From contig CAZMID010000001.1 of assembly GCA_964566255.1 (NCBI GenBank), positions 83,152 through 147,151 on the forward strand: a stretch of DNA of 64,000 bases, written 5' to 3'. Below are positions 1 through 64,000 of this stretch, in pieces. Each line of letters begins with the position of its first letter. Position 1 is the stretch's first letter. The notes under the pieces were generated by a model. That model worked only from the letters and a program-made list of their open reading frames with translations, had not been told where the DNA came from and ran no database searches. Origin of the DNA: an uncultured Planctomycetia bacterium (GTDB lineage: Bacteria > Omnitrophota > Gorgyraeia > Gorgyraeales > Gorgyraeaceae). The position numbers and the translations under genes were made by a program.

Positions 1-895
1 AGAGAACTGTTCTGGCCTTAGGATATATATTTTGATTTTTTAAGCGCTTATTAATTTCTTCAATAAGATTATTAACAATCTTGGCGGTCAATTGTGCTGA
101 TTCTGTTTCAACTGTAGGTTCGACCTTCCATGGCTTTTCACCATTTGAACCTGGATCAGAATCAGTTATATCGCTAGACAAGTCTTTACCTTTCAACACC
201 ACTGCCAGACGATGTTCCTTTGATGAATGGACTTCAACATTTACGCCATCTATTGTGATATCAGAAAGGCACTTTTTCACAAGCTTATTATTAATATCCG
301 TAGGAACACGTCCAGCTCTACGATCTGTAACAACATTTTCTTTATTAATGGTTGCAAAGTTACCTCTTACAATTATATCACCAGCTTCTAACTCAACGCC
401 TGATCCCAATGCCTCAAGAATTCCACGACCTGGTGTAAATCTATCCTGATTAGAGCCAAACATAGAAAAATGACCTGCACCACTACCTGGAACCACTCCA
501 CTAGAAATCACAGTCGCACTACCAAGAGCAGCCCCTTTGTTTATTAAATTATCTAAATTAGGATGATTAGCTATCTCGAGTTCTGTGCCACCATGCTCTT
601 CCACATGAACCCCTGAAACACCATCTATCACTAAAAATATAATCTTAGAAGGAGTTCTCTTAGAAGTTCGACTCATTCTATATAATTGAATATCCTCTGG
701 TGTTATAATAACAGGTATTGGTAATTGTGAATCACTTTTAGCCATCGCTTTTTCTGTGTCTTCTAGTCTATATTTATCTATCATAGGAACTCGAAGATGA
801 AAAACGTCAGATGTATAAGCATTGGTAGGCAGAAAAATTGCTAGGATAAGTAAACTAATTAATCTAATTATCAATGGTTTTTTAACTTTCAACAT
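1..895 (-). CDS. ApgM-family metalloenzyme (cofactor-independent phosphoglycerate mutase, archaeal type); C-terminus lies beyond the window edge
   Basis: Minus-strand frame is open from 895 to the window edge (my own translation; not in the ORF track). Motifs match ApgM: IIFLVIDGVSG (metal/Ser site), TPNLDNL, GSGAGHFSMFG, GRGILEALGSG, VRGNFAT. There is an unusual ~65-aa N-terminal extension with a hydrophobic signal-like segment; an alternative ATG at 676 (MSRTSKRTPSKIIFLVIDG) gives a canonical ApgM N-terminus. Confidence 0.6.
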   Translation of the reverse strand, partial: MLKVKKPLIIRLISLLILAIFLPTNAYTSDVFHLRVPMIDKYRLEDTEKAMAKSDSQLPIPVIITPEDIQLYRMSRTSKRTPSKIIFLVIDGVSGVHVEEHGGTELEIANHPNLDNLINKGAALGSATVISSGVVPGSGAGHFSMFGSNQDRFTPGRGILEALGSGVELEAGDIIVRGNFATINKENVVTDRRAGRVPTDINNKLVKKCLSDITIDGVNVEVHSSKEHRLAVVLKGKDLSSDITDSDPGSNGEKPWKVEPTVETESAQLTAKIVNNLIEEINKRLKNQNIYPKARTVL

Positions 896-965
896 AATGT
901 AGATAAAAAATAACCCCTGTCATTAGGATTTAGTTGATATTTTTTTAACACTTATTTATGAAAAG

Positions 966-995
966 ATTATAACACATTTATAGGTACACTGTAAA
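966..995 (-). promoter_or_regulatory. Candidate sigma70-like promoter for the ApgM-family gene (TTTACA-N18-TATAAT on the minus strand)
   Basis: Reverse complement of 990-995 is TTTACA and of 966-971 is TATAAT, with 18-nt spacing, in the 117-bp gap upstream of the 895 start. Confidence 0.3.
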
Positions 996-1014
996 GCACT
1001 TTTATCTATTGATT

Positions 1015-2100
1015 TTACATGCCAAATGAAGTACCGACAGCGATGGCAGATTTGATAATAGGGTCTTTTGGTGAAACATGCCTAATAGCCTTGACTGCAT
1101 CCTTTAAATCTACTGCTTTTATTTCCCTACCTTTTAAGGCAGCCATTTTACCAAATTCATTCCTTACTACTAAATCACAGGCAAATGTGCCTAAACGAGT
1201 TGCAAGTAACCTATCAAATGGAGATGGATTTCCACCCCTTTGAAGATGACCTAAAACAGTTACCCTTGTCTCAAGACCAGTACATTGTTCAATATCATTT
1301 GCTATTTTATTTCCTATGCCTCCTAAGCGAATAGGATCGGTAGAATCTTTGACTACTCTTTTTACAATCATTTTGCCACCTTTTGGCTTTGCACCTTCTG
1401 ATATTACTACAATACTGAATCTTTTGCCTTTTTTGTTTCTTTCTCTAACCCTCTGACAGACCTTTTTAATATCATACGGGATTTCAGGGATTATAATTAT
1501 ATCTCCACCACCTGCTATACCTGAATAAAGAGCAAGCCAGCCTGCATATCTACCCATTACCTCTATTACCATTACCCTATGGTGAGATTGAGCAGTAGTA
1601 TGAAGTTTATCTATAGCCTCTGTAGCGGTCAGTACTGCAGAATCAAAACCAATGGTCACATCAGTAGCCATCAAATCATTATCTATGGTCTTTGGAACTC
1701 CAACTAGATTCAAACCTTTTTTATATAATTTATAAGCGATATTAAGACTACCATCCCCTCCTATACACACAAGGCCGTCTAACTCCATCATATCAATATT
1801 TTTTAAGACAGTACTAGATACATCTCTGAATTTACCAGAAGGTGAAGGATGCCTAAAAGGATTTGCCTTATTTGATGAACCTAAAAGAGTGCCTCCTTCT
1901 GTCAGGATACCTGAGACATCTCTATAAGATAAGTCGATATATCTATTTTCTATAAGACCGAGATATCCATCCTTTATACCTATAACATCCATGTCATAAT
2001 TAAGGATGGCTGTTTTGGCAACACCTCTTATGGCGGCATTAAGTCCTGGACAATCCCCTCCTCCTGTAAAAACGCCTATCCTTTTTTTATTTTCTGGCAT
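1015..2100 (-). CDS. pfkA: 6-phosphofructokinase
   Basis: GGDGS and MGR motifs; PKTIDND motif with Lys at the position that is Gly in ATP-PFKs (mixed ATP/PPi signature); 361 aa. Confidence 0.85.
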   Translation of the reverse strand: MPENKKRIGVFTGGGDCPGLNAAIRGVAKTAILNYDMDVIGIKDGYLGLIENRYIDLSYRDVSGILTEGGTLLGSSNKANPFRHPSPSGKFRDVSSTVLKNIDMMELDGLVCIGGDGSLNIAYKLYKKGLNLVGVPKTIDNDLMATDVTIGFDSAVLTATEAIDKLHTTAQSHHRVMVIEVMGRYAGWLALYSGIAGGGDIIIIPEIPYDIKKVCQRVRERNKKGKRFSIVVISEGAKPKGGKMIVKRVVKDSTDPIRLGGIGNKIANDIEQCTGLETRVTVLGHLQRGGNPSPFDRLLATRLGTFACDLVVRNEFGKMAALKGREIKAVDLKDAVKAIRHVSPKDPIIKSAIAVGTSFGM

Positions 2101-2183
2101 GACGTTTTCCTTTTCTCTTCTTTTTTTGCTTTGCTCTACGAGTTCTGCGTGTCATTTATGCCTCCTTTGTTCAATTTCAGTTA

Positions 2184-2996
2184 TTATAAAATCTCTAATT
2201 GCGAAGGATGATTAACTATTATCTCTGAGGAACCCTTATACTTTTTTATTATACCATATACCTTGATAGTCTTGTACTTAAAATAAGTATCTGGTGACCG
2301 TGAAACCGTCTTCGGAAAATACCTTAAATTATTCTTAAATATAGCAACTTTAAAATTATTCTTACAGTTTAATATCAATACCTTATCCGAAAGATACGTA
2401 TTAGTAACATTAGCCTCTACCATCTTTATAAAACCGATGTTTTCCTTGGCTTTAGAACTAGATATTATTCCCTTTTCTAAATCACGCCATAATCCCTCTT
2501 TATTTTCTCTTGCAAAACGCTGGGCTTTCAAAAATTCCTCTACATATTTTACATTCGGAGGAAAGGTATATATCATTGCATAACCCTTTTTAATCATTTC
2601 AAGATTAATCATCTTATCTTCAACATATACATATGCTAGAAGACGGTTATATTTATCTTTTTTTTGGACATCAAACTCTAGTCTTATTTTCTTTCCTCCT
2701 ACAAGCTTCCTATTGAATTCCATTGCCTCTTTCCCATAAGGCCTTGGATTGTAACTCCATGTAGATCCAATCTTATCATGTACCTCAGGAGTGTCTATAC
2801 CTATATACCTTAGCATTTGTCCATTTGAAAGCTCTACAGTATCTCCGTCTATTACCCGTAAAACATATAGCTCCTTTTTGAAATCCCTCGTTACTGCTGA
2901 TGGTGCTTGCAAAAATCTTGATATTGAAAATAAAATAGCTATAGAGGCTATTATTAAAACTGATATGGTTTTATTTTTAATTAATTTTCGTTTCAT
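2184..2996 (-). CDS. Secreted thermonuclease (staphylococcal nuclease/SNase family) with a C-terminal extension
   Basis: N-terminal TM/signal segment; SNase motifs VIDGDT, YIGIDTPE and NRLLAYVY; about 110 extra C-terminal residues. Confidence 0.75.
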   Translation of the reverse strand: MKRKLIKNKTISVLIIASIAILFSISRFLQAPSAVTRDFKKELYVLRVIDGDTVELSNGQMLRYIGIDTPEVHDKIGSTWSYNPRPYGKEAMEFNRKLVGGKKIRLEFDVQKKDKYNRLLAYVYVEDKMINLEMIKKGYAMIYTFPPNVKYVEEFLKAQRFARENKEGLWRDLEKGIISSSKAKENIGFIKMVEANVTNTYLSDKVLILNCKNNFKVAIFKNNLRYFPKTVSRSPDTYFKYKTIKVYGIIKKYKGSSEIIVNHPSQLEIL

Positions 2997-4948
2997 TTTA
3001 ACATCAGAGGGTTATAATTATACTTTGCAAATATTGTATAAGTAGTACCGGCCGTAGAACCGGTCCTAGAACCTCCTGTCACCCTCCATCCGTGACCAGT
3101 ATCTACATCATCCTGACTGGCATAAGGCAAACACCCCTCACCCTGCCCAAGTCTAGAAGGGCTTGAGATTACCATTTTTTCTAACTCAGATAGATAAAAA
3201 TTTCTCTTTCTTTTATAAAAATTTGCTTTTTGAAAATCGTCTTTATTTTTATGATAATCCACCATAATTTCAAATGCAACTACCATTTGAGCAGTCCATT
3301 CTGTAGATATAATCCCCCCTCGCGCCAAATGAGCATGTTTTCCAAAATCAAAACCAGTAATCTTGAGGTGTTTGCCGTCGGGCCGCATATAGTCAACTGT
3401 AACAAGGCAGTTTTCTTCTGCAAAGTTTATAATCTCATCAGGATCCATACCTGACTTATTTAAAACTTCAGGTCCAAGTGCTGCAATGGCCCAGGCAAAT
3501 GTATCTGTAGCAATAGTAGCATCGCCCTTGCCCCTATTTATCCTTCCGCCACTATTACTAAAGGCGTATTTTTTTAGCCACTTGAGTGTCTTTCCTTGGG
3601 CATCTGAATATTTTGCTTCTTTTGTGATTTTATAAAACATGTCGAAAAACGCAAATGCATCCAAATTATGCTCTGTACTAAACCAATCAACTCCAGGACC
3701 TCCTTTTATCCCAAAATCCCTATCTTTTCCCTGCAATAAAATAAGCCAATTACCTATATCCTCTGCAATACTTAGATATTGCCTGTCCTTAAACTTATTA
3801 GTATATTGAAGCACTGCTATCCCAAGCCATATGTTAGGGCCTGCGTGAACATTGTATTCTAAAACACTGCCAGTATGGGCATCGTAAGCATTCGTAAACC
3901 CTCCATCTATCTTCTTGGCCCTTTTTTTATAAAAATTAAATATCTCCTGGGCATTATTTCTATCTCCCATCAAAGTAAAACATTGGCTCGCAAGAGATTG
4001 ATCATAGGTAAAACTCCAATCTTCGAGTTCCTTATCACCCTCATAACTTACCACTAAACCAGAATGTCTATTCTGGTGATTCTTTATCCATTTATACATA
4101 CTAGAGATACCCCTTTCCTCTACCTCTTCAAAAGAAGGTAAGAGCTCTTTTAATTTATCTTCTACTGAAGTTGTATCTTTTGACAGTTCAGATATTCTAT
4201 CCTTTAAATATTCAGTCTCTTCTGATAAACTAACCACCTCTTCAGAAAGCCTTACCTTTTCAGAAAGCGCATCTTTAAGCTTATCCTCTTTTAAATCAAT
4301 AATCAGTATCTCCAATTCATCAAGCCTCTTTTTGTATTCTCCGATCTTTTTTTCTTTTTCCAAAAGCGTTTTTTCTTTTCCCCTGCGCTCGGCATAAAAT
4401 CTAAAAATATCATTTTCAAGTTCGGATTTTATACCTGAAAGATCAACTAACTCCCTAATCAATAATCTATTTTCCCTTCTCAATTTAAAATCTACTGAAG
4501 AAAAATACACAATCCCTAAGGCCAAAAATAAAACTAAAACTGCGATAAATTTAGGTGCTAAAGAAATCCTCCTTGCATAAAAATAAATCCTTATTTGGTC
4601 TCTTGGATCTATCTGTAAGAATGAAAGCCCAATAAGATATTTATTTGGATGGCCTTCTATCTTTTCATACCAAACAATATTAGCTACGGCCTTTGTTTCT
4701 TTGCGGTCTAATGGAATATGTATACAAAGGTTTAATCTGGTCTTTCCCTGCTTCAAACTCTCTTCAAAAGTAGCATCTACATCGTTAAGCTCTAAACAGA
4801 TCCCACCCTTAGCAACATTCCTTGTAAAACCCTGCTTCATATTACCAAGAGGTACGCCTGTTACATCATCTAAAAACTGAAACTCTACAGGAAATGCTAC
4901 GTTTAGTCTTATATAGTTTCTACGCTCAATTTCTTGAAGTTGCAACAT
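2993..4948 (-). CDS. PilZ-domain (c-di-GMP-binding) membrane protein with a coiled-coil and a large C-terminal globular domain (possibly six-hairpin glycosidase-like)
   Basis: N-terminal RRNYIRLNV ... NVAKGGICLE matches the PilZ RxxxR / (D/N)xSxxG motifs; a TM helix (FIAVLVLFLALGIVYF); a Glu/Lys-rich coiled-coil; an aromatic-rich ~330-aa C-terminal domain of uncertain family. Confidence 0.55.
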   Translation of the reverse strand: MLQLQEIERRNYIRLNVAFPVEFQFLDDVTGVPLGNMKQGFTRNVAKGGICLELNDVDATFEESLKQGKTRLNLCIHIPLDRKETKAVANIVWYEKIEGHPNKYLIGLSFLQIDPRDQIRIYFYARRISLAPKFIAVLVLFLALGIVYFSSVDFKLRRENRLLIRELVDLSGIKSELENDIFRFYAERRGKEKTLLEKEKKIGEYKKRLDELEILIIDLKEDKLKDALSEKVRLSEEVVSLSEETEYLKDRISELSKDTTSVEDKLKELLPSFEEVEERGISSMYKWIKNHQNRHSGLVVSYEGDKELEDWSFTYDQSLASQCFTLMGDRNNAQEIFNFYKKRAKKIDGGFTNAYDAHTGSVLEYNVHAGPNIWLGIAVLQYTNKFKDRQYLSIAEDIGNWLILLQGKDRDFGIKGGPGVDWFSTEHNLDAFAFFDMFYKITKEAKYSDAQGKTLKWLKKYAFSNSGGRINRGKGDATIATDTFAWAIAALGPEVLNKSGMDPDEIINFAEENCLVTVDYMRPDGKHLKITGFDFGKHAHLARGGIISTEWTAQMVVAFEIMVDYHKNKDDFQKANFYKRKRNFYLSELEKMVISSPSRLGQGEGCLPYASQDDVDTGHGWRVTGGSRTGSTAGTTYTIFAKYNYNPLMLK

Positions 4949-5014
4949 AACACTCTCCCTTTATCTTTAGGTCTATCATAGTATATCACAAAACCTTTCT
5001 GCTTCAAGGGGGAC

Positions 5015-5043
5015 TTGACAAAGATAGTTTTGTATGCTAATAT
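5015..5043 (+). promoter_or_regulatory. Sigma70-type promoter TTGACA-N17-TAATAT for the marR-OMP-RND operon
   Basis: TTGACA at 5015-5020, a 17-nt spacer, TAATAT at 5038-5043, about 70 nt upstream of the marR ATG. Confidence 0.6.
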
Positions 5044-5056
5044 TTAGTTAAACTAA
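5044..5056 (+). promoter_or_regulatory. Palindromic candidate MarR operator (TTAGTT-a-AACTAA) overlapping the predicted transcription start
   Basis: Perfect 6-bp inverted repeat immediately downstream of the -10 element; a CTAACT direct repeat follows at 5052-5077. Confidence 0.4.
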
Positions 5057-5083
5057 CTATTAGGCTGGCTAACTAATATAAAA

Positions 5084-5102
5084 GGTAGGTTTTTGACCTA
5101 CC
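5084..5102 (+). other. 5'-UTR stem-loop (GGTAGGT-ttttg-ACCTACC) abutting the Shine-Dalgarno AAGGGAGG of marR
   Basis: Perfect 7-bp stem with a 5-nt loop ending 2 nt before the SD sequence. Confidence 0.4.
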
Positions 5103-5114
5103 AAGGGAGGCCTC

Positions 5115-5558
5115 ATGGCCACCATAGACCAAATAACCCATGAAATCTCTATTATGATCCCCAAGCTCATGAAGGGTGCAAAGAGTGACTTTCTTTCAAA
5201 AAGTAATATTACCAATGCCCAGATGATAATGCTTGCCTCAATACATGACTATAACGAATGTAATATTAAAACTCTAGCTAGACAACGGGGTATCTCCCCT
5301 CCTACTGCTACAGGCCTGGTAGATAGGCTCGTAAGGACTGGATATGTAAAAAGATCTACTATCCCGGAAGATAGACGCGTCGTAATAGTATCTCTTACAA
5401 AAAAAGGTGAAAATATAGTCCAGAGTTTTTTGGTTACAGTAAAGAATAGGTGGAAAAATATCCTTACAGAACTTACACCTGAAGAACAAGAGGAATATCT
5501 CAATATACTAAAAAAGATTGTAGCTATCTTGTCAGAAAAAGAAGGTCAATTTAAATGA
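5115..5558 (+). CDS. MarR-family transcriptional regulator
   Basis: Winged-helix region TLARQRGISPPTATGLVDRLVRTGYVKRSTIPEDRRVV is typical of MarR; 147 aa; first gene of the efflux operon. Confidence 0.8.
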   Translation: MATIDQITHEISIMIPKLMKGAKSDFLSKSNITNAQMIMLASIHDYNECNIKTLARQRGISPPTATGLVDRLVRTGYVKRSTIPEDRRVVIVSLTKKGENIVQSFLVTVKNRWKNILTELTPEEQEEYLNILKKIVAILSEKEGQFK

Positions 5559-7021
5559 AGCTCTTATTAAGTATATTTATAATAATAAATATTATATTCA
5601 CACCTTATAAAGAGGTCTTTTCTCAAGAGACAGGACAGGCAAAAACTCTATTTCTATCAGTCGACGGTGTCAGGTTAATTGCCATAAATAATAATCTGGA
5701 TGTAAAGCTCGCACAAATCGATTCAAAGATAAAAGGAACTGAACTTAGCTATAAAGAAGCAGTATTTGATGCACTTTTAAAGGCTGAAATAAATTACACA
5801 AGAGATGAAACTAAAAGTGTTTCTTCTCTAGCTGGCTCAAAAACTCTTACAAATAACTATGATATAAGTATTGATAAAAAGTTAAGAACTGGAACTGATG
5901 TAAGCGTAGATTTTACCAATAAAAGAGAATGGTCAGATTCAGCCTATGTATCAACCAACCCTTATCATGACTCCCAGATAGAAATAAATGTCACCCAACC
6001 TATAGCCAAGAATTTCTTTGGGTTGATTGATCGTGGAAATATAGAAATAATCAAATGGGAAATAAAAAATACTGAATTAGATTCTTATATAAAAATCGAG
6101 GATGCTATTATCCTCGCTGAAAGGTCTTATTGGAAACTAGTATTGGCACAAGAAGATTTTAAGATAAAAAAAGATATGTTGAAAAAATCAATCCGTCTAT
6201 TCAACCAACACCGCAGAAAATTAAAGATAGGTTTGGTTGAAACCGGTGAAGCCTTAGCAGCTGAGGCAAATATGCACCTAAGAGAAAGTGAACTCCTATT
6301 AGCTTCAAATGAGGTATCTTCAACTGAAGAACTCTTAAGGCTTAGACTTAATCTCGATAATAAAACCAGACTATTTCCTACTGATCCCCTCTCGGTTGCA
6401 GATCTTAATACCAACTTCATAGAAAGTTTAAATATTGCTTTCAAAAATAGACGTGATTATACTTCTAAAAAGAATGATATAGAATCAAAAAATATAAACC
6501 TGGAAATGAAAACTAACTCCCTCTTTCCCGAGATAGATCTAACAGCTACCTTTTCATCGAATGGCATAGATTCCACTTATCATGGAGCTATTGAAGATAT
6601 ATTTACAGATTCAAATCCTGAGTATTCTATAGGAATAGAATTTTCATTCCCACTTGAAAACAATGAAGCCGAAAGCGAACGCGAAAAAGCAAGATTACAA
6701 AAGAAAAAAGCAATTATAAATCTACAAAAGACCGAAAGACAAATCGTTTCAGATGTCGACGAGAAATTCAGAAAAATGTCTATTGATAAGACTAATTTAA
6801 AGAAGATGGAACGCATAGAAAACCTCCAAAAAGGAAAACTTAACCAGGAAGAAAAAAGATTTAAATATGGGAGGTCTAATTCTGATACCTTAATACGATA
6901 CCAAGAAGATCTATTAAACGCACAGCTTATGAAACAAAAGGCCTACTTTGATTACAAGGTTTCTATTTTAGACCTAATGGGTGCAGAAGATACATTTTTA
7001 AAATACACGGGATTAGAATAG
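5555..7021 (+). CDS. Outer-membrane efflux protein (TolC/OprM family)
   Basis: Signal peptide; 488 aa; alpha-helical coiled-coil repeat composition typical of OEP; 4-nt overlap with marR upstream; RND gene follows 14 nt downstream. Confidence 0.7.
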   Translation: MKLLLSIFIIINIIFTPYKEVFSQETGQAKTLFLSVDGVRLIAINNNLDVKLAQIDSKIKGTELSYKEAVFDALLKAEINYTRDETKSVSSLAGSKTLTNNYDISIDKKLRTGTDVSVDFTNKREWSDSAYVSTNPYHDSQIEINVTQPIAKNFFGLIDRGNIEIIKWEIKNTELDSYIKIEDAIILAERSYWKLVLAQEDFKIKKDMLKKSIRLFNQHRRKLKIGLVETGEALAAEANMHLRESELLLASNEVSSTEELLRLRLNLDNKTRLFPTDPLSVADLNTNFIESLNIAFKNRRDYTSKKNDIESKNINLEMKTNSLFPEIDLTATFSSNGIDSTYHGAIEDIFTDSNPEYSIGIEFSFPLENNEAESEREKARLQKKKAIINLQKTERQIVSDVDEKFRKMSIDKTNLKKMERIENLQKGKLNQEEKRFKYGRSNSDTLIRYQEDLLNAQLMKQKAYFDYKVSILDLMGAEDTFLKYTGLE

Positions 7022-7034
7022 TTAAGGAGTTGGT

Positions 7035-10000
7035 ATGAGTTTACCGCGATTTAGCGTCAATCAATCACTTTTTGTTAATCTGATTTCAGTTATCATCATC
7101 ATAATCGGATTAATAGTTGTATTTGGCATGAATAGGGAAATCTTTCCAAATGTTGATTTTGATGTAGTAAGCGTCAGCACTATTTATCCAGGCGCAACCC
7201 CATTAGATGTTGAAAAACTCATTACTGTACCTATAGAAAAAGAGCTCAAAGAGGTGGATGGTATAAAAGAAATACGCTCCTCTTCTTCTCAGGGGGCATC
7301 TTTTATAACTATTGAACTTGATCCAGATGAAAAAGATAAGAAAAAAATAATAAATGACATAAAAAGCGCTGTAGATAGAGTAAAAGATCTTCCTAGGGAT
7401 ATAAATGAAGATCCTATAGTTATAGAAATCTCTACCAAACAATATCCTGTAATAGAAGTCTCTCTTTCGGGAGATATGACTGAGGCAAAGTTACAAGCCT
7501 ATGCAGATGCATTAGAAGATCAGCTTGAAGATGCATATGGCGTTGCAAAAATAGAAAAATCTGGCTACAGGGATAGAGAAATCCAGGTTCATGTCGACCC
7601 TAAAAAGATGCGAGATAAATATGTATCATTCGATGAAATCGAAGAAGCACTTTCTTCTAGAAATGTCAGCATACCTGCAGGTGAAATAAATACTAAAAAC
7701 ACTGAATATAGCATTCGTACAACCGGTGAATTCTCGACGGCAAAAGAGGTAGAAAATATAATCATAAGGGCAAACGACGTAGGTAACTGGTTAAGGATTA
7801 AAGACGTTGCGGAGGTAAAAGATTCTTTTAAGAAAGAAGACATAATCTATAAAACACTTGGTACTCGTTCAATAAACTTATTGGTAAAGAAAAAAGGGTC
7901 AGGAGATGCAATAAGAATTGTAGATGAAATCAAAAAAGTCTGCGATCAATTCTTAGAAAATTGCCCTGATAAACTTGAAATTTCCTATGTAAATGACTAT
8001 TCCTTCTTTGCAAGAAGAAGGCTTAATGTACTAAAAAATAATGGGTGGGCAAGTTTAATATTAATAACTATTGCAATGCTGTTATTTTTACAACGCCGCG
8101 TTGCTTTTATGACAATTCTGGGTATCCCCATAGCATTCCTTGCTACCTTCGTAATAATGAACATGATGGGGATCACTATAAATCTTATCAGTATGTTCGG
8201 GCTCATAATAGTCTTGGGTATGCTTGTAGATGATGGGATCATAGTAGCTGAAAATTCATATCGCTATTTGGAAGAAGGTCTACCTCCCAGAAAAGCTGCT
8301 ATCAAAGGTACTGAGGAAGTAATGAGGGCGGTTACAACTGCTGTTTTTACGACAATAGCTGCATTTTCACCATTACTTTTCATGACAGGTATTATAGGTA
8401 AATTCATAAGAAATATCCCTACTGTCTTAATTATTGCTCTTTTGGCCTCCCTTGGAGAAGCCCTCATAATATTACCCAGTCATTTGACTGACTTTGTAAA
8501 AATGAAATATGACTCTCAAGGAAAACCCATGGGTCTAGTAAAAGACATGCCATGGTTTAAGGCTATTGTAAGGTTTTACGGAAAAATAGTAACTGGTGCG
8601 ATTAGAAGAAAATACAAAGTTGTTGCTGGATTTACACTAATACTTTTAGTATGCGCGTTTCTTGCATTCAATGTAATAAAATTCATACTTTTTCCACCTG
8701 CAGGGATTAATTTCTTTTTCATAAGGGCTGAGGCGCCCATAGGAACACCTCTTGAGAAGACAAATGAACTTATACTTCCTGTAGAAAAAATAGTATCCAA
8801 GATTCCCAAAGAAGATATGGATACTTTTGTAACTTCTGTAGGAGAGATTTCTGAAGATCGTCATGATCCTTTTGCAGGACAAGCAAGCCACCTTGTACAA
8901 ACAACAGTATACTTGCCACCTGAGGCGGATAGAAAAAGAAATGCCGACGATATAATAGATGATATACGAGAAGATATAGAAAAAGTAAAAGGCTTTACAG
9001 ATATAAGGTTTGATAGGGCTGAATCCGGTCCACCCGTAGGAAAAGCAGTAGAGGCTAAAATAAGAGGAGAAAATTTTGAAACACTTGATGTTATTGCAAA
9101 AGAATATATGGACTACTTAAAAACAATAGACGGAACAACTGATATAGCATGGGACCACAAGCCTGGAAAAGAAGAAATACGCATAAAAGTTGACAATGAT
9201 AAAGCTACTCTTTCTGGCCTTAATGTATCTCGAATAGCAAAGACTGTAAGAAGTGTCTTTGAAGGAAGTATTGCCACCAAGATAAAACCTGTTAAAGCCG
9301 AAGAAGAAACCGATGTTACTGTAATGTTTCCTGAGGAATCATCAGGAGATATTAATATTTTTAAGAATATACTCATACGCAATAAATTCGGCAACCTCAT
9401 ACCTCTTAAAAACGTAGCTTCTATAGAAAAAGTTCCTGGCACTACAACAATTCATCATTTAGATGGAAAACGTGTCGTAACTGCTTCAGCCAATGTAGAC
9501 ACAGATAAAATAACCTCTCTAAAAGTAAATAACTTGCTAGAAAAAAAGTTTAAGGATATTTCCCGTAAACACATGGGTTACTCTGTTAAATATGGAGGTG
9601 AACACGAAGAAAGTATGGACTCACTAATAAGTCTCCTAAAGGCTTTCTTCTATGCATTCCTTATAATATATTTAATACTCGCTTCTTCTTTTAAATCCTT
9701 GATCCAACCTCTCATTATAATGCTTGCCATTCCCTTTGGGCTTATCGGTGTAGTTATTGCCTTTCTTGTGCATGGACTTCCTTTATCTTTCATGGCTATC
9801 CTTGGAATAGTTGGTTTAAATGGAATTGTCGTAAATGATTCTATTGTACTTGTGGATTTTATAAATAAATTACGTCGTGAAGGAATAGACAGGCGCAGTT
9901 CAATAATAAAAGCCGGTCAGATGAGGTTAAGACCAGTACTTTTAACTACTATTACTACAGTAGGTGGACTATCAACTGTTGCTTATGGAATAGGCGGTAA

Positions 10001-10181
10001 AGATCCCTTTCTAGTTCCCATGGCCCTTTCCATATGCTGGGGGATCGCCTTTGCAACAATGCTCACGCTTATCGTAATCCCATGTATCTATTCTATCGTA
10101 GATGACATAGCACTAAAATTAACAAAGCATTCAAGCATGATCGATAGTGTCACATTGAATAATCACGATAGCGTGAAATAA
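7035..10181 (+). CDS. RND efflux transporter permease (AcrB/HAE1 family)
   Basis: 1048 aa; 12-TM topology with two large periplasmic loops; typical HAE1 N-terminus (MSLPRFSVNQSLFVNLISVIIIIIG); SD AAGGAG upstream. Confidence 0.85.
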   Translation: MSLPRFSVNQSLFVNLISVIIIIIGLIVVFGMNREIFPNVDFDVVSVSTIYPGATPLDVEKLITVPIEKELKEVDGIKEIRSSSSQGASFITIELDPDEKDKKKIINDIKSAVDRVKDLPRDINEDPIVIEISTKQYPVIEVSLSGDMTEAKLQAYADALEDQLEDAYGVAKIEKSGYRDREIQVHVDPKKMRDKYVSFDEIEEALSSRNVSIPAGEINTKNTEYSIRTTGEFSTAKEVENIIIRANDVGNWLRIKDVAEVKDSFKKEDIIYKTLGTRSINLLVKKKGSGDAIRIVDEIKKVCDQFLENCPDKLEISYVNDYSFFARRRLNVLKNNGWASLILITIAMLLFLQRRVAFMTILGIPIAFLATFVIMNMMGITINLISMFGLIIVLGMLVDDGIIVAENSYRYLEEGLPPRKAAIKGTEEVMRAVTTAVFTTIAAFSPLLFMTGIIGKFIRNIPTVLIIALLASLGEALIILPSHLTDFVKMKYDSQGKPMGLVKDMPWFKAIVRFYGKIVTGAIRRKYKVVAGFTLILLVCAFLAFNVIKFILFPPAGINFFFIRAEAPIGTPLEKTNELILPVEKIVSKIPKEDMDTFVTSVGEISEDRHDPFAGQASHLVQTTVYLPPEADRKRNADDIIDDIREDIEKVKGFTDIRFDRAESGPPVGKAVEAKIRGENFETLDVIAKEYMDYLKTIDGTTDIAWDHKPGKEEIRIKVDNDKATLSGLNVSRIAKTVRSVFEGSIATKIKPVKAEEETDVTVMFPEESSGDINIFKNILIRNKFGNLIPLKNVASIEKVPGTTTIHHLDGKRVVTASANVDTDKITSLKVNNLLEKKFKDISRKHMGYSVKYGGEHEESMDSLISLLKAFFYAFLIIYLILASSFKSLIQPLIIMLAIPFGLIGVVIAFLVHGLPLSFMAILGIVGLNGIVVNDSIVLVDFINKLRREGIDRRSSIIKAGQMRLRPVLLTTITTVGGLSTVAYGIGGKDPFLVPMALSICWGIAFATMLTLIVIPCIYSIVDDIALKLTKHSSMIDSVTLNNHDSVK

Positions 10182-10190
10182 GGTGGGAAT

Positions 10191-10598
10191 TTATTTAAAA
10201 TTATCTGAAATTGTATTTAATACTTCTTCCTCTACAAAAATAGGTGCCTTTGCTCGCATCGCTAGAGCAATACTGTCACTGGGTCTGGCATCTATTTCCT
10301 CCATCCTTGAATCTATCTGCAGGACCAACTTTGCAAAAAATGTATTATGCTGGAGCTTTGTAACGACGATTCTATCGATCTTGGCACCAAGCTGTTTTAA
10401 AACAATATGGAATAAATCGTGAGTCATTGGCCGAGGAGTAGATACCCCACTTACCTCCATCTTTATAGCAGTAACCTCCATTATTCCTATTACAATAGGT
10501 AAGAGCCTTTCGCCTTTTTTCTCCTTTAAGACAATAACCTGCTCTCCCCTATTCTCATCAATCCGAATTTTATTTAATTCCATCTCTACTATAGCCAT
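10191..10598 (-). CDS. Bifunctional nuclease family protein (BFN/DUF151)
   Basis: 135 aa; RPSDSIALAMRAKAPIFV matches the conserved BFN core. Confidence 0.65.
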   Translation of the reverse strand: MAIVEMELNKIRIDENRGEQVIVLKEKKGERLLPIVIGIMEVTAIKMEVSGVSTPRPMTHDLFHIVLKQLGAKIDRIVVTKLQHNTFFAKLVLQIDSRMEEIDARPSDSIALAMRAKAPIFVEEEVLNTISDNFK

Positions 10599-10613
10599 AT
10601 CGAGTTCAGATTA

Positions 10614-11075
10614 TCACAGGCCTTTTATATTGTCAAGCAGCAAACCTTTGATTTTTTTTAAAGTCTCTTTTACCCCTTCACTTAAACCCTCCTGAAACTT
10701 ACTTGATGCAGGTTTTATACCTAATATATAAATTTCAGCATTTGTAGACGAGGCTAAGTACTCTATTAAAAGTTTTGGAGACACATCGTGCGTAGAAATC
10801 TTGCCTGTCCTCAGGTCTTCACTCTTAAAAAGTCTTATTTCCCCTGATTTTCCTTCAAACTCTACAGCATCTATTATAACAATAGTGTCTGGATTAAGTC
10901 TTTTTATAACACCTGTATAATTTTCAGGTGTAGTACCTGCATCTATAACCTCATATGGAACTTTATCCTTTATAGAGCTAGCTAAAAGAGGTCCTACTCC
11001 ATCATCACCTCTATCTATATTACCCAAACAAAGTAAAACTACTTTTCCTTTTAGGATATCTTTTAAATTTAACAT
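10614..11075 (-). CDS. hycI: Hydrogenase maturation endopeptidase (HycI/HyaD family)
   Basis: 153 aa; N-terminal VVLLCLGNIDRGDDGVGPLLA motif of Ni-dependent C-terminal-processing proteases; last gene of the hydrogenase operon. Confidence 0.8.
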   Translation of the reverse strand: MLNLKDILKGKVVLLCLGNIDRGDDGVGPLLASSIKDKVPYEVIDAGTTPENYTGVIKRLNPDTIVIIDAVEFEGKSGEIRLFKSEDLRTGKISTHDVSPKLLIEYLASSTNAEIYILGIKPASSKFQEGLSEGVKETLKKIKGLLLDNIKGL

Positions 11076-11091
11076 AAAAATTTCGGGAAAA

Positions 11092-11691
11092 TTATGTATT
11101 GAGTGTAATCTCTCTCCTACATTTCGGACAGAGCACTTTTATACGATCCTGGCGAGTAAGTTCATCGGATTTTTCAACTTTAAGGTGTGCTAATTTTAGG
11201 TCTTTTAATGCTGATAGATATGAAGTAGGGCTTGAATACGCAAGTGGCCCGAGCTTTTTTGAAATCCACTTTAAATGGTCTTTGGCGCCGACTATACATC
11301 CGCAGCCTTCGCACAAGAGAAGTTCCTTTTCAACAGACTCTATAGCTTCATTCCTATCAAATACAGCCAAATCAAATTTATCAGATAATTTTATGCCTTC
11401 TTGAGTAATACAGGCTGCCTGACACTGTCCGCAGAATATACAACTATCTAAATGTAAATCTAATTTTCTTAGAGGGATCTCAGCCTCTGGAATATCCTTA
11501 GTCTTTATGCAGCCTGGCGGACAAACTTCACTGCAGGCATTGCATCCTACGCAGCCATCTTTATCATATTCTGGTTTGCCCCTGAAGCTCTTCTCAGGCA
11601 CATGAGGCTTAAAAGGAAAACTCGATGTATAAGGTCCTTTAATAACCGCTGTTATTGCCTCAACTAATTCTCGTAATTTTGGATATCTCAT
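11092..11691 (-). CDS. NuoI/EchF/MbhN-like 2x[4Fe-4S] subunit with a C-terminal Cys-rich extension
   Basis: RGKPEYDKDGCVGCNACSEVCPPGC and CIFCGQCQAACI ferredoxin motifs, plus extra CEGCGC ... CPKC pairs. Confidence 0.65.
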   Translation of the reverse strand: MRYPKLRELVEAITAVIKGPYTSSFPFKPHVPEKSFRGKPEYDKDGCVGCNACSEVCPPGCIKTKDIPEAEIPLRKLDLHLDSCIFCGQCQAACITQEGIKLSDKFDLAVFDRNEAIESVEKELLLCEGCGCIVGAKDHLKWISKKLGPLAYSSPTSYLSALKDLKLAHLKVEKSDELTRQDRIKVLCPKCRREITLNT

Positions 11692-11696
11692 TTTAA

Positions 11697-12026
11697 TTAA
11701 TTCCCGTCTTCAGCGTATCTATCTACAACACTCTTATCCCACAGCTTCACATCTGACTTATGAGCGCCTCTTGCAAGGGCATGGGCTGAAACAGGAGAAG
11801 TTAATATCAAAAATAACATACAAACCATGGCCTTTATACCTAAGGCAGTAAATCCGTACATAAGAAAAACACCAAATAAAATACTACATGTCCCCAGAGT
11901 TATACACTTTGTAGCTGCCTGAAGTCGGTTATAGACATCTGGAAGTCTTACTAGACCCAGGCATCCCATAAAATCAAAGAAAAGCCCAATAGATATAAAA
12001 ATTATGGCTACTGTATCAATCATCAA
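11697..12026 (-). CDS. Mrp antiporter subunit G-like (MbhC-like)
   Basis: 109 aa; GLVRLPDVYNRLQAATKCITLG matches the MnhG signature. Confidence 0.65.
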   Translation of the reverse strand: MMIDTVAIIFISIGLFFDFMGCLGLVRLPDVYNRLQAATKCITLGTCSILFGVFLMYGFTALGIKAMVCMLFLILTSPVSAHALARGAHKSDVKLWDKSVVDRYAEDGN

Positions 12027-12390
12027 AAGCCTTCCCCTCTAAAAATTTGGCAAGTGCAAGCGTTGCTATAAAACTCTGAAGTGCCCAGGCAATTGCTATA
12101 TCAATATACCAGCTCCTCCCAGTAGAAATCCCCATGATAGCACAAAAACCAACAATTAAAATACCTAACATATCAATAGTAACAGCTCTATCTGCAGAAG
12201 TAGGACCTCTTAAAATCCTATATAGACATAATATGGAGGAAAATAAAAGTACAAAAAATGCCCTCTTCAAAAAACCTATAAAAGGTAAATCCTGACAGAA
12301 AAGAATCGGTATGGGCTTAAATAATATTATAGCCATAATAGCTATAATCACACCTACGCCTAACATATAACGAAATCTAGATCTTTTCAT
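12016..12390 (-). CDS. Mrp antiporter subunit F-like (MbhB-like)
   Basis: 124 aa; LRGPTSADRAVTIDMLGILIV matches the MnhF signature. Confidence 0.6.
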   Translation of the reverse strand: MKRSRFRYMLGVGVIIAIMAIILFKPIPILFCQDLPFIGFLKRAFFVLLFSSILCLYRILRGPTSADRAVTIDMLGILIVGFCAIMGISTGRSWYIDIAIAWALQSFIATLALAKFLEGKAFDD

Positions 12391-12884
12391 TATTCAAATA
12401 TCCTCTTTAAAATATTCTGAAATCTATCTACTATCAACTTTGTTGCCTTATCAATATCTTTATTTTTTACCTCGATCCAATGAATATATAAAACCCCTTC
12501 TTCCTTATCCACATCTACTGTCAATGTCCCAGGTGTAAGGGTAATAGAATTTGCTAAAAATGTGAGGGCTGTATCTGATTTTAAAGTGGTCTTTACCTTC
12601 ACTATGCCAGGGTGTATTGGTAAATCAGGATGAAGAACTCTATACGCTACATCAATATTTGCCTTAAAACACTCCCATATAAATATAGGTATATAATATA
12701 AAAACCACAAATATCTCTCAATATGCGTAAAAAGATGCGCCCTTTTTACAAAAAGGTCTCCTGTCATATGGGCGACAAAGGCTGAGACAAAAACACCTAC
12801 AACTATATGCTGCCAATCAGGCACCCAGTTCAACAAGCTCCAGACCAAAAATCCTAATAAAAATAACAAGATCTTACTTTTCAT
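12390..12884 (-). CDS. Mrp antiporter subunit E-like (MbhA-like)
   Basis: 164 aa; two N-terminal TM helices plus a soluble domain; size and position match MnhE. Confidence 0.55.
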   Translation of the reverse strand: MKSKILLFLLGFLVWSLLNWVPDWQHIVVGVFVSAFVAHMTGDLFVKRAHLFTHIERYLWFLYYIPIFIWECFKANIDVAYRVLHPDLPIHPGIVKVKTTLKSDTALTFLANSITLTPGTLTVDVDKEEGVLYIHWIEVKNKDIDKATKLIVDRFQNILKRIFE

Positions 12885-14380
12885 TTTATAGCTCCGAAAA
12901 TAACACCTGCATATTCTTTCCCGATCAATACTGCGTCTCTAGCAACTTTAAGAAAATCATCAGAAATCGCGGGCATTAAAAGAAGTCCACCTATTAAACA
13001 AATAAGTGCCAAAGTAATCATTGAAAACTTCATAAAAAACGGGACTTCCTTTATATGCTTTAAATTCTCTTTTAGCTCTCCGAAAAAGGCGAGCCTTTGG
13101 ACCTTCATAAAATATGCCAAAGTCAAGATACTCGCTACAACTGCCCAAACAGCATACGCAAAATGCTGTGCCTGGATACATGCGACTATGATAATCAATT
13201 TACTCCAGAAGCCATTAAAAGGCGGTACACCTGCAATAGCCATAGACCCTATAAGCGAGGTATTGGCTGTTATAGACATCTTCTCCCTAAGTCCACCCAA
13301 CTTGTCTAAATCCCTTATCCCTGTAGAATACTCCACTGCACCAGAATTCAAAAATAACAAAGACTTAAACACAGAATGATTTAATAGATGTAAAAGGCCT
13401 CCCATAATGCCAAGAGGTGTGCCTAAGCCAATCCCAAGTATAATATAACCAACCTGACTTATAGAGCTATAAGCCAAAAGTCTCTTAAAATCCTTTTGTC
13501 CAAGCGCAAGGCATACCCCTATAATCATCGACAAGGCCCCTAAGGCCATCAATGCACCCAAAATCTTTGGGTTTGGACCCAAGACACTAAAAAATATCCT
13601 TATCATTGCGTAGGCACCAAGGGATTTTATAAGAAGACCTGAAAGCATTGCTGAAATCGGCGCAGGCGCAGATGGATGTGCATCTGGAAGCCATGCATGA
13701 AAAGGAACAAGTGCTGTTTTTAACCCAAAACCCATGAGGAATAAAACGCTAACAAGTAATATTATACGAGGAGTCTCTCCTTTAGCTAATTCCAATGACA
13801 TATCAGCCATGTTCAAGGTAGAAGTAAAGCTATATAAAAACACTATCCCTAATAAAATAAATGAAGAGGCCAACGTCCCCATCACAGCATATTTAAAAGA
13901 CGCCTCAAGCTCTTCATGTTCTGTACCAAATGCAACTAATGCATAACTTGAAATAGCAGCTATCTCAAGGAATACATACAGATTAAACATGTCTCCAGAT
14001 ATCACAACCCCATTCATGCCAGCAATCATCAAAAGAAATAGGCAATAAAAATTCCATTTCTCAGTATATCTCTCCATATAATTTATAGAGTAAATGCTAA
14101 TCAAAAATGCGATTGTATTTATTACAACCAGCATAAATATAGTCAATCCATCCATAACCATTGAAATGCCTATAGGAGGTATCCATCCACCAACTTTATA
14201 TACGATAATGCCTATCTGTCTAAATAGGATCACAGAGTATACTGAAAGTGCTGCCAGAGAAAATGTGGCGATACCAGATAATATATCTGAAAAAGACTTT
14301 ATCTTTTTCCCAAGGAGCGAATTTAAAAACGCAGCCCCTAATGGTATAGCAACAAATAATGGCAATAGATTATGATTCAT
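12881..14380 (-). CDS. Mrp subunit D / NuoM-NuoN-like proton-pumping antiporter subunit
   Basis: 499 aa polytopic protein; conserved HAWLPDAH-type motif (FHAWLPDAHPSAP). Confidence 0.75.
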   Translation of the reverse strand: MNHNLLPLFVAIPLGAAFLNSLLGKKIKSFSDILSGIATFSLAALSVYSVILFRQIGIIVYKVGGWIPPIGISMVMDGLTIFMLVVINTIAFLISIYSINYMERYTEKWNFYCLFLLMIAGMNGVVISGDMFNLYVFLEIAAISSYALVAFGTEHEELEASFKYAVMGTLASSFILLGIVFLYSFTSTLNMADMSLELAKGETPRIILLVSVLFLMGFGLKTALVPFHAWLPDAHPSAPAPISAMLSGLLIKSLGAYAMIRIFFSVLGPNPKILGALMALGALSMIIGVCLALGQKDFKRLLAYSSISQVGYIILGIGLGTPLGIMGGLLHLLNHSVFKSLLFLNSGAVEYSTGIRDLDKLGGLREKMSITANTSLIGSMAIAGVPPFNGFWSKLIIIVACIQAQHFAYAVWAVVASILTLAYFMKVQRLAFFGELKENLKHIKEVPFFMKFSMITLALICLIGGLLLMPAISDDFLKVARDAVLIGKEYAGVIFGAIK

Positions 14381-14383
14381 AAA

Positions 14384-14722
14384 TCAACCTTTTAACTTAC
14401 GTATCTTTGTAATATCAAATGTCTTGTATTTTTCATAAACCCTTATAGCAATAGCTGCTATTAATGCAGTAACTGCAAGACCAATGACTATAGCAGTCAA
14501 AACAAGCGCCTGCGGCAAGGGATCCACCATATCAAGGACTAACTGGTCCTGGGAATGTATTGGAGAACGGCCATTCATCTTATAACCTACCAACACAAAA
14601 AAGAGATTCACTGCATATTCAACTATGGCTATACCTATAATAATCTTTATTAGGTTGCGCTTCCTAAGTATGCAATAAAGTCCTATAGAAAAAAGTACAA
14701 GGCATAGAAAATAAACACTCAT
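14384..14722 (-). CDS. Mrp subunit C / NuoK-like
   Basis: 112 aa; 3 TM helices; NuoK/MnhC-like. Confidence 0.6.
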   Translation of the reverse strand: MSVYFLCLVLFSIGLYCILRKRNLIKIIIGIAIVEYAVNLFFVLVGYKMNGRSPIHSQDQLVLDMVDPLPQALVLTAIVIGLAVTALIAAIAIRVYEKYKTFDITKIRKLKG

Positions 14723-15177
14723 TTTTTATCGCCATCCTTTTTATTTATCTTAAATAGTACGAGTATAACAAATATAATAAAAAGACCTGAAGCTACCTTA
14801 AGGCTTATCGCTATATTATATAAAGGAATAAGGCCTGAACTGAAAAGATTGAACGGTTCTCCCTTTGGCATAAAATTCAAAAAGAAATACCCAGTTAGAA
14901 TACCAAGAACTGCTAATGTAATAAAAATAAGTGCGCCCAAACTTTCAAACAAAGATGCAACATTTAAACTTACTTTTTTAAGTGCTACGTCTTTTCCAAA
15001 GGCAAGCATTATATGAATAAAAGAAAGCGCAACGATTACCCCTCCTGCAAAACCTCCACCAGGACTAACATGGCCATGTCCGATAATATAGATACCAAAC
15101 AGAAATATCAGCCCTACTGTTAAGCGTGTAATCGTCTTTACTATTAAACTCATTCCATTCTGGGCTTCTCTCATCAA
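14719..15177 (-). CDS. Mrp subunit B-like (MnhB domain)
   Basis: 152 aa; HGHVSPGGGFAGGV matches the MnhB signature. Confidence 0.65.
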   Translation of the reverse strand: MMREAQNGMSLIVKTITRLTVGLIFLFGIYIIGHGHVSPGGGFAGGVIVALSFIHIMLAFGKDVALKKVSLNVASLFESLGALIFITLAVLGILTGYFFLNFMPKGEPFNLFSSGLIPLYNIAISLKVASGLFIIFVILVLFKINKKDGDKK

Positions 15178-15695
15178 TCCTTCTTCCTTCCGACCCTTCT
15201 CATAACTGCTAAAACACCTATTGCAGCTGTAAACAATATGGTCGCCTCTCCTAATGTATCATATGCCCTATAATCTAAAACAACAGATGCAACTAAATTA
15301 GCTGAACCCGTCTTATCAAGGCCGTGGCTTAAAAAGTTCTGTGCTACTCTCATTATCGGCTCTCCAAATTGAGGCAGATCCTTCATGCAAAAATATCCAA
15401 AACCTAAAAATATAGCAAGGAATAAAAACGTTATAAACGTATTAAAAAACCATCTTCCGCTCGTAGAAAACGGTAGATCCCTTCTGATAGTAGCCCTTAT
15501 CAATATTATCACGCATAATATTTCGACCACGAGCTGAGCAATTGCTAAATCAGGTGCCTTGAGGATCAAAAACGCAAGTGATAGCCCAAGACCGGCTGTA
15601 CCCACTGCTATAACCGAGGAAAGTAGATCCTTTGATGCCACTGCGATTATTGCGCCTATAATTATAAATACTAGGAGTATCTGTAGTTCAAGCAT
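15174..15695 (-). CDS. Mrp-associated small membrane subunit (MbhD/E-like, DUF4040-type)
   Basis: 173 aa polytopic protein between the MrpA-like and MrpB-like genes. Confidence 0.45.
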   Translation of the reverse strand: MLELQILLVFIIIGAIIAVASKDLLSSVIAVGTAGLGLSLAFLILKAPDLAIAQLVVEILCVIILIRATIRRDLPFSTSGRWFFNTFITFLFLAIFLGFGYFCMKDLPQFGEPIMRVAQNFLSHGLDKTGSANLVASVVLDYRAYDTLGEATILFTAAIGVLAVMRRVGRKKD

Positions 15696-15702
15696 GCTTC
15701 AA

Positions 15703-17481
15703 TTACCTCACTATCGTAAAAAGAAATACTATCATCCCTAACAAACACCACACAAGATACGTCGGCAATATCCCATTGTGCAAATACTGGAATATACGGA
15801 TAAAGAAAAATACTATTCTTCTAGTTTGATCATAAATATCAAAGGCCTTTCTTTCGGCCCTTAAATAAAGTCCCTTTATTAATGGCATTTCTTTTATTGT
15901 GTTGTAAAATTCTGTACCTGAGAGCTTCATGTCTTTTGCAAGCTCTTCTCCTCCTATATAAGAATCAGTCTCTCTTACGCCCTTAAAATTACCCAATAAG
16001 TATATCAAGATTCCTACCAAAATCCCTATACCTAAGAATAACGTAGCCTGCGAAGATGGCCAGATACCAATAAACCTTAAACTACCTTGCAAGGCTGGGA
16101 TTATAAAATGCCTTAAAGGAATGTGATACGCAAATATCCCAAAGATAATACAAAGGCCTGCTAAGACTACAGGGCCAAGCCACATAGTCCACGATACTTC
16201 ATTTCGCTTTTCGTCTTTTGACTTACCTAAAAATATTGCATGCATAAATTTTATAAAGGATGCTAATGTTAGGGCGCTGCCAATGACAGCGGCTACTATG
16301 CAAAATATCCAAAGTGTACCACCTGATCTACCTTTTTCTATCAAGCCCTGATATACCATCCATTTTGAGAAAAATCCATTAAAAGGCGGAACGCCCGATA
16401 TAGATAAGGCTGCTATAAGCGCGGAGAAAAAACTTATTGGCATTACCTTTGCCAATCCGCCTAAAGAATCTAGATCTGATGTTTTAGACTTATATTGAAC
16501 ATTGCCCCCTGTAAGAAATAGGCAACATTTATATATTGCATTATTAAGCATATGAAAAAGTCCACCTGCAATACCTATGACACTTCCAGTGCCTAATCCA
16601 AGCACCATATAACCAACTTGACTTACTGCATGATAACCAAGAAGTTTTTTAAAATCATGCTGCACAAGCGCCATCATAACTGCTGCTACTATAGTAACAG
16701 CACCCACTACCATAAGAAGTGCATAAGTAAAATTATCCAATATAAAAATATTCAACACCAATCTTGCCAATAGATAAATACCAAGTAATTTATCAAGTGA
16801 GGCTGGTAAAAATGCAGTCACAGGTATATGGGCCTCTTTTGCTGTATCAGGTATCCATGTATGAAAAGGCATTGCACCTGCCTTTGCAAAAGCACCTATT
16901 GCTATCAATAAAAATGCCCAGAAGGACAAACTATTATTTATAGGTATCTCCAACTCGCTTAAACTTAAAGATCTTGTCATAAGCCATATAATCGCAAAAC
17001 CCAATATCATAAGACTGTCAGAGCCACCTATTATAATAAAGGTCTTTTTACTTATTGCAGCTGATCGAGGTCCTGCTACATTGATCAACATATAAAGCGT
17101 AAACCCTAAAAACCCCCATGCAACCAGAAGGATCATGATATTATTTGAAACTGCTGCTAAAATAGAAAAACCAATAGTCCATATAATATTAGCATAATAT
17201 GATCGTATTTCTTCACATGAAGCCATAAAACGTATTGAATATAAGCTAACTATCACCCCAAAGAACCCTACTCCCAGCACGATAAACCTGGAAAGACCAT
17301 CTACATATAAAAATTTTCCAAAGATTGGGGCCTGGATAAAGATTTTTATCGACGCTATAAAAAGGTATATGGCAGTGATAAGGCTGACGCCTTCTATTAC
17401 CTTCCTAAACTTCTTTGGAATAAGAAGGATAAAAGTCCCTATAATTATTGAAAGTATTATTGGTCTTAACAGTGTTTCCAT
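15703..17481 (-). CDS. MrpA / NuoL-like antiporter subunit (MbhH-like)
   Basis: 592 aa polytopic protein; MPFHTWIPDTAKEAHIPVTAF motif typical of the NuoL/MrpA family. Confidence 0.75.
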   Translation of the reverse strand: METLLRPIILSIIIGTFILLIPKKFRKVIEGVSLITAIYLFIASIKIFIQAPIFGKFLYVDGLSRFIVLGVGFFGVIVSLYSIRFMASCEEIRSYYANIIWTIGFSILAAVSNNIMILLVAWGFLGFTLYMLINVAGPRSAAISKKTFIIIGGSDSLMILGFAIIWLMTRSLSLSELEIPINNSLSFWAFLLIAIGAFAKAGAMPFHTWIPDTAKEAHIPVTAFLPASLDKLLGIYLLARLVLNIFILDNFTYALLMVVGAVTIVAAVMMALVQHDFKKLLGYHAVSQVGYMVLGLGTGSVIGIAGGLFHMLNNAIYKCCLFLTGGNVQYKSKTSDLDSLGGLAKVMPISFFSALIAALSISGVPPFNGFFSKWMVYQGLIEKGRSGGTLWIFCIVAAVIGSALTLASFIKFMHAIFLGKSKDEKRNEVSWTMWLGPVVLAGLCIIFGIFAYHIPLRHFIIPALQGSLRFIGIWPSSQATLFLGIGILVGILIYLLGNFKGVRETDSYIGGEELAKDMKLSGTEFYNTIKEMPLIKGLYLRAERKAFDIYDQTRRIVFFFIRIFQYLHNGILPTYLVWCLLGMIVFLFTIVR

Positions 17482-18653
17482 TTTCTTCTCAACTTTTCTG
17501 TTTTTTCCTGCGAAAGTCGTATTAGATCATGTCCATCCATAATCTTTCTACCATTATTACAATCTACAACTGCCATTCGTTCTGTACAACAGTAACACGG
17601 ATCCACTGCAGCTAAAATTATAGTAGCATCTGAAATGGTTTCACCTATTACAGCCTTTTTATTAGATGCGATATTCATGTAACTTGGAGCCCTTACCTTA
17701 TGCCTAGCAGGAGAATTGCTACCATCAGACATTATATAATGAAATACTTCTCCTCTTGGAGCTTCATGCCTACCAATGCCTTCTCCAACAGGCATATCCT
17801 TTATCTTTAAGTCGATTTCACCTTTTGGCATTGTATCAAGACACCTTAATATAATATTAGTAGATTCATAAAGTTCTAATATCCTTACAGCTGCCTTTGC
17901 AAAAACCCCTCCTCCTTCATTAGAAATCATCTTCCAGTCTATTTTATCGTATGCAGCATAAGGATCATCTTTTCTGACATCAATACCGACTCCTGAAGCC
18001 CTCGCTGTCGGACCCACAACAGAATAATCATGTACATCCTGTTTTGTTAATACTCCGACTCCTTTGGTCCTTGCATGTATCACAGGATCATCCATTACAG
18101 CACCCTTAAACATATCAAATTTAGGAATTAAATCTGTAAGGGTCTTTTTTATCCAGGGAATGTCTTCTTCTAAAATATCCCTTCTTACTCCACCTGGCTT
18201 AAACATAGCATAATGATTTCTATTTCCAGTAATTCTTTCAAATATATCAAGGACTGGTTCTCTATACCTCCATGCCCACATCCATACAGTATTATATCCT
18301 AAAAAGTGTCCTGCAAGGCCTAACCATAAAAGATGACTATGGACTCTTTCGAGCTCTCCTATTATTGTGCGGATATAAAGAGCTCTTTCAGGGACTTCAA
18401 CACCTAAAAGATCATCAATAGCATTTGTATAAGCAAAAGGGTGCGATGTAGAACAAATTCCACAGATCCTTTCAACTAAAAATGTTACTTGATCATAACT
18501 TTTGGATTCGGCTATTTTTTCAATAGCCCTATGATTATAGCCGATTTCAATATCTATATCGACGACAGTCTCACCATCTACGTGAAGCCTAAAAAATTCC
18601 GGCTCTTCCTGTAATGGATGATAAGGTCCTATTGGAATAATTTTATGTGCCAT
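17466..18653 (-). CDS. Group-4 [NiFe]-hydrogenase large subunit (NuoD-like, MbhL/EchE-type)
   Basis: N-terminal RICGICSTSH and C-terminal DPCYCCTER Ni-Fe ligand motifs, followed by a ~35-aa C-terminal extension (substrate for the HycI protease). Confidence 0.85.
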   Translation of the reverse strand: MAHKIIPIGPYHPLQEEPEFFRLHVDGETVVDIDIEIGYNHRAIEKIAESKSYDQVTFLVERICGICSTSHPFAYTNAIDDLLGVEVPERALYIRTIIGELERVHSHLLWLGLAGHFLGYNTVWMWAWRYREPVLDIFERITGNRNHYAMFKPGGVRRDILEEDIPWIKKTLTDLIPKFDMFKGAVMDDPVIHARTKGVGVLTKQDVHDYSVVGPTARASGVGIDVRKDDPYAAYDKIDWKMISNEGGGVFAKAAVRILELYESTNIILRCLDTMPKGEIDLKIKDMPVGEGIGRHEAPRGEVFHYIMSDGSNSPARHKVRAPSYMNIASNKKAVIGETISDATIILAAVDPCYCCTERMAVVDCNNGRKIMDGHDLIRLSQEKTEKLRRKWKHC

Positions 18654-18657
18654 AATA

Positions 18658-19092
18658 TTATTGATCTCTCCTCAAAGGAAAATTACCTTCAGGCCAATCG
18701 TCTTTTAAAAGTAAATGCTTTGGATTTGGGTGGCCTCTAAATTTTACACCCAGAAGTTCGCGTATCTCCATTTCTATCCATTCTGCGCATTTCATTATAG
18801 AAGTAAGGCTATCTATTTCAAGGTTTGATTTGTCCAGAATAACCTTTAATGTAACTATAAGTCCGATATCATCTATTGAAAAGTGATAAAGTATCTCAAC
18901 TGCTTCTCTTGTATCCACTCCGGATGCTATTGAAAATCGTGCCTTTCTTTCATTAAAAAGATATCTCACTATTTTAGGAAGTATTTCTTTCTTAATCGTA
19001 ACATAAACCCTTCTTTTGGATTTATCTATAAGTTCCAGCATGTCTTTGCCGGCACGGACTTTTATATTTTCTATTATCTCTCGCCTCTTCAT
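18658..19092 (-). CDS. NuoC-like hydrogenase subunit (MbhK-like)
   Basis: 144 aa; lies between the large and small subunits as in Mbh/Ech operons. Confidence 0.55.
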   Translation of the reverse strand: MKRREIIENIKVRAGKDMLELIDKSKRRVYVTIKKEILPKIVRYLFNERKARFSIASGVDTREAVEILYHFSIDDIGLIVTLKVILDKSNLEIDSLTSIMKCAEWIEMEIRELLGVKFRGHPNPKHLLLKDDWPEGNFPLRRDQ

Positions 19093-19514
19093 TTATTCCC
19101 TCTTAATTTACCAATCAACTTCACTATACCTAGTATCATTGCCTCTGGTTTTGGCGGGCAACCTGGTATATAAACATTTACCGGAAGAATAGAATCTACA
19201 GGATTTGGCGTATTTGGTCCATTTGCAAACATACCCTGACCACAAGAGCACGCTCCTATCGCAATAACAACGCATGGCTTTGGGGCCTGATCATAGATAG
19301 CCTTTACCCTAGGTATTGTCTTAAGGTTTAAGGCACCTGTTACAAGTATTGCATCAGCATGCTTTATGCTACCAACAAGCATTATCCCGAATCTTTCCAC
19401 GTCGAATCTCGGAGTCAGAAGATCCAGGATTTCTATATCGCAATTATTGCAACTACCTGTTGAAAGGTGGTAAACCCAGATAGATTTTGTTAATGCTTTT
19501 AATTTTAAGCTCAT
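19089..19514 (-). CDS. [NiFe]-hydrogenase small subunit (NuoB-like, MbhJ-type)
   Basis: 141 aa; CNNCDIE ... GACSCGQG ... GCPPKPE are the cysteines of the proximal [4Fe-4S] cluster. Confidence 0.8.
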   Translation of the reverse strand: MSLKLKALTKSIWVYHLSTGSCNNCDIEILDLLTPRFDVERFGIMLVGSIKHADAILVTGALNLKTIPRVKAIYDQAPKPCVVIAIGACSCGQGMFANGPNTPNPVDSILPVNVYIPGCPPKPEAMILGIVKLIGKLRGNK

Positions 19515-20416
19515 TACATGCCTCGCACTGCAAGAAATACTGCAATTACAGCTATTAAAGTCATTTTTCCCCAGAAAAATCTCATTGCCTGATCAACCCT
19601 AACCCTGGGATTCGTATTCCTCATTAAAATTATTACAACTAAAAGTACTACGTATTTCCATATACTAAATCCGCCCCAAAATACCGTAATTAAAAATAGA
19701 GGAAGTGCTACCATCATCATTGTCTTTGTAAGTTTAAATATAGCAAGTAAAATCCCTGAATACTCTATATGAGTACCTGCCATTATCTCTGTCTCTGCCT
19801 CTCCTGCATCAAAAGGTACAAGCCCTAACTTTGCCTGCATACAGAATATTGCAACTAATATGGAAAGAATTCCTGACAAACTTGATATAAATGCCCCATT
19901 CATTGCCTGATAAGTAAGTAATTCATGCAACCTTAAAAGTCCATTACTTTTTATAATAGGTACAGTTAATACTAGAATAAAAGGTAATTCATAAGAAAGC
20001 ATAAGCTTTATCTCTCTTGATAGGCCAACCGATGCCAAAGGATTACCGCTGGCTGATGCACCTAACATAAGAGAAATCGCTGGTAATGTCAATAAATACA
20101 AAATAACTATTAAATCTCCCCTAAAACCACTTGGCATTACCTCTATATTAGATAGCCACAGAAAAGTTGAAGCCAATATTACAGCACTAAGTCCTATAAA
20201 AGGCGAAGCCATAAAAAGTGTCTTTGAGGAAGACTTTGGAATAGTGATTTCCTTTATGCTTAATTTTACTAAATCTATAAGAGGCTGGTACCAAGGTGGA
20301 CCTACCCTCCACTGTACGCGGGCCGTAACCTTACGATCTATCCAGCTTGCGACCAAACCGACAGCTGCTGTAAAAATAAATCCAGGAAATATTAAAAAAT
20401 TAAATAATAGTTTCAT
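19514..20416 (-). CDS. NuoH-like membrane subunit (MbhM/HycD-type)
   Basis: 300 aa with about 8 TM helices; position matches Mbh/Ech operons. Confidence 0.7.
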   Translation of the reverse strand: MKLLFNFLIFPGFIFTAAVGLVASWIDRKVTARVQWRVGPPWYQPLIDLVKLSIKEITIPKSSSKTLFMASPFIGLSAVILASTFLWLSNIEVMPSGFRGDLIVILYLLTLPAISLMLGASASGNPLASVGLSREIKLMLSYELPFILVLTVPIIKSNGLLRLHELLTYQAMNGAFISSLSGILSILVAIFCMQAKLGLVPFDAGEAETEIMAGTHIEYSGILLAIFKLTKTMMMVALPLFLITVFWGGFSIWKYVVLLVVIILMRNTNPRVRVDQAMRFFWGKMTLIAVIAVFLAVRGM

Positions 20417-20898
20417 TATGGGTGATATTTCTTCCAGGGTTTTGCATGGACTGCAATATTTTTACCTATTAAAAATATATCGTCCTTTTCTGATTCATCT
20501 ACTTCGGTAAATTTCACTGCATCTTTTATGGAACAACTCTTTACACATACAGGTACTTCTTTTTTACTCCTATCTATACAAACATCGCACTGGGAAGTAA
20601 TATAAGGTACTGTCTCAATAGGGATTGTACCAAAAGGGCACGACATACTACAAGATTTACAAGATATACATCTCATTGTATAACGCTTTATCGTACCATC
20701 ATCTTGTTTTTCCAGTGCGTCTTTAGGACAACTCGTTACACAGGGTGCCTCTTCGCACTTCCTGCAGATATGTAAAAATTGTGCTATTTCTCTTAAGCGG
20801 GTTATGCCTGAATTCCCAGGACGGTAATAATAACTGCAATCTGCCTTTACCTCTTCACAGCTATATAATTTTTCAAGATCTATAAATAAACGTTTCAT
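20416..20898 (-). CDS. 4Fe-4S poly-ferredoxin (HycB-like electron-transfer subunit)
   Basis: 160 aa with four CxxC-type cysteine clusters (CRKCEEAPCVTSCP, CISCKSCSMSCP, CDVCIDR ... CVKSC). Confidence 0.65.
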   Translation of the reverse strand: MKRLFIDLEKLYSCEEVKADCSYYYRPGNSGITRLREIAQFLHICRKCEEAPCVTSCPKDALEKQDDGTIKRYTMRCISCKSCSMSCPFGTIPIETVPYITSQCDVCIDRSKKEVPVCVKSCSIKDAVKFTEVDESEKDDIFLIGKNIAVHAKPWKKYHP

Positions 20899-20900
20899 AC

Positions 20901-21725
20901 CTAGTCCCAGATTTCGTGAATGTTATTTATTTTATCATACCTAAATACAGGACCGTCTTTACATACATAAAAATTTCCGATCCTACAGTGGCCACATTTA
21001 CCTACGCCGCAACTCATATTCTTTTCCATTGATAGATAGATTTGATTTTCTTTATATCCTACCTCAAGTAATTTAAAGGTTGAAAATTTCATCATTATTG
21101 GCGGGCCGCATACAATTGCTACACTATTTTTTAGATGAAGGTGTAAATTATCAAGTGTTGTGGTCACAAGACCAACTTTTCCTTTCCAACTATCATCTTT
21201 TTTATCAACTGTAACCCTAAAATCTACCTTTTTATCTATCTTCTGCCATTTATCTAAAACACTATCCTTAAATATAATATCTGATGGTGTCTTCGAGCCA
21301 CAGCAGAATAATATACTTTTATATTTATCTATATCGTGAACTAATGCCAAAAATAACGCCCTTAATGGTGCGAGCCCTACTCCTCCTCCTACAAGTAAAA
21401 TCTCTTTACCTTCAAACTCAGTTAGAGGATATTCATTACCATATGGGCCTCTTAATCCTACTATATCTCCTTTTTTTAAATCATGTATTCTAGAGGTAAC
21501 TAAACCTACTTTCATGATGCTGATTTCTATTTTACTCTTTTGATAAGGAGAAGATGATGGCGTAAATGGCGCTTCTCCTACACCAGGAATAGTCATTTCC
21601 ATAAACTGGCCTGCCTTAAAATGCATTGGCTTATCAGGTTTAAGAGAAAACGTCTTTATAGTAGGACTCTCACTGCATACATCCAGGACCTCTGCTTTTG
21701 TAGGTATATAAGGATTTTCTATCAT
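20901..21725 (-). CDS. FAD/NAD(P)-binding oxidoreductase subunit with C-terminal [2Fe-2S] (HydG/AsrB/PyrK-like)
   Basis: 274 aa; ferredoxin-reductase-type fold motifs; C-terminal CGVGKCGHCRIGNFYVC 2Fe-2S motif. Confidence 0.7.
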   Translation of the reverse strand: MIENPYIPTKAEVLDVCSESPTIKTFSLKPDKPMHFKAGQFMEMTIPGVGEAPFTPSSSPYQKSKIEISIMKVGLVTSRIHDLKKGDIVGLRGPYGNEYPLTEFEGKEILLVGGGVGLAPLRALFLALVHDIDKYKSILFCCGSKTPSDIIFKDSVLDKWQKIDKKVDFRVTVDKKDDSWKGKVGLVTTTLDNLHLHLKNSVAIVCGPPIMMKFSTFKLLEVGYKENQIYLSMEKNMSCGVGKCGHCRIGNFYVCKDGPVFRYDKINNIHEIWD

Positions 21726-22741
21726 AATTTACTAAGGACCTCATCGATGCGTATCTTGCCAGGACAGGCTTCACTGCACCTTCCGCAGCCAGTACAGCCA
21801 AATCTTCCGATCGTATCTGGGAAAAAATTAAATTTTTTATCAAAACGGTTTCTTATTCGCTCTGCTAAAAGTTTTCTTGGATTTGCATTGCCTGCAACTC
21901 TTGCGAAAGAAAGTAAAAGACAAGAATCCCACAGCCTCAACCTTTCAAACCCTCCTTCTTTAGCCTGATCCTTTAAGATAAAACAGTGACAAGCAGGACA
22001 TATTACATTACAAGCACCACACTCGACACACGTTTTGACAGTCTCTTCCCATAACTTTGAATCAAACTTCTTCTTAAAAAGGTTCTGAACTTTAGAAGCA
22101 TCTGGTATATTTTTCTTTTTTGTATGCTTTGCGATTTCTTCTTCTAATTTTTTCCTATGCGTTTCCTTTTTTTCAATATAAAGATCTGCATTCTGGAATA
22201 ATTTAAAATACTCTTTTACTATTTTTTCTCCTTTTTCTGAACCTATTTCTGCAACGTAACCACTTTCTATCTCTGAAAGATTTATATCAAACCCTTCTTT
22301 TGGATATGGCATTATACCCAAAGCTACACAAAAACAAGTATCTTTATAACAAGTGCAATCACTTGAAATTATAAGACTCTCTTCTCTTCGGGAAATATAA
22401 GATGGATCCTTAAAAGAATCTTGACTAAAGACATAATCCATCACCTTTAATGAAGCCAAATCACACGACTTGGCGCCTATTATAGCTACAGGTCTTATCT
22501 TTTTATCGGAAATCTTCTCAGAAAAGTAATCTGCTACTTTTGTCCTGGCGAGAAAATAGAAACTCTTTATAGATTGTACTGGTCTTACCTCGCCTATGAC
22601 AGCATCTTCAAGCCCTTTATCTCCAACACGTTTATACTGTAAATTATCGTCGGATTTTACAGGGGCATAAACCCTGTGTGTCTTAAAAAGGGACTTGGCG
22701 AGTCTGTCAAGATTTGGTCGATTTATAAAATACGTGTCCAA
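21722..22741 (-). CDS. Iron-sulfur subunit (HydB/AsrA-like)
   Basis: 339 aa; CVECGACNVICPACHC and CTGCGRCSEACPG motifs; 4-nt overlap with the HydG-like gene; apparent TTG start. Confidence 0.65.
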   Translation of the reverse strand: MDTYFINRPNLDRLAKSLFKTHRVYAPVKSDDNLQYKRVGDKGLEDAVIGEVRPVQSIKSFYFLARTKVADYFSEKISDKKIRPVAIIGAKSCDLASLKVMDYVFSQDSFKDPSYISRREESLIISSDCTCYKDTCFCVALGIMPYPKEGFDINLSEIESGYVAEIGSEKGEKIVKEYFKLFQNADLYIEKKETHRKKLEEEIAKHTKKKNIPDASKVQNLFKKKFDSKLWEETVKTCVECGACNVICPACHCFILKDQAKEGGFERLRLWDSCLLLSFARVAGNANPRKLLAERIRNRFDKKFNFFPDTIGRFGCTGCGRCSEACPGKIRIDEVLSKL

Positions 22742-22760
22742 AGAAGTGACTTTCTAGAAG

Positions 22761-22780
22761 TTTGTGAAAATTATCACAAA
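22761..22780. promoter_or_regulatory. Perfect CRP/FNR-family palindrome TTTGTGA-N6-TCACAAA in the 5' UTR of the hydrogenase operon
   Basis: TGTGA at 22763-22767, a 6-nt spacer, TCACA at 22774-22778, with 7-bp perfect arms; it lies between the predicted -10 and the first gene start. Confidence 0.45.
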
Positions 22781-22794
22781 GTTTGTAAAATAAA

Positions 22795-22823
22795 AAAGCA
22801 ACCACTATTCAACAACTATAATA
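22795..22823 (-). promoter_or_regulatory. Sigma70-type promoter TTGACA-N17-TATAGT for the HydB/G-Mbh-Mrp operon
   Basis: Reverse complement of 22818-22823 is TTGACA and of 22795-22800 is TATAGT, with a 17-nt spacer. Confidence 0.5.
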
Positions 22824-22851
22824 CAAAGCCTTTTTTGTGTCAAGAGAAAAA

Positions 22852-23271
22852 TTAAAAATGTAGCTCCATTGCTCGCGGCGGACAGGCCTTTATGCATAAT
22901 TCGCAAGCAATACACTTGTCATTATGAAAAAGTACTTTTTGTGTTTTAGGATCTATTATTAATGCCTCTGTTGGGCATATAGGAACGCATGCCCCGCAAT
23001 GAGTACACTTCTCTTCATCCCTCTTTATATCCTTAGAAAGTGGTTGAACCGCAAGACCTAAGGATTTGGCATACTTTAGAGCCTTATCAAAATTCTTATC
23101 CTCACCTTTAAGTTCAAGGACCAAAAGCCCTTCTTCCTTTGGAGTGACATGTGCCTTTAATATATTAAACTCCAAGTCATAATCCTTCACCATCTTATAG
23201 ATTATAGGTTGATCTACGAGTCTATGGGGAAATTTTAAAACAATTCGTTCGCATTTCATTTTAACCTCCAA
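22852..23271 (-). CDS. NIL-domain / 4Fe-4S ferredoxin fusion protein
   Basis: 139 aa; N-terminal NIL-like domain (as in the MetN C-terminus); C-terminal CTHCGACVPICP and CIACELCIKACP motifs. Confidence 0.6.
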   Translation of the reverse strand: MEVKMKCERIVLKFPHRLVDQPIIYKMVKDYDLEFNILKAHVTPKEEGLLVLELKGEDKNFDKALKYAKSLGLAVQPLSKDIKRDEEKCTHCGACVPICPTEALIIDPKTQKVLFHNDKCIACELCIKACPPRAMELHF

Positions 23272-23998
23272 CTAATTCTATATCTCCTAAAACACCAAAA
23301 TCCTTTTTATAGATTATAAGGGCTCCTTTTACACCTTTTATATTAAGGGCCCACTTGAGACTAGGTTTAATATCTTCTTTTCTCTTTACTCTATTACTCG
23401 TTGCAGTTGCAACTGCATCTGCTAAAATCGTAGATTTAGATATTATAACACAGGCGTCTGCTTTTCCAAAGCTTAAAGAATGCCCTATTGTACCAGATGA
23501 CGTACATATACCAAGAGGTGTATCTTCTGATTTTATCTTTATAAAAAGCTTATTTGTAAGAGGTGAATCACCTGCGTATATCGCTACAGTCCTATCGATA
23601 TCGGATTTTATAAATATATCGCCTCCATTTTCAATTATAACCTCTTTAGTAGTAGATAAAAGATCTTTTCCTACAAATTCTGATATTGCTCCTGCAACAC
23701 TTGCCATTGGTCCGACCTCGGCTTGAGTAGATTTAATCATCATATCCTTTATAATACTAGGTGCATTTTGATCTAAAGGTAATGACTTGAGGCTCGTCTT
23801 AAAATCAGGGTGAATTTTAATATAATTTTCTATTTCACATCTATATTTTTCTATTAATTCCTTGGCAATATTTTTTACATCCTTTTTAGCATAGATAAAA
23901 ATATCCGTTTCATTAACAGTAACTTCTTGAGGAATAAGATCATCTGAAGCTATCCATTTTCTATAAAATCTTTCTTGGTAATCTTTGCTCTTAGCCAT
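23261..23998 (-). CDS. UPF0280 / ApbE-like family protein
   Basis: 245 aa; GPMASVAGA and GICTSSGTIGHS motifs resemble the ApbE-related UPF0280 family. Confidence 0.45.
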   Translation of the reverse strand: MAKSKDYQERFYRKWIASDDLIPQEVTVNETDIFIYAKKDVKNIAKELIEKYRCEIENYIKIHPDFKTSLKSLPLDQNAPSIIKDMMIKSTQAEVGPMASVAGAISEFVGKDLLSTTKEVIIENGGDIFIKSDIDRTVAIYAGDSPLTNKLFIKIKSEDTPLGICTSSGTIGHSLSFGKADACVIISKSTILADAVATATSNRVKRKEDIKPSLKWALNIKGVKGALIIYKKDFGVLGDIELVGG

Positions 23999-24000
23999 AA

Positions 24001-24345
24001 TTATTCGATCTCTATTGAAGCAACTGATATGCCTTTACCTTCGATCAAGTCATTTATATTGCTTTTACACTTAGGACATCCCCCAAGACCGGTTTCAACT
24101 TGAAATTCATAACTACAGTTCTTACATTTAAACTTAGCTTCTACTTTTTCAAAGTTAAGTTCTGCCTTTTCAAGAGAAGTTCCTTTTGCACGCTCTCTAA
24201 AATGAAATTCAAAATGTTCTGAACTTATTCCTTCTAATTCACCTATAAGTATATTTATCTTTTTAACCTTTGAATTAAGCTTTTCTTCTTTTAACTTAGC
24301 ATTTATAACACAAAGTATATCATCTACCATGCCTATTTCATGCAT
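24001..24345 (-). CDS. hypA: Hydrogenase nickel-incorporation protein HypA
   Basis: 114 aa; starts MHEIGM; zinc motifs CKNCSYEF and CPKCKS. Confidence 0.85.
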   Translation of the reverse strand: MHEIGMVDDILCVINAKLKEEKLNSKVKKINILIGELEGISSEHFEFHFRERAKGTSLEKAELNFEKVEAKFKCKNCSYEFQVETGLGGCPKCKSNINDLIEGKGISVASIEIE

Positions 24346-24357
24346 ATCTGTCTCCTT

Positions 24358-25356
24358 CTAACATATCCTTGGTAATTGTTCACCCCTTGCCATATCTAAA
24401 ATCCTTGATCCACCTATTTCAGTCTTTAAATAAACCTTTCTATCTTTTTTTCTTTCAATTTCACCTATAATTTGACTATTTTTACCTAAAGGGTGTTTTT
24501 TCATTCTAGATAAGACTTTTGAGGCAGCACTTTTTGAAACTATAACTACTACCTTACCTTCATTTGCCATATATAAAGGATCAAACCCTAATATCTCACA
24601 TAATGCCTTTACTGACTCTTTTATAGGTACTTTTGATTCATCTATACCTATATTATAGCCTGAAGCCATACTAATCTCATTTAATGTGGTAGCAAGGCCC
24701 CCTCTAGTAGGATCCCTCATAAACTTTATATCCTTAGATATAATAGACGATATAAGGCTATTTAAAGGGGCGCAATCACTAAGAATTCTTGATTTAAATC
24801 TAAGATCCTCCCTTGCAAGTAAAATACTTGATGCATGATCTCCTACAGTACCGCTTATAATAACCTTATCTGTCGGACTTATCCGGTCAATTGAGATCCT
24901 GGCATCCTTAATGATTTCTCCTACCCCGGAGGTATTTATAAAAATCTTATCTATGGAACCTTTTTCAACAACCTTAAAATCTCCTGCAACTATATTTACA
25001 CCTGCTTTTTTAGAAGCTAATTTTATAGAAAGAGTTATTTTTTCTAAATCTTTATAAAGAAATCCTTCTTCTACGATCATCCCGCATGATATATACTTAG
25101 GTCTTGCACCAGATACAGATAAATCATTAACTGTACCGCAAATAGAAAGCTTTCCTATGTCTCCTCCAGGAAAAAATATAGGATTAATAACAAAAGAATC
25201 CGTTGTATAGGCAAATTTTTTACTTTTAGTATCAATAAGTGCAGAATCTCCTAACTTTTTTAAAAAAGGATTGTCTAAATGCTTTAAAAATAAATCCTTT
25301 ATTAAATCATGCATCAGACTTCCGCCGCTTCCATGGGATAAGGTTATCTTTTTCAT
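24358..25356 (-). CDS. hypE: Hydrogenase maturation factor HypE
   Basis: 332 aa; AIR-synthase-related fold; ends with the conserved PRIC. Confidence 0.85.
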   Translation of the reverse strand: MKKITLSHGSGGSLMHDLIKDLFLKHLDNPFLKKLGDSALIDTKSKKFAYTTDSFVINPIFFPGGDIGKLSICGTVNDLSVSGARPKYISCGMIVEEGFLYKDLEKITLSIKLASKKAGVNIVAGDFKVVEKGSIDKIFINTSGVGEIIKDARISIDRISPTDKVIISGTVGDHASSILLAREDLRFKSRILSDCAPLNSLISSIISKDIKFMRDPTRGGLATTLNEISMASGYNIGIDESKVPIKESVKALCEILGFDPLYMANEGKVVVIVSKSAASKVLSRMKKHPLGKNSQIIGEIERKKDRKVYLKTEIGGSRILDMARGEQLPRIC

Positions 25357-26441
25357 CGCCTATACCTATAATATGCACTACATGCACCTTCACTAGAGAC
25401 CATGCATGCCCCTATAGGATTAGAAGGGGTACATTTTTTAGAAAATAACTTACAGTCAAAAGGTATCTTTATACCTTTTAAGACATCCCCGCAAATACAA
25501 CCTCTATCAGGTACTGTTTTTATAGTCGGTAAAGAAAATCCTCTTTCAGCATCAAATTTGGAATATTTCTTTTTCAAAGTGAGACCACTTTTAGGGATAT
25601 TACCTATGCCTCGCCATTCAGAATCATCTATTGAAAAAACTTCATTCATTAAATTCATGGCCTTTTTATTACCTAAAGGTTTAACTACTCTTTTATATTG
25701 ATTTTCGACCTTACTCTTTTTTAAACGAATCTGTTCTACGATCATCAAGATTCCCTGCAATACATCAAGTGGTTCAAATCCCGTTACAACACATGGAATA
25801 TTATATTTTCCGCTGACTATATTATAAGGTTTTGTACCTATAATAGTACTTACATGGGCTGGGCATAAAAATCCATCTATATTTACATTAGGATCTTTTA
25901 CCAAAACCTCCATTGCAGGTAAAATTACTTTATGTCCAGAATATAGAAAAAAATTCCTGATATTTTTCTTTTTTGCATATATCAAACTTGCGGCTATAGT
26001 AGGAGATGTGGTCTCAAACCCTACAGCAAGAAATATCACTTTTTTATCTTTGTTTTTTCTGGCAATATCTACTGCATCCAAAACTGAATATACAACTTTT
26101 ACTAAACCTCCTTTTGATTTTTCATCTATAAGACTGGAGTGAGACCCCGGTACCCTCATCATATCTCCAAAAGTCACTATAATAACTCCGGGAAGTTTAG
26201 ATAAAGCTATAGTTTTATCTATGTAGGATTTTGGAGTTACGCATACAGGACATCCTGGACCTGATAGAAGGTTTATATTTTCAGGTATTAGTTTACGGAT
26301 GCCAAATTTACAGATAGACATTGTATGTGTACCACACACCTCCATTATATTTATAGGTCCTAGACCTAAGGCCTTATCAAAAATAATCTTTGAAACTCTT
26401 TTAGCTATTTTATTATTTCTGAATTCGTCTATATACTTCAT
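25353..26441 (-). CDS. hypD: Hydrogenase maturation factor HypD
   Basis: 362 aa; GPGCPVC and FLCPAHV motifs of HypD. Confidence 0.85.
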   Translation of the reverse strand: MKYIDEFRNNKIAKRVSKIIFDKALGLGPINIMEVCGTHTMSICKFGIRKLIPENINLLSGPGCPVCVTPKSYIDKTIALSKLPGVIIVTFGDMMRVPGSHSSLIDEKSKGGLVKVVYSVLDAVDIARKNKDKKVIFLAVGFETTSPTIAASLIYAKKKNIRNFFLYSGHKVILPAMEVLVKDPNVNIDGFLCPAHVSTIIGTKPYNIVSGKYNIPCVVTGFEPLDVLQGILMIVEQIRLKKSKVENQYKRVVKPLGNKKAMNLMNEVFSIDDSEWRGIGNIPKSGLTLKKKYSKFDAERGFSLPTIKTVPDRGCICGDVLKGIKIPFDCKLFSKKCTPSNPIGACMVSSEGACSAYYRYRR

Positions 26442-26647
26442 AGGACATCCTTTAACATCTGAAGGGTCTCTTGTGCCTTTTTAGGACTTATTTTTTCTAT
26501 GGCAAAACCCGCATGGACAACTACATAATCTCCTATTTTTGGATTAGTTAAAAAATTAATGGCAATCTTGCGCTGTATATTTGCTGCAGATACTATTGCC
26601 CTATCACCTTCTATCTTTAAAATCTTCATTGGTATTCCTAAACACAT
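26438..26647 (-). CDS. hypC: Hydrogenase maturation factor HypC
   Basis: The true start is the internal MCLGIP (HypC always begins MC(L/A)(G/A)IP), preceded by a GAGGT SD; the ORF track's upstream extension is not used; 69 aa. Confidence 0.8.
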   Translation of the reverse strand: MCLGIPMKILKIEGDRAIVSAANIQRKIAINFLTNPKIGDYVVVHAGFAIEKISPKKAQETLQMLKDVL

Positions 26648-26657
26648 ATCTATTACC

Positions 26658-27761
26658 TCATCCAGCAAGGGCTGCTTGACCCAATGCAATATTACCATCG
26701 TGAAATGGAACATTTTTATGTAAATATACCTTAAAATCTTCTTTTTCTAAAAGAGGGGTTACACGATCTATCAAATATCTATTTTGAAATACCCCTCCAC
26801 TCAAAACTACCTTAGAAATCTTATATTTTTTTCTTAATAAAATGGAAAGTTCTTTTATCATATCGCAAATTGTATTATGAAATTTTAAAGATATAGTGCC
26901 TTTAGGAATTTTTCTCTTAAGGTCATTAACTACACCTTTAATAAGTTTATTATGCTTTATTACAAAAATATCTTTATTCTTCACGATATCAAAATTATAA
27001 GATTTTGTATTTTTTGCATTTGATATTACCTTTTCCAGTTCAATTGCTGCTTGAGCATCGTATTTTGCAATATTACATATGTCGAGAATAGATGATACGG
27101 CATCAAAAAGCCTTCCCACACTAGAGGTCAAAGGTGAATTTATACTTTTTTTAATAATTTGTATCAAAAATTCTGATTTTCCTCTTTCTAACTTGATGAT
27201 ATTTGGAAAGTTATCCCCGTATACACTATATAAATAACTCAACGCCATGCGATACGGCTCTTTTACTGCCATCTCTCCTCCAGGCATAGGTACATATTGT
27301 AAATGGCTAGCTCTTTTAAATCCTTTAATGCCACCTACAAAAAACTCACCTCCCCAAATATTTCCATCAAGACCGAATCCTGTTCCATCAAATGCAATAC
27401 CTATTACATCGCCTTTTATTTTATTATCTACAATTGAACTTGCTATATGAGCATGATGATGTTGAATAGATTTTAACTTAAAATTACTATTTTTTACCAA
27501 ATCATCTGCATATTTAGTAGATATGTATTCTGGGTGAAGATCGCATGCAATAATGCGTGGAGTTAACTTTAGCTTTTTCTTTAAATTCTTTATTCGCCTT
27601 TCAAAAACCCTGAAACTTTCCATATTACTTAAATCTCCATCGGGCTTTGAAAGATAAGCTATATTATTTTTAACAAAACAAAAGCTATTCTTTGATTGTG
27701 CGCCGACAGCAAAAATTTCAGCTTTTTTCCGCCGAGGAAAATTTATCGTAGTGTAATCCAT
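26658..27761 (-). CDS. hypF: Carbamoyltransferase HypF, C-terminal Kae1/YgjD-like domain only (the N-terminal acylphosphatase, Zn-finger and YrdC domains are absent)
   Basis: 367 aa; HHHAHIAS and C-terminal LSGGVFQN ... DGNIALGQA motifs of the HypF C-domain. The gene starts 6 nt after the stop of the unrelated upstream gene. Confidence 0.7.
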   Translation of the reverse strand: MDYTTINFPRRKKAEIFAVGAQSKNSFCFVKNNIAYLSKPDGDLSNMESFRVFERRIKNLKKKLKLTPRIIACDLHPEYISTKYADDLVKNSNFKLKSIQHHHAHIASSIVDNKIKGDVIGIAFDGTGFGLDGNIWGGEFFVGGIKGFKRASHLQYVPMPGGEMAVKEPYRMALSYLYSVYGDNFPNIIKLERGKSEFLIQIIKKSINSPLTSSVGRLFDAVSSILDICNIAKYDAQAAIELEKVISNAKNTKSYNFDIVKNKDIFVIKHNKLIKGVVNDLKRKIPKGTISLKFHNTICDMIKELSILLRKKYKISKVVLSGGVFQNRYLIDRVTPLLEKEDFKVYLHKNVPFHDGNIALGQAALAG

Positions 27762-27767
27762 GGTAAG

Positions 27768-28817
27768 TTATCTTAAATTATCTTTTGCTAACTGGCTGAG
27801 TCCTGGAAGTTTAGACAAGACTTTATCTGTCAAATCTTGGGAGAGCGTACCCATTCCACAACTGGGAGTAATTAAAGATTGACGTATTAATAAATCTCGG
27901 GGGATTCCTTTTTTCTCCAGTTTTTTGATTTCTGATGAAAGCTTATCAAAAAGCGACTTTTCAGTCTCCTTTAATATAGCGTTAGATGTAGGAACAATAC
28001 CCCAGGCAAAGACTCCACCTCTTTTTAAAAACTCAGTTATATCGCTAGGATACAATGAAAGTCCATCTACATAAGAATATGCATCAAAATTTATAATATC
28101 GACGTTTGATTCAGTAAAAAGCGACCAATCTGTGTTACCGCAACAGTGAATTCCACTTAACGCTCCTTCTGAATGTATCTTATCTATTATAGAATTGAGC
28201 ATCAAGATCACATCCTGCCTTTCGATATTAACAAAACTCGAACCAAAGCTCGTAAGGTATGGCTCATCTACAAATATAATGACATTTTTAGAAATATTCT
28301 TTAATTTATGTATCTGATGAGCAGCTTTTATTTCTAAAAGTTTAACAAATCCCTCTTTTAAGGTATCGTTATATATTATGGACTTTCCTTTTTCATCAAC
28401 AACGCTTAATCCAAAACTAACAGGACCTGTAACATGACCTTTTACATAATTTGGATTGAATTTTTTAGCTAGATCCAAAAATACATAAAGACCCTCTGCA
28501 AAATCCCTTGAAAGCCCAAACGATTCATAGTCTCCTGAAAGATAAGCCTCATAGATCTTACCTAACCCTTCGCTTAAATCTTTGGTAGTATCTACAAATA
28601 TCTTTCTATTTTTTTCATCTATGGTAAGTGAGGGTAGACCCTCTGCGAACTGAACATACATGTTTTCTTTAAAGCTCCTCTTTGTTAGCTGAGGCCAAAA
28701 AGGTATGTCAAATTTAGTAGAGATTAGTTCTATGGATGCCTTTAAATCAACTAAAGGCAAACTCCCTATTCCAGTTGTAAGAAACTTTTCCTTGATCTTC
28801 ATGATTTGTAAACTCAA
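27768..28817 (-). CDS. Cobalamin-independent methionine synthase (MetE) catalytic-domain-like / URO-D-superfamily protein
   Basis: 349 aa; putative zinc-ligand motifs IHCCGN and ITPSCGMG resembling the MetE C-terminal domain; its first ~70 nt overlap bioD. Confidence 0.45.
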   Translation of the reverse strand: MSLQIMKIKEKFLTTGIGSLPLVDLKASIELISTKFDIPFWPQLTKRSFKENMYVQFAEGLPSLTIDEKNRKIFVDTTKDLSEGLGKIYEAYLSGDYESFGLSRDFAEGLYVFLDLAKKFNPNYVKGHVTGPVSFGLSVVDEKGKSIIYNDTLKEGFVKLLEIKAAHQIHKLKNISKNVIIFVDEPYLTSFGSSFVNIERQDVILMLNSIIDKIHSEGALSGIHCCGNTDWSLFTESNVDIINFDAYSYVDGLSLYPSDITEFLKRGGVFAWGIVPTSNAILKETEKSLFDKLSSEIKKLEKKGIPRDLLIRQSLITPSCGMGTLSQDLTDKVLSKLPGLSQLAKDNLR

Positions 28818-29463
28818 CCTTTCTTTTAGACCTATCTTTATTATAATACATTATACCTAAAATTCCTACCCCTGAAAGCTCTCTTATTATATCAGGGTTT
28901 GTTTCTATGGAGATATCCTTTTTTATAGGCGAAGTATAATTAAAAATAATACCTTCTATACTTATGCCTTTACTCTTAAGAATCTCTACTGTCATAATGG
29001 TATGATTTATGGTTCCTAAATCTGGTCTTGCAACTATAATAACTGGAAGGTCCATCTTTAACATCATATCTGGAACATAAAGAGTCTCTTTATCTTTCTC
29101 GCATATAGGTACCATTACACCACCGATGCCTTCTACTATCATTATATTATTTGCCTTACTCAAGGTCTTAAATCTATCCCATACGATATTTAAATCTATA
29201 TCCTTCTTCTCTAATCTGCTGGCAACTAAAGGTGCAAGCGGAAGTTTTAGTGTTATAGGATTTATATAATCTATTGGGTCTTTTGAAGAGGCACTTCTTT
29301 TTAAAATTTCCGCATCTTCTGAAAACCCATTCTCAACACCTGTTGCTATAGGCTTCATTACACCTACTTTAAAAGATTTATCTAAAAATCTTTTTGCAAG
29401 ATAACTTGCAACTTCGGTTTTTCCAACGCCTGTATCAGTTCCTGTTACAAAAAAGCCCTTCAT
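28747..29463 (-). CDS. bioD: Dethiobiotin synthetase
   Basis: 238 aa; N-terminal P-loop GTDTGVGKT; later EGIGG motif. Confidence 0.85.
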   Translation of the reverse strand: MKGFFVTGTDTGVGKTEVASYLAKRFLDKSFKVGVMKPIATGVENGFSEDAEILKRSASSKDPIDYINPITLKLPLAPLVASRLEKKDIDLNIVWDRFKTLSKANNIMIVEGIGGVMVPICEKDKETLYVPDMMLKMDLPVIIVARPDLGTINHTIMTVEILKSKGISIEGIIFNYTSPIKKDISIETNPDIIRELSGVGILGIMYYNKDRSKRKVEFTNHEDQGKVSYNWNREFAFS

Positions 29464-30622
29464 TTTTTATTCTCCTAAATATTTCTATTGCATTATCTAT
29501 ATGTTCTTCAGTATGCGTTGCCATTAAAGACGTCCTTATCCTACATTTTGACTTTGCTACTGTTGGCGGCCTTATACCTGGTGCAAAAATATTATTTTTT
29601 AATAAAAATTCAGCTATCTTCATAGTATTCGAGGCCTCTCCTACCCAAACTGGAATTATTTGTGTCTTTGTATCCATAATATCAAAGCCCATTTCAATAA
29701 GTGCTTTAGAAAATTTATCGATATTAGACCAAAGCCTTTTTCTTAAAGTAGTATCTCTTTCTACTATCTCTATAGCCTTTATCGCCCCAGAAACTACTGC
29801 TGGTGGTAAACCAGTAGAATATATAAAAGAACGGGCTTTATTGCATATATAGTCTATTAAAGTCCTAGAACCGACAATATACCCTCCTAGATTCCCAAAG
29901 GCCTTACTGAACGTCCCCATTTGAATATCTACACCATCTTTTATTCCAAAATATTCACAGGTACCTTTTCCGTTCTTACCTAAAACACCTGTTGCATGGG
30001 CATCATCCACCATTAATATAGCCTCGTACTTTTTACAAATCTTTACAAGATCAGGTAAAGGTGCAATGTCACCATCCATGCTAAAAACACCATCTGTAAT
30101 AAGAAGTTTTCTTCTATAAGAAGTGTTCTTTTTAAAAATATCCTCTAATCTTTCAATATTTTTATGAGGATAAACCCTTAAATCTGCACCACTCAAGCGT
30201 ACACCATCTATGAGACTTGCATGATTTAATTTATCACAGAGTACAAGGTCTTTTTCTCCTACAATGGAGGTAATAACTCCAAGATTAGTCATATACCCTG
30301 TAGGAAAAACAATTGCAGCCTCTCTACCTTTAAATTTAGCTATTTTTTCTTCTAATTTTTCATGTAGCTCCATGTTCCCGGAAATAAGCCTAGATGCACC
30401 TGAAGATGCACCGAATTCTTTTATTGCTTGAATCTGTACCTCTTTTACTTCCGGATGATTAGCTAATCCCAAATAATTATTAGAAGAAAGTAATATTACT
30501 TCTTTACCGTCGATAACGACGGTAGGACCACTTGTAGCATCAATACGCTTCATGCTTCTAAAAAGTCCCTGCCTTTTAAATTCACTCAATTCTTTCTCTA
30601 AAACTGAATCTAAATTAAACAT
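29435..30622 (-). CDS. bioF: 8-amino-7-oxononanoate synthase
   Basis: 395 aa; class-II PLP aminotransferase fold; SNNYLGL motif; TFSKAFG PLP-lysine region. Confidence 0.85.
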   Translation of the reverse strand: MFNLDSVLEKELSEFKRQGLFRSMKRIDATSGPTVVIDGKEVILLSSNNYLGLANHPEVKEVQIQAIKEFGASSGASRLISGNMELHEKLEEKIAKFKGREAAIVFPTGYMTNLGVITSIVGEKDLVLCDKLNHASLIDGVRLSGADLRVYPHKNIERLEDIFKKNTSYRRKLLITDGVFSMDGDIAPLPDLVKICKKYEAILMVDDAHATGVLGKNGKGTCEYFGIKDGVDIQMGTFSKAFGNLGGYIVGSRTLIDYICNKARSFIYSTGLPPAVVSGAIKAIEIVERDTTLRKRLWSNIDKFSKALIEMGFDIMDTKTQIIPVWVGEASNTMKIAEFLLKNNIFAPGIRPPTVAKSKCRIRTSLMATHTEEHIDNAIEIFRRIKNEGLFCNRN

Positions 30623-31575
30623 TATTTTACTATCATTGGCATAAATTCAGTGGAACCGAATATGCCATATATCTTATGCTCCTTAAGCCATAAGGCCCTC
30701 TTCATATATCCAAGTGCTGGCCCTACAACATTGGCTGCCATAGATGTCTCATCCCCGAGTATAAATCTATGGCTTGACTTTTTACCATCAAAAGTGATAC
30801 CTGTGAGTGTCATTGTAGTAGAGACTGGTTTTTTGGCATTCCTTGTATCCATTATCCCACCCACTGAAACCTTCTTTAAAGAATCAACAACCCCTGTATT
30901 CTTAAGCAATATATCATCTGCATGTTCCATCTCGCGCAGCACAAGTTTTCCATTTCTTTTATCTAAAAACTTTTCAACTTCTTTATCTGTCATCCTTTTT
31001 GCCTTACTAACTGTATAGCCTGGCAAGTGTGCAATGTCTTCTCTTATGGTAGCCTTATATTTATCCCAATTAGAAATCCCAACACCCCACCAAATATTTA
31101 CATCCTCTACCTTTATAAATGATTGGGCTGCCAAAGTTGCTGCGGCTGATAAAAGTCCAGGTGTTGCACCGCATCCAGTTATATAAACACTTTTATTCTT
31201 CTTTAATTCATTATTCAAACTCATCATCAATCTAACAGCTCTGGTCCGTTTCAAGGTATCTGTAAAAACTCCGTTAAAACCTCCCTTTACGAAACGCCTT
31301 ATTACCGACGGTATAAAATCATTAGGAAGGTTTGGAAGCGCTACAAAAACTCCATCTAATTTATTTTTTAATTTTACGACTTCACCTATAGAATCTTTTG
31401 AGGGTTTAAGTTTTTTTAGATCTTTAGTAGTTATTCCATTTTTAGAATATAAAAATCCTCCAGAATCACAAATGCTAATTACCTTTAATTCCTTTTTCTT
31501 AGCTACAATATCTAAACATGCCTTGCCAAGTCCCCCTGCCCCCAAAACTGCTACTTTCATAACTCCCCCTTTCAT
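30622..31575 (-). CDS. NAD(P)-binding Rossmann protein (saccharopine/DAP-dehydrogenase-like); candidate bioA-replacing DAPA-forming enzyme (BioU-like hypothesis)
   Basis: 317 aa; N-terminal VAVLGAGGLGKA dinucleotide-binding motif; sits between bioB and bioF in a bio operon with no bioA. Confidence 0.4.
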   Translation of the reverse strand: MKGGVMKVAVLGAGGLGKACLDIVAKKKELKVISICDSGGFLYSKNGITTKDLKKLKPSKDSIGEVVKLKNKLDGVFVALPNLPNDFIPSVIRRFVKGGFNGVFTDTLKRTRAVRLMMSLNNELKKNKSVYITGCGATPGLLSAAATLAAQSFIKVEDVNIWWGVGISNWDKYKATIREDIAHLPGYTVSKAKRMTDKEVEKFLDKRNGKLVLREMEHADDILLKNTGVVDSLKKVSVGGIMDTRNAKKPVSTTMTLTGITFDGKKSSHRFILGDETSMAANVVGPALGYMKRALWLKEHKIYGIFGSTEFMPMIVK

Positions 31576-32552
31576 AATTCAAACCCTAAATCCTTAACCA
31601 TCTGTAAATCCTCTTTTACGGACCTTCCTTTTGTAGTAAGGTATCCTCCTATTATCATACCATTGGCACCTGCTAAAAATGCCATTGCCTGAAAATCCTT
31701 TAAACCATATTCCCTTCCTCCTGCTACCTTTATAATAGAATCAGGTAATATTAATCTAAAAACCGCTATTGTCTTTAATATTTCCATTGGAGAAAGAGAC
31801 TCTACATCTTCAAGGGGTGTACCTTTTCTAGGATTAAGTATATTTATAGGTACACACTTTATACCTAATTCTTTCAAACTAAAGATAAGTTTTAATCTTT
31901 CTTCAATATCTTCCCCTAGACCTATTATACCGCCACAGCAGGCATCCAAACCTACATCCTTTAACATGCCCACCATATCTAAGCGATTCTTATAAGAGTG
32001 GGTCTTACATATATCTTTATAAAAATCTTTGGAAGTTTCCAGATTATGATTATATCTTGTAACACCTAATTGCTTTAACTCTTTTATCATAGCTATCTCT
32101 AGAATCCCAAGTGAACAATCTATCTTTATACCAACTTCCTTATTTATTTTTACTATTGCCTTTTTAATCTTATCAAATTCTTCACTGTTAGGTCCTGGGC
32201 CACTAATTACAATGCAAAAATTAGTAGCACCTGCTCTCTTTGCCTCTCTAGCAGCAGAGACTATCTTTTCAATACTCAAAAGTGGGTAAGTCTCACAATT
32301 TGTCTTATACCTTGAAGATTGTGCGCAAAATTTACAATCCTCTGAACAAAGTCCACTTTTTGCATTTACTAAAGAACATAAATCTATCTTATTCCCGCAA
32401 AATTTTCGTCTTACAGCATCTGCTGTATGCATAAGAAGAGGGACATCATCCCTTTCTAAAGTCAAGAGGACTCTTGCATCTTTAAAGCTTAAACTCTTAC
32501 CATCCAACACGCCATCTAAGATACCTTTAATCATACGTAGTATTTTACCCAA
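31572..32552 (-). CDS. bioB: Biotin synthase (radical SAM)
   Basis: 326 aa; CSEDCKFCAQS radical-SAM CxxxCxxC motif. The annotated start is a TTG at 32552; an alternative ATG at 32534 would make the mRNA near-leaderless. Confidence 0.85.
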   Translation of the reverse strand: MGKILRMIKGILDGVLDGKSLSFKDARVLLTLERDDVPLLMHTADAVRRKFCGNKIDLCSLVNAKSGLCSEDCKFCAQSSRYKTNCETYPLLSIEKIVSAAREAKRAGATNFCIVISGPGPNSEEFDKIKKAIVKINKEVGIKIDCSLGILEIAMIKELKQLGVTRYNHNLETSKDFYKDICKTHSYKNRLDMVGMLKDVGLDACCGGIIGLGEDIEERLKLIFSLKELGIKCVPINILNPRKGTPLEDVESLSPMEILKTIAVFRLILPDSIIKVAGGREYGLKDFQAMAFLAGANGMIIGGYLTTKGRSVKEDLQMVKDLGFEL

Positions 32553-32562
32553 TATATCTTGA

Positions 32563-32594
32563 TTGTCAACCTAACCCTAAAACTAGGTTAACAA
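32563..32594. promoter_or_regulatory. BirA-operator-like inverted repeat TGTCAACC-N14-GGTTAACA overlapping the putative bioB -35 element
   Basis: Half-sites at 32564-32571 and 32586-32593 match the bacterial BirA box consensus TGTAAACC-N14/15-GGTTTACA. The reverse complement of 32565-32570 is TTGACA, and a TAAAAT (reverse complement of 32542-32547) lies 17 nt downstream. Confidence 0.55.
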
Positions 32595-32596
32595 TA

Positions 32597-33130
32597 TTAT
32601 ATCATTAGGATTTTAGTAATTAAGAGGGAGATTTTTAAAGTTTTGGATTTTTTCTTTTTGGGAATCAAACTAAATCTATTTACTTTTATTAATTGGTGGG
32701 ATTTTTCTAATTGGTAGATAAAATCCATCAATAACGACATCTCTGATTCTGCTTCTATAGTCACTTTATATTCAATATATAAACCTTTTTCTTCCATTGG
32801 AAGTGGTTTTATGTTTTTAATCAAAACAGATGTTTTGCGTCCAAGTTTTTCTATCTCACTCGATAGACTTGCTATCTCTTCTTCGTCTGAGGCAACCTTT
32901 TTTAAGCCTTGTATAATTTTTTCGTATTTATCTCGTATCGAATCCTTCTCATTCCATATAAACATAGAACGCTCTAGCTTCTTCTCATAGGTGGATATCT
33001 CTTTATTCAAATTATCTAAGATCCTCATTGCTGGAGAAATCATAACCTTATCAATAAAAAGAGAAGAGATAACTATAACTGATATATATACTACATATTT
33101 TTCACGTTGTGATAACTTTGAGAAAAACAT
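32597..33130 (-). CDS. PilO/GspM-like pilus assembly protein
   Basis: 177 aa; N-terminal TM helix then a coiled-coil; located after a PilMN fusion gene. Confidence 0.5.
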   Translation of the reverse strand: MFFSKLSQREKYVVYISVIVISSLFIDKVMISPAMRILDNLNKEISTYEKKLERSMFIWNEKDSIRDKYEKIIQGLKKVASDEEEIASLSSEIEKLGRKTSVLIKNIKPLPMEEKGLYIEYKVTIEAESEMSLLMDFIYQLEKSHQLIKVNRFSLIPKKKKSKTLKISLLITKILMI

Positions 33131-33131
33131 T

Positions 33132-34616
33132 TTAATACTCCCTCAATAATCTTTGTAAGGCTGCACTTAAGGGACAAATTATTTCAAACTCTGCTGTCTC
33201 CTCGCCCTTTACTATGTTTTTAGAGACATATTTTGTCTTAACATTCTCAAAATATTCCGATTTTTCCAATTCATTTACAAATTTAAATACTTCAGACATT
33301 ACGCTGGAAGAACCTCGTAAAGTTAGGATATGTTTTCCATCAAAACTGACAGATAATAGATACATATCTGGAGAAATCACGTTATATGCTTCATAAAGAA
33401 TATTAAGCACAGATCCTTTTGCATCTGAACGAGATTTTACTATTTCCATTTTCTCCTTCATAAGACCTAGATCATCTGCTTCGCCTTTTATCGAAGCTAT
33501 CTTATTCTTTAATTGAGTTAAATAACGTTCCCTACTGTAGAATTTTTCCAGGAAAACACTGGATGTAGCTATTAAAATCAATGCCAGAAGTATACCCAAA
33601 AGATATAAATCCTTTGCCCTCTTCTTCATAGTCCTTTCTAGTTTAATCTCATGAGGAAGAAGATTAATATGTTCTTTTCCGTATATAAAAGCTAATCCTA
33701 TGAGGCTAGAAAGGGATATATCCTTTAAGTCTCCTCCGTATAGATCAAGCGCCTCTTTAGTCACGGGAATATTCTTAAATTGAGGGGTGATTTCTACGGG
33801 CAAATTGAAACTTTCTCTTAAAAGATTATCATTAAGTTTTGCAGTAACTCTTTCTGAACCACCAATAACAATCTTAGATATATCTTTATTTACCATCTCA
33901 TTTTGATAGGCATAAATAGAACGGTTTATCTCTTCTATTAATTCCTTTTGCCATTTATCCATATCTTCTACAGATTGAGAAAACCCCAAGGAGATATTCC
34001 TATCGAATATTATTTTATTATTCAATATGGCTATAAAATTACTTTCGGTATTATCCACATCTACAAGGAGGTATGGCTCATCTTCAACTTTTTTTTCTTG
34101 ATAACTTAATCTGCACCAGTTTAGCGTACCCTCGGAACTCAAACCTATCCTTGCAGGCTTAAGCCCAGCTTTTTCAAGAACCCTGAAATATCTATTTACG
34201 ATATCGATATGAACAATAACAAGCATAACTCTGCTGTATCCGTCAGGGCTTGTATACACAATCTGATAATCGCTAACTATCTCATTTGTAGAATAAGGAG
34301 TCTGTTTTCCTATCTGTAGTTCTACCATATCCTTTATTTCTTCAGAATCTAAGGAAGGGAATTCAGGATTCCTGATAGTAGCAAATTGTGTTGGCATAGA
34401 TATAATAAGATGATCCGGATCTATCTTAAACTGCTTAGATAGACCCGTTATCATCTTAATAAGTTCATTCTCAGAAATACCATTGATTTTTTTTACTACG
34501 CTTCGAAAGATCTTTTTTTCTCTAGGAGAGGGTCTGAGCTGCACCATCTTCAGGAAATTTTCATCCATTTCTAAAACAGTTATAATTTTATCTTTTCCTG
34601 TAAATGGTAGTTTCAT
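33132..34616 (-). CDS. PilM-PilN fusion (actin-like ATPase domain + TM + PilN domain; GspL-like)
   Basis: 494 aa; actin-like N-terminal domain; TM helix LYLLGILLALILIATSSVFL preceded by an INLLPHEIK-type PilN motif. Confidence 0.65.
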   Translation of the reverse strand: MKLPFTGKDKIITVLEMDENFLKMVQLRPSPREKKIFRSVVKKINGISENELIKMITGLSKQFKIDPDHLIISMPTQFATIRNPEFPSLDSEEIKDMVELQIGKQTPYSTNEIVSDYQIVYTSPDGYSRVMLVIVHIDIVNRYFRVLEKAGLKPARIGLSSEGTLNWCRLSYQEKKVEDEPYLLVDVDNTESNFIAILNNKIIFDRNISLGFSQSVEDMDKWQKELIEEINRSIYAYQNEMVNKDISKIVIGGSERVTAKLNDNLLRESFNLPVEITPQFKNIPVTKEALDLYGGDLKDISLSSLIGLAFIYGKEHINLLPHEIKLERTMKKRAKDLYLLGILLALILIATSSVFLEKFYSRERYLTQLKNKIASIKGEADDLGLMKEKMEIVKSRSDAKGSVLNILYEAYNVISPDMYLLSVSFDGKHILTLRGSSSVMSEVFKFVNELEKSEYFENVKTKYVSKNIVKGEETAEFEIICPLSAALQRLLREY

Positions 34617-34618
34617 TT

Positions 34619-35632
34619 TTACTCCTCATGCCAATATAATATCTCAAAATCCTGCTCTTCTTTCTTTCTTTTAACAACACAAGCAATTTTTCTTCTTAAA
34701 TCATTATCTCCGCGCTTCAAAATACCGAATGAGTTAATGCGAAAAACATTAGAAATAACACTAAGTACGTTTAGTGAAATAAGACGATTTAATATTATAG
34801 ATTCTTCTGTAAATAGTGGTCCTATCTCTCTTAAATCCTCTACTGTTTCAAAGATATTATCATCTTCTGTTCCAGGTATTTCATCTGAGCCATCGCGAAA
34901 TTCAACAATGCGCTCAGCAAGGCTCTCATCCCCTCCCAAAGCATAAAATGTAGAAAAACTGGCTGTATTGATATTTACTCTACCTTCTCCATAAATAGTA
35001 ATTGCATCTTTGATCTTTAAAAATATATCTTTAGTCATACCTTTTACTAAAAGTAGTTCTTCTAGAGCCTCAAAATCTCTATCTTTGCATTCATATGGTG
35101 TATCTAAAGATGTATAATGATCGTCTTCAGCACCATTAATAGAAGGAAATATATCTACGTCCCTCCAATCTACAATAGCATCAGCTATATCAGATGCCTC
35201 TATATCTTCTACTTCTCCTAGCGTCTTTAATAAACTTTCTAAAGCCTCTTTCGGCACACGATTTATATTTATCTTACTTCCTTCATCCATAGCACCATAT
35301 AAAATATGTGTTTTTTCTCCATCTTTATCTTTTAAATCATAACTTACGGTAAAATGTCCTGACTCTAGCAAGTTTTCTTTGAAGATCTCTTTATTATTAG
35401 AATAATTATCGCTCAGCGTATCATAATTAATAGTTTCATCCATAAAAAGTTCGGCTGTAGCTCGTTGTATACCAGCCTTTGCGAGATAATACATTACTAA
35501 GCGATTCTTAAAATAAGATGCAAAATTTACCTGAGATGATATATTGCATCCAATACCAATACTATATATAGTTAAAATACTTAATACCCAAAGAGTAATT
35601 ATTAATATACTACCAGAGTTAGCCTTCATCAA
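34619..35632 (-). CDS. gspK: Minor pseudopilin GspK-like
   Basis: 337 aa; N-terminal hydrophobic segment GSILIITLWVLSIL typical of GspK; follows the gspJ/I/G homologues. Confidence 0.55.
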   Translation of the reverse strand: MMKANSGSILIITLWVLSILTIYSIGIGCNISSQVNFASYFKNRLVMYYLAKAGIQRATAELFMDETINYDTLSDNYSNNKEIFKENLLESGHFTVSYDLKDKDGEKTHILYGAMDEGSKININRVPKEALESLLKTLGEVEDIEASDIADAIVDWRDVDIFPSINGAEDDHYTSLDTPYECKDRDFEALEELLLVKGMTKDIFLKIKDAITIYGEGRVNINTASFSTFYALGGDESLAERIVEFRDGSDEIPGTEDDNIFETVEDLREIGPLFTEESIILNRLISLNVLSVISNVFRINSFGILKRGDNDLRRKIACVVKRKKEEQDFEILYWHEE

Positions 35633-36269
35633 CTATGCCTTCTATTAAAGTGTCTAATTCCAAACTTTGTTCTCCCGTACCTATTGGTATAAAAACTGTC
35701 TTTGTAAAATCTAGGGTTTCATTTTCGTATTTATTAAGACTGAACTCTATCTTTACTGCTCGAGGAATAGAATCCTGTTCTTCTTTCTTCCATGAATCCT
35801 TCCATTTATATTCACCAGTAGCATTATCTAAATAACAATAAGTAAATTTCCAATCACTAACATCTGAAATAAAAACTGTACCTCCGAAGCTGTCTATTTC
35901 TGAATTTGGATCTACACCATAAAGTTCAATATATGTTCTTTCATTTTTATAAAGCTTATTTTCGCTATCATCAAAAAAATAAGTCATCCTACCAACTTCA
36001 TCTTCGCTAACAATTGCCGGAAAAGAAATTGCCTCATCAGTCCCTTCAAAAGGAATATTAGAAAATTCAAAAGTATTCCTTATAGATCTTGCAATCTTTG
36101 TTAAGTTAATTGCAATATCCCTTTCAACTTCTCTATTGATAGTGCACCTTCGCCATACATTTACTCCATTAGAAAATGCTGAATATACAGCCCCAGCCAC
36201 TAGAAAAATTATGGATGTAGCTATAAAAAGCTCTACTAATGAAAAACCTCTATTCCTCTTCTTTCTCAT
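35619..36269 (-). CDS. Pseudopilin with prepilin leader (GspJ-like)
   Basis: Leader MRKKRNRG|FSLVELFIA matches the class-III prepilin cleavage/methylation motif. Confidence 0.6.
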   Translation of the reverse strand: MRKKRNRGFSLVELFIATSIIFLVAGAVYSAFSNGVNVWRRCTINREVERDIAINLTKIARSIRNTFEFSNIPFEGTDEAISFPAIVSEDEVGRMTYFFDDSENKLYKNERTYIELYGVDPNSEIDSFGGTVFISDVSDWKFTYCYLDNATGEYKWKDSWKKEEQDSIPRAVKIEFSLNKYENETLDFTKTVFIPIGTGEQSLELDTLIEGIVDEG

Positions 36270-36690
36270 GCTTTATTAAATGTGTAGCTACTATAATCTT
36301 ATTCTTTCTATTTTTTTCATCCCAGGATAAAATAGCATTAAAATCATAAAGGTTCTCATATAATAATTCTTCTTCATATGTATCTTTTTTTAGCTCAATT
36401 GGCGATATATCTGTAACTAATTTAAAGGTATTGCCAGAATCTTTAATAATATCGCTATCACTAAATATATCACGACCTTCTTTAAAATTAATCTCTATAT
36501 CAGCTACTTTATTTTCAAATAATAAAGACGCCCTTACATAATCTTCGGAGGATCTAAGCACACTTAACGAATGACTAAAATATTGAAGTATCAAAACCAG
36601 GCCTAATGATAAAATTGCTATAGCGACCATTATTTCAATAAGTGTAAAACCAGACCTAGTCCCTTTATGCATAATAATCAATTCTCCCAA
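36250..36690 (-). CDS. Pseudopilin with prepilin leader (GspH/GspI-like)
   Basis: GTRSG|FTLIEIMVAIAIL prepilin motif; the start is probably the internal Met at 36672. Confidence 0.6.
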   Translation of the reverse strand: MGELIIMHKGTRSGFTLIEIMVAIAILSLGLVLILQYFSHSLSVLRSSEDYVRASLLFENKVADIEINFKEGRDIFSDSDIIKDSGNTFKLVTDISPIELKKDTYEEELLYENLYDFNAILSWDEKNRKNKIIVATHLIKHEKEEE

Positions 36691-37097
36691 TTAGTAATAT
36701 CATCGCCACTTTGAGTCCCATCTAATCCTAATGAATAAAGATCATAAGTACCCCTACCGCCATGAGAACCTGGAAAATTATATTCATATGGATTGCCCCA
36801 TGGGTCATTAGGCTCCTTCTTAAGGTAAGGGCCGTTCCAGTTTACTGGACTTGGAGAAGATGAAGGTTTTGATATAAGCGCCTTTAAACCTTGATCTGTA
36901 GTAGGATATGTACCATTATCTAATTCATAAAGATCTAGTGCTAAAGCTATATTAGAAGTTATATCGGCCTTGGCAATAGCAACCCTTGCCTGTTCTGAAC
37001 GCCCAGCTAACCTCGGTAATATCATGGCAGCAAGTGCGCCTATTATAATTACCACTAGCATCAGTTCTATTAAAGTGAAAGCACGGTTTCTTTTCAT
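36678..37097 (-). CDS. gspG: Major pseudopilin GspG
   Basis: MKRNRA|FTLIELMLVVIIIGALAAM and a downstream DLYSLGLDG region typical of GspG; 139 aa. Confidence 0.8.
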   Translation of the reverse strand: MKRNRAFTLIELMLVVIIIGALAAMILPRLAGRSEQARVAIAKADITSNIALALDLYELDNGTYPTTDQGLKALISKPSSSPSPVNWNGPYLKKEPNDPWGNPYEYNFPGSHGGRGTYDLYSLGLDGTQSGDDITNWEN

Positions 37098-37111
37098 ATA
37101 TTACCTCCTGG

Positions 37112-38335
37112 TTATCTTACTGCCAAATTTATCTCAAAAATAGGCAGAAGCATCGCAAATACAATAAATCCAACAATCAGACCCATTACCAAAATTATAG
37201 CTGGCTCCAATAAAGAAGTGATTATTTTTATCATCTTACGTACTTCTCGCTCATAAGAATGGGCAACCTCTAATAAAACCCCTTCTAAATTCCCTCCTTT
37301 TTCGCCTACTGCAATCATATTGACCATAAAAGGAGGAAAATAACTAGAACTCTCAATGCTTTTTGCCAAAGGTGCACCATCGACAATAGATTTTTCAACC
37401 TTCTCGAGTGCCCTTTTAAAGATTTGATTATCCAATGTCAATATAGCAATGCGAATGGCCTGGATAACTGGTATACTTGCTCCAAGAAGTACGCCAAAAG
37501 ATCTGGCAAATCTTGCCAGGCTCGCTTTTTTAATCATAACTCCAAATACAGGTATTTTTAATCTTAACTTATCGAGAACTATTTTTTCCTTATCACTTAT
37601 ACCTCTTCTTTTAAACATAAAAAACATGCCTGACAAGATTATTACCAGCCAATACCAGTAATTCTTCATCTTAGTACCTATTGAAATCATCACCTTCGTT
37701 ACAAATGGTAAGGCCTGTTGAGACTCTTCAAATAAAACTGTCAATCGAGGTACAGCAAAAGTAATAAGGACAATTATGGTAATTATACCGACGATAACTA
37801 TAAAAATAGGGTATGCCAAGGCTGAAGTAACAGTGGAACGCATCTCTTCCTCTTCTTCCCTAAACTTATCGAGTCTAATAAGACTATTTTCTAATACACC
37901 ACCAAATTCACCTGCGCGGACCATATTAATATATAAGGGGGAGAAAACCTTTGGATATTTATTCAATGAATCAGAAAGACTTTTTCCATCTTTTAATTCT
38001 GCATATACATCAGATAATATATCCTTCATATGTTTATTTTCGGTCTGCCTAAGAAGAATACCAATGGACTCCAATAACGAAACCTTAGATCTAACTAAAC
38101 TGGTAAGCTGTTGAGTAAATAAAGTTACATCTATAGGGCGAATTCTACTTGAAAATTTAAAACTAGAATGGGGGTTTTTTGTTTTCGATCTTCCTTTCGT
38201 TTCTTCTTTGACCTGTATAGGGACATAACCCTTTCCTATTAACTGACTAATAGCCTTGTCTCTGGTCTCTGCATCAATGGTTCCTTCTATAATCTTACCA
38301 GGACCTTTTTTTGCTTTATAAATAAATCTTGGCAT
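37112..38335 (-). CDS. gspF: Type II secretion / type IV pilus platform protein GspF/PilC
   Basis: 407 aa; two GspF repeats with 3 TM helices. Confidence 0.8.
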   Translation of the reverse strand: MPRFIYKAKKGPGKIIEGTIDAETRDKAISQLIGKGYVPIQVKEETKGRSKTKNPHSSFKFSSRIRPIDVTLFTQQLTSLVRSKVSLLESIGILLRQTENKHMKDILSDVYAELKDGKSLSDSLNKYPKVFSPLYINMVRAGEFGGVLENSLIRLDKFREEEEEMRSTVTSALAYPIFIVIVGIITIIVLITFAVPRLTVLFEESQQALPFVTKVMISIGTKMKNYWYWLVIILSGMFFMFKRRGISDKEKIVLDKLRLKIPVFGVMIKKASLARFARSFGVLLGASIPVIQAIRIAILTLDNQIFKRALEKVEKSIVDGAPLAKSIESSSYFPPFMVNMIAVGEKGGNLEGVLLEVAHSYEREVRKMIKIITSLLEPAIILVMGLIVGFIVFAMLLPIFEINLAVR

Positions 38336-38351
38336 ATATTAAATCCTATTT

Positions 38352-38588
38352 TTAAGCTTTATCTACTAAGATCGAAAGTTCTTCATCTCTCATGCCTGCA
38401 ACGCCACTCTTTATGCGTAGATTCATTCCATCTACTTTAAGCTTTCCTTTTTTTAAAGTAGCAATGAACGGTTGATGAAAATCTAAAACCGTCATCTCTC
38501 CATCTTCGCCAGGCAATATGACACTTGAGACATTATCCTGGAATATTAAAGATGCTTCTTTTATATCTAATATAGATACCTTAAACAT
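38352..38588 (-). CDS. atpC: F1 ATP synthase epsilon subunit, N-terminal beta-sandwich domain only
   Basis: 78 aa; aligns position-by-position with the epsilon N-domain pattern (VSILDIKEASLIFQDNVSSVILPGEDGEMTVLDFHQPFIATLKKGKLKV ... ILVDKA against E. coli DVVSAE..FSG.V..V.V.GSEGELGI.PGHAPLLTAIKPG ... LADTA); the C-terminal helical hairpin is absent. Confidence 0.65.
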   Translation of the reverse strand: MFKVSILDIKEASLIFQDNVSSVILPGEDGEMTVLDFHQPFIATLKKGKLKVDGMNLRIKSGVAGMRDEELSILVDKA

Positions 38589-38597
38589 CTCGAAGTA

Positions 38598-40322
38598 TCA
38601 CTCCATCATCTGAGTTATCTTCATTACCTCAGTTGGCGTAGTTAGTCCTTGTATAATTTTATTCCATCCAGACAAGGCAAGTGATTTCATGCCGGACTTT
38701 ATTGCAGCTTGCCTTATCTTATCAGCCGAAACCCTTTCTAAAACTAATTCTTTAATTGTATTATCAAGTCTTAAGATCTCACAGACTGCTATACGCCCTC
38801 TAAAACCAGTAAAATTACATTTTTCACAACCCTTGCCTCTATAAAAAATAATATCAGCTCCTTTTATATCCTTTTTAGCAATATCTTTTCCTAAAATAGA
38901 CTGTGCTATCTGAAACTTAGCATCATTACTTATAGTCTCATCCTTTTCTTTGCAAGATGAACAAATCAACCTTACTAACCTTTGGGCAATAAAAGCCTCC
39001 ACAGAAGAAACCAATAAATAAGGCTGGACCCCTATATCTAAAAGCCTTGTCACTCCACCTGCTGCATCATTTGTATGTAATGTACTAAATATAAGATGTC
39101 CTGTTAAAGCAGCTCGTATAGTAAGTTCTGCCGTTTCAAAATCTCTTACTTCTCCTACCATCATTATGTCAGGATCATGACGCAACATACTTCTTAACCC
39201 TTCTGCAAAATCAAACTTTATCTCAGGCGCTACTTGAATCTGGCTTATACCTTCTATTTCATACTCTATAGGATCTTCTATGGTAAGGATTTTATTTTCA
39301 CTGGATTTTATTTTATTAAGGCATGTATATAACGTAGTGGTCTTACCGCTTCCTGTAGGGCCTGTTACGAATATAACGCCGTGAGGTTTTTTAATTAATT
39401 CTTCCAATATTTTTAAATCATCCTTTTCCATGCCTAATTTTTCAAGGCTAAAAAGCATCTTTGCAGGTAATATCCTTATAACAATACCTTCACCATACCT
39501 AGTAGGAATAGTAGAAATCCTCAAATCAAGTTCTTCATCGCCTACTTTTACAGTAGCACGGCCATCCTGCGGAAGACGTCTTTCTATAATATCCATCTTG
39601 GACATTATCTTTATACGAGATATTATTGCTGAGAAAAATTGCTCAATATCTTTAGGGATACTCGCATCGTACAATACTCCATCTATACGGTAACGTATAT
39701 TCATCTTGCCTCTAAAAGGTTCAATATGAATATCAGTAGCGTTTTTCTCTTTTGCATCTAAAAGAATTTGATTTACTAGATTTATAACTGAGGCGTCCTC
39801 AGTTACTTTTTCTATATCAGCTACATCTTCTTTAGCTTTATACTGTTCTTTAGACTTTCTAGGGCTTTCTGCGATAATTCTTTCTACAGTTTCAGCTCCT
39901 ACGCCGTAATATCTCCTGATGCATTCGACGATTTCTTTCTCAGTAGATAACACTTGGGTTATCTCACACCCTAAAAGCAACTTTACATCATTAAGCGGGA
40001 ATAAAGGATCAGAAGTCGCTATAGTCAGGATATTGCAGTCAAATTTTATTGGCATAATAGTATAGTGCCATGCAAATTTAGCTGGGAGCTTCTTAACAAC
40101 TGATGGATCTATCCTTATCTCCTTTAATTTCATATAAGGAATACCCAATTGTTCAGAAAGCGCCAGTAAAAGATCCTCTTCCTTTATAAGGCCCATCTTG
40201 ATTAATATTGTACCCAAGCGCTCACCAGTCTTACTTTTACGCTGTTTATCAAGCGCTTCTTTAAGTTGTTTAGAATTTATTAGATTTTTTTTAAGTAATA
40301 TCTCTCCTAATCTGATTGCCAT
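38598..40322 (-). CDS. gspE: Type II secretion / type IV pilus assembly ATPase GspE/PilB
   Basis: 574 aa; Walker A GPTGSGKTT; Asp and His boxes; tetracysteine zinc motif CSSC ... CEKC. Confidence 0.85.
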   Translation of the reverse strand: MAIRLGEILLKKNLINSKQLKEALDKQRKSKTGERLGTILIKMGLIKEEDLLLALSEQLGIPYMKLKEIRIDPSVVKKLPAKFAWHYTIMPIKFDCNILTIATSDPLFPLNDVKLLLGCEITQVLSTEKEIVECIRRYYGVGAETVERIIAESPRKSKEQYKAKEDVADIEKVTEDASVINLVNQILLDAKEKNATDIHIEPFRGKMNIRYRIDGVLYDASIPKDIEQFFSAIISRIKIMSKMDIIERRLPQDGRATVKVGDEELDLRISTIPTRYGEGIVIRILPAKMLFSLEKLGMEKDDLKILEELIKKPHGVIFVTGPTGSGKTTTLYTCLNKIKSSENKILTIEDPIEYEIEGISQIQVAPEIKFDFAEGLRSMLRHDPDIMMVGEVRDFETAELTIRAALTGHLIFSTLHTNDAAGGVTRLLDIGVQPYLLVSSVEAFIAQRLVRLICSSCKEKDETISNDAKFQIAQSILGKDIAKKDIKGADIIFYRGKGCEKCNFTGFRGRIAVCEILRLDNTIKELVLERVSADKIRQAAIKSGMKSLALSGWNKIIQGLTTPTEVMKITQMME

Positions 40323-40340
40323 AATGCTATCTCCTTGGTT

Positions 40341-44425
<4,085 letters not shown>

Positions 44426-44426
44426 A

Positions 44427-45164
44427 TTAATCTTTCTTTTTTAACTTGGCTATTTCGTCTCTTAATTCTTTCATCCTGAGTTCTCTATCTACAGTTACAT
44501 CTTTAAATCTTTCTAGTTCTTTTATCTTCTCTGCCAGTTCTTTAGTCCGGACTTCGATGTTTTTCTCTAAATCTTCATTAAGTCTATTAATTTGTTCTTC
44601 TATTTTTTTACGTTCAGTATTATCCATAATAGAAAATATGAAACCTCTATCAAGATCGGCTTTATCAACTGCCTGCATTTTTACTACAACAGGGACTATA
44701 TGTCCATCTTTATGTAGATAACTATATTCATATGAAACACGTCCTTTTCTGGCTATATCTTTATAGATAATATCGTTTTCTACCCTTTCAAACTCCTCTT
44801 TGGAAGGATACGAAAAAGAGGTATTCTCTTCATTAAGCCATTTTTCTAGAGGCCAGCCAAGGATGTCTTTTATGGATTTACTTGCCCAAATGACTCTATG
44901 TTTTTTTACAAAAAGAATTGCTGCGGGAGAACTCTCCAGTATAAGAAGTGTGAGTTTCCGTGACTCTCCTTCTTTCTCCTCTGTATTTTTTACTTTTGAT
45001 TCCCACATCCAAGCTAGATATAAAAATGGTAAGCTAATTATGGGTAACGCTCCAAAAAGATAAAGCGGTGCATCATACGCTTCTATTATAAATATAAAAA
45101 TAGTGACAGTAATAAGTAATACTATTATAAGTATCTGAAATTTATACCTCAAGATATTAGCCAT
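44427..45164 (-). CDS. Membrane-anchored PAS-domain protein with a C-terminal coiled-coil
   Basis: 245 aa; 2 TM helices; PAS-like core (VKKHRVIWASKSIKDILGW ... YSYLHKDGHIVPVVV); Glu/Lys/Arg-rich coiled-coil tail. Confidence 0.55.
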   Translation of the reverse strand: MANILRYKFQILIIVLLITVTIFIFIIEAYDAPLYLFGALPIISLPFLYLAWMWESKVKNTEEKEGESRKLTLLILESSPAAILFVKKHRVIWASKSIKDILGWPLEKWLNEENTSFSYPSKEEFERVENDIIYKDIARKGRVSYEYSYLHKDGHIVPVVVKMQAVDKADLDRGFIFSIMDNTERKKIEEQINRLNEDLEKNIEVRTKELAEKIKELERFKDVTVDRELRMKELRDEIAKLKKKD

Positions 45165-46031
45165 TTAATCAGTAACCCTTTGTCTTAACACCATACTACT
45201 AGCAAAGATCTCTCTGATATTTTTATCACTCTCTTCGTGGACAGCACGAAAATAAGCAAGTCTGGCTGATCTAGCCTGGTTCTTTACTTCATCTGAAGAG
45301 CCTTCTAGGTGAAGTACCCTAGCAGCCCATTCTGAAAGTTTACTTTCCCAAAAAATACTATATATAATATAAGTTAGCCATATTTCTACTAAATCTTCTA
45401 TTACCCTTTTAAAAGATGGCTCTACAATGAGCTTTTCCTCCTCTTCCTCCTCCTTACTAACTACCTCAACCTTTTTTGAAAATAGATTGCATGGAAACAG
45501 CTGTAAAGTCTGAATCTCCTGGATAGCAAAAGAGACAAAATGCGAATAGACGATGATAGTACGTCCTGCTTTTTTCTCACGGACTTGCTTAATAATATAA
45601 TTTTTTAAGTTTTCTACTTCTTTTACAGAGATATAATCACTTATCCCAGGAAAACTATGATATTCACTTGTTTTTTCTTCTACATACCGCTCACCTTGTC
45701 TTCCAACTACAGTCAAAAAATCCCCCTCGTTATACTCTTCAAAAGCAGTCACAATAATCTCAACATTCATCTTTCCTAAAAGACCTGAATCAGAAGTGAT
45801 AAGAACTATATTGGAAGGAAGTTTTGATTCATCTACAAAAACATGTGAAAAACCATTAAGCTTTACTACCTGAAAAAGTTTTCTTATATATTCATCGAAT
45901 TCTCCAAATTTTTTCCTTTCTCTTTGAAGGTGGGCAAATTCAGAGGCAGCAACTCCCTTTAAGACATTTATTATGCCAGCTATCTCTTTATTAAATTGTA
46001 ACTCTTCGCGTAAACTTGTTAGCTTTGCCAT
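45165..46031 (-). CDS. atpG: F1 ATP synthase gamma subunit
   Basis: 288 aa; N- and C-terminal helices with conserved gamma patterns (C-terminal ARSARLAYFRAVHEESDKNIREI). Confidence 0.75.
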   Translation of the reverse strand: MAKLTSLREELQFNKEIAGIINVLKGVAASEFAHLQRERKKFGEFDEYIRKLFQVVKLNGFSHVFVDESKLPSNIVLITSDSGLLGKMNVEIIVTAFEEYNEGDFLTVVGRQGERYVEEKTSEYHSFPGISDYISVKEVENLKNYIIKQVREKKAGRTIIVYSHFVSFAIQEIQTLQLFPCNLFSKKVEVVSKEEEEEEKLIVEPSFKRVIEDLVEIWLTYIIYSIFWESKLSEWAARVLHLEGSSDEVKNQARSARLAYFRAVHEESDKNIREIFASSMVLRQRVTD

Positions 46032-47500
46032 TCTGTCTTAAAGAACTTCTCAAGGGCAGTATCTAAGCCCTTTTTTATTTCCACAGTAAGCATCTTTTGA
46101 GAAGTTATATTTTCAATTAAATGTGGTTGGTTACTAACTAGATATTTATAAATCTGCGACTTGAATCTTTTCATTGCAGCTCTATCTAAGATTTCAGGGA
46201 ACTCCTTTGAAAATGCATAAAAAAGAACAACCTCTTCAGCCAATGATAAAGGACTTCCTTTATCCTGTATCAAAAGTTCATCCAAAGCCATACCTTTTCT
46301 GAGTCTAGTTTCTACTTCGGTGGAAAGCTTTGTCCTTATCTTAGTTAAGCTCACTAGTTCTCTATATTGGGCATGCTCCAACTTTAAAGCCTTACTTACT
46401 TCTTTTATCGCCTTAGTCTGAACCTTACTACCTATTCGAGAAACACTAAGCCCTAGATCAACTGCCGGCCTAAAACCTTCATTAAATAAATTGGTATTTA
46501 AATATAGCTGACCATCTGTCATTGAGACAAGGTTAGAACATACTAACCCTGTAACATCTCCTTCTTGGGTTTCTACAATAGGTAAAAGAGTCATAGAGCC
46601 TGCACCGTTTTCATCGCTTAATTTTGCGCCTCTTTCTACAAGCTGTGAATGTACATAAAATATATCACCAGGATATGCCTCTCTTCCAGGAGGCCTCTGC
46701 AACAATAAGGAAATCTGCCTATAGATCCAGGCATGCTTGGTAAGATTATCAAAAATCACCAATACATCTTTTCCGTGATTCATAAAATATTCGCCTAGTG
46801 CACAAGCTGAATAAGGGACTATATACTGTTCTGCTGGAGAGTCCGACGCACTAGCAGCTACAATAATACTATAATCCATTGCACCACCTATACGCAGCGA
46901 CTCAATAATCCTCATAAGAGCTGAGTGACTACCTCCTATCCAGCAAAAAATACATATAACATCTTTTCCTTTTTGATTAAGAATTGTATCAAGTGCAATA
47001 GTAGTCTTCCCTGTAACCCTATCTCCAAGAATGAGCTCTCTCTGGCCTTTACCAATAGGTATACAGGTATCTATTATCTTTATTCCGGTCTCTAAAGGCT
47101 CTTCTACGGGTTGCCTCTCCATTACACCAGGTGCTTCTATAAAAACAGGGTAATAATCATCTTCCTGGATCGCACCTTTTCCATCGGAAGGAATACCAAA
47201 ACTATTAAGTATTCTACCAATAGTATTCTTACTGACAGGAATCCTAAATACACCCTCTTCAGCATAAACCGTATCGCCTATGCTCAGATGACTTTCATCT
47301 CCTAATGCCAATGCCAATACTATCTGCTCACTAAACCCTATAACTATACCTTTAACATCAGAATGTAGTTCAAGTATCTGACCGTTTATACAGTTAGAAA
47401 GCCCTGTAATCTTTACTATACCTTTTTTGATTTCTTTGATGTTTCCAGTATCTCTTATTTCAAGTGGGGCTATTTTTATATTTCGTTTTGTCTTTGCCAT
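46019..47500 (-). CDS. atpA: F1 ATP synthase alpha subunit
   Basis: 493 aa; P-loop GDRVTGKTT; alpha-specific C-terminal helical domain. Confidence 0.85.
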   Translation of the reverse strand: MAKTKRNIKIAPLEIRDTGNIKEIKKGIVKITGLSNCINGQILELHSDVKGIVIGFSEQIVLALALGDESHLSIGDTVYAEEGVFRIPVSKNTIGRILNSFGIPSDGKGAIQEDDYYPVFIEAPGVMERQPVEEPLETGIKIIDTCIPIGKGQRELILGDRVTGKTTIALDTILNQKGKDVICIFCWIGGSHSALMRIIESLRIGGAMDYSIIVAASASDSPAEQYIVPYSACALGEYFMNHGKDVLVIFDNLTKHAWIYRQISLLLQRPPGREAYPGDIFYVHSQLVERGAKLSDENGAGSMTLLPIVETQEGDVTGLVCSNLVSMTDGQLYLNTNLFNEGFRPAVDLGLSVSRIGSKVQTKAIKEVSKALKLEHAQYRELVSLTKIRTKLSTEVETRLRKGMALDELLIQDKGSPLSLAEEVVLFYAFSKEFPEILDRAAMKRFKSQIYKYLVSNQPHLIENITSQKMLTVEIKKGLDTALEKFFKTEWQS

Positions 47501-47503
47501 ATA

Positions 47504-48238
47504 CTATCCCTCTCTAACTTTTTGTTTCATTACAGGAATAACTTTCTTTAGTTTATTCTTAACGCTACCATCTATGACAAAACTTCCTATCTCTATAAAA
47601 AGACCTGCTACTACATCTTCCTGTAATTTTTCAGTCAAAGTAATATCCTTACCTAATTTAGAAGAAAGTACTGCCTTCAATTTTTCTTTTTGTTTATCTT
47701 CTAACTTAAATGCAGAAACAACCTGTACCCTATCCTGCTTAACATTAACTGGCTTTACATCCAAGGTCTTTATATCTTCAATAAGACCACTTATCAGTTG
47801 AGTGTGTAAGGTTTCTAAGTCTTTATCTGTAAAAATATACCTAACCATATCTGTTGCAATATGAATGGCTTTACTTTCCATTTCTAAAAGCATATCCTTT
47901 TCCCTCATCTTGGTATCTTTTACTGCATCAGCAATAATCCTTTTTGCCTCTTCCTTTGATCTAGCAACCAATTCTTCTCTTTCCTTCTCAGCAGTTATCT
48001 TTGCTTCTTCTTTCATCTTCTCTGATTCAGCCTTGGCCTTTTCTATCTCAATGTCTGCTTGTTTTTTGGCTCGTTCAATCTCATCTTTAAGTATCTTTTC
48101 CTTCTGCATATTCTGTTGATTAAGTTTTTGTAGCCTCTTTACTGCCCTAGCAATCTGACTATATAAAAGCCATCTTAAGAATAAAACAATAGCAGTAAAT
48201 GTAACCATCTGGATCAGAATAAAATGGATTATATTCAT
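47504..48238 (-). CDS. atpF: Fo ATP synthase b subunit fused to a delta (OSCP)-like C-terminal domain
   Basis: 244 aa; N-terminal TM helix; long Lys/Glu-rich coiled-coil; C-terminal VAGLFIEIGSFVIDGSVKNKL resembles the delta C-terminus. Confidence 0.6.
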   Translation of the reverse strand: MNIIHFILIQMVTFTAIVLFLRWLLYSQIARAVKRLQKLNQQNMQKEKILKDEIERAKKQADIEIEKAKAESEKMKEEAKITAEKEREELVARSKEEAKRIIADAVKDTKMREKDMLLEMESKAIHIATDMVRYIFTDKDLETLHTQLISGLIEDIKTLDVKPVNVKQDRVQVVSAFKLEDKQKEKLKAVLSSKLGKDITLTEKLQEDVVAGLFIEIGSFVIDGSVKNKLKKVIPVMKQKVREG

Positions 48239-48240
48239 AA

Positions 48241-48453
48241 TTATCCCCCAAATAGATTATATACGATTAAAAGTCCAATAACGGCAATAGCCTCTGCAAA
48301 TAAAAACGCCAATATCATAGCTAGTAAAATCTTAGGAGCTGCTGAAGGGTTCCTTCCTAAGGCCCTAACACTTGAATATCCTACTGCAGCTATAACACCA
48401 GACGGGCCTAAGGTACTAATTAACATTATGAGAATAACAGTAAAGTTTTTCAT
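48241..48453 (-). CDS. atpE: Fo ATP synthase c subunit (proteolipid)
   Basis: 70 aa; two TM helices joined by a polar loop ALGRNPSAAP (the ARQP-type loop); ion-binding Glu in FAEAIAVIGLL. Confidence 0.75.
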   Translation of the reverse strand: MKNFTVILIMLISTLGPSGVIAAVGYSSVRALGRNPSAAPKILLAMILAFLFAEAIAVIGLLIVYNLFGG

Positions 48454-49241
48454 AATTTACCTATCCACGCCTCCTCTAATTGGTTTAAATCCTCAAATTT
48501 ATACGTTTTTAATAACGCTTCTTGCCAATCATCTTTATCCCTGATGGCACGACAAAAATCTACAAACCTCTTTCTTCCATACTCTTCCAAAAGAAACGAT
48601 ACTAAACTTGCTGCCTCACTATATAAAACCACTGGCGGAATCTTTTGGTAATCCCTTATTTTAGATAATTCACTCACTGAAACAAAATTATCAGTCCCTA
48701 TAATCTTTTTAGCAGTATTAAGATATTTACTTCTATCTTTTTCTTGTAAAACTGCAACGCCTTCATCTAGCCATAAGGGTAATTTTTTATCATACCCTAT
48801 AGTCTCCCTAAATATAATATGCCCGAGTTCATGAGGAAGCGCCTCCTCCAGAAACTGCTCTTCTCTAGCATAAGTGATGATTTCTTTCTTAATGACTTGA
48901 ACTCTTGCCTTTGCCCAGTAATTAGTATCCCCATTGGATAGATATTGCTCCTTATTAGTATATAGATATATCCTACAGCGTTTTTTCCAGGTCCAGAAGT
49001 CAAGCCTCCTAAACCCTAAATAATTAGTAATATTTTTATAATATCTTTCAGCATTACTTACTATTTGGCTAAGATAGTCTCCAGAGCCTTCTTTATAATA
49101 GACGATAAAATGCTTACTCTTCTTTATCTTCCAGTTATTGTCCTGGGCACTTACAGTACTTACACATAGAAAAATACCTACGACCAATATTAGATAAATA
49201 TTAAACCTATTACACTGCTTCATTTTGTAATAGTGTATCAT
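48450..49241 (-). CDS. Secreted gluzincin (MA-clan) metallopeptidase-like protein
   Basis: Signal peptide (MKQCNRFNIYLILVVGIFLCVSTVSA); HELGH zinc motif followed about 20 aa later by LWLDEGVAV (an M1-type third-ligand motif WLxEG); 4-nt overlap with atpE. Confidence 0.55.
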   Translation of the reverse strand: MIHYYKMKQCNRFNIYLILVVGIFLCVSTVSAQDNNWKIKKSKHFIVYYKEGSGDYLSQIVSNAERYYKNITNYLGFRRLDFWTWKKRCRIYLYTNKEQYLSNGDTNYWAKARVQVIKKEIITYAREEQFLEEALPHELGHIIFRETIGYDKKLPLWLDEGVAVLQEKDRSKYLNTAKKIIGTDNFVSVSELSKIRDYQKIPPVVLYSEAASLVSFLLEEYGRKRFVDFCRAIRDKDDWQEALLKTYKFEDLNQLEEAWIGKL

Positions 49242-49285
49242 ATAGATTTATGCAAATCAAATTTAAATGAGGCTGTAACTATCTT

Positions 49286-50074
49286 CTATGTTTTTTGTTC
49301 GGGGGAAGCTGGTGGTGGGGTAGTTTCGGTCTTAAGTTCTTTTTCTTCTGATTCATCTACATTACCAAGGCCTGCCTGGCGGTGCCAGATAATGAAAAAT
49401 ACAAAGGAAAGCAGTGCCAATATAACAATAACTGCGAAGATTAATCTCCAAGTCGCCTTAACAGAGATTCTGCCAGAAGCCGGTACCCCTTCTCCTGCAG
49501 CCTTTGATAGTTTAAGCTTAAGCGCCATCTCATTTAAGTCAGCAAGGTTGGCTTTTATATTATTAAGTCTTTTTACATTCTCTCTATATGCGGCTATGTG
49601 GGTCTGAGGAACAGCATCCATTGCTTCATCTTGTTTCTTTAGAATCTTTTGTGCATCTTTTTCAACATTGATTTGTAAACTACCAGCTATCTCACCATAA
49701 GTAGTATTCTTTAATTTATCAACTAAATCTTTTATCTGATTAATTAATTCATTTACATCTGTCTTTGATATTACCCAAACATCTTCTATCTCAACAGCCC
49801 TCATAGCACTTTCACCAGGGGCTAATTCAACCTGTTTATAAACAAAATAAAGTGATTTGGTAATATCATAATCTATTTTCATGTCTTCCATATCAATGAT
49901 ATCTTCAGGGGTTACTTCTTTAGGAAGGTATGCCTTGAGCATTGCTTTTTGAGTCCTTGTCTTTGATGGATTAACAACAACTGTTTTTAATACAATACTA
50001 GCCCAGGAACAGGTAGCAACATAAAATATAATAAGTCCCATTAAAAACAGTATTCTTATTCTAACTTTATTCAT
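49286..50074 (-). CDS. Bitopic membrane protein of unknown function (N-terminal signal-anchor, coiled-coil, C-terminal TM, acidic/Pro-rich tail)
   Basis: 262 aa; two hydrophobic segments; AGGAGA SD 7 nt upstream of the ATG. Confidence 0.45.
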   Translation of the reverse strand: MNKVRIRILFLMGLIIFYVATCSWASIVLKTVVVNPSKTRTQKAMLKAYLPKEVTPEDIIDMEDMKIDYDITKSLYFVYKQVELAPGESAMRAVEIEDVWVISKTDVNELINQIKDLVDKLKNTTYGEIAGSLQINVEKDAQKILKKQDEAMDAVPQTHIAAYRENVKRLNNIKANLADLNEMALKLKLSKAAGEGVPASGRISVKATWRLIFAVIVILALLSFVFFIIWHRQAGLGNVDESEEKELKTETTPPPASPEQKT

Positions 50075-50126
50075 TTAATATTTCTCCTATATAGGTATTA
50101 GTGTATATGATGTTTTTAGTTTTTGC

Positions 50127-50168
50127 AAATAAAAAATCTAACCAGTTTCATTCTAGTCTGGTTAGATT
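50127..50168 (-). terminator. Rho-independent terminator after the giant gene (11-bp perfect stem AATCTAACCAG/CTGGTTAGATT with a U-tract)
   Basis: Stems at 50135-50145 and 50158-50168; a 12-nt loop; an A-run at 50127-50136 gives the U-tract on the minus-strand RNA; 40 nt downstream of the giant gene's stop. Confidence 0.65.
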
Positions 50169-50205
50169 TTATTAATTCCAATAGAGTAAACATATTCTCT
50201 ATTTT

Positions 50206-53200
50206 TTATTCTTCTATTGTCTCTATAATTCCTGTATCCATTTCTGCGGTTTCTGATGATACCATCCAAGTTGTCTGCACTGGTGCATCATTTCCTTGTT
50301 CTATAATATCCCTTACAAGATCAACTCCTGCTTTAACTTCTTCCTGCTTCTCTTGAATATACTTTCTATCACTCTTTCCTTCTTCTACGATCTTACCCAT
50401 ATTTCCTAAATCAACTCCTACCTGGCTAGTAACATTGTCAAATGCCTTACTGATATTAGCAAGGGCTGAAGATATACTCTGATTAAGCTCACTGGATATA
50501 GAATCTACTTCACTAGCCATACTAGTCAAGCCACCTAAAGCACCACTTAATGTTGCCAGTGATGACTCAAGAGTAGCTATAGTTGCAGCTGCAGATGCTA
50601 AGCTAGCTGTATCTATACCTGATACTGAACCCATAACAGCAGTGATATTAGAACTAATTGTTTCAAGATCTGCACTTATTGCCGCAACCGCTATTACATC
50701 AGTTGTGCCGTTAGATCCACTACATACAATACTATACAATCCTTCATCATCAGTTTCAAAATCATACGTATATATCCCTGTAGTCCCTACCTCTGACATT
50801 GAAGCAGCGCTTACTACTGTCTCCTCATCTGCATCATAAATACTTACAGTACAAGTAATGCCTGAAGTGGTCCTATATCTTATTTGGAAGGTATCTCCTG
50901 CCTCAAAATTAGTATATTCATTTATGATACGCGCACTTGCCTGCTTAGTTACAGCACTTGTTATGCTTGATTGCGATGAAGTAACAGCACTGGCTATAGT
51001 GGACTGTGAAGTAGTAATCGCTGTAGCTGTCGAGGCAGTGCCTGCTGTTATTGCAGCTTGAGTTGTGCTAGCGCTTGCTGTTACTGCGGCTTTGGTCAAT
51101 GTAGCTTGACTAGCTACTGTAGTCGCTAGTGAAGTTGTGCTGGCTGTTAACCTACTAACTATTGAATCTCCTCCACTTAACATATCAGCATCTGACATAC
51201 CAAACGCCCTATTAATCCTATACATCGTCATTGCTTCAGTAATATCAATTATATTCATATTCCAATGATAAGTACCTTCGTATTCAGCTCTTACCCTGGC
51301 TGAATATCTTGTACCTTCCTCAAGGTATCCATCAGCCCTTACATCTTCCCATACTGCCAGGAATTCTCCTGTAGTATTTAGCGTTGTAGTAGCAGTAGTA
51401 GATGTAAGCACTTCTGTATTACCATCAAATATCTGCACATAAAACTCAGTTACTCCTACTATACTATTATCCTCATCATTCTTAGGAATTAGGTTTTCTT
51501 GTTCCCTTAACCGAGCATTTAAATAAAGCATATCTGTAGAAGGACGATAATAGTGTTCTATTTCAACTGTTCTTTCCTTATTTATCGCTGCAGCATCAAG
51601 TGCTATATTAATCGTTTTATCATTCTCATCTGCCAAAAAGTTCGTAGAACCTGCTAAATAACCATTTCTTGAAACCTCAACACTAAACTGTACATTTGGT
51701 GTAAAGTATTGAGTTGCTGGAGAAACCACACCAGTAAAATCCCCGAATGTTAAACCTGTAGATGAATAATTAATGGTTACTGCAAGAGCTCTAAGGTGTC
51801 CGACAAGACCAGCAAGATCAGTTACATTTAACGTTGCTGCATAATAACTATTTGTAAAATCCCTAGTACCATAAACTGTTGAATCACTAGAATCTACTAT
51901 CTTAAAAGAAATAGCCTTGGGTGTATTATCGTTATTGACTGCATCAGGAGAACTCCATGAGTAGCTTCCATCATTAGCTATTTCACTATCTGCATATCCT
52001 TCATCTGTAGACTCTAAGTCTGCCATATTCTTCCAAGTGGTGCCACCGTCAGAACTGTAGAATAAATCTACATTTGCAATGGTTCCTGTTGTAGTCCACT
52101 CAATATCTTGAGCTACTCCAACATAAAATGTTGCATCAGCAGCAGGACTAGTTATAGTTAAAGCACCTTTAATACTAAGATTTGTATCAGAGGTATCATA
52201 TATACTAAGGTTAGAATCATCATATACCCTTACCTTAACTGTATCTGATATATCATCAGGGATATCTGTCCAAGTGTAAGTTCCATCATCTAAAGTAGAA
52301 TCTACTATTAAGGTAGAGCTACTAAAATTATCTGTAGAATATCTTATCTCAACATTGGCCCCTATAGATTCTCCTCTTGAAGTCCATGTAATATCAGTAC
52401 TACCAGCAACTGTCAGGGTATCTCCGCCATTAGGTGCAGTAAGATCTATCCTAGGTGCCGTTATCTCAAACACACCAGATGTTCCAATAACATCATAACC
52501 TGCAGTATCCCACGTCATATCCTGTGCTCTTATCTTAGCTGTATCTGATACTGTAAGATCATTTGGTATCTCCCATGAATAAGTGCCGTCATTGGTTTCA
52601 CCTGTGGCAATATCAACAACATCACCACTAAAAGTGCCACTTGGAGAATACTGTATTTTCATATCATCATAACATGTTCCTGCAGTAGACCACTTGATTG
52701 TATTCGTGTCGTTTCTTACCCAGATATTGCCTGCAACAGGTGCAGTAATAGTAATGCTTGCTAAGGAAATAGTAAATACTGCATCAGATGTATCGGATAC
52801 AGTACTGTCACTTGTACTAATTATCTTAATCTTACAATTACTAGAATCTGCTGTTGGTACAGTCCAAGTGTAAGTTCCAGTATTACTAAGACCTGTGACT
52901 ATATCAGTCCAAGTAGAGCCACTATTAGTTGAATATTGTAAGTCAACTTGTGAAACTGTTCCTGTATTTGTCCAGGTAATATCATTAGTTGTACCTACTG
53001 CCCAGTCCTGTCCGCCATTAGGCGCAGTCAATGTAAACTCTGGCTTAATGGAAAACACTGCATCAGAAATATCAAATATCCCTGAATCCTCTGCATCTAC
53101 TATTTTCACTAAACAATTATCCGAAATAGCATCAGGGATAGTCCAGTTATATTGTCCTGTAGCATCATCAAGGCTTCCTCCAACTAATGCATTCCATGTA

Positions 53201-56200
53201 GGAGTCTCCAAATCTCCATCTGTAGCATAATATAACCTTACATTATTAATAACGCCAGTTGTACTCCATTCAATAGGATGCTGTGTTCCAACCTTCCAGG
53301 TTACTGTACTATTAGGAGATGTTACTGCCAGGCTTCCTCGTTTTAAACTAAAAGTACTTGAATCTACATAAGCATATGTAGTACTATCACTAGCATCTGA
53401 TATTCTGACTTTTGCAGTAGTCGTAGAAAGACCTGCTGTTATATTCCAAACTTCAGAATGATCATTTGTAGCGGTATAATCACCTTCGTTAATCTCTGTC
53501 CAACTCCCTGAACCTGTAAGTGAATATTCTATTGTTACAGTATCTGCACTTACCCCTGCAGTAGTCGTCCATCCAATAACATAAGCAGTTCCTGCTGTAA
53601 GAATTATATCTGCTGGAGGAGTAGTAACAGTAAAAGGTGTAGCTATAGTTGTAGCATCAGTAACAGCATATATGTTCGAATCTGAAGAATGTGCTACTTT
53701 TATAAGTACATTAGCACTTGGCGTATTCTCTACTGCCCAAGGCCCATCATCACCTGTACCTGTACCATTATATTCATCATCATTAGTCACAGAAGTTTTA
53801 ATATTAGTCCAGTTAGTTCCTCCATCAATAGAATAAGATATATTCACGCTTGCTACTGTACCAGTAGTAGTCCATCCAATATCATAGGAATTACCGCAAA
53901 TAAAAGTAGTTCTTTCTGTATCTCCACCAGCATCAGTTATTGTAACTGCAGTTAAGCTACCTGCACCTACTGTAAAACTATTATCAGAAATATCATAGAC
54001 ATTTGCCTCATTATCTGCATCAGTTACTTTTATATAGACGTTGTTTGACTGATGTCCACCAGAAGGACTCCATTCATAAGAAGTTCCTGAAGTTGTAGCA
54101 AGTGCTTCACCCCAAACATCTCCTTCTGCACCTGTAGTTGAACAATATACCTTTACATCACCAAGGGTCCCTGTCTTAGTAAATGTAATATTACGAGCTG
54201 TTCCTACAGGCCAGCCTATACCTTCATCATTAGGATAGGTCAGAGCCAACACACCTCTTATATTAAATGTATCTGATAGATCTAATACACTTTCTTCAAC
54301 TGCTCCATTAAGTACTGCAGCTACCTTTATTTTACAATCCTCTGATATAGCATCAGCTACTGTCCAATCATATGTATTAGCCCCATCTGAATTAGCAATA
54401 GCAACAGGTGTTATAAGTGTCCATGTTGGAGTCCCAGCACTTGCATCAGTAGAATACCAGAGTTTTACTTCTGTAATACCACCTGATGATGTCCATGCAA
54501 TCTCAGGAGTAGAATCTACATTGAGTGTTGCACCAGAAGCAGGTGTAGTAATTTCAAAAGTAGGATTAAGTACCCAGTTAGTATTATTGCCTGAATCAAA
54601 ACAATTAGTACCTATACGCTCTGCTGTTAATGTAGAATCCTTTATATCAGCATAGGATACACTTACAGCTGCTGGAGCTAGAGTATGTGTTAGACCAGCT
54701 ATAGGACTACGTATTTGTACTCGGTCTGCTCCGGCTCCTCCTGTAATAGTAAAGGTGCCTGTCATTGTCTGAGTCTCACCTTGTTTAAACTGAAGTACCT
54801 TACCTTCAGAAGTACATGAAAAATTATAGAATGTAAATGGACCGTCTATAATTGAAATACTTCCTGATGTACCTGATATGGTAACGTTTCTGCTGTTATG
54901 AGTGAACGTTCCTGCTGTGAGTGTAAGGTTCCCCTTAACATCCAAAGTATCCTGCAAGGTCCAGGTAGTATCAGCATCATTAAATGTAAGATGATTTAGA
55001 GTCTGGCCTCCTGCTTTAACAGTCTTTGCACCTGTTGAAGAGGTCATATTCACTGTAGATGTACCTGAAGTGAGTGCAATATTAGTAAAATCTAATGATC
55101 CACTACAGTTAATAGTGGAGGACTCCATGTTCATAGCCTGTGTCCCTGTGGGCGTACCTGAATAGGCCTTTGATATATTAGCTATACTATGAGTGCCACC
55201 ATCTAGACGTAAGTCTGCACCATAAGTAATTTGAGCATCATGGCCTAATTTTAAATCTCCGCAACTAAGGTTATTTCCATCTAAATCTATAAAACTATCC
55301 TGTGCAGGTGTCTCATAAAATGCTACAGTATTATTACTAAAGTTCCAATTACCAAGGGCAGTAATGCCTCCCTGAGTAGTAGCTTTAACATATACCTTTC
55401 CTGAAACTAAACTATCAGGAAGCTGGAATGCTATCTGTGATGTAAGGGCTTCAAGATAGATATTTCCTAAGGTACTACTAACTGTAGTTGCTCCTGCTGG
55501 AGAAATCATGCCACTCAATGCTCCATAAAGATATATATCATTTGTAGCGCCTGCTATAGTACCATCTGCAAGAGTCAATTTATTAGCATGGATATCTCCA
55601 TCAAGCGTACTAGTAACACCAGTTGAGGCAAGAACTAAATCATTAATCTTACTTCCTGAATGTTGACAGTTTATAGTTCCACTAGCAGTTTGAGTCCACG
55701 TACCAGTAGAAGTAAGTAGATCTGTTACAGCTGCAGTTGATAGATTTACAAAACTGACTGTCTTTGCATTATCGATAAGTTTTCCTAAAGTTAAAGTAAG
55801 ATTATTACTTACTGTAAGATTCTTCTGCAATGTCCATTCTCCCTCTGAACCATTAACTGTCATATTATAGAAAGAGTTAACTATAGGTATATCGATAGTC
55901 TTTCCACTAGAAGTGCCATTAAATACTACAGTAGAAGTTGCTGGCGTAAAAGTAGTAGCAATAACAAAGCTTCCTGAACAATTAATTGTCTTTGTGCCTG
56001 TTACTGTAGCAGTATCATCAACAGTAAAATCCCCTGTTATGGTAAATGGACCCGCACCACTAAAATTTACAGTATCAAATGTAATATCACCTGTAGTAAA
56101 AGTCTGAGCAGCTGCGCCATTAAGGGTTATTGTAGTAGTCTCAAAATGTGTGAAGGTATTACTAGCACTTACATTCAAATGACGACCAACTAACAAGGTA

Positions 56201-59200
56201 TTAGTATCTACTGTAAAAGTACCACCGCTACCACTAAAAATTAAATCTCTAACGACTGTCATTGAGGTTCCTGCTGTTATTGTGTACTGACGTGTAGATG
56301 TCCCAGATGCAATAAGGTCTCGCCCAACATAAACTGTGTTATTATTATCACTAAATGTACCTTGGGTAAGTGTAAGGTCATTTTCAACCCTTAAATTATT
56401 CGTTGTAGACCAACTACCACTTGCACCATTAAAAATAAGATTATAGAATTTATTTAATGTTGGGCTACCTCCACTATAAACAGGAATATTTACAGTATTA
56501 CCTGAATCTGTAGCAGTAAAAGTAGCACTAGATGTACCAGGTGTAAATTGTGTACTTACAGCAAGGTTTCCACCTAAAGTAAGTGTCTGAGTTGCACCAT
56601 TCATATTCAATGTTGCTATGCTAAAATTTCCTGGTATAGCAATATTAGCATTATCATCTGTCATATTAAGGGTGCCTGTTGATGAACTAACCGTACCATA
56701 AGTAAGGTCCATATCTCCTGCAACTGAAGTAGCACCTGTCCCAAAATTAACATAACCATGGGTGTATTCACCAGGTACATAGAGATTCCCACCGATAGAA
56801 TGTGTACCTGATGAAAATAGAACCTCTCCATAAAGGGCATTTGGATAACTTCCACTATTAAAACCTAACTGTAAATTACCAGTTACTGTAAGATTATTAC
56901 CATTGGTATTAAGCGTAGCCTTTGAACCTGTTCCAGAACTTCCATATATAATAAGGTTCCCACCAACACTCCAATTACCAGTCATAGTAAGGGTGAGATT
57001 ATTAGTCCAGTTATATTGTACATTCCCACCAAAAGTAAGGGCTCCTTGACTTCTGGCAGCATTTATTCGCATACTAACCTCTGAAGAAATAGTAGCACCT
57101 GAGCCTTGAGTAATAAAATTATTTATAGCTGGATTATACAAAGTCACCATTGAACCAGTAATTGTAGAATTTGTTCCTAATATAAGACGTTTGGCACAGG
57201 TTTCAGCTGTCAAAGTCGCTGTTACGCTATTAGCTATTTGATAAGTGCTAAATGTATTAGAGCTTTCTTGTGAATTTGAAACATTACCACTTGCAGTCTG
57301 GTTCCATATACCAGTTGAAGTCAGACGAGACGCCTCATCAGCAATAGTAGCATTCACAAAATTAACTGTTCTTCCATTATCGACAAGCGTTCCATCATTA
57401 ACAATAATAGTCCCTGTTGAAGTAAGGTTTTGACCTCCGGTAGCACTTAATGTAACTGTACCAGTATAACCATCCTGCATACTGAAATTCGTTACTGCAA
57501 GTGCCTGGTTCACTGAGCAATCAGCTGTAGAAGTGCTATTAAATATTACATTATCACTTGCACCTGGAACACTTTCTGTTGACCAGTTACCTGCTGTTGC
57601 AAATAAACCATTTCCTGCACCATTTGTCCAGATAACATCATTGGCTAAGCCAAAATACCAGTTTGTATTATTCCCTGAATTAGTTGATGATATAGTTGCA
57701 ATAGCATTTCCACTGGATGCGTTTGAATCCTGGACATCCAGATAACTCATTCCTACAGCTATGCCTGATAGATTTATATTCCATGCATTTCCTGCAGAAG
57801 TACTATCTAATGTAATAAGATTTCCATCGGCACCTGTAAAGGTAAGATTCCCTGCTACAGTTACAGTCTTACCTGCTACAAAAGTAAGAGGCTTACCTGC
57901 TACAGTACAATTAAGGTTATAGAAAGGTGCTGTATTAAGAGCATCTCCCTCTTTATCATAATCATAGTCGATAATAGAATATATGGTTGCAGCGCCTGCA
58001 GTTGTAAGATTTACTGTAGATGTTCCTACATCAGTAACAGTGGAATACCTAAAATCTACATCCCCTGCTACATTTATAGTACCTGAACCGAAATTAATAT
58101 AACCATGGGTATATTGGCCAGCTGTATAAAGCTTTCCGCCAATAGTATGGGTACCTGATGAAAAAAGAATCTCTCCATAATACTTATCCAGATAAGATAC
58201 ATTATTAAGACCCAAACGTAAATCACCTGTTATTGTAAGGTTATTACCATTGGTATCAAGGGTATTTTTGATCTGTCCGTATCCTCCATATATCCTTAGG
58301 TCTCCACCTACATTCCAATTACCAGTCATAGTAAGTGTTTTATTTCCGCCGGAAACACTTACATTAGATCCAGCAGCAGTAGTTATGGTTCCTTGAGTTA
58401 TATTCGTACCCATATTATACCAAGCAATATTCGAATTAATAGTAGCACCTGAACCCTGAGTAAAAGAATCATTTACAGTAGGAGCCCACAGATAAAGTGT
58501 ACTACCATTAACTGTACTATTAGCACCTAATATAATTCTTTGTGCATAAGTAGCACCTGTTAAAGTGGCGGTCACACCACTAGCCACTTCATAAATATAC
58601 AATGGATAATTGCCGTATGTACTTATTATCGTCCCATCTGCAGTCTGTTTAAAGGTACCAGTTGATGCAATACGATTTGCTTCATGATCAATGGCTAAAT
58701 TTACAAAATTTATTGTCCTTCCATTATCATCAAGAGTTCCATTTTGAAGAGTAATAGTATCAGTTACAGTAAGGTCTTCATCTGCAGTAGGGCTTAATGT
58801 AACTGTCCCTGTATAATCATCATTTAAGGTAAGGTTTGCTATTGTATATGGATCAGTTACTGAACAGTTATCTGTAGAAGCAGAACTGAACATCACTGTA
58901 TCACCTGCACCAGGAACGCTTCCTGTTGACCAGTTGCCTGCACTTGAAAATAAACCATCTCCTGCACCATTTGTCCAGACTGTCTCCCCTGCACTACCAA
59001 AATACCAGTTTGTATTACCTGTTGAATCTGTAGAAGATAATGTTGCAATACCATTACCACTAGATGCATCAGAATCTTTAACATCTAAATAAGCACAATC
59101 TAAGGAATTTCCAGAAAGGTTTAAATTCCATGCAGTACCATCAGAGCTACTACGTAATGTAATATCATTATCTGTTCCAGATGTACCTGTAAGAGTAAGA

Positions 59201-62200
59201 TCATTTGCAATAGTTACAGTCTTCCCCGCCTCAAAGTTAATCTGCTTGTCAGGCTCAGTACAGGTGAGGTTATGGAAAGGTATATTACTAAAATCATCAG
59301 CGTATAAAGTCGCAGTATCTGCGCCTATCAAAGTAACAGTAGAGGTTCCTATAGTAACATCAGAATGACTGAAATCAATATCCCCTCCCACAGATACAGT
59401 GCCTGAGCCTAAATTAATAGTACCTGCTGTATTTGCTCCATGTACATAGAGACTACCTCCTATAGAATGTGTACCAGATGAGAAAAGGATTCCTCCATAT
59501 ATACGGTCCTCGTAAGATGGATGGCTATAACCCAACCGCAAATTATCACTCACTGTAAGAGTATTAGCATTAGTATCAAGAGTGCAAATTGATCCTATAC
59601 CTTCAGTCCAAACTCCATATATAGTAAGATTTCCAGTAATATCCCAATTACCATTCATGGTGATGGTACCAGCATAATCTACCATACTTACATTCCCAGA
59701 AATAGTAAGAGCTCCTAAACTTTTACTGCCAGTAGCAAAAGTAATATTCGAAGAAATTGTAGCACTTGAATCTTGAACAATAAAATTATTTACAGTAGGT
59801 CTTATAAAAATAGTACCGCCAGTAACTGTAGAATTAGCTCCTAAGACAAGTTTTTTGAAATAGCTAGTACCAGATATTGTCCCAGTTACTTCATCAGCCA
59901 ATTCATAATTAAATTTATTACTATGATTTTTTGGATTCGAAACAGTACCGCTTGCTGTCTGGTTCCATATACCAGTAGAAGTTAGGCGGGTTGCTTCATT
60001 GTCAATTGCCACATTTACAAAATTAACAGTCCTTCCATTATCAATTACTTTTCCATTCTGTAAAGTAACAGTGTCACTTACAGTAAGGTTCTGGCCTCCT
60101 GTAGTACTCAAGGAAACTTTCCCTGTTGTAGCATAACTATCTGATGTTGCAAAGTCATCTGCAAGTGTAAGGTTTGCTATTTCATATGATGCACCAGTTA
60201 AAGAACAATTTGCAGTTGAAAAATCACTGTCAAATATTACATTACTGCTTGAAGTTGGTACACTTCCTGTTGACCAGTTAGCAGCAGTTCCAAATAATCC
60301 ATCTCCTGAATTATTAGTCCAGTAGGTGTCATTAGCTGAACCAAAAACCCAACCAGTATTACCTGTAGAATCTGTTGAATTTAGAGTTACAATGTCATCT
60401 CCTGAAGAAGCATTTGAATCCTCAACATCTAAGTAATTCATTCCTGTAGCTGCGCCTGATACATTAAGATTCCATGCAGTATCAGGTGTAGTACTGTCTA
60501 ATGTAATAAGATTTCCATCGGCACCTGTAAAGGTAAGGTTATTTGCTATTGTAACAGTCTTACTTGCTTCAAAAGTAAGAGCCTTACCAGCAGTAGTGCA
60601 TGTCAGGTTATAAAAAGGAGTAGTATTTATATCATCACCGGTTGTACAAGCATACAATCTTGAGTCATCGGTTATAGTAACAGTAGATGTTCCTTCTACA
60701 ACAGTAGCCCTTCTAAAATTAACATTACCTCCTACTGAAATAGTGCCTGATCCTAAATTGAAAGTACCAGCGGTATCTGCATCAGCATAAACATACATAT
60801 TGCCGCCTATGGAATGAGTGCCTGATGAAAAGAGGATCTCACCTAAGTCGCTATTTGCAGTAACAGTTGCATCACCCAGTCGCAAATAACCACTTACTGT
60901 AAGATTATTACCATTGGTATCAAGAGTGGCCTTTGAGCCAGCGGCAGGTCTTCCATGTATCGTAAGGTTCCCTCCAACAGTCCAGTTACCAGTCATGGTA
61001 ACAGTAACACTATCTGCTTCTTTGATATTTAAATCTCCAGAAGTAGTAATAGCACCTTGTGTCCTACTATGATTTAATTGCATATAAACTGTACAAGAAA
61101 TAGTAGTGCCTGTCCCCTGAGTAATACAATCATCAAAAGTAGCCTTAGTGTATGGATATAATTTAAGAATTGAACCACCAGTAATAGTAGAATTATTTCC
61201 TAAGATAAGTCGAGCTGCATGGGTAAGGCCTGTTAAGGTTGCTGTTACACTTGCATCTATTTCAAGTGTACGAATAGGATTTGTATAGTGTGCATTTCTT
61301 ATAGTACCACTTGCTGTTTGTTTAAAAGTGCCATTTGAACTTAATCGTCCGGTTTCATAAGCAATAGAAAGATTTACAATATTTACTTGTCTTGAATTAT
61401 CATTAAATGTTCCATCAGCAATACTAATAGTATCTGTTACAGTAAGGTCCTGATCTGCAGTACCACTTAATGTAACTGTGCCAGTATAACCATCTTGCAT
61501 TGTGAAATTCGCTACTGTAGGTGTTGCACCAGCCAAAGAACAGTCAGCTGTGGAAGCAGAGCTAAACATTGCTGTATCCCCTGCACCAGGTACTGCTCCT
61601 GTTGACCAGTTACCTGCAGTTGAGAACAATCCGTCTCCTCCCGCATTTGTCCAAACTACTTCACCAGCTGATCCAAAATACCAGTTAGTGTTACCTGTTG
61701 AATCTGTAGAAGATATAGTCGCAATAGCATTTCCACTAGATGCATCAGAATTCTTAACGTCTAAATAAGCACAATTTAAGGAATTTCCTGAAAGATTAAG
61801 ATTCCAAGTAGTGGCACCACCTGTTACACTATCTAAAGTTATAAGATTACCATCTGCGCCAGTAAAGGTAAGATCATTGGCAACAGTTACAGTTTTGCCA
61901 TCTTCAAAGTCAATGGTTTGACCAGCTGTAGTAGAGATTAAGTTATAGAAAGGTGCTGTATTAAGAGGATCTCCTCCATCCTTATAAGTATAATCAACTA
62001 TAGAATATATAGTTGGAGTTGCACCTGTCAATGTTACAGTGGAAGTTCCTACAGTAACAGAAGCATATCTAAAATCAATATCTCCTCCCACTGAAACCGT
62101 ACCTGAACCCAAATTAAAATGACCGTGAGTGTATTGGCCTTCTACATAGATCTTTCCACCAATGGAGTGAGTTCCTGATGAAAATAGAATTGCACCCTGA

Positions 62201-64000
62201 TAACCATCTGGATAACTTCCACTACTCTGACCCAATTTTAAGTAACCACCTACTGTGAGATTATAGCCATTTGTATCTAAAGTACACACTGAGCCTGCAG
62301 TATGCATTCCATACACTTTAAGATTTCCAGTAATATTCCAATTACCAGTCATAGTGTTAGTAATAGAAGCTCCTTCACCCTGCATATATACATATCCGTT
62401 AATGGTCATAGCTCCTTGGGTTTTGTTGTTATTTCTATTTAAGACAACATTTGAATTAATAGTAGCGCCTGAACCTATAGTAATATAATCATTTACCGAA
62501 ACGTTATAAACGGATAGTATCGTACCATTAATAGTAGAATTAGCTCCCAAAATAACCTGTCTAACTATACTACTTGTAGTACTCGCAGTTATACTTGGAG
62601 CTAATTCATATATTTTAAGAGCGTTAGTATAATAATAGTTTGAAAGAGTTCCACTTGCTGTCTGATACCATTTGCCGGTTGAAGTTATACGAGTTGATGC
62701 ATAAGGAACAGTAAGATTTACAAAATTCACCTGCCTACCATTGTCAACTAATAACCCTTGATTAATAGTAATAGTACCTGTTGATGTAAGATCATGTCCT
62801 GAAGTGGCACTCAAAGTAATTGTTCCTGTATAATCATTAGTCATTGTCAAATCCACCACTGAAACCGCACCGCTTGTATTACAATCAGCTGTTGAAGTAG
62901 AATTAAATATTATATTATCTCCTGCAATTGGCACCGTATCGCATGTCCAGTTGGCTGCAGTTGAATATGCATTATCTGCCCCATCATTGGTCCAGATAAA
63001 ATTATTTGTAAAAGTCCAATTTGTGTTATTTCCACCGTTGGTTGATCGACATGCTGTAACTGCATTTCCACCAGATGAATTCATGTATGAAGCACTTACA
63101 TATACAACCTCTGCTGTTCCTGATACTGTAAGAGGTGAATCATTAGCTGCTGTTACAGGACCTAGTGTAATTAAGTTTCCATTGGCACCCTTTAAGTACA
63201 TTACCCCTGAAACCGTAGTAGTATTGGTAGAATCAAACTTTATAGTCTTACCTGCTGTAACACAACGTAAATTAACAAATGTACTTGTTCCTGTGATTTC
63301 TGAGGTGCCGGCTCCAGCAATTAATAAGGTAGAACCAGTATCAGCTGTAAGAGTACCGTTATTTGTAAAGTCACCACTTATAGTAAAAGTAATATTATCA
63401 TCAATGTGGAATACACCATTATTCTGTATAGTAACATTACCGACTGTAGTTCCAGTAATACCACTCTTAATCAAAGTAGTTGCCGTAGGAGCATCTACGC
63501 TATTATTATCAATTATTAGATCTCCTGCATTAGCACCCTGAGATGCTGTTTGTTTATAAATTGTACCAGCAGCACCTGTATGAATACCATTATAACTTGA
63601 TCCTCCATATGCCTGCATTGTAATACTTCCGAATGTATTTCCTGATGTCAATTTAACCGCTATTCTGCCGCCACCGCCGCCGCCATTGCCGCCGGCTGCA
63701 GTATCACTGCCGCCATCAGCTCTTATAACTCCTGTTCCACTAATAGTAGCTGTAGTAATATTAACTGTTCCTCCTGAACCGCACCCATAACCATCAGTAA
63801 AACCCACAGATCCTGCTGATATCGTTCCATTAATTGTTGTTGCGCCTGTAACAGTTAATATAGCTGCGCCGCCGCCATTATTAGTATTAGCAGATGAGCC
63901 GCCATCGCCTGCACTACCTATATTTACAGGGTTAGTTATAGAACCATAGGTAGTTCCATTTGTGCCATTTGGGTCTTTCCCTTCTCCTCCATATCCTGCT
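50206..64000 (-). CDS. Giant repetitive surface/adhesin-like protein (more than 4,597 aa; N-terminus beyond the window)
   Basis: Single uninterrupted minus-strand frame; the frame is still open at the window edge (checked by translating 63808-64000). Gly/Thr/Asn/Ser-rich with beta-helix-like repeats; nine tandem ~88-aa Ig-like domains; a Ser/Thr/Ala low-complexity linker; a C-terminal coiled-coil-like domain. No LPxTG or PEP-CTERM signal. Confidence 0.8.
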   Translation of the reverse strand, partial: AGYGGEGKDPNGTNGTTYGSITNPVNIGSAGDGGSSANTNNGGGAAILTVTGATTINGTISAGSVGFTDGYGCGSGGTVNITTATISGTGVIRADGGSDTAAGGNGGGGGGRIAVKLTSGNTFGSITMQAYGGSSYNGIHTGAAGTIYKQTASQGANAGDLIIDNNSVDAPTATTLIKSGITGTTVGNVTIQNNGVFHIDDNITFTISGDFTNNGTLTADTGSTLLIAGAGTSEITGTSTFVNLRCVTAGKTIKFDSTNTTTVSGVMYLKGANGNLITLGPVTAANDSPLTVSGTAEVVYVSASYMNSSGGNAVTACRSTNGGNNTNWTFTNNFIWTNDGADNAYSTAANWTCDTVPIAGDNIIFNSTSTADCNTSGAVSVVDLTMTNDYTGTITLSATSGHDLTSTGTITINQGLLVDNGRQVNFVNLTVPYASTRITSTGKWYQTASGTLSNYYYTNALKIYELAPSITASTTSSIVRQVILGANSTINGTILSVYNVSVNDYITIGSGATINSNVVLNRNNNKTQGAMTINGYVYMQGEGASITNTMTGNWNITGNLKVYGMHTAGSVCTLDTNGYNLTVGGYLKLGQSSGSYPDGYQGAILFSSGTHSIGGKIYVEGQYTHGHFNLGSGTVSVGGDIDFRYASVTVGTSTVTLTGATPTIYSIVDYTYKDGGDPLNTAPFYNLISTTAGQTIDFEDGKTVTVANDLTFTGADGNLITLDSVTGGATTWNLNLSGNSLNCAYLDVKNSDASSGNAIATISSTDSTGNTNWYFGSAGEVVWTNAGGDGLFSTAGNWSTGAVPGAGDTAMFSSASTADCSLAGATPTVANFTMQDGYTGTVTLSGTADQDLTVTDTISIADGTFNDNSRQVNIVNLSIAYETGRLSSNGTFKQTASGTIRNAHYTNPIRTLEIDASVTATLTGLTHAARLILGNNSTITGGSILKLYPYTKATFDDCITQGTGTTISCTVYMQLNHSRTQGAITTSGDLNIKEADSVTVTMTGNWTVGGNLTIHGRPAAGSKATLDTNGNNLTVSGYLRLGDATVTANSDLGEILFSSGTHSIGGNMYVYADADTAGTFNLGSGTISVGGNVNFRRATVVEGTSTVTITDDSRLYACTTGDDINTTPFYNLTCTTAGKALTFEASKTVTIANNLTFTGADGNLITLDSTTPDTAWNLNVSGAATGMNYLDVEDSNASSGDDIVTLNSTDSTGNTGWVFGSANDTYWTNNSGDGLFGTAANWSTGSVPTSSSNVIFDSDFSTANCSLTGASYEIANLTLADDFATSDSYATTGKVSLSTTGGQNLTVSDTVTLQNGKVIDNGRTVNFVNVAIDNEATRLTSTGIWNQTASGTVSNPKNHSNKFNYELADEVTGTISGTSYFKKLVLGANSTVTGGTIFIRPTVNNFIVQDSSATISSNITFATGSKSLGALTISGNVSMVDYAGTITMNGNWDITGNLTIYGVWTEGIGSICTLDTNANTLTVSDNLRLGYSHPSYEDRIYGGILFSSGTHSIGGSLYVHGANTAGTINLGSGTVSVGGDIDFSHSDVTIGTSTVTLIGADTATLYADDFSNIPFHNLTCTEPDKQINFEAGKTVTIANDLTLTGTSGTDNDITLRSSSDGTAWNLNLSGNSLDCAYLDVKDSDASSGNGIATLSSTDSTGNTNWYFGSAGETVWTNGAGDGLFSSAGNWSTGSVPGAGDTVMFSSASTDNCSVTDPYTIANLTLNDDYTGTVTLSPTADEDLTVTDTITLQNGTLDDNGRTINFVNLAIDHEANRIASTGTFKQTADGTIISTYGNYPLYIYEVASGVTATLTGATYAQRIILGANSTVNGSTLYLWAPTVNDSFTQGSGATINSNIAWYNMGTNITQGTITTAAGSNVSVSGGNKTLTMTGNWNVGGDLRIYGGYGQIKNTLDTNGNNLTITGDLRLGLNNVSYLDKYYGEILFSSGTHTIGGKLYTAGQYTHGYINFGSGTINVAGDVDFRYSTVTDVGTSTVNLTTAGAATIYSIIDYDYDKEGDALNTAPFYNLNCTVAGKPLTFVAGKTVTVAGNLTFTGADGNLITLDSTSAGNAWNINLSGIAVGMSYLDVQDSNASSGNAIATISSTNSGNNTNWYFGLANDVIWTNGAGNGLFATAGNWSTESVPGASDNVIFNSTSTADCSVNQALAVTNFSMQDGYTGTVTLSATGGQNLTSTGTIIVNDGTLVDNGRTVNFVNATIADEASRLTSTGIWNQTASGNVSNSQESSNTFSTYQIANSVTATLTAETCAKRLILGTNSTITGSMVTLYNPAINNFITQGSGATISSEVSMRINAARSQGALTFGGNVQYNWTNNLTLTMTGNWSVGGNLIIYGSSGTGSKATLNTNGNNLTVTGNLQLGFNSGSYPNALYGEVLFSSGTHSIGGNLYVPGEYTHGYVNFGTGATSVAGDMDLTYGTVSSSTGTLNMTDDNANIAIPGNFSIATLNMNGATQTLTLGGNLAVSTQFTPGTSSATFTATDSGNTVNIPVYSGGSPTLNKFYNLIFNGASGSWSTTNNLRVENDLTLTQGTFSDNNNTVYVGRDLIASGTSTRQYTITAGTSMTVVRDLIFSGSGGTFTVDTNTLLVGRHLNVSASNTFTHFETTTITLNGAAAQTFTTGDITFDTVNFSGAGPFTITGDFTVDDTATVTGTKTINCSGSFVIATTFTPATSTVVFNGTSSGKTIDIPIVNSFYNMTVNGSEGEWTLQKNLTVSNNLTLTLGKLIDNAKTVSFVNLSTAAVTDLLTSTGTWTQTASGTINCQHSGSKINDLVLASTGVTSTLDGDIHANKLTLADGTIAGATNDIYLYGALSGMISPAGATTVSSTLGNIYLEALTSQIAFQLPDSLVSGKVYVKATTQGGITALGNWNFSNNTVAFYETPAQDSFIDLDGNNLSCGDLKLGHDAQITYGADLRLDGGTHSIANISKAYSGTPTGTQAMNMESSTINCSGSLDFTNIALTSGTSTVNMTSSTGAKTVKAGGQTLNHLTFNDADTTWTLQDTLDVKGNLTLTAGTFTHNSRNVTISGTSGSISIIDGPFTFYNFSCTSEGKVLQFKQGETQTMTGTFTITGGAGADRVQIRSPIAGLTHTLAPAAVSVSYADIKDSTLTAERIGTNCFDSGNNTNWVLNPTFEITTPASGATLNVDSTPEIAWTSSGGITEVKLWYSTDASAGTPTWTLITPVAIANSDGANTYDWTVADAISEDCKIKVAAVLNGAVEESVLDLSDTFNIRGVLALTYPNDEGIGWPVGTARNITFTKTGTLGDVKVYCSTTGAEGDVWGEALATTSGTSYEWSPSGGHQSNNVYIKVTDADNEANVYDISDNSFTVGAGSLTAVTITDAGGDTERTTFICGNSYDIGWTTTGTVASVNISYSIDGGTNWTNIKTSVTNDDEYNGTGTGDDGPWAVENTPSANVLIKVAHSSDSNIYAVTDATTIATPFTVTTPPADIILTAGTAYVIGWTTTAGVSADTVTIEYSLTGSGSWTEINEGDYTATNDHSEVWNITAGLSTTTAKVRISDASDSTTYAYVDSSTFSLKRGSLAVTSPNSTVTWKVGTQHPIEWSTTGVINNVRLYYATDGDLETPTWNALVGGSLDDATGQYNWTIPDAISDNCLVKIVDAEDSGIFDISDAVFSIKPEFTLTAPNGGQDWAVGTTNDITWTNTGTVSQVDLQYSTNSGSTWTDIVTGLSNTGTYTWTVPTADSSNCKIKIISTSDSTVSDTSDAVFTISLASITITAPVAGNIWVRNDTNTIKWSTAGTCYDDMKIQYSPSGTFSGDVVDIATGETNDGTYSWEIPNDLTVSDTAKIRAQDMTWDTAGYDVIGTSGVFEITAPRIDLTAPNGGDTLTVAGSTDITWTSRGESIGANVEIRYSTDNFSSSTLIVDSTLDDGTYTWTDIPDDISDTVKVRVYDDSNLSIYDTSDTNLSIKGALTITSPAADATFYVGVAQDIEWTTTGTIANVDLFYSSDGGTTWKNMADLESTDEGYADSEIANDGSYSWSSPDAVNNDNTPKAISFKIVDSSDSTVYGTRDFTNSYYAATLNVTDLAGLVGHLRALAVTINYSSTGLTFGDFTGVVSPATQYFTPNVQFSVEVSRNGYLAGSTNFLADENDKTINIALDAAAINKERTVEIEHYYRPSTDMLYLNARLREQENLIPKNDEDNSIVGVTEFYVQIFDGNTEVLTSTTATTTLNTTGEFLAVWEDVRADGYLEEGTRYSARVRAEYEGTYHWNMNIIDITEAMTMYRINRAFGMSDADMLSGGDSIVSRLTASTTSLATTVASQATLTKAAVTASASTTQAAITAGTASTATAITTSQSTIASAVTSSQSSITSAVTKQASARIINEYTNFEAGDTFQIRYRTTSGITCTVSIYDADEETVVSAASMSEVGTTGIYTYDFETDDEGLYSIVCSGSNGTTDVIAVAAISADLETISSNITAVMGSVSGIDTASLASAAATIATLESSLATLSGALGGLTSMASEVDSISSELNQSISSALANISKAFDNVTSQVGVDLGNMGKIVEEGKSDRKYIQEKQEEVKAGVDLVRDIIEQGNDAPVQTTWMVSSETAEMDTGIIETIEE
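50930..51180 (-). repeat. Ser/Thr/Ala low-complexity linker coding region of the giant protein
   Basis: Encodes LTASTTSLATTVASQATLTKAAVTASASTTQAAITAGTASTATAITTSQSTIASAVTSSQSSITSAVT. Confidence 0.6.
51900..54580 (-). repeat. Array of nine tandem ~85-95-aa Ig-like beta-sandwich domains (Kre9/KNH-like pattern) in the giant protein
   Basis: Recurring pattern: TxPxxGxxWxVGxxxxIxWxxxGxxxxVxLxYSxDGGxTWxxIxxxxxxxGxYxWTxPxxxSxxCKIKIxxxxDS. Confidence 0.6.
57100..63500 (-). repeat. About five tandem ~1.34-kb coding repeats (~445-aa units, alternating A/B subtypes) inside the giant gene
   Basis: DNA segments at ~57.6, 58.9-59.1, 60.4, 61.5-61.8 and 63.0-63.1 kb are 75-85% identical at a ~1340-nt period. 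The protein units repeat motifs such as TGADGNLITLDS ... WNLNLSGNSL ... YLDVKDSDASSGN ... STDSTGNTNWYFG ... WTNGAGDGLFSTAGNWSTGSVPGAGD. Confidence 0.7.

What the first reader, a model, noticed from the sequence alone, without database searches (positions are those of the whole stretch)
50206..64000. Giant (>4,597 aa, truncated) modular surface-protein gene with two different repeat arrays
One open frame spans at least 13.8 kb and is still open at the window edge. It combines:
- about 2,200 aa of large beta-helix-like units,
- a non-repetitive beta-helix-like region,
- nine Kre9/KNH-like Ig domains,
- an S/T/A linker,
- a C-terminal coiled-coil-like domain with no recognisable sorting signal.

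Giant adhesin-like genes of this style are a hallmark reported for Omnitrophota and other episymbiotic or predatory small-cell lineages, where they are proposed to mediate host attachment. A strong terminator follows the gene, so it is an independent transcription unit. How a protein this size is exported and anchored is not evident from neighbouring genes.
Basis: partly seen in the sequence, partly recalled or inferred. Interest (0 to 1): 0.75.

Follow-up and report, generated by a model that had tools for sequence, protein, structure and literature searches.

The report
Giant Omnitrophota surface protein gene
This is a real, N-terminally truncated gene for a very large cell-surface protein of an Omnitrophota bacterium; it belongs to a conserved but unstudied family that sits, with a small membrane partner, inside the phylum's pilus/secretion and ATPase gene cluster.

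Summary
A stop-free frame of 4,597 codons runs on the minus strand from the window edge to a TAA at 50206-50208. It is reproduced in two independent public assemblies.

**Architecture**
- Glycine-rich N-domain.
- A degenerate sixth unit.
- Nine ~100-aa Ig-like domains; six hit Pfam Kre9_KNH.
- A ~540-aa C-terminal module.

- The C-terminal module defines an Omnitrophota family: 165 representative clusters. Complete members are 4.0-5.2 kaa with signal peptides and mostly end in PVTQTW[YF]E[YF][KR].
- Every relative examined has a conserved ~260-aa single-pass membrane protein immediately downstream. All five with visible upstream DNA also have secretin and TPR genes upstream.
- Five of six loci, including this window, have an F-type ATPase operon interleaved with GspE/F/G/J/K-PilMNO genes downstream. 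This matches the published 'symbiotic F-ATPase/T4aP' locus, so export machinery is in the neighbourhood.
- The member in cultured Velamenicoccus archaeovorus is detected in published metaproteomes.
- By homology, about 800 further residues beyond the 77 recovered from an ENA contig (about 876 in all), including a membrane anchor, lie beyond the window.

**Verdict:** an adhesin-like surface protein, and a new variant of a known kind. Its function is inferred, not shown.

The parts
50206..63999 (-). Giant ORF: 4,597 codons plus the TAA stop at 50206-50208. The N-terminus lies beyond the window edge.
   Evidence: ENA contigs L002 and L032 are 99.98-100% identical.
63289..63999 (-). Glycine-rich N-domain (aa 1-237; G 23%, T 16%). 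A recurring module also found in Planctomycetota and Verrucomicrobiota proteins. No Pfam or PDB sequence match.
   Evidence: Colinear with P0295 residues 877-1127.
62995..63288 (-). First ~100-aa 'cap' module (F-x-N-L ... N-T-N-W). Every large unit ends with the same module, and it occurs in large proteins of many phyla.
56650..62994 (-). Five ~447-aa units, starting at aa 336, 783, 1227, 1675 and 2124. Each begins with a W-x-N-x-x-G...N-W...P...D...F motif, which Pfam scores as Amnionless N-terminus-like. About 310 residues of right-handed parallel beta-helix follow, then a cap module.
54559..56649 (-). Degenerate beta-helix region (aa 2451-3147). It holds partial internal duplicates and a sixth, divergent unit that ends in the last N-T-N-W cap.
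   Evidence: 26-46% identity to the main units.
51841..54558 (-). Array of nine ~94-108-aa Ig-like domains (aa 3148-4053), Kre9/KNH-like.
   Evidence: Alignment A1. PF10342 hits 6 of 9 copies, best E 2.4e-6; Reelin_subrepeat-B hits 3 of 9.
50209..51840 (-). Family-defining C-terminal module (aa 4054-4597):
- two beta-sandwiches (51157-51840);
- a long helix that includes the S/T/A stretch (50935-51156);
- a highly conserved beta-sandwich (50683-50934);
- a helical bundle (50284-50682);
- the P-V-Q-T-T-W-M motif plus a 19-aa acidic tail (50209-50283).
   Evidence: - Exhaustive HMMER: 165 clusters at E<=1e-3, with the module terminal in 113 of the 150 listed hits.
- Alignment A3.
- Model me617febb0879: pLDDT 70, and 89-96 for the conserved sandwich.
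- No Pfam or NCBIfam family.
50123..50170 (-). Intrinsic-terminator-like hairpin (13 bp, 12-nt loop) plus U-tract, 36 nt after the stop codon.
   Evidence: dG -22 kcal/mol, z -5.2. An equivalent hairpin follows the closest relative's gene.
49286..50074 (-). Conserved partner gene of 262 aa: signal peptide, conserved N-domain (VVNPSKTxTQKAxLKxYLPKE...), coiled coil, a C-terminal TM helix and a short tail.
   Evidence: - Found immediately downstream of the giant gene in all 6 loci. Identity is 72% (L028), 45% in alignment A4 or 47% by BLASTP (L027), 35% (V. archaeovorus) and 31-33% (L029, L030).
- No Pfam, NCBIfam or PDB match.
48450..49241 (-). Exported Peptidase_MA_2 zinc metalloprotease (signal peptide, HELGH). 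In public gene calls it overlaps the start of the ATPase c-subunit gene.
   Evidence: Present at the same position in L027 and L028.
32597..48453 (-). F-type ATPase operon interleaved with sensor and T2SS/T4aP-like genes, in this order:
- ATPase c, b/delta, alpha, gamma;
- a PAS protein and a Cache-HAMP-PAS histidine kinase;
- ATPase beta;
- GspE;
- ATPase epsilon;
- GspF, GspG, a pseudopilin, GspJ, GspK, PilM-N, PilO.

No subunit a gene was annotated in the cluster, and no secretin was found among the ORFs of at least 120 aa that were scanned in the window.
   Evidence: The same order occurs in L027, L029 and L030. [quoted passage not shown]

Best explanation
The ORF encodes most of a ~5.4-5.5-kaa exported cell-surface protein of an Omnitrophota bacterium. 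It belongs to a conserved, uncharacterised family.

**Family features**
- An N-terminal signal peptide or membrane anchor.
- A long, lineage-variable rod of beta-helix, Ig-like, DUF2341 and LamG modules.
- A conserved ~300-500-aa C-terminal module.
- A conserved ~260-aa single-pass membrane partner encoded immediately downstream.

**Proposed mechanism, step by step**
1. Sec-dependent export through the N-terminal signal. This is inferred from relatives, because the N-terminus is outside the window.
2. Passage to, or display at, the cell surface with the help of the T2SS/T4aP-like apparatus whose genes flank the giant gene: GspA-like, GspC-like, secretin and TPR genes upstream, and GspE/F/G/J/K-PilMNO downstream. 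This is inferred from conserved synteny.
3. Retention of the protein through its C-terminal beta-sandwich and helical-bundle module, which docks on the periplasmic domain and coiled coil of the partner. This is inferred from strict gene pairing only.
4. The projecting rod of five to six beta-helix units and the nine-domain Ig stalk mediates contact with host or prey cells. This is inferred from fold analogy with beta-helix adhesins and from what is known of the phylum's lifestyle.
For: **Shown**
- The frame is uninterrupted and is reproduced in independent assemblies.
- The origin is Omnitrophota.
- Ig-like Kre9_KNH repeats are present.
- The C-terminal module has 165 cluster hits, 114 of them at E<=1e-10. 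It is terminal in 113 of the 150 listed.
- 23 complete members are 4,044-5,230 aa long, and 21 of those 23 have a hydrophobic N-terminal h-region.
- Every member that carries a taxon name is Omnitrophota, including V. archaeovorus WP_128700698.1 / QAT17732.1.
- The closest full-length relative, P0295 (6,037 aa, 58% identity over 3,550 aa), has an N-terminal TM anchor.
- The 77 extra residues recovered from ENA contig L032 align colinearly to P0295 residues 799-876.
- The partner gene is adjacent in 6 of 6 loci.
- A secretin lies within 10 kb upstream in 5 of 5 loci with visible upstream DNA.
- The ATPase plus GspE/F cluster lies downstream in 5 of 6 loci.
- The V. archaeovorus member is transcribed (TPM 80) and detected at riBAQ 705/100/398 ppm. 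Its neighbour QAT17731.1, probably the partner, is detected at 490/136/448 ppm (PMC12583861 Table S2).

**Literature**
- Giant Omnitrophota genes are generally preceded by gspD/E/F-like systems (10.1101/2023.11.21.568195; 10.64898/2026.06.07.730766).
Against: - No experiment or computation here links the giant protein physically to the secretin system or to the partner. Synteny is the only evidence.
- T2SS substrates of this size are not known (own knowledge).
- In V. archaeovorus the ATPase/GspEF genes are not downstream of the giant gene, so that part of the linkage is not universal.
- This protein ends ...PVQTTWM plus an acidic tail, not the WFEFK-type end of most members, so any role of the terminal motif may differ here.
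- The N-terminus, and hence the signal peptide, was not seen for this gene.
- Five public contigs break at window 49270/49271. This is unexplained, although conserved synteny argues that the junction is natural.
Confidence: 0.6

Rival explanations
1. Structural coat or S-layer-like envelope protein. The family would form a constitutive surface layer (the 'velamen' of coated cocci) rather than a host-specific adhesin, with the partner as its membrane tether.
For: - The V. archaeovorus member is fairly abundant in metaproteomes, and more so in the cell fractions than in the aggregate fraction: 705 and 398 ppm against 100 ppm.
- The composition is T/S/N/G-rich and acidic.
Against: - riBAQ of a few hundred ppm is far below typical S-layer abundance (own knowledge).
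- There is no SLH or other known S-layer anchoring domain.
- The middle region varies strongly between close relatives: 4.6+, 6.0 and 12.5 kaa. That fits an interaction surface under diversifying pressure better than a lattice.
Confidence: 0.15
2. Surface-displayed polysaccharide depolymerase. The beta-helix units would be catalytic, like tailspikes, PL or GH87 enzymes, and would digest prey envelope polymers.
For: - West-Roberts et al. propose cell-wall degradation for Omnitrophota giants.
Against: - Identity to these enzymes is 8-13%. Adhesins (UpaB, EtpA, pertactin, Vag8) score equally.
- No glycoside hydrolase or lyase Pfam or NCBIfam model is hit.
- Five near-equivalent tandem units look like a spacer or avidity array rather than an active site.
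Confidence: 0.12
3. Mechanical 'leg' of an ATPase-driven attachment or motility machine. The giant protein and its partner would be the surface output of the adjacent non-respiratory F-type ATPase, by analogy with Mycoplasma mobile gliding proteins and their F1-like ATPase.
For: - The giant gene and partner lie directly upstream of the ATPase operon in 5 of 6 loci. In L029 and L030 nothing lies between them.
- No subunit a gene is annotated in any of these clusters.
- Seymour et al. place these ATPases with the Mycoplasma type 2/3 gliding ATPases.
Against: - The V. archaeovorus locus lacks the ATPase next to the giant gene.
- No sequence or structural comparison with Gli349 or Gli521 was made.
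- The partner has only a short cytoplasmic tail with which to couple to anything inside the cell.
Confidence: 0.08
4. Assembly chimera or pseudogene: the long frame is an artefact of mis-assembled repeats, or is not expressed.
For: - Five public contigs end within 2 nt of window 49270/49271, and both ENA contigs stop ~232 nt past the window edge.
- One ENA scaffold contains an N gap inside the gene.
Against: - Two assemblies from different samples agree to 2 mismatches in 10.8 kb.
- The units share at most 41 nt exactly and are 64-71% identical at nucleotide level.
- A frame of 4,597 codons without a stop at 37% GC cannot arise in non-coding or scrambled sequence.
- The architecture is colinear with a 6,037-aa relative.
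- A homologue is expressed.
Confidence: 0.03
5. Classical type V (autotransporter or two-partner) or type I (RTX/LapA-like) secreted adhesin.
For: The beta-helix units resemble type V passengers (UpaB, EtpA, pertactin, IgA1 protease). Ig-repeat stalks are typical of type I giant adhesins (own knowledge).
Against: - There is no C-terminal beta-barrel: the end is a beta-sandwich plus helical bundle.
- There are no RTX repeats.
- There is no TPS domain in the N-terminus of the closest relative.
- No TpsB/Omp85 or ABC/MFP genes lie next to the gene in any locus.
- Relatives carry Sec-type signal peptides.
Confidence: 0.02

Closest known systems
Unnamed Omnitrophota family annotated 'DUF2341 domain-containing protein'. 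Examples: WP_128700698.1 / QAT17732.1 of Ca. Velamenicoccus archaeovorus LiM, MBN2120281.1, MDP3791098.1, RKY42002.1.
   Same: - Homologous C-terminal module.
- The same ~260-aa partner gene downstream.
- Kre9_KNH/Reelin-like Ig repeats.
- Size class of 4-6 kaa.
- Same phylum.
   Different: - The middle region here is built from five to six beta-helix units, rather than the Kelch, LamG and DUF2341 modules seen in the precomputed annotation of most members examined.
- The C-terminus ends PVQTTWM plus an acidic tail, not WFEFK-type.
- No DUF2341 hit occurs in the visible part; in the closest relative it lies in the N-terminal region that is missing here.
Giant Omnitrophota ORFs: 'Archaeovorin' and 'Dockerin-type' (West-Roberts et al. 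2023, bioRxiv 10.1101/2023.11.21.568195), and the tandem-repeat scaffold class (Nielsen & Lui 2026, bioRxiv 10.64898/2026.06.07.730766).
   Same: - Same phylum.
- Very long, mostly Pfam-dark, repeat-rich extracellular protein.
- Genes of a T2SS/T4P-like system nearby.
- Proposed role in contact with host or prey.
   Different: - Much smaller: ~5.5 kaa against >10-147 kaa.
- No TM helices in 4,597 aa.
- No SecA_DEAD, C39/S8 peptidase, glycosyltransferase, dockerin or TSP3 domains.
- The beta-helix is the ordinary parallel kind, not the antiparallel tubule those authors describe.
- A text search found none of the searched terms bearing on it (DUF2341, and PF10102 or ATP-synthase adjacency) in either paper; the C-terminal module and its partner could not be searched by name.
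'Symbiotic' F-type ATPase / type-4a pilus loci of Omnitrophota (Seymour et al. 2023, PMC10066038).
   Same: The window's ATPase operon is interleaved with GspE/F/G-PilMNO genes exactly as described for these loci.
   Different: In the passages retrieved, that paper treats giant ORFs (>20 kb) separately and does not describe a 4-6-kaa protein plus partner as a fixed neighbour of the locus. That link comes from this analysis.
Beta-helix adhesins of type V secretion: UpaB, Ag43, pertactin, EtpA/FhaB, Fap2.
   Different: No beta-barrel or TPS domain, different neighbours, and the beta-helix comes as discrete ~447-aa capped units rather than one continuous passenger.
Giant type I secreted adhesins with Ig-like extender arrays (LapA, SiiE, MpIBP); comparison from own knowledge.
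   Same: An Ig-like stalk that projects a distal binding region. Retention at the envelope by a terminal module, with a nearby exported protease, is a possible functional parallel (Peptidase_MA_2 here).
   Different: No RTX repeats or T1SS genes, and relatives have Sec signal peptides. The retention and release analogy is speculative.

Membership tests
Omnitrophota giant-protein family defined by the conserved C-terminal module (unnamed; includes WP_128700698.1) | Homologous C-terminal module: conserved beta-sandwich, helical bundle and a P-V-x-Q-T-W end motif. | tested here: met
   phmmer against 1.84 billion representatives found 165 hits at E<=1e-3; the best non-self hit is 3.4e-150, and many lie between 1e-20 and 1e-42. 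Alignment A3 shows invariant M, Y, G and W positions and the PVxxTW motif.
Omnitrophota giant-protein family defined by the conserved C-terminal module (unnamed; includes WP_128700698.1) | The module sits at the extreme C-terminus. | tested here: met
   The module is terminal in 113 of 150 hits. Here it is followed only by a 19-aa acidic tail, as in a subgroup of members (P0150, P0172).
Omnitrophota giant-protein family defined by the conserved C-terminal module (unnamed; includes WP_128700698.1) | A ~260-aa single-pass membrane partner is encoded immediately downstream. | tested here: met
   Window 49286-50074. Homologues occupy the same position in L027, L028, L029, L030 and L031.
Omnitrophota giant-protein family defined by the conserved C-terminal module (unnamed; includes WP_128700698.1) | N-terminal signal peptide or membrane anchor. 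| not testable with these tools
   The N-terminus lies beyond the window and beyond both ENA contigs. 21 of 23 complete relatives have one, and P0295 has a TM anchor.
Omnitrophota giant-protein family defined by the conserved C-terminal module (unnamed; includes WP_128700698.1) | Secretin and TPR genes (with or without a two-component system and a DUF2341 protein) within 10 kb upstream. | not testable with these tools
   The upstream DNA is not in the window. The feature is present in 5 of 5 relatives with visible upstream DNA.
Omnitrophota giant-protein family defined by the conserved C-terminal module (unnamed; includes WP_128700698.1) | DUF2341 (PF10102) and LamG domains in the passenger. 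| tested here: inconclusive
   There is no hit in the visible 4,597 aa. In the closest relative, DUF2341 lies at residues 477-534, a region that corresponds to the part missing here.
Archaeovorin / Dockerin-type giant proteins (West-Roberts 2023) | Numerous TM helices; SecA_DEAD domain; enzyme domains (Archaeovorin) or dockerin/TSP3 repeats (Dockerin-type); length above 30 kaa. | tested here: not met
   Pfam finds none of these domains. There is no TM segment, maximum KD19 1.54. The expected length is ~5.5 kaa.
Type V secretion adhesins (autotransporter / two-partner) | C-terminal beta-barrel translocator, or an N-terminal TPS domain with a TpsB partner. | tested here: not met
   The C-terminus is a beta-sandwich plus helical bundle. 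There is no autotransporter Pfam hit, no TPS in P0295's N-terminus and no Omp85-type neighbour.
Type I secreted RTX/LapA-like giant adhesins | C-terminal RTX nonapeptide repeats and adjacent ABC/MFP/OMP genes. | tested here: not met
   No RTX or HemolysinCabind hit. The neighbours are T2SS/T4P-like and ATPase genes.
Kre9/KNH-like Ig domain (Pfam PF10342) | Sequence match to the Pfam model at or above its gathering score of 24.6 bits. | tested here: inconclusive
   Six of nine copies match at E<=10, best E 2.4e-6. Copy 1 scores 24.3 bits, just under the cut-off. The whole-protein scan did not list the family. Precomputed annotation marks it 'faint' or 'weak' in orthologues.
Right-handed parallel beta-helix fold (pectate-lyase-like) | Three-stranded parallel coils, with structural superposition on solved beta-helix proteins. 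| tested here: met
'Symbiotic' F-type ATPase/T4aP locus (Seymour 2023) | F-type ATPase genes co-located within 10 kb of type-4a pilus/T2SS-like genes in an Omnitrophota genome. | tested here: met
   GspE lies between ATPase beta and epsilon, and GspF-PilO follow directly. Whether alpha and beta fall phylogenetically in the 'type 2/3' clade was not tested.

The most novel reading that the evidence does not exclude
The 4-6-kaa protein and its ~260-aa partner would be the dedicated surface output of the Omnitrophota 'symbiotic' secretin/T4aP-like/F-type-ATPase apparatus.

On this reading, the conserved C-terminal module, ending PVTQTW[YF]E[YF][KR] in most members, is a previously undescribed docking or sorting determinant. 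It would tether a secretin-dependent giant adhesin to an inner-membrane partner. The adjacent ATPase operon, in which no subunit a gene was annotated, and the exported MA-clan metalloprotease might then power or release it.

That would amount to a new mode of surface display for very large proteins in ultra-small episymbiotic bacteria.
Probability: 0.25. Interest if true: 0.75.

Novelty: new variant of a known kind. Interest (0 to 1): 0.5.

Why it matters
Omnitrophota are ultra-small bacteria thought to live on or prey upon other cells. Their giant genes are the main candidates for how they attach, yet nearly all are sequence-unique and hard to compare.

**Why this family is tractable**
- It is conserved across the phylum.
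- It has a recognisable C-terminal module and a fixed partner gene.
- It sits inside the secretin/pilus/ATPase locus already proposed to underlie symbiosis.
- It has an expressed member in the only cultured representative, V. archaeovorus LiM.

**What becomes testable**
The open questions are how such proteins are exported and anchored, and whether the odd ATPase is coupled to them. They can be approached by:
- localisation;
- interaction mapping between the C-terminal module and the partner;
- re-analysis of existing proteomes.

**Limits of the novelty**
The gene itself is not a surprise for this phylum. What is new is the organising pattern around it.

Tried and rejected
**Searches that failed or gave little**
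- A homology search with the whole 4,597-aa protein timed out.
- Word-indexed searches with the N-terminal 350 aa and with one unit returned only short, distant fragments and missed the known self-matches. One useful hit came out of them: P0018.
- A GTDB genome scan with the first 400 aa found only 30-46% relatives of the cap module, spread over many phyla, and no source genome.
- A JGI metagenome scan with the first 200 aa found nothing.

**Readings I dropped**
- I first read P0018 (residue 128 aligned to window residue 1) as meaning that only ~127 aa were missing. The 77 extra residues from ENA contig L032 align to P0295 residues 799-876 instead, so I dropped that model.
- I first took the split gene in L001 for a 28-nt frameshift. 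It is a 12-N scaffold gap.
- I considered that the window might join two unrelated contigs at 49270/49271. I rejected this because the same gene order occurs on an 833-kb contig and on three other long contigs.

**Structure and family searches**
- NCBIfam gave nothing for the giant protein, its C-terminal module or the partner.

**Other**
- Rfam and tRNA scans of the window were empty.
- Kizina et al. 2022 (PMC9004380) is not held.
- One literature search was wasted on the word 'Kelch'.


Full report
**1. Observation**

On the minus strand a single frame is open from the window edge (base 63999) to a TAA at 50206-50208. That is 4,597 codons. The ORF lister's 4,533-aa entry merely starts at the first GTG inside the window.

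- In DNA of 36-38% GC a stop-free run of this length cannot be chance.
- Two ENA metagenome contigs from different samples carry the same sequence. L002 has 2 mismatches in 10,805 nt. L001/L032 is identical except for a 12-N scaffold gap, which explains why that record splits the gene.
- L032 extends the open frame by 77 more codons before the contig ends.
- The large repeats are 64-71% identical at nucleotide level and share at most 41 identical bases. TRF finds no long-period array; its maximum period of 500 nt could not in any case detect the ~1,340-nt units. Repeat-driven mis-assembly is therefore unlikely.

**2. Anatomy**

Residue 1 is the window edge.

- **aa 1-237:** a glycine-rich domain with no Pfam or PDB sequence match.
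- **aa 238-335:** a ~100-aa 'cap' module (F-x-N-L ... N-T-N-W). It also closes every large unit and occurs in big proteins of many phyla.
- **aa 336-2450:** five units of 444-449 aa, mostly 45-70% identical to one another, and as low as 38% in some 200-aa windows. Each begins with a W..G...NW...P...D...F motif that Pfam scores as the Amnionless N-terminus.
- **aa 2451-3147:** degenerate copies of the same unit at 26-46% identity, not a non-repetitive region.
- **aa 3148-4053:** nine Ig-like domains. Six hit Pfam Kre9_KNH, best E 2.4e-6; the one score shown (copy 1, 24.3 bits) is just under the 24.6-bit cut-off.
- **aa 4054-4597:** the C-terminal region described in section 4.

No TM helix occurs anywhere in the visible protein.

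**3. Organism and context**

ATPase beta in the window is 100% identical to a public protein. The most similar proteins that carry an organism-level name are Candidatus Omnitrophota, with one Planctomycetota at 60% identity as the exception.

Downstream of the giant gene, on the same strand, lie the following:
- a 262-aa protein with no family;
- an exported Peptidase_MA_2 metalloprotease (HELGH);
- an F-type ATPase operon (c, b/delta, alpha, gamma, beta, epsilon), interrupted by a PAS protein, a Cache-HAMP-PAS kinase and GspE;
- GspF, GspG, a pseudopilin, GspJ, GspK, PilM-N and PilO.

This is the 'symbiotic F-type ATPase/T4aP locus' that Seymour et al. describe across Omnitrophota (PMC10066038).

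**4. The C-terminal region is a family signature**

An exhaustive HMMER search of 1.84 billion representatives with the last 521 aa found 165 clusters at E<=1e-3, of which 114 were at E<=1e-10.

- In 113 of the 150 listed hits the match ends within 10 residues of the protein's C-terminus.
- 75 end in W[YFML]E[YF] plus at most 3 residues, typically ...ANKPVTQTWYEYK.
- The 23 complete long members are 4,044-5,230 aa, and 21 of them have a hydrophobic N-terminal h-region.
- Every member with a taxon name is Omnitrophota. These include WP_128700698.1 / QAT17732.1 of cultured Ca. Velamenicoccus archaeovorus LiM, annotated 'DUF2341 domain-containing protein'.
- This window's protein belongs to a subgroup that ends ...PVQTTWM followed by an acidic tail.

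The AF2 model of the module (27-sequence alignment, pLDDT 70) shows:
- two beta-sandwiches;
- one 86-residue helix that covers the 'S/T/A linker'. That stretch shows a weak ~10.4-residue hydrophobic periodicity (spectral power 0.99), and laid out in rows of 11 it reads as six similar segments. In relatives it is a charged helical repeat;
- a very confident conserved beta-sandwich (pLDDT 89-96);
- a helical bundle.

**5. Conserved locus**

I examined the loci of six family members:

| Locus | Giant protein | Source |
|---|---|---|
| window | ≥4,597 aa | this window |
| L027 | 12,503 aa | syntenic orthologue on an 833-kb contig |
| L028 | P0295, 6,037 aa | closest relative |
| L029 | P0169, 4,911 aa | - |
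| L030 | P0200, 5,079 aa | - |
| L031 | 4,548 aa | V. archaeovorus |

- All six have a homologue of the 262-aa protein immediately downstream (31-72% identity). It has a signal peptide, a conserved N-domain, a coiled coil and a C-terminal TM helix.
- All five loci with visible upstream DNA (those above plus L021/P0018) have a secretin within 10 kb upstream. TPR proteins are listed separately in four; in L021 the TPR hits lie within the second secretin gene. L029 and L030 also have GspA-like and GspC-like genes. The closer relatives also have a HisKA_3 kinase, a GerE-type regulator and a separate DUF2341 protein.
- Five of the six loci have the ATPase/GspEF cluster downstream. The V. archaeovorus locus does not.

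This synteny also settles a worry. Five public contigs end within 2 nt of window 49270/49271. Yet the same join exists on long contigs of relatives, so the window is not a false concatenation. The reason for the recurrent break remains unexplained.

**6. The missing N-terminus**

- P0295 is 58% identical to the window protein over 3,550 residues. Window residue 1 corresponds to P0295 residue 877.
- The 77 extra residues from L032 align colinearly to P0295 residues 799-876 at 58.5% identity.
- P0295 starts with a basic stretch and a TM helix, and carries PbH1-like repeats and DUF2341 before that point.
- By homology, the full protein is therefore about 5.4-5.5 kaa with an N-terminal anchor or signal.
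- Orthologue lengths of 6.0 and 12.5 kaa show that the middle region expands and contracts between close relatives.

**7. Expression**

In the supplementary table of PMC12583861 the V. archaeovorus member QAT17732.1 has:
- 80 TPM in the metatranscriptome;
- riBAQ of 705, 100 and 398 ppm in the three metaproteome fractions.

The adjacent QAT17731.1 has 490, 136 and 448 ppm. By gene order it is probably the partner. This is evidence for a homologue, not for the window's gene.

**8. Transcription**

A 13-bp hairpin plus U-tract follows the stop (dG -22 kcal/mol, z -5.2). An equivalent hairpin and a conserved ~55-nt leader occur in L028. In L029 and L030, however, the partner gene starts 25-37 nt after the giant gene's stop. 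In L028, the upstream DUF2341 gene ends one base before the giant gene's start codon. 'Independent transcription unit' is thus at best lineage-specific and applies only to the 3' side.

**9. Interpretation**

What is shown:
- a real gene;
- its fold classes;
- family membership;
- the conserved partner and locus;
- expression of a homologue.

What is inferred:
- Sec export via the unseen N-terminus;
- secretin/T2SS-T4aP-assisted display;
- tethering through the C-terminal module to the partner;
- adhesion to host or prey cells by the beta-helix/Ig rod.

The rivals are a structural coat protein, a surface depolymerase, and a mechanical element coupled to the adjacent ATPase. None is excluded. 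Assembly artefact and classical type V or type I adhesin readings are essentially excluded.

**10. Comparison and novelty**

Giant adhesin-like ORFs next to T2SS/T4P-like genes are already described for Omnitrophota (10.1101/2023.11.21.568195; 10.64898/2026.06.07.730766; PMC10066038). The kind is therefore known.

This protein differs from the described Archaeovorin and Dockerin classes:
- no TM helices;
- no SecA_DEAD domain;
- no enzyme domains and no dockerins;
- about 5.5 kaa, which falls below the size thresholds of those surveys.

A text search of the two giant-gene papers found no mention of DUF2341, of ATP synthase next to giant genes, or of this terminal module.

I rate it a new variant of a known kind, with interest 0.5. 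The gene itself is expected for the phylum. The conserved pattern of module, partner and locus, together with an expressed member in a cultured organism, makes a long-standing question testable: how these giants are exported and anchored.

Noticed in passing
window 49270-49271: Five public contigs from independent assemblies end within 2 nt of this point. ENA L001 and L002 reach it from the giant-gene side; JGI L022/L024 and ENA L025 and L026 reach it from the ATPase side. No repeat or palindrome is visible there. Synteny in relatives shows the junction is natural, but the reason for the recurrent break is unknown.
   Followed up: partly
window 32597-48453: The F-type ATPase operon is interleaved with other genes. 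PAS and histidine-kinase genes sit between gamma and beta, GspE sits between beta and epsilon, and GspF-PilO follow. No subunit a gene was annotated in this or the related clusters. This fits the published 'symbiotic' non-respiratory ATPase/T4aP loci.
   Followed up: partly
window 48450-49241: An exported MA-clan zinc metalloprotease (signal peptide, HELGH). In public gene calls its end overlaps the start of the ATPase c-subunit gene. It is conserved at this position in L027 and L028 but absent in L029 and L030. It might process or release the giant protein, but this is pure speculation.
   Followed up: no
L027:1-1001 (JGI 3300028903, Ga0302250_1000002): The syntenic orthologue in a related genome (ATPase beta 78% identical) is called as 12,503 aa, about 2.3 times the expected size here. 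Only its last 333 residues were read. Its C-terminus and partner gene are homologous.
   Followed up: partly
window 62995-63288, and the end of every large unit: The ~100-aa F-x-N-L...N-T-N-W 'cap' module has 30-46% relatives in large proteins of Wallbacteria, Proteobacteria, Elusimicrobia, Planctomycetes, Patescibacteria, Nitrospirota and others. It has no Pfam model and was poorly predicted by AlphaFold (pLDDT below 50).
   Followed up: partly
L028:29391-30011 and 31305-32756; L030:9032-9982; L031:5462-6328: Y1 (IS200-like) transposase genes, and an HNH/RRXRR gene in L028, are inserted inside or beside the conserved locus in several relatives. This suggests the locus is a hotspot for mobile elements.
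   Followed up: no
window 26658-28817: HypF appears as two adjacent ORFs. One, of 367 aa, carries the HypF C-terminal Kae1-like domains. The upstream one, of 349 aa, has no Pfam hit at E<=1e-3. This may be a split or divergent HypF, and it lies next to HypD and HypE.
   Followed up: no
window 2184-4948: A staphylococcal-nuclease-like protein (270 aa) lies next to a 651-aa protein with an N-terminal PilZ domain. PilZ genes were reported near giant genes in Omnitrophota, but these lie 45 kb away from the giant gene here.
   Followed up: no
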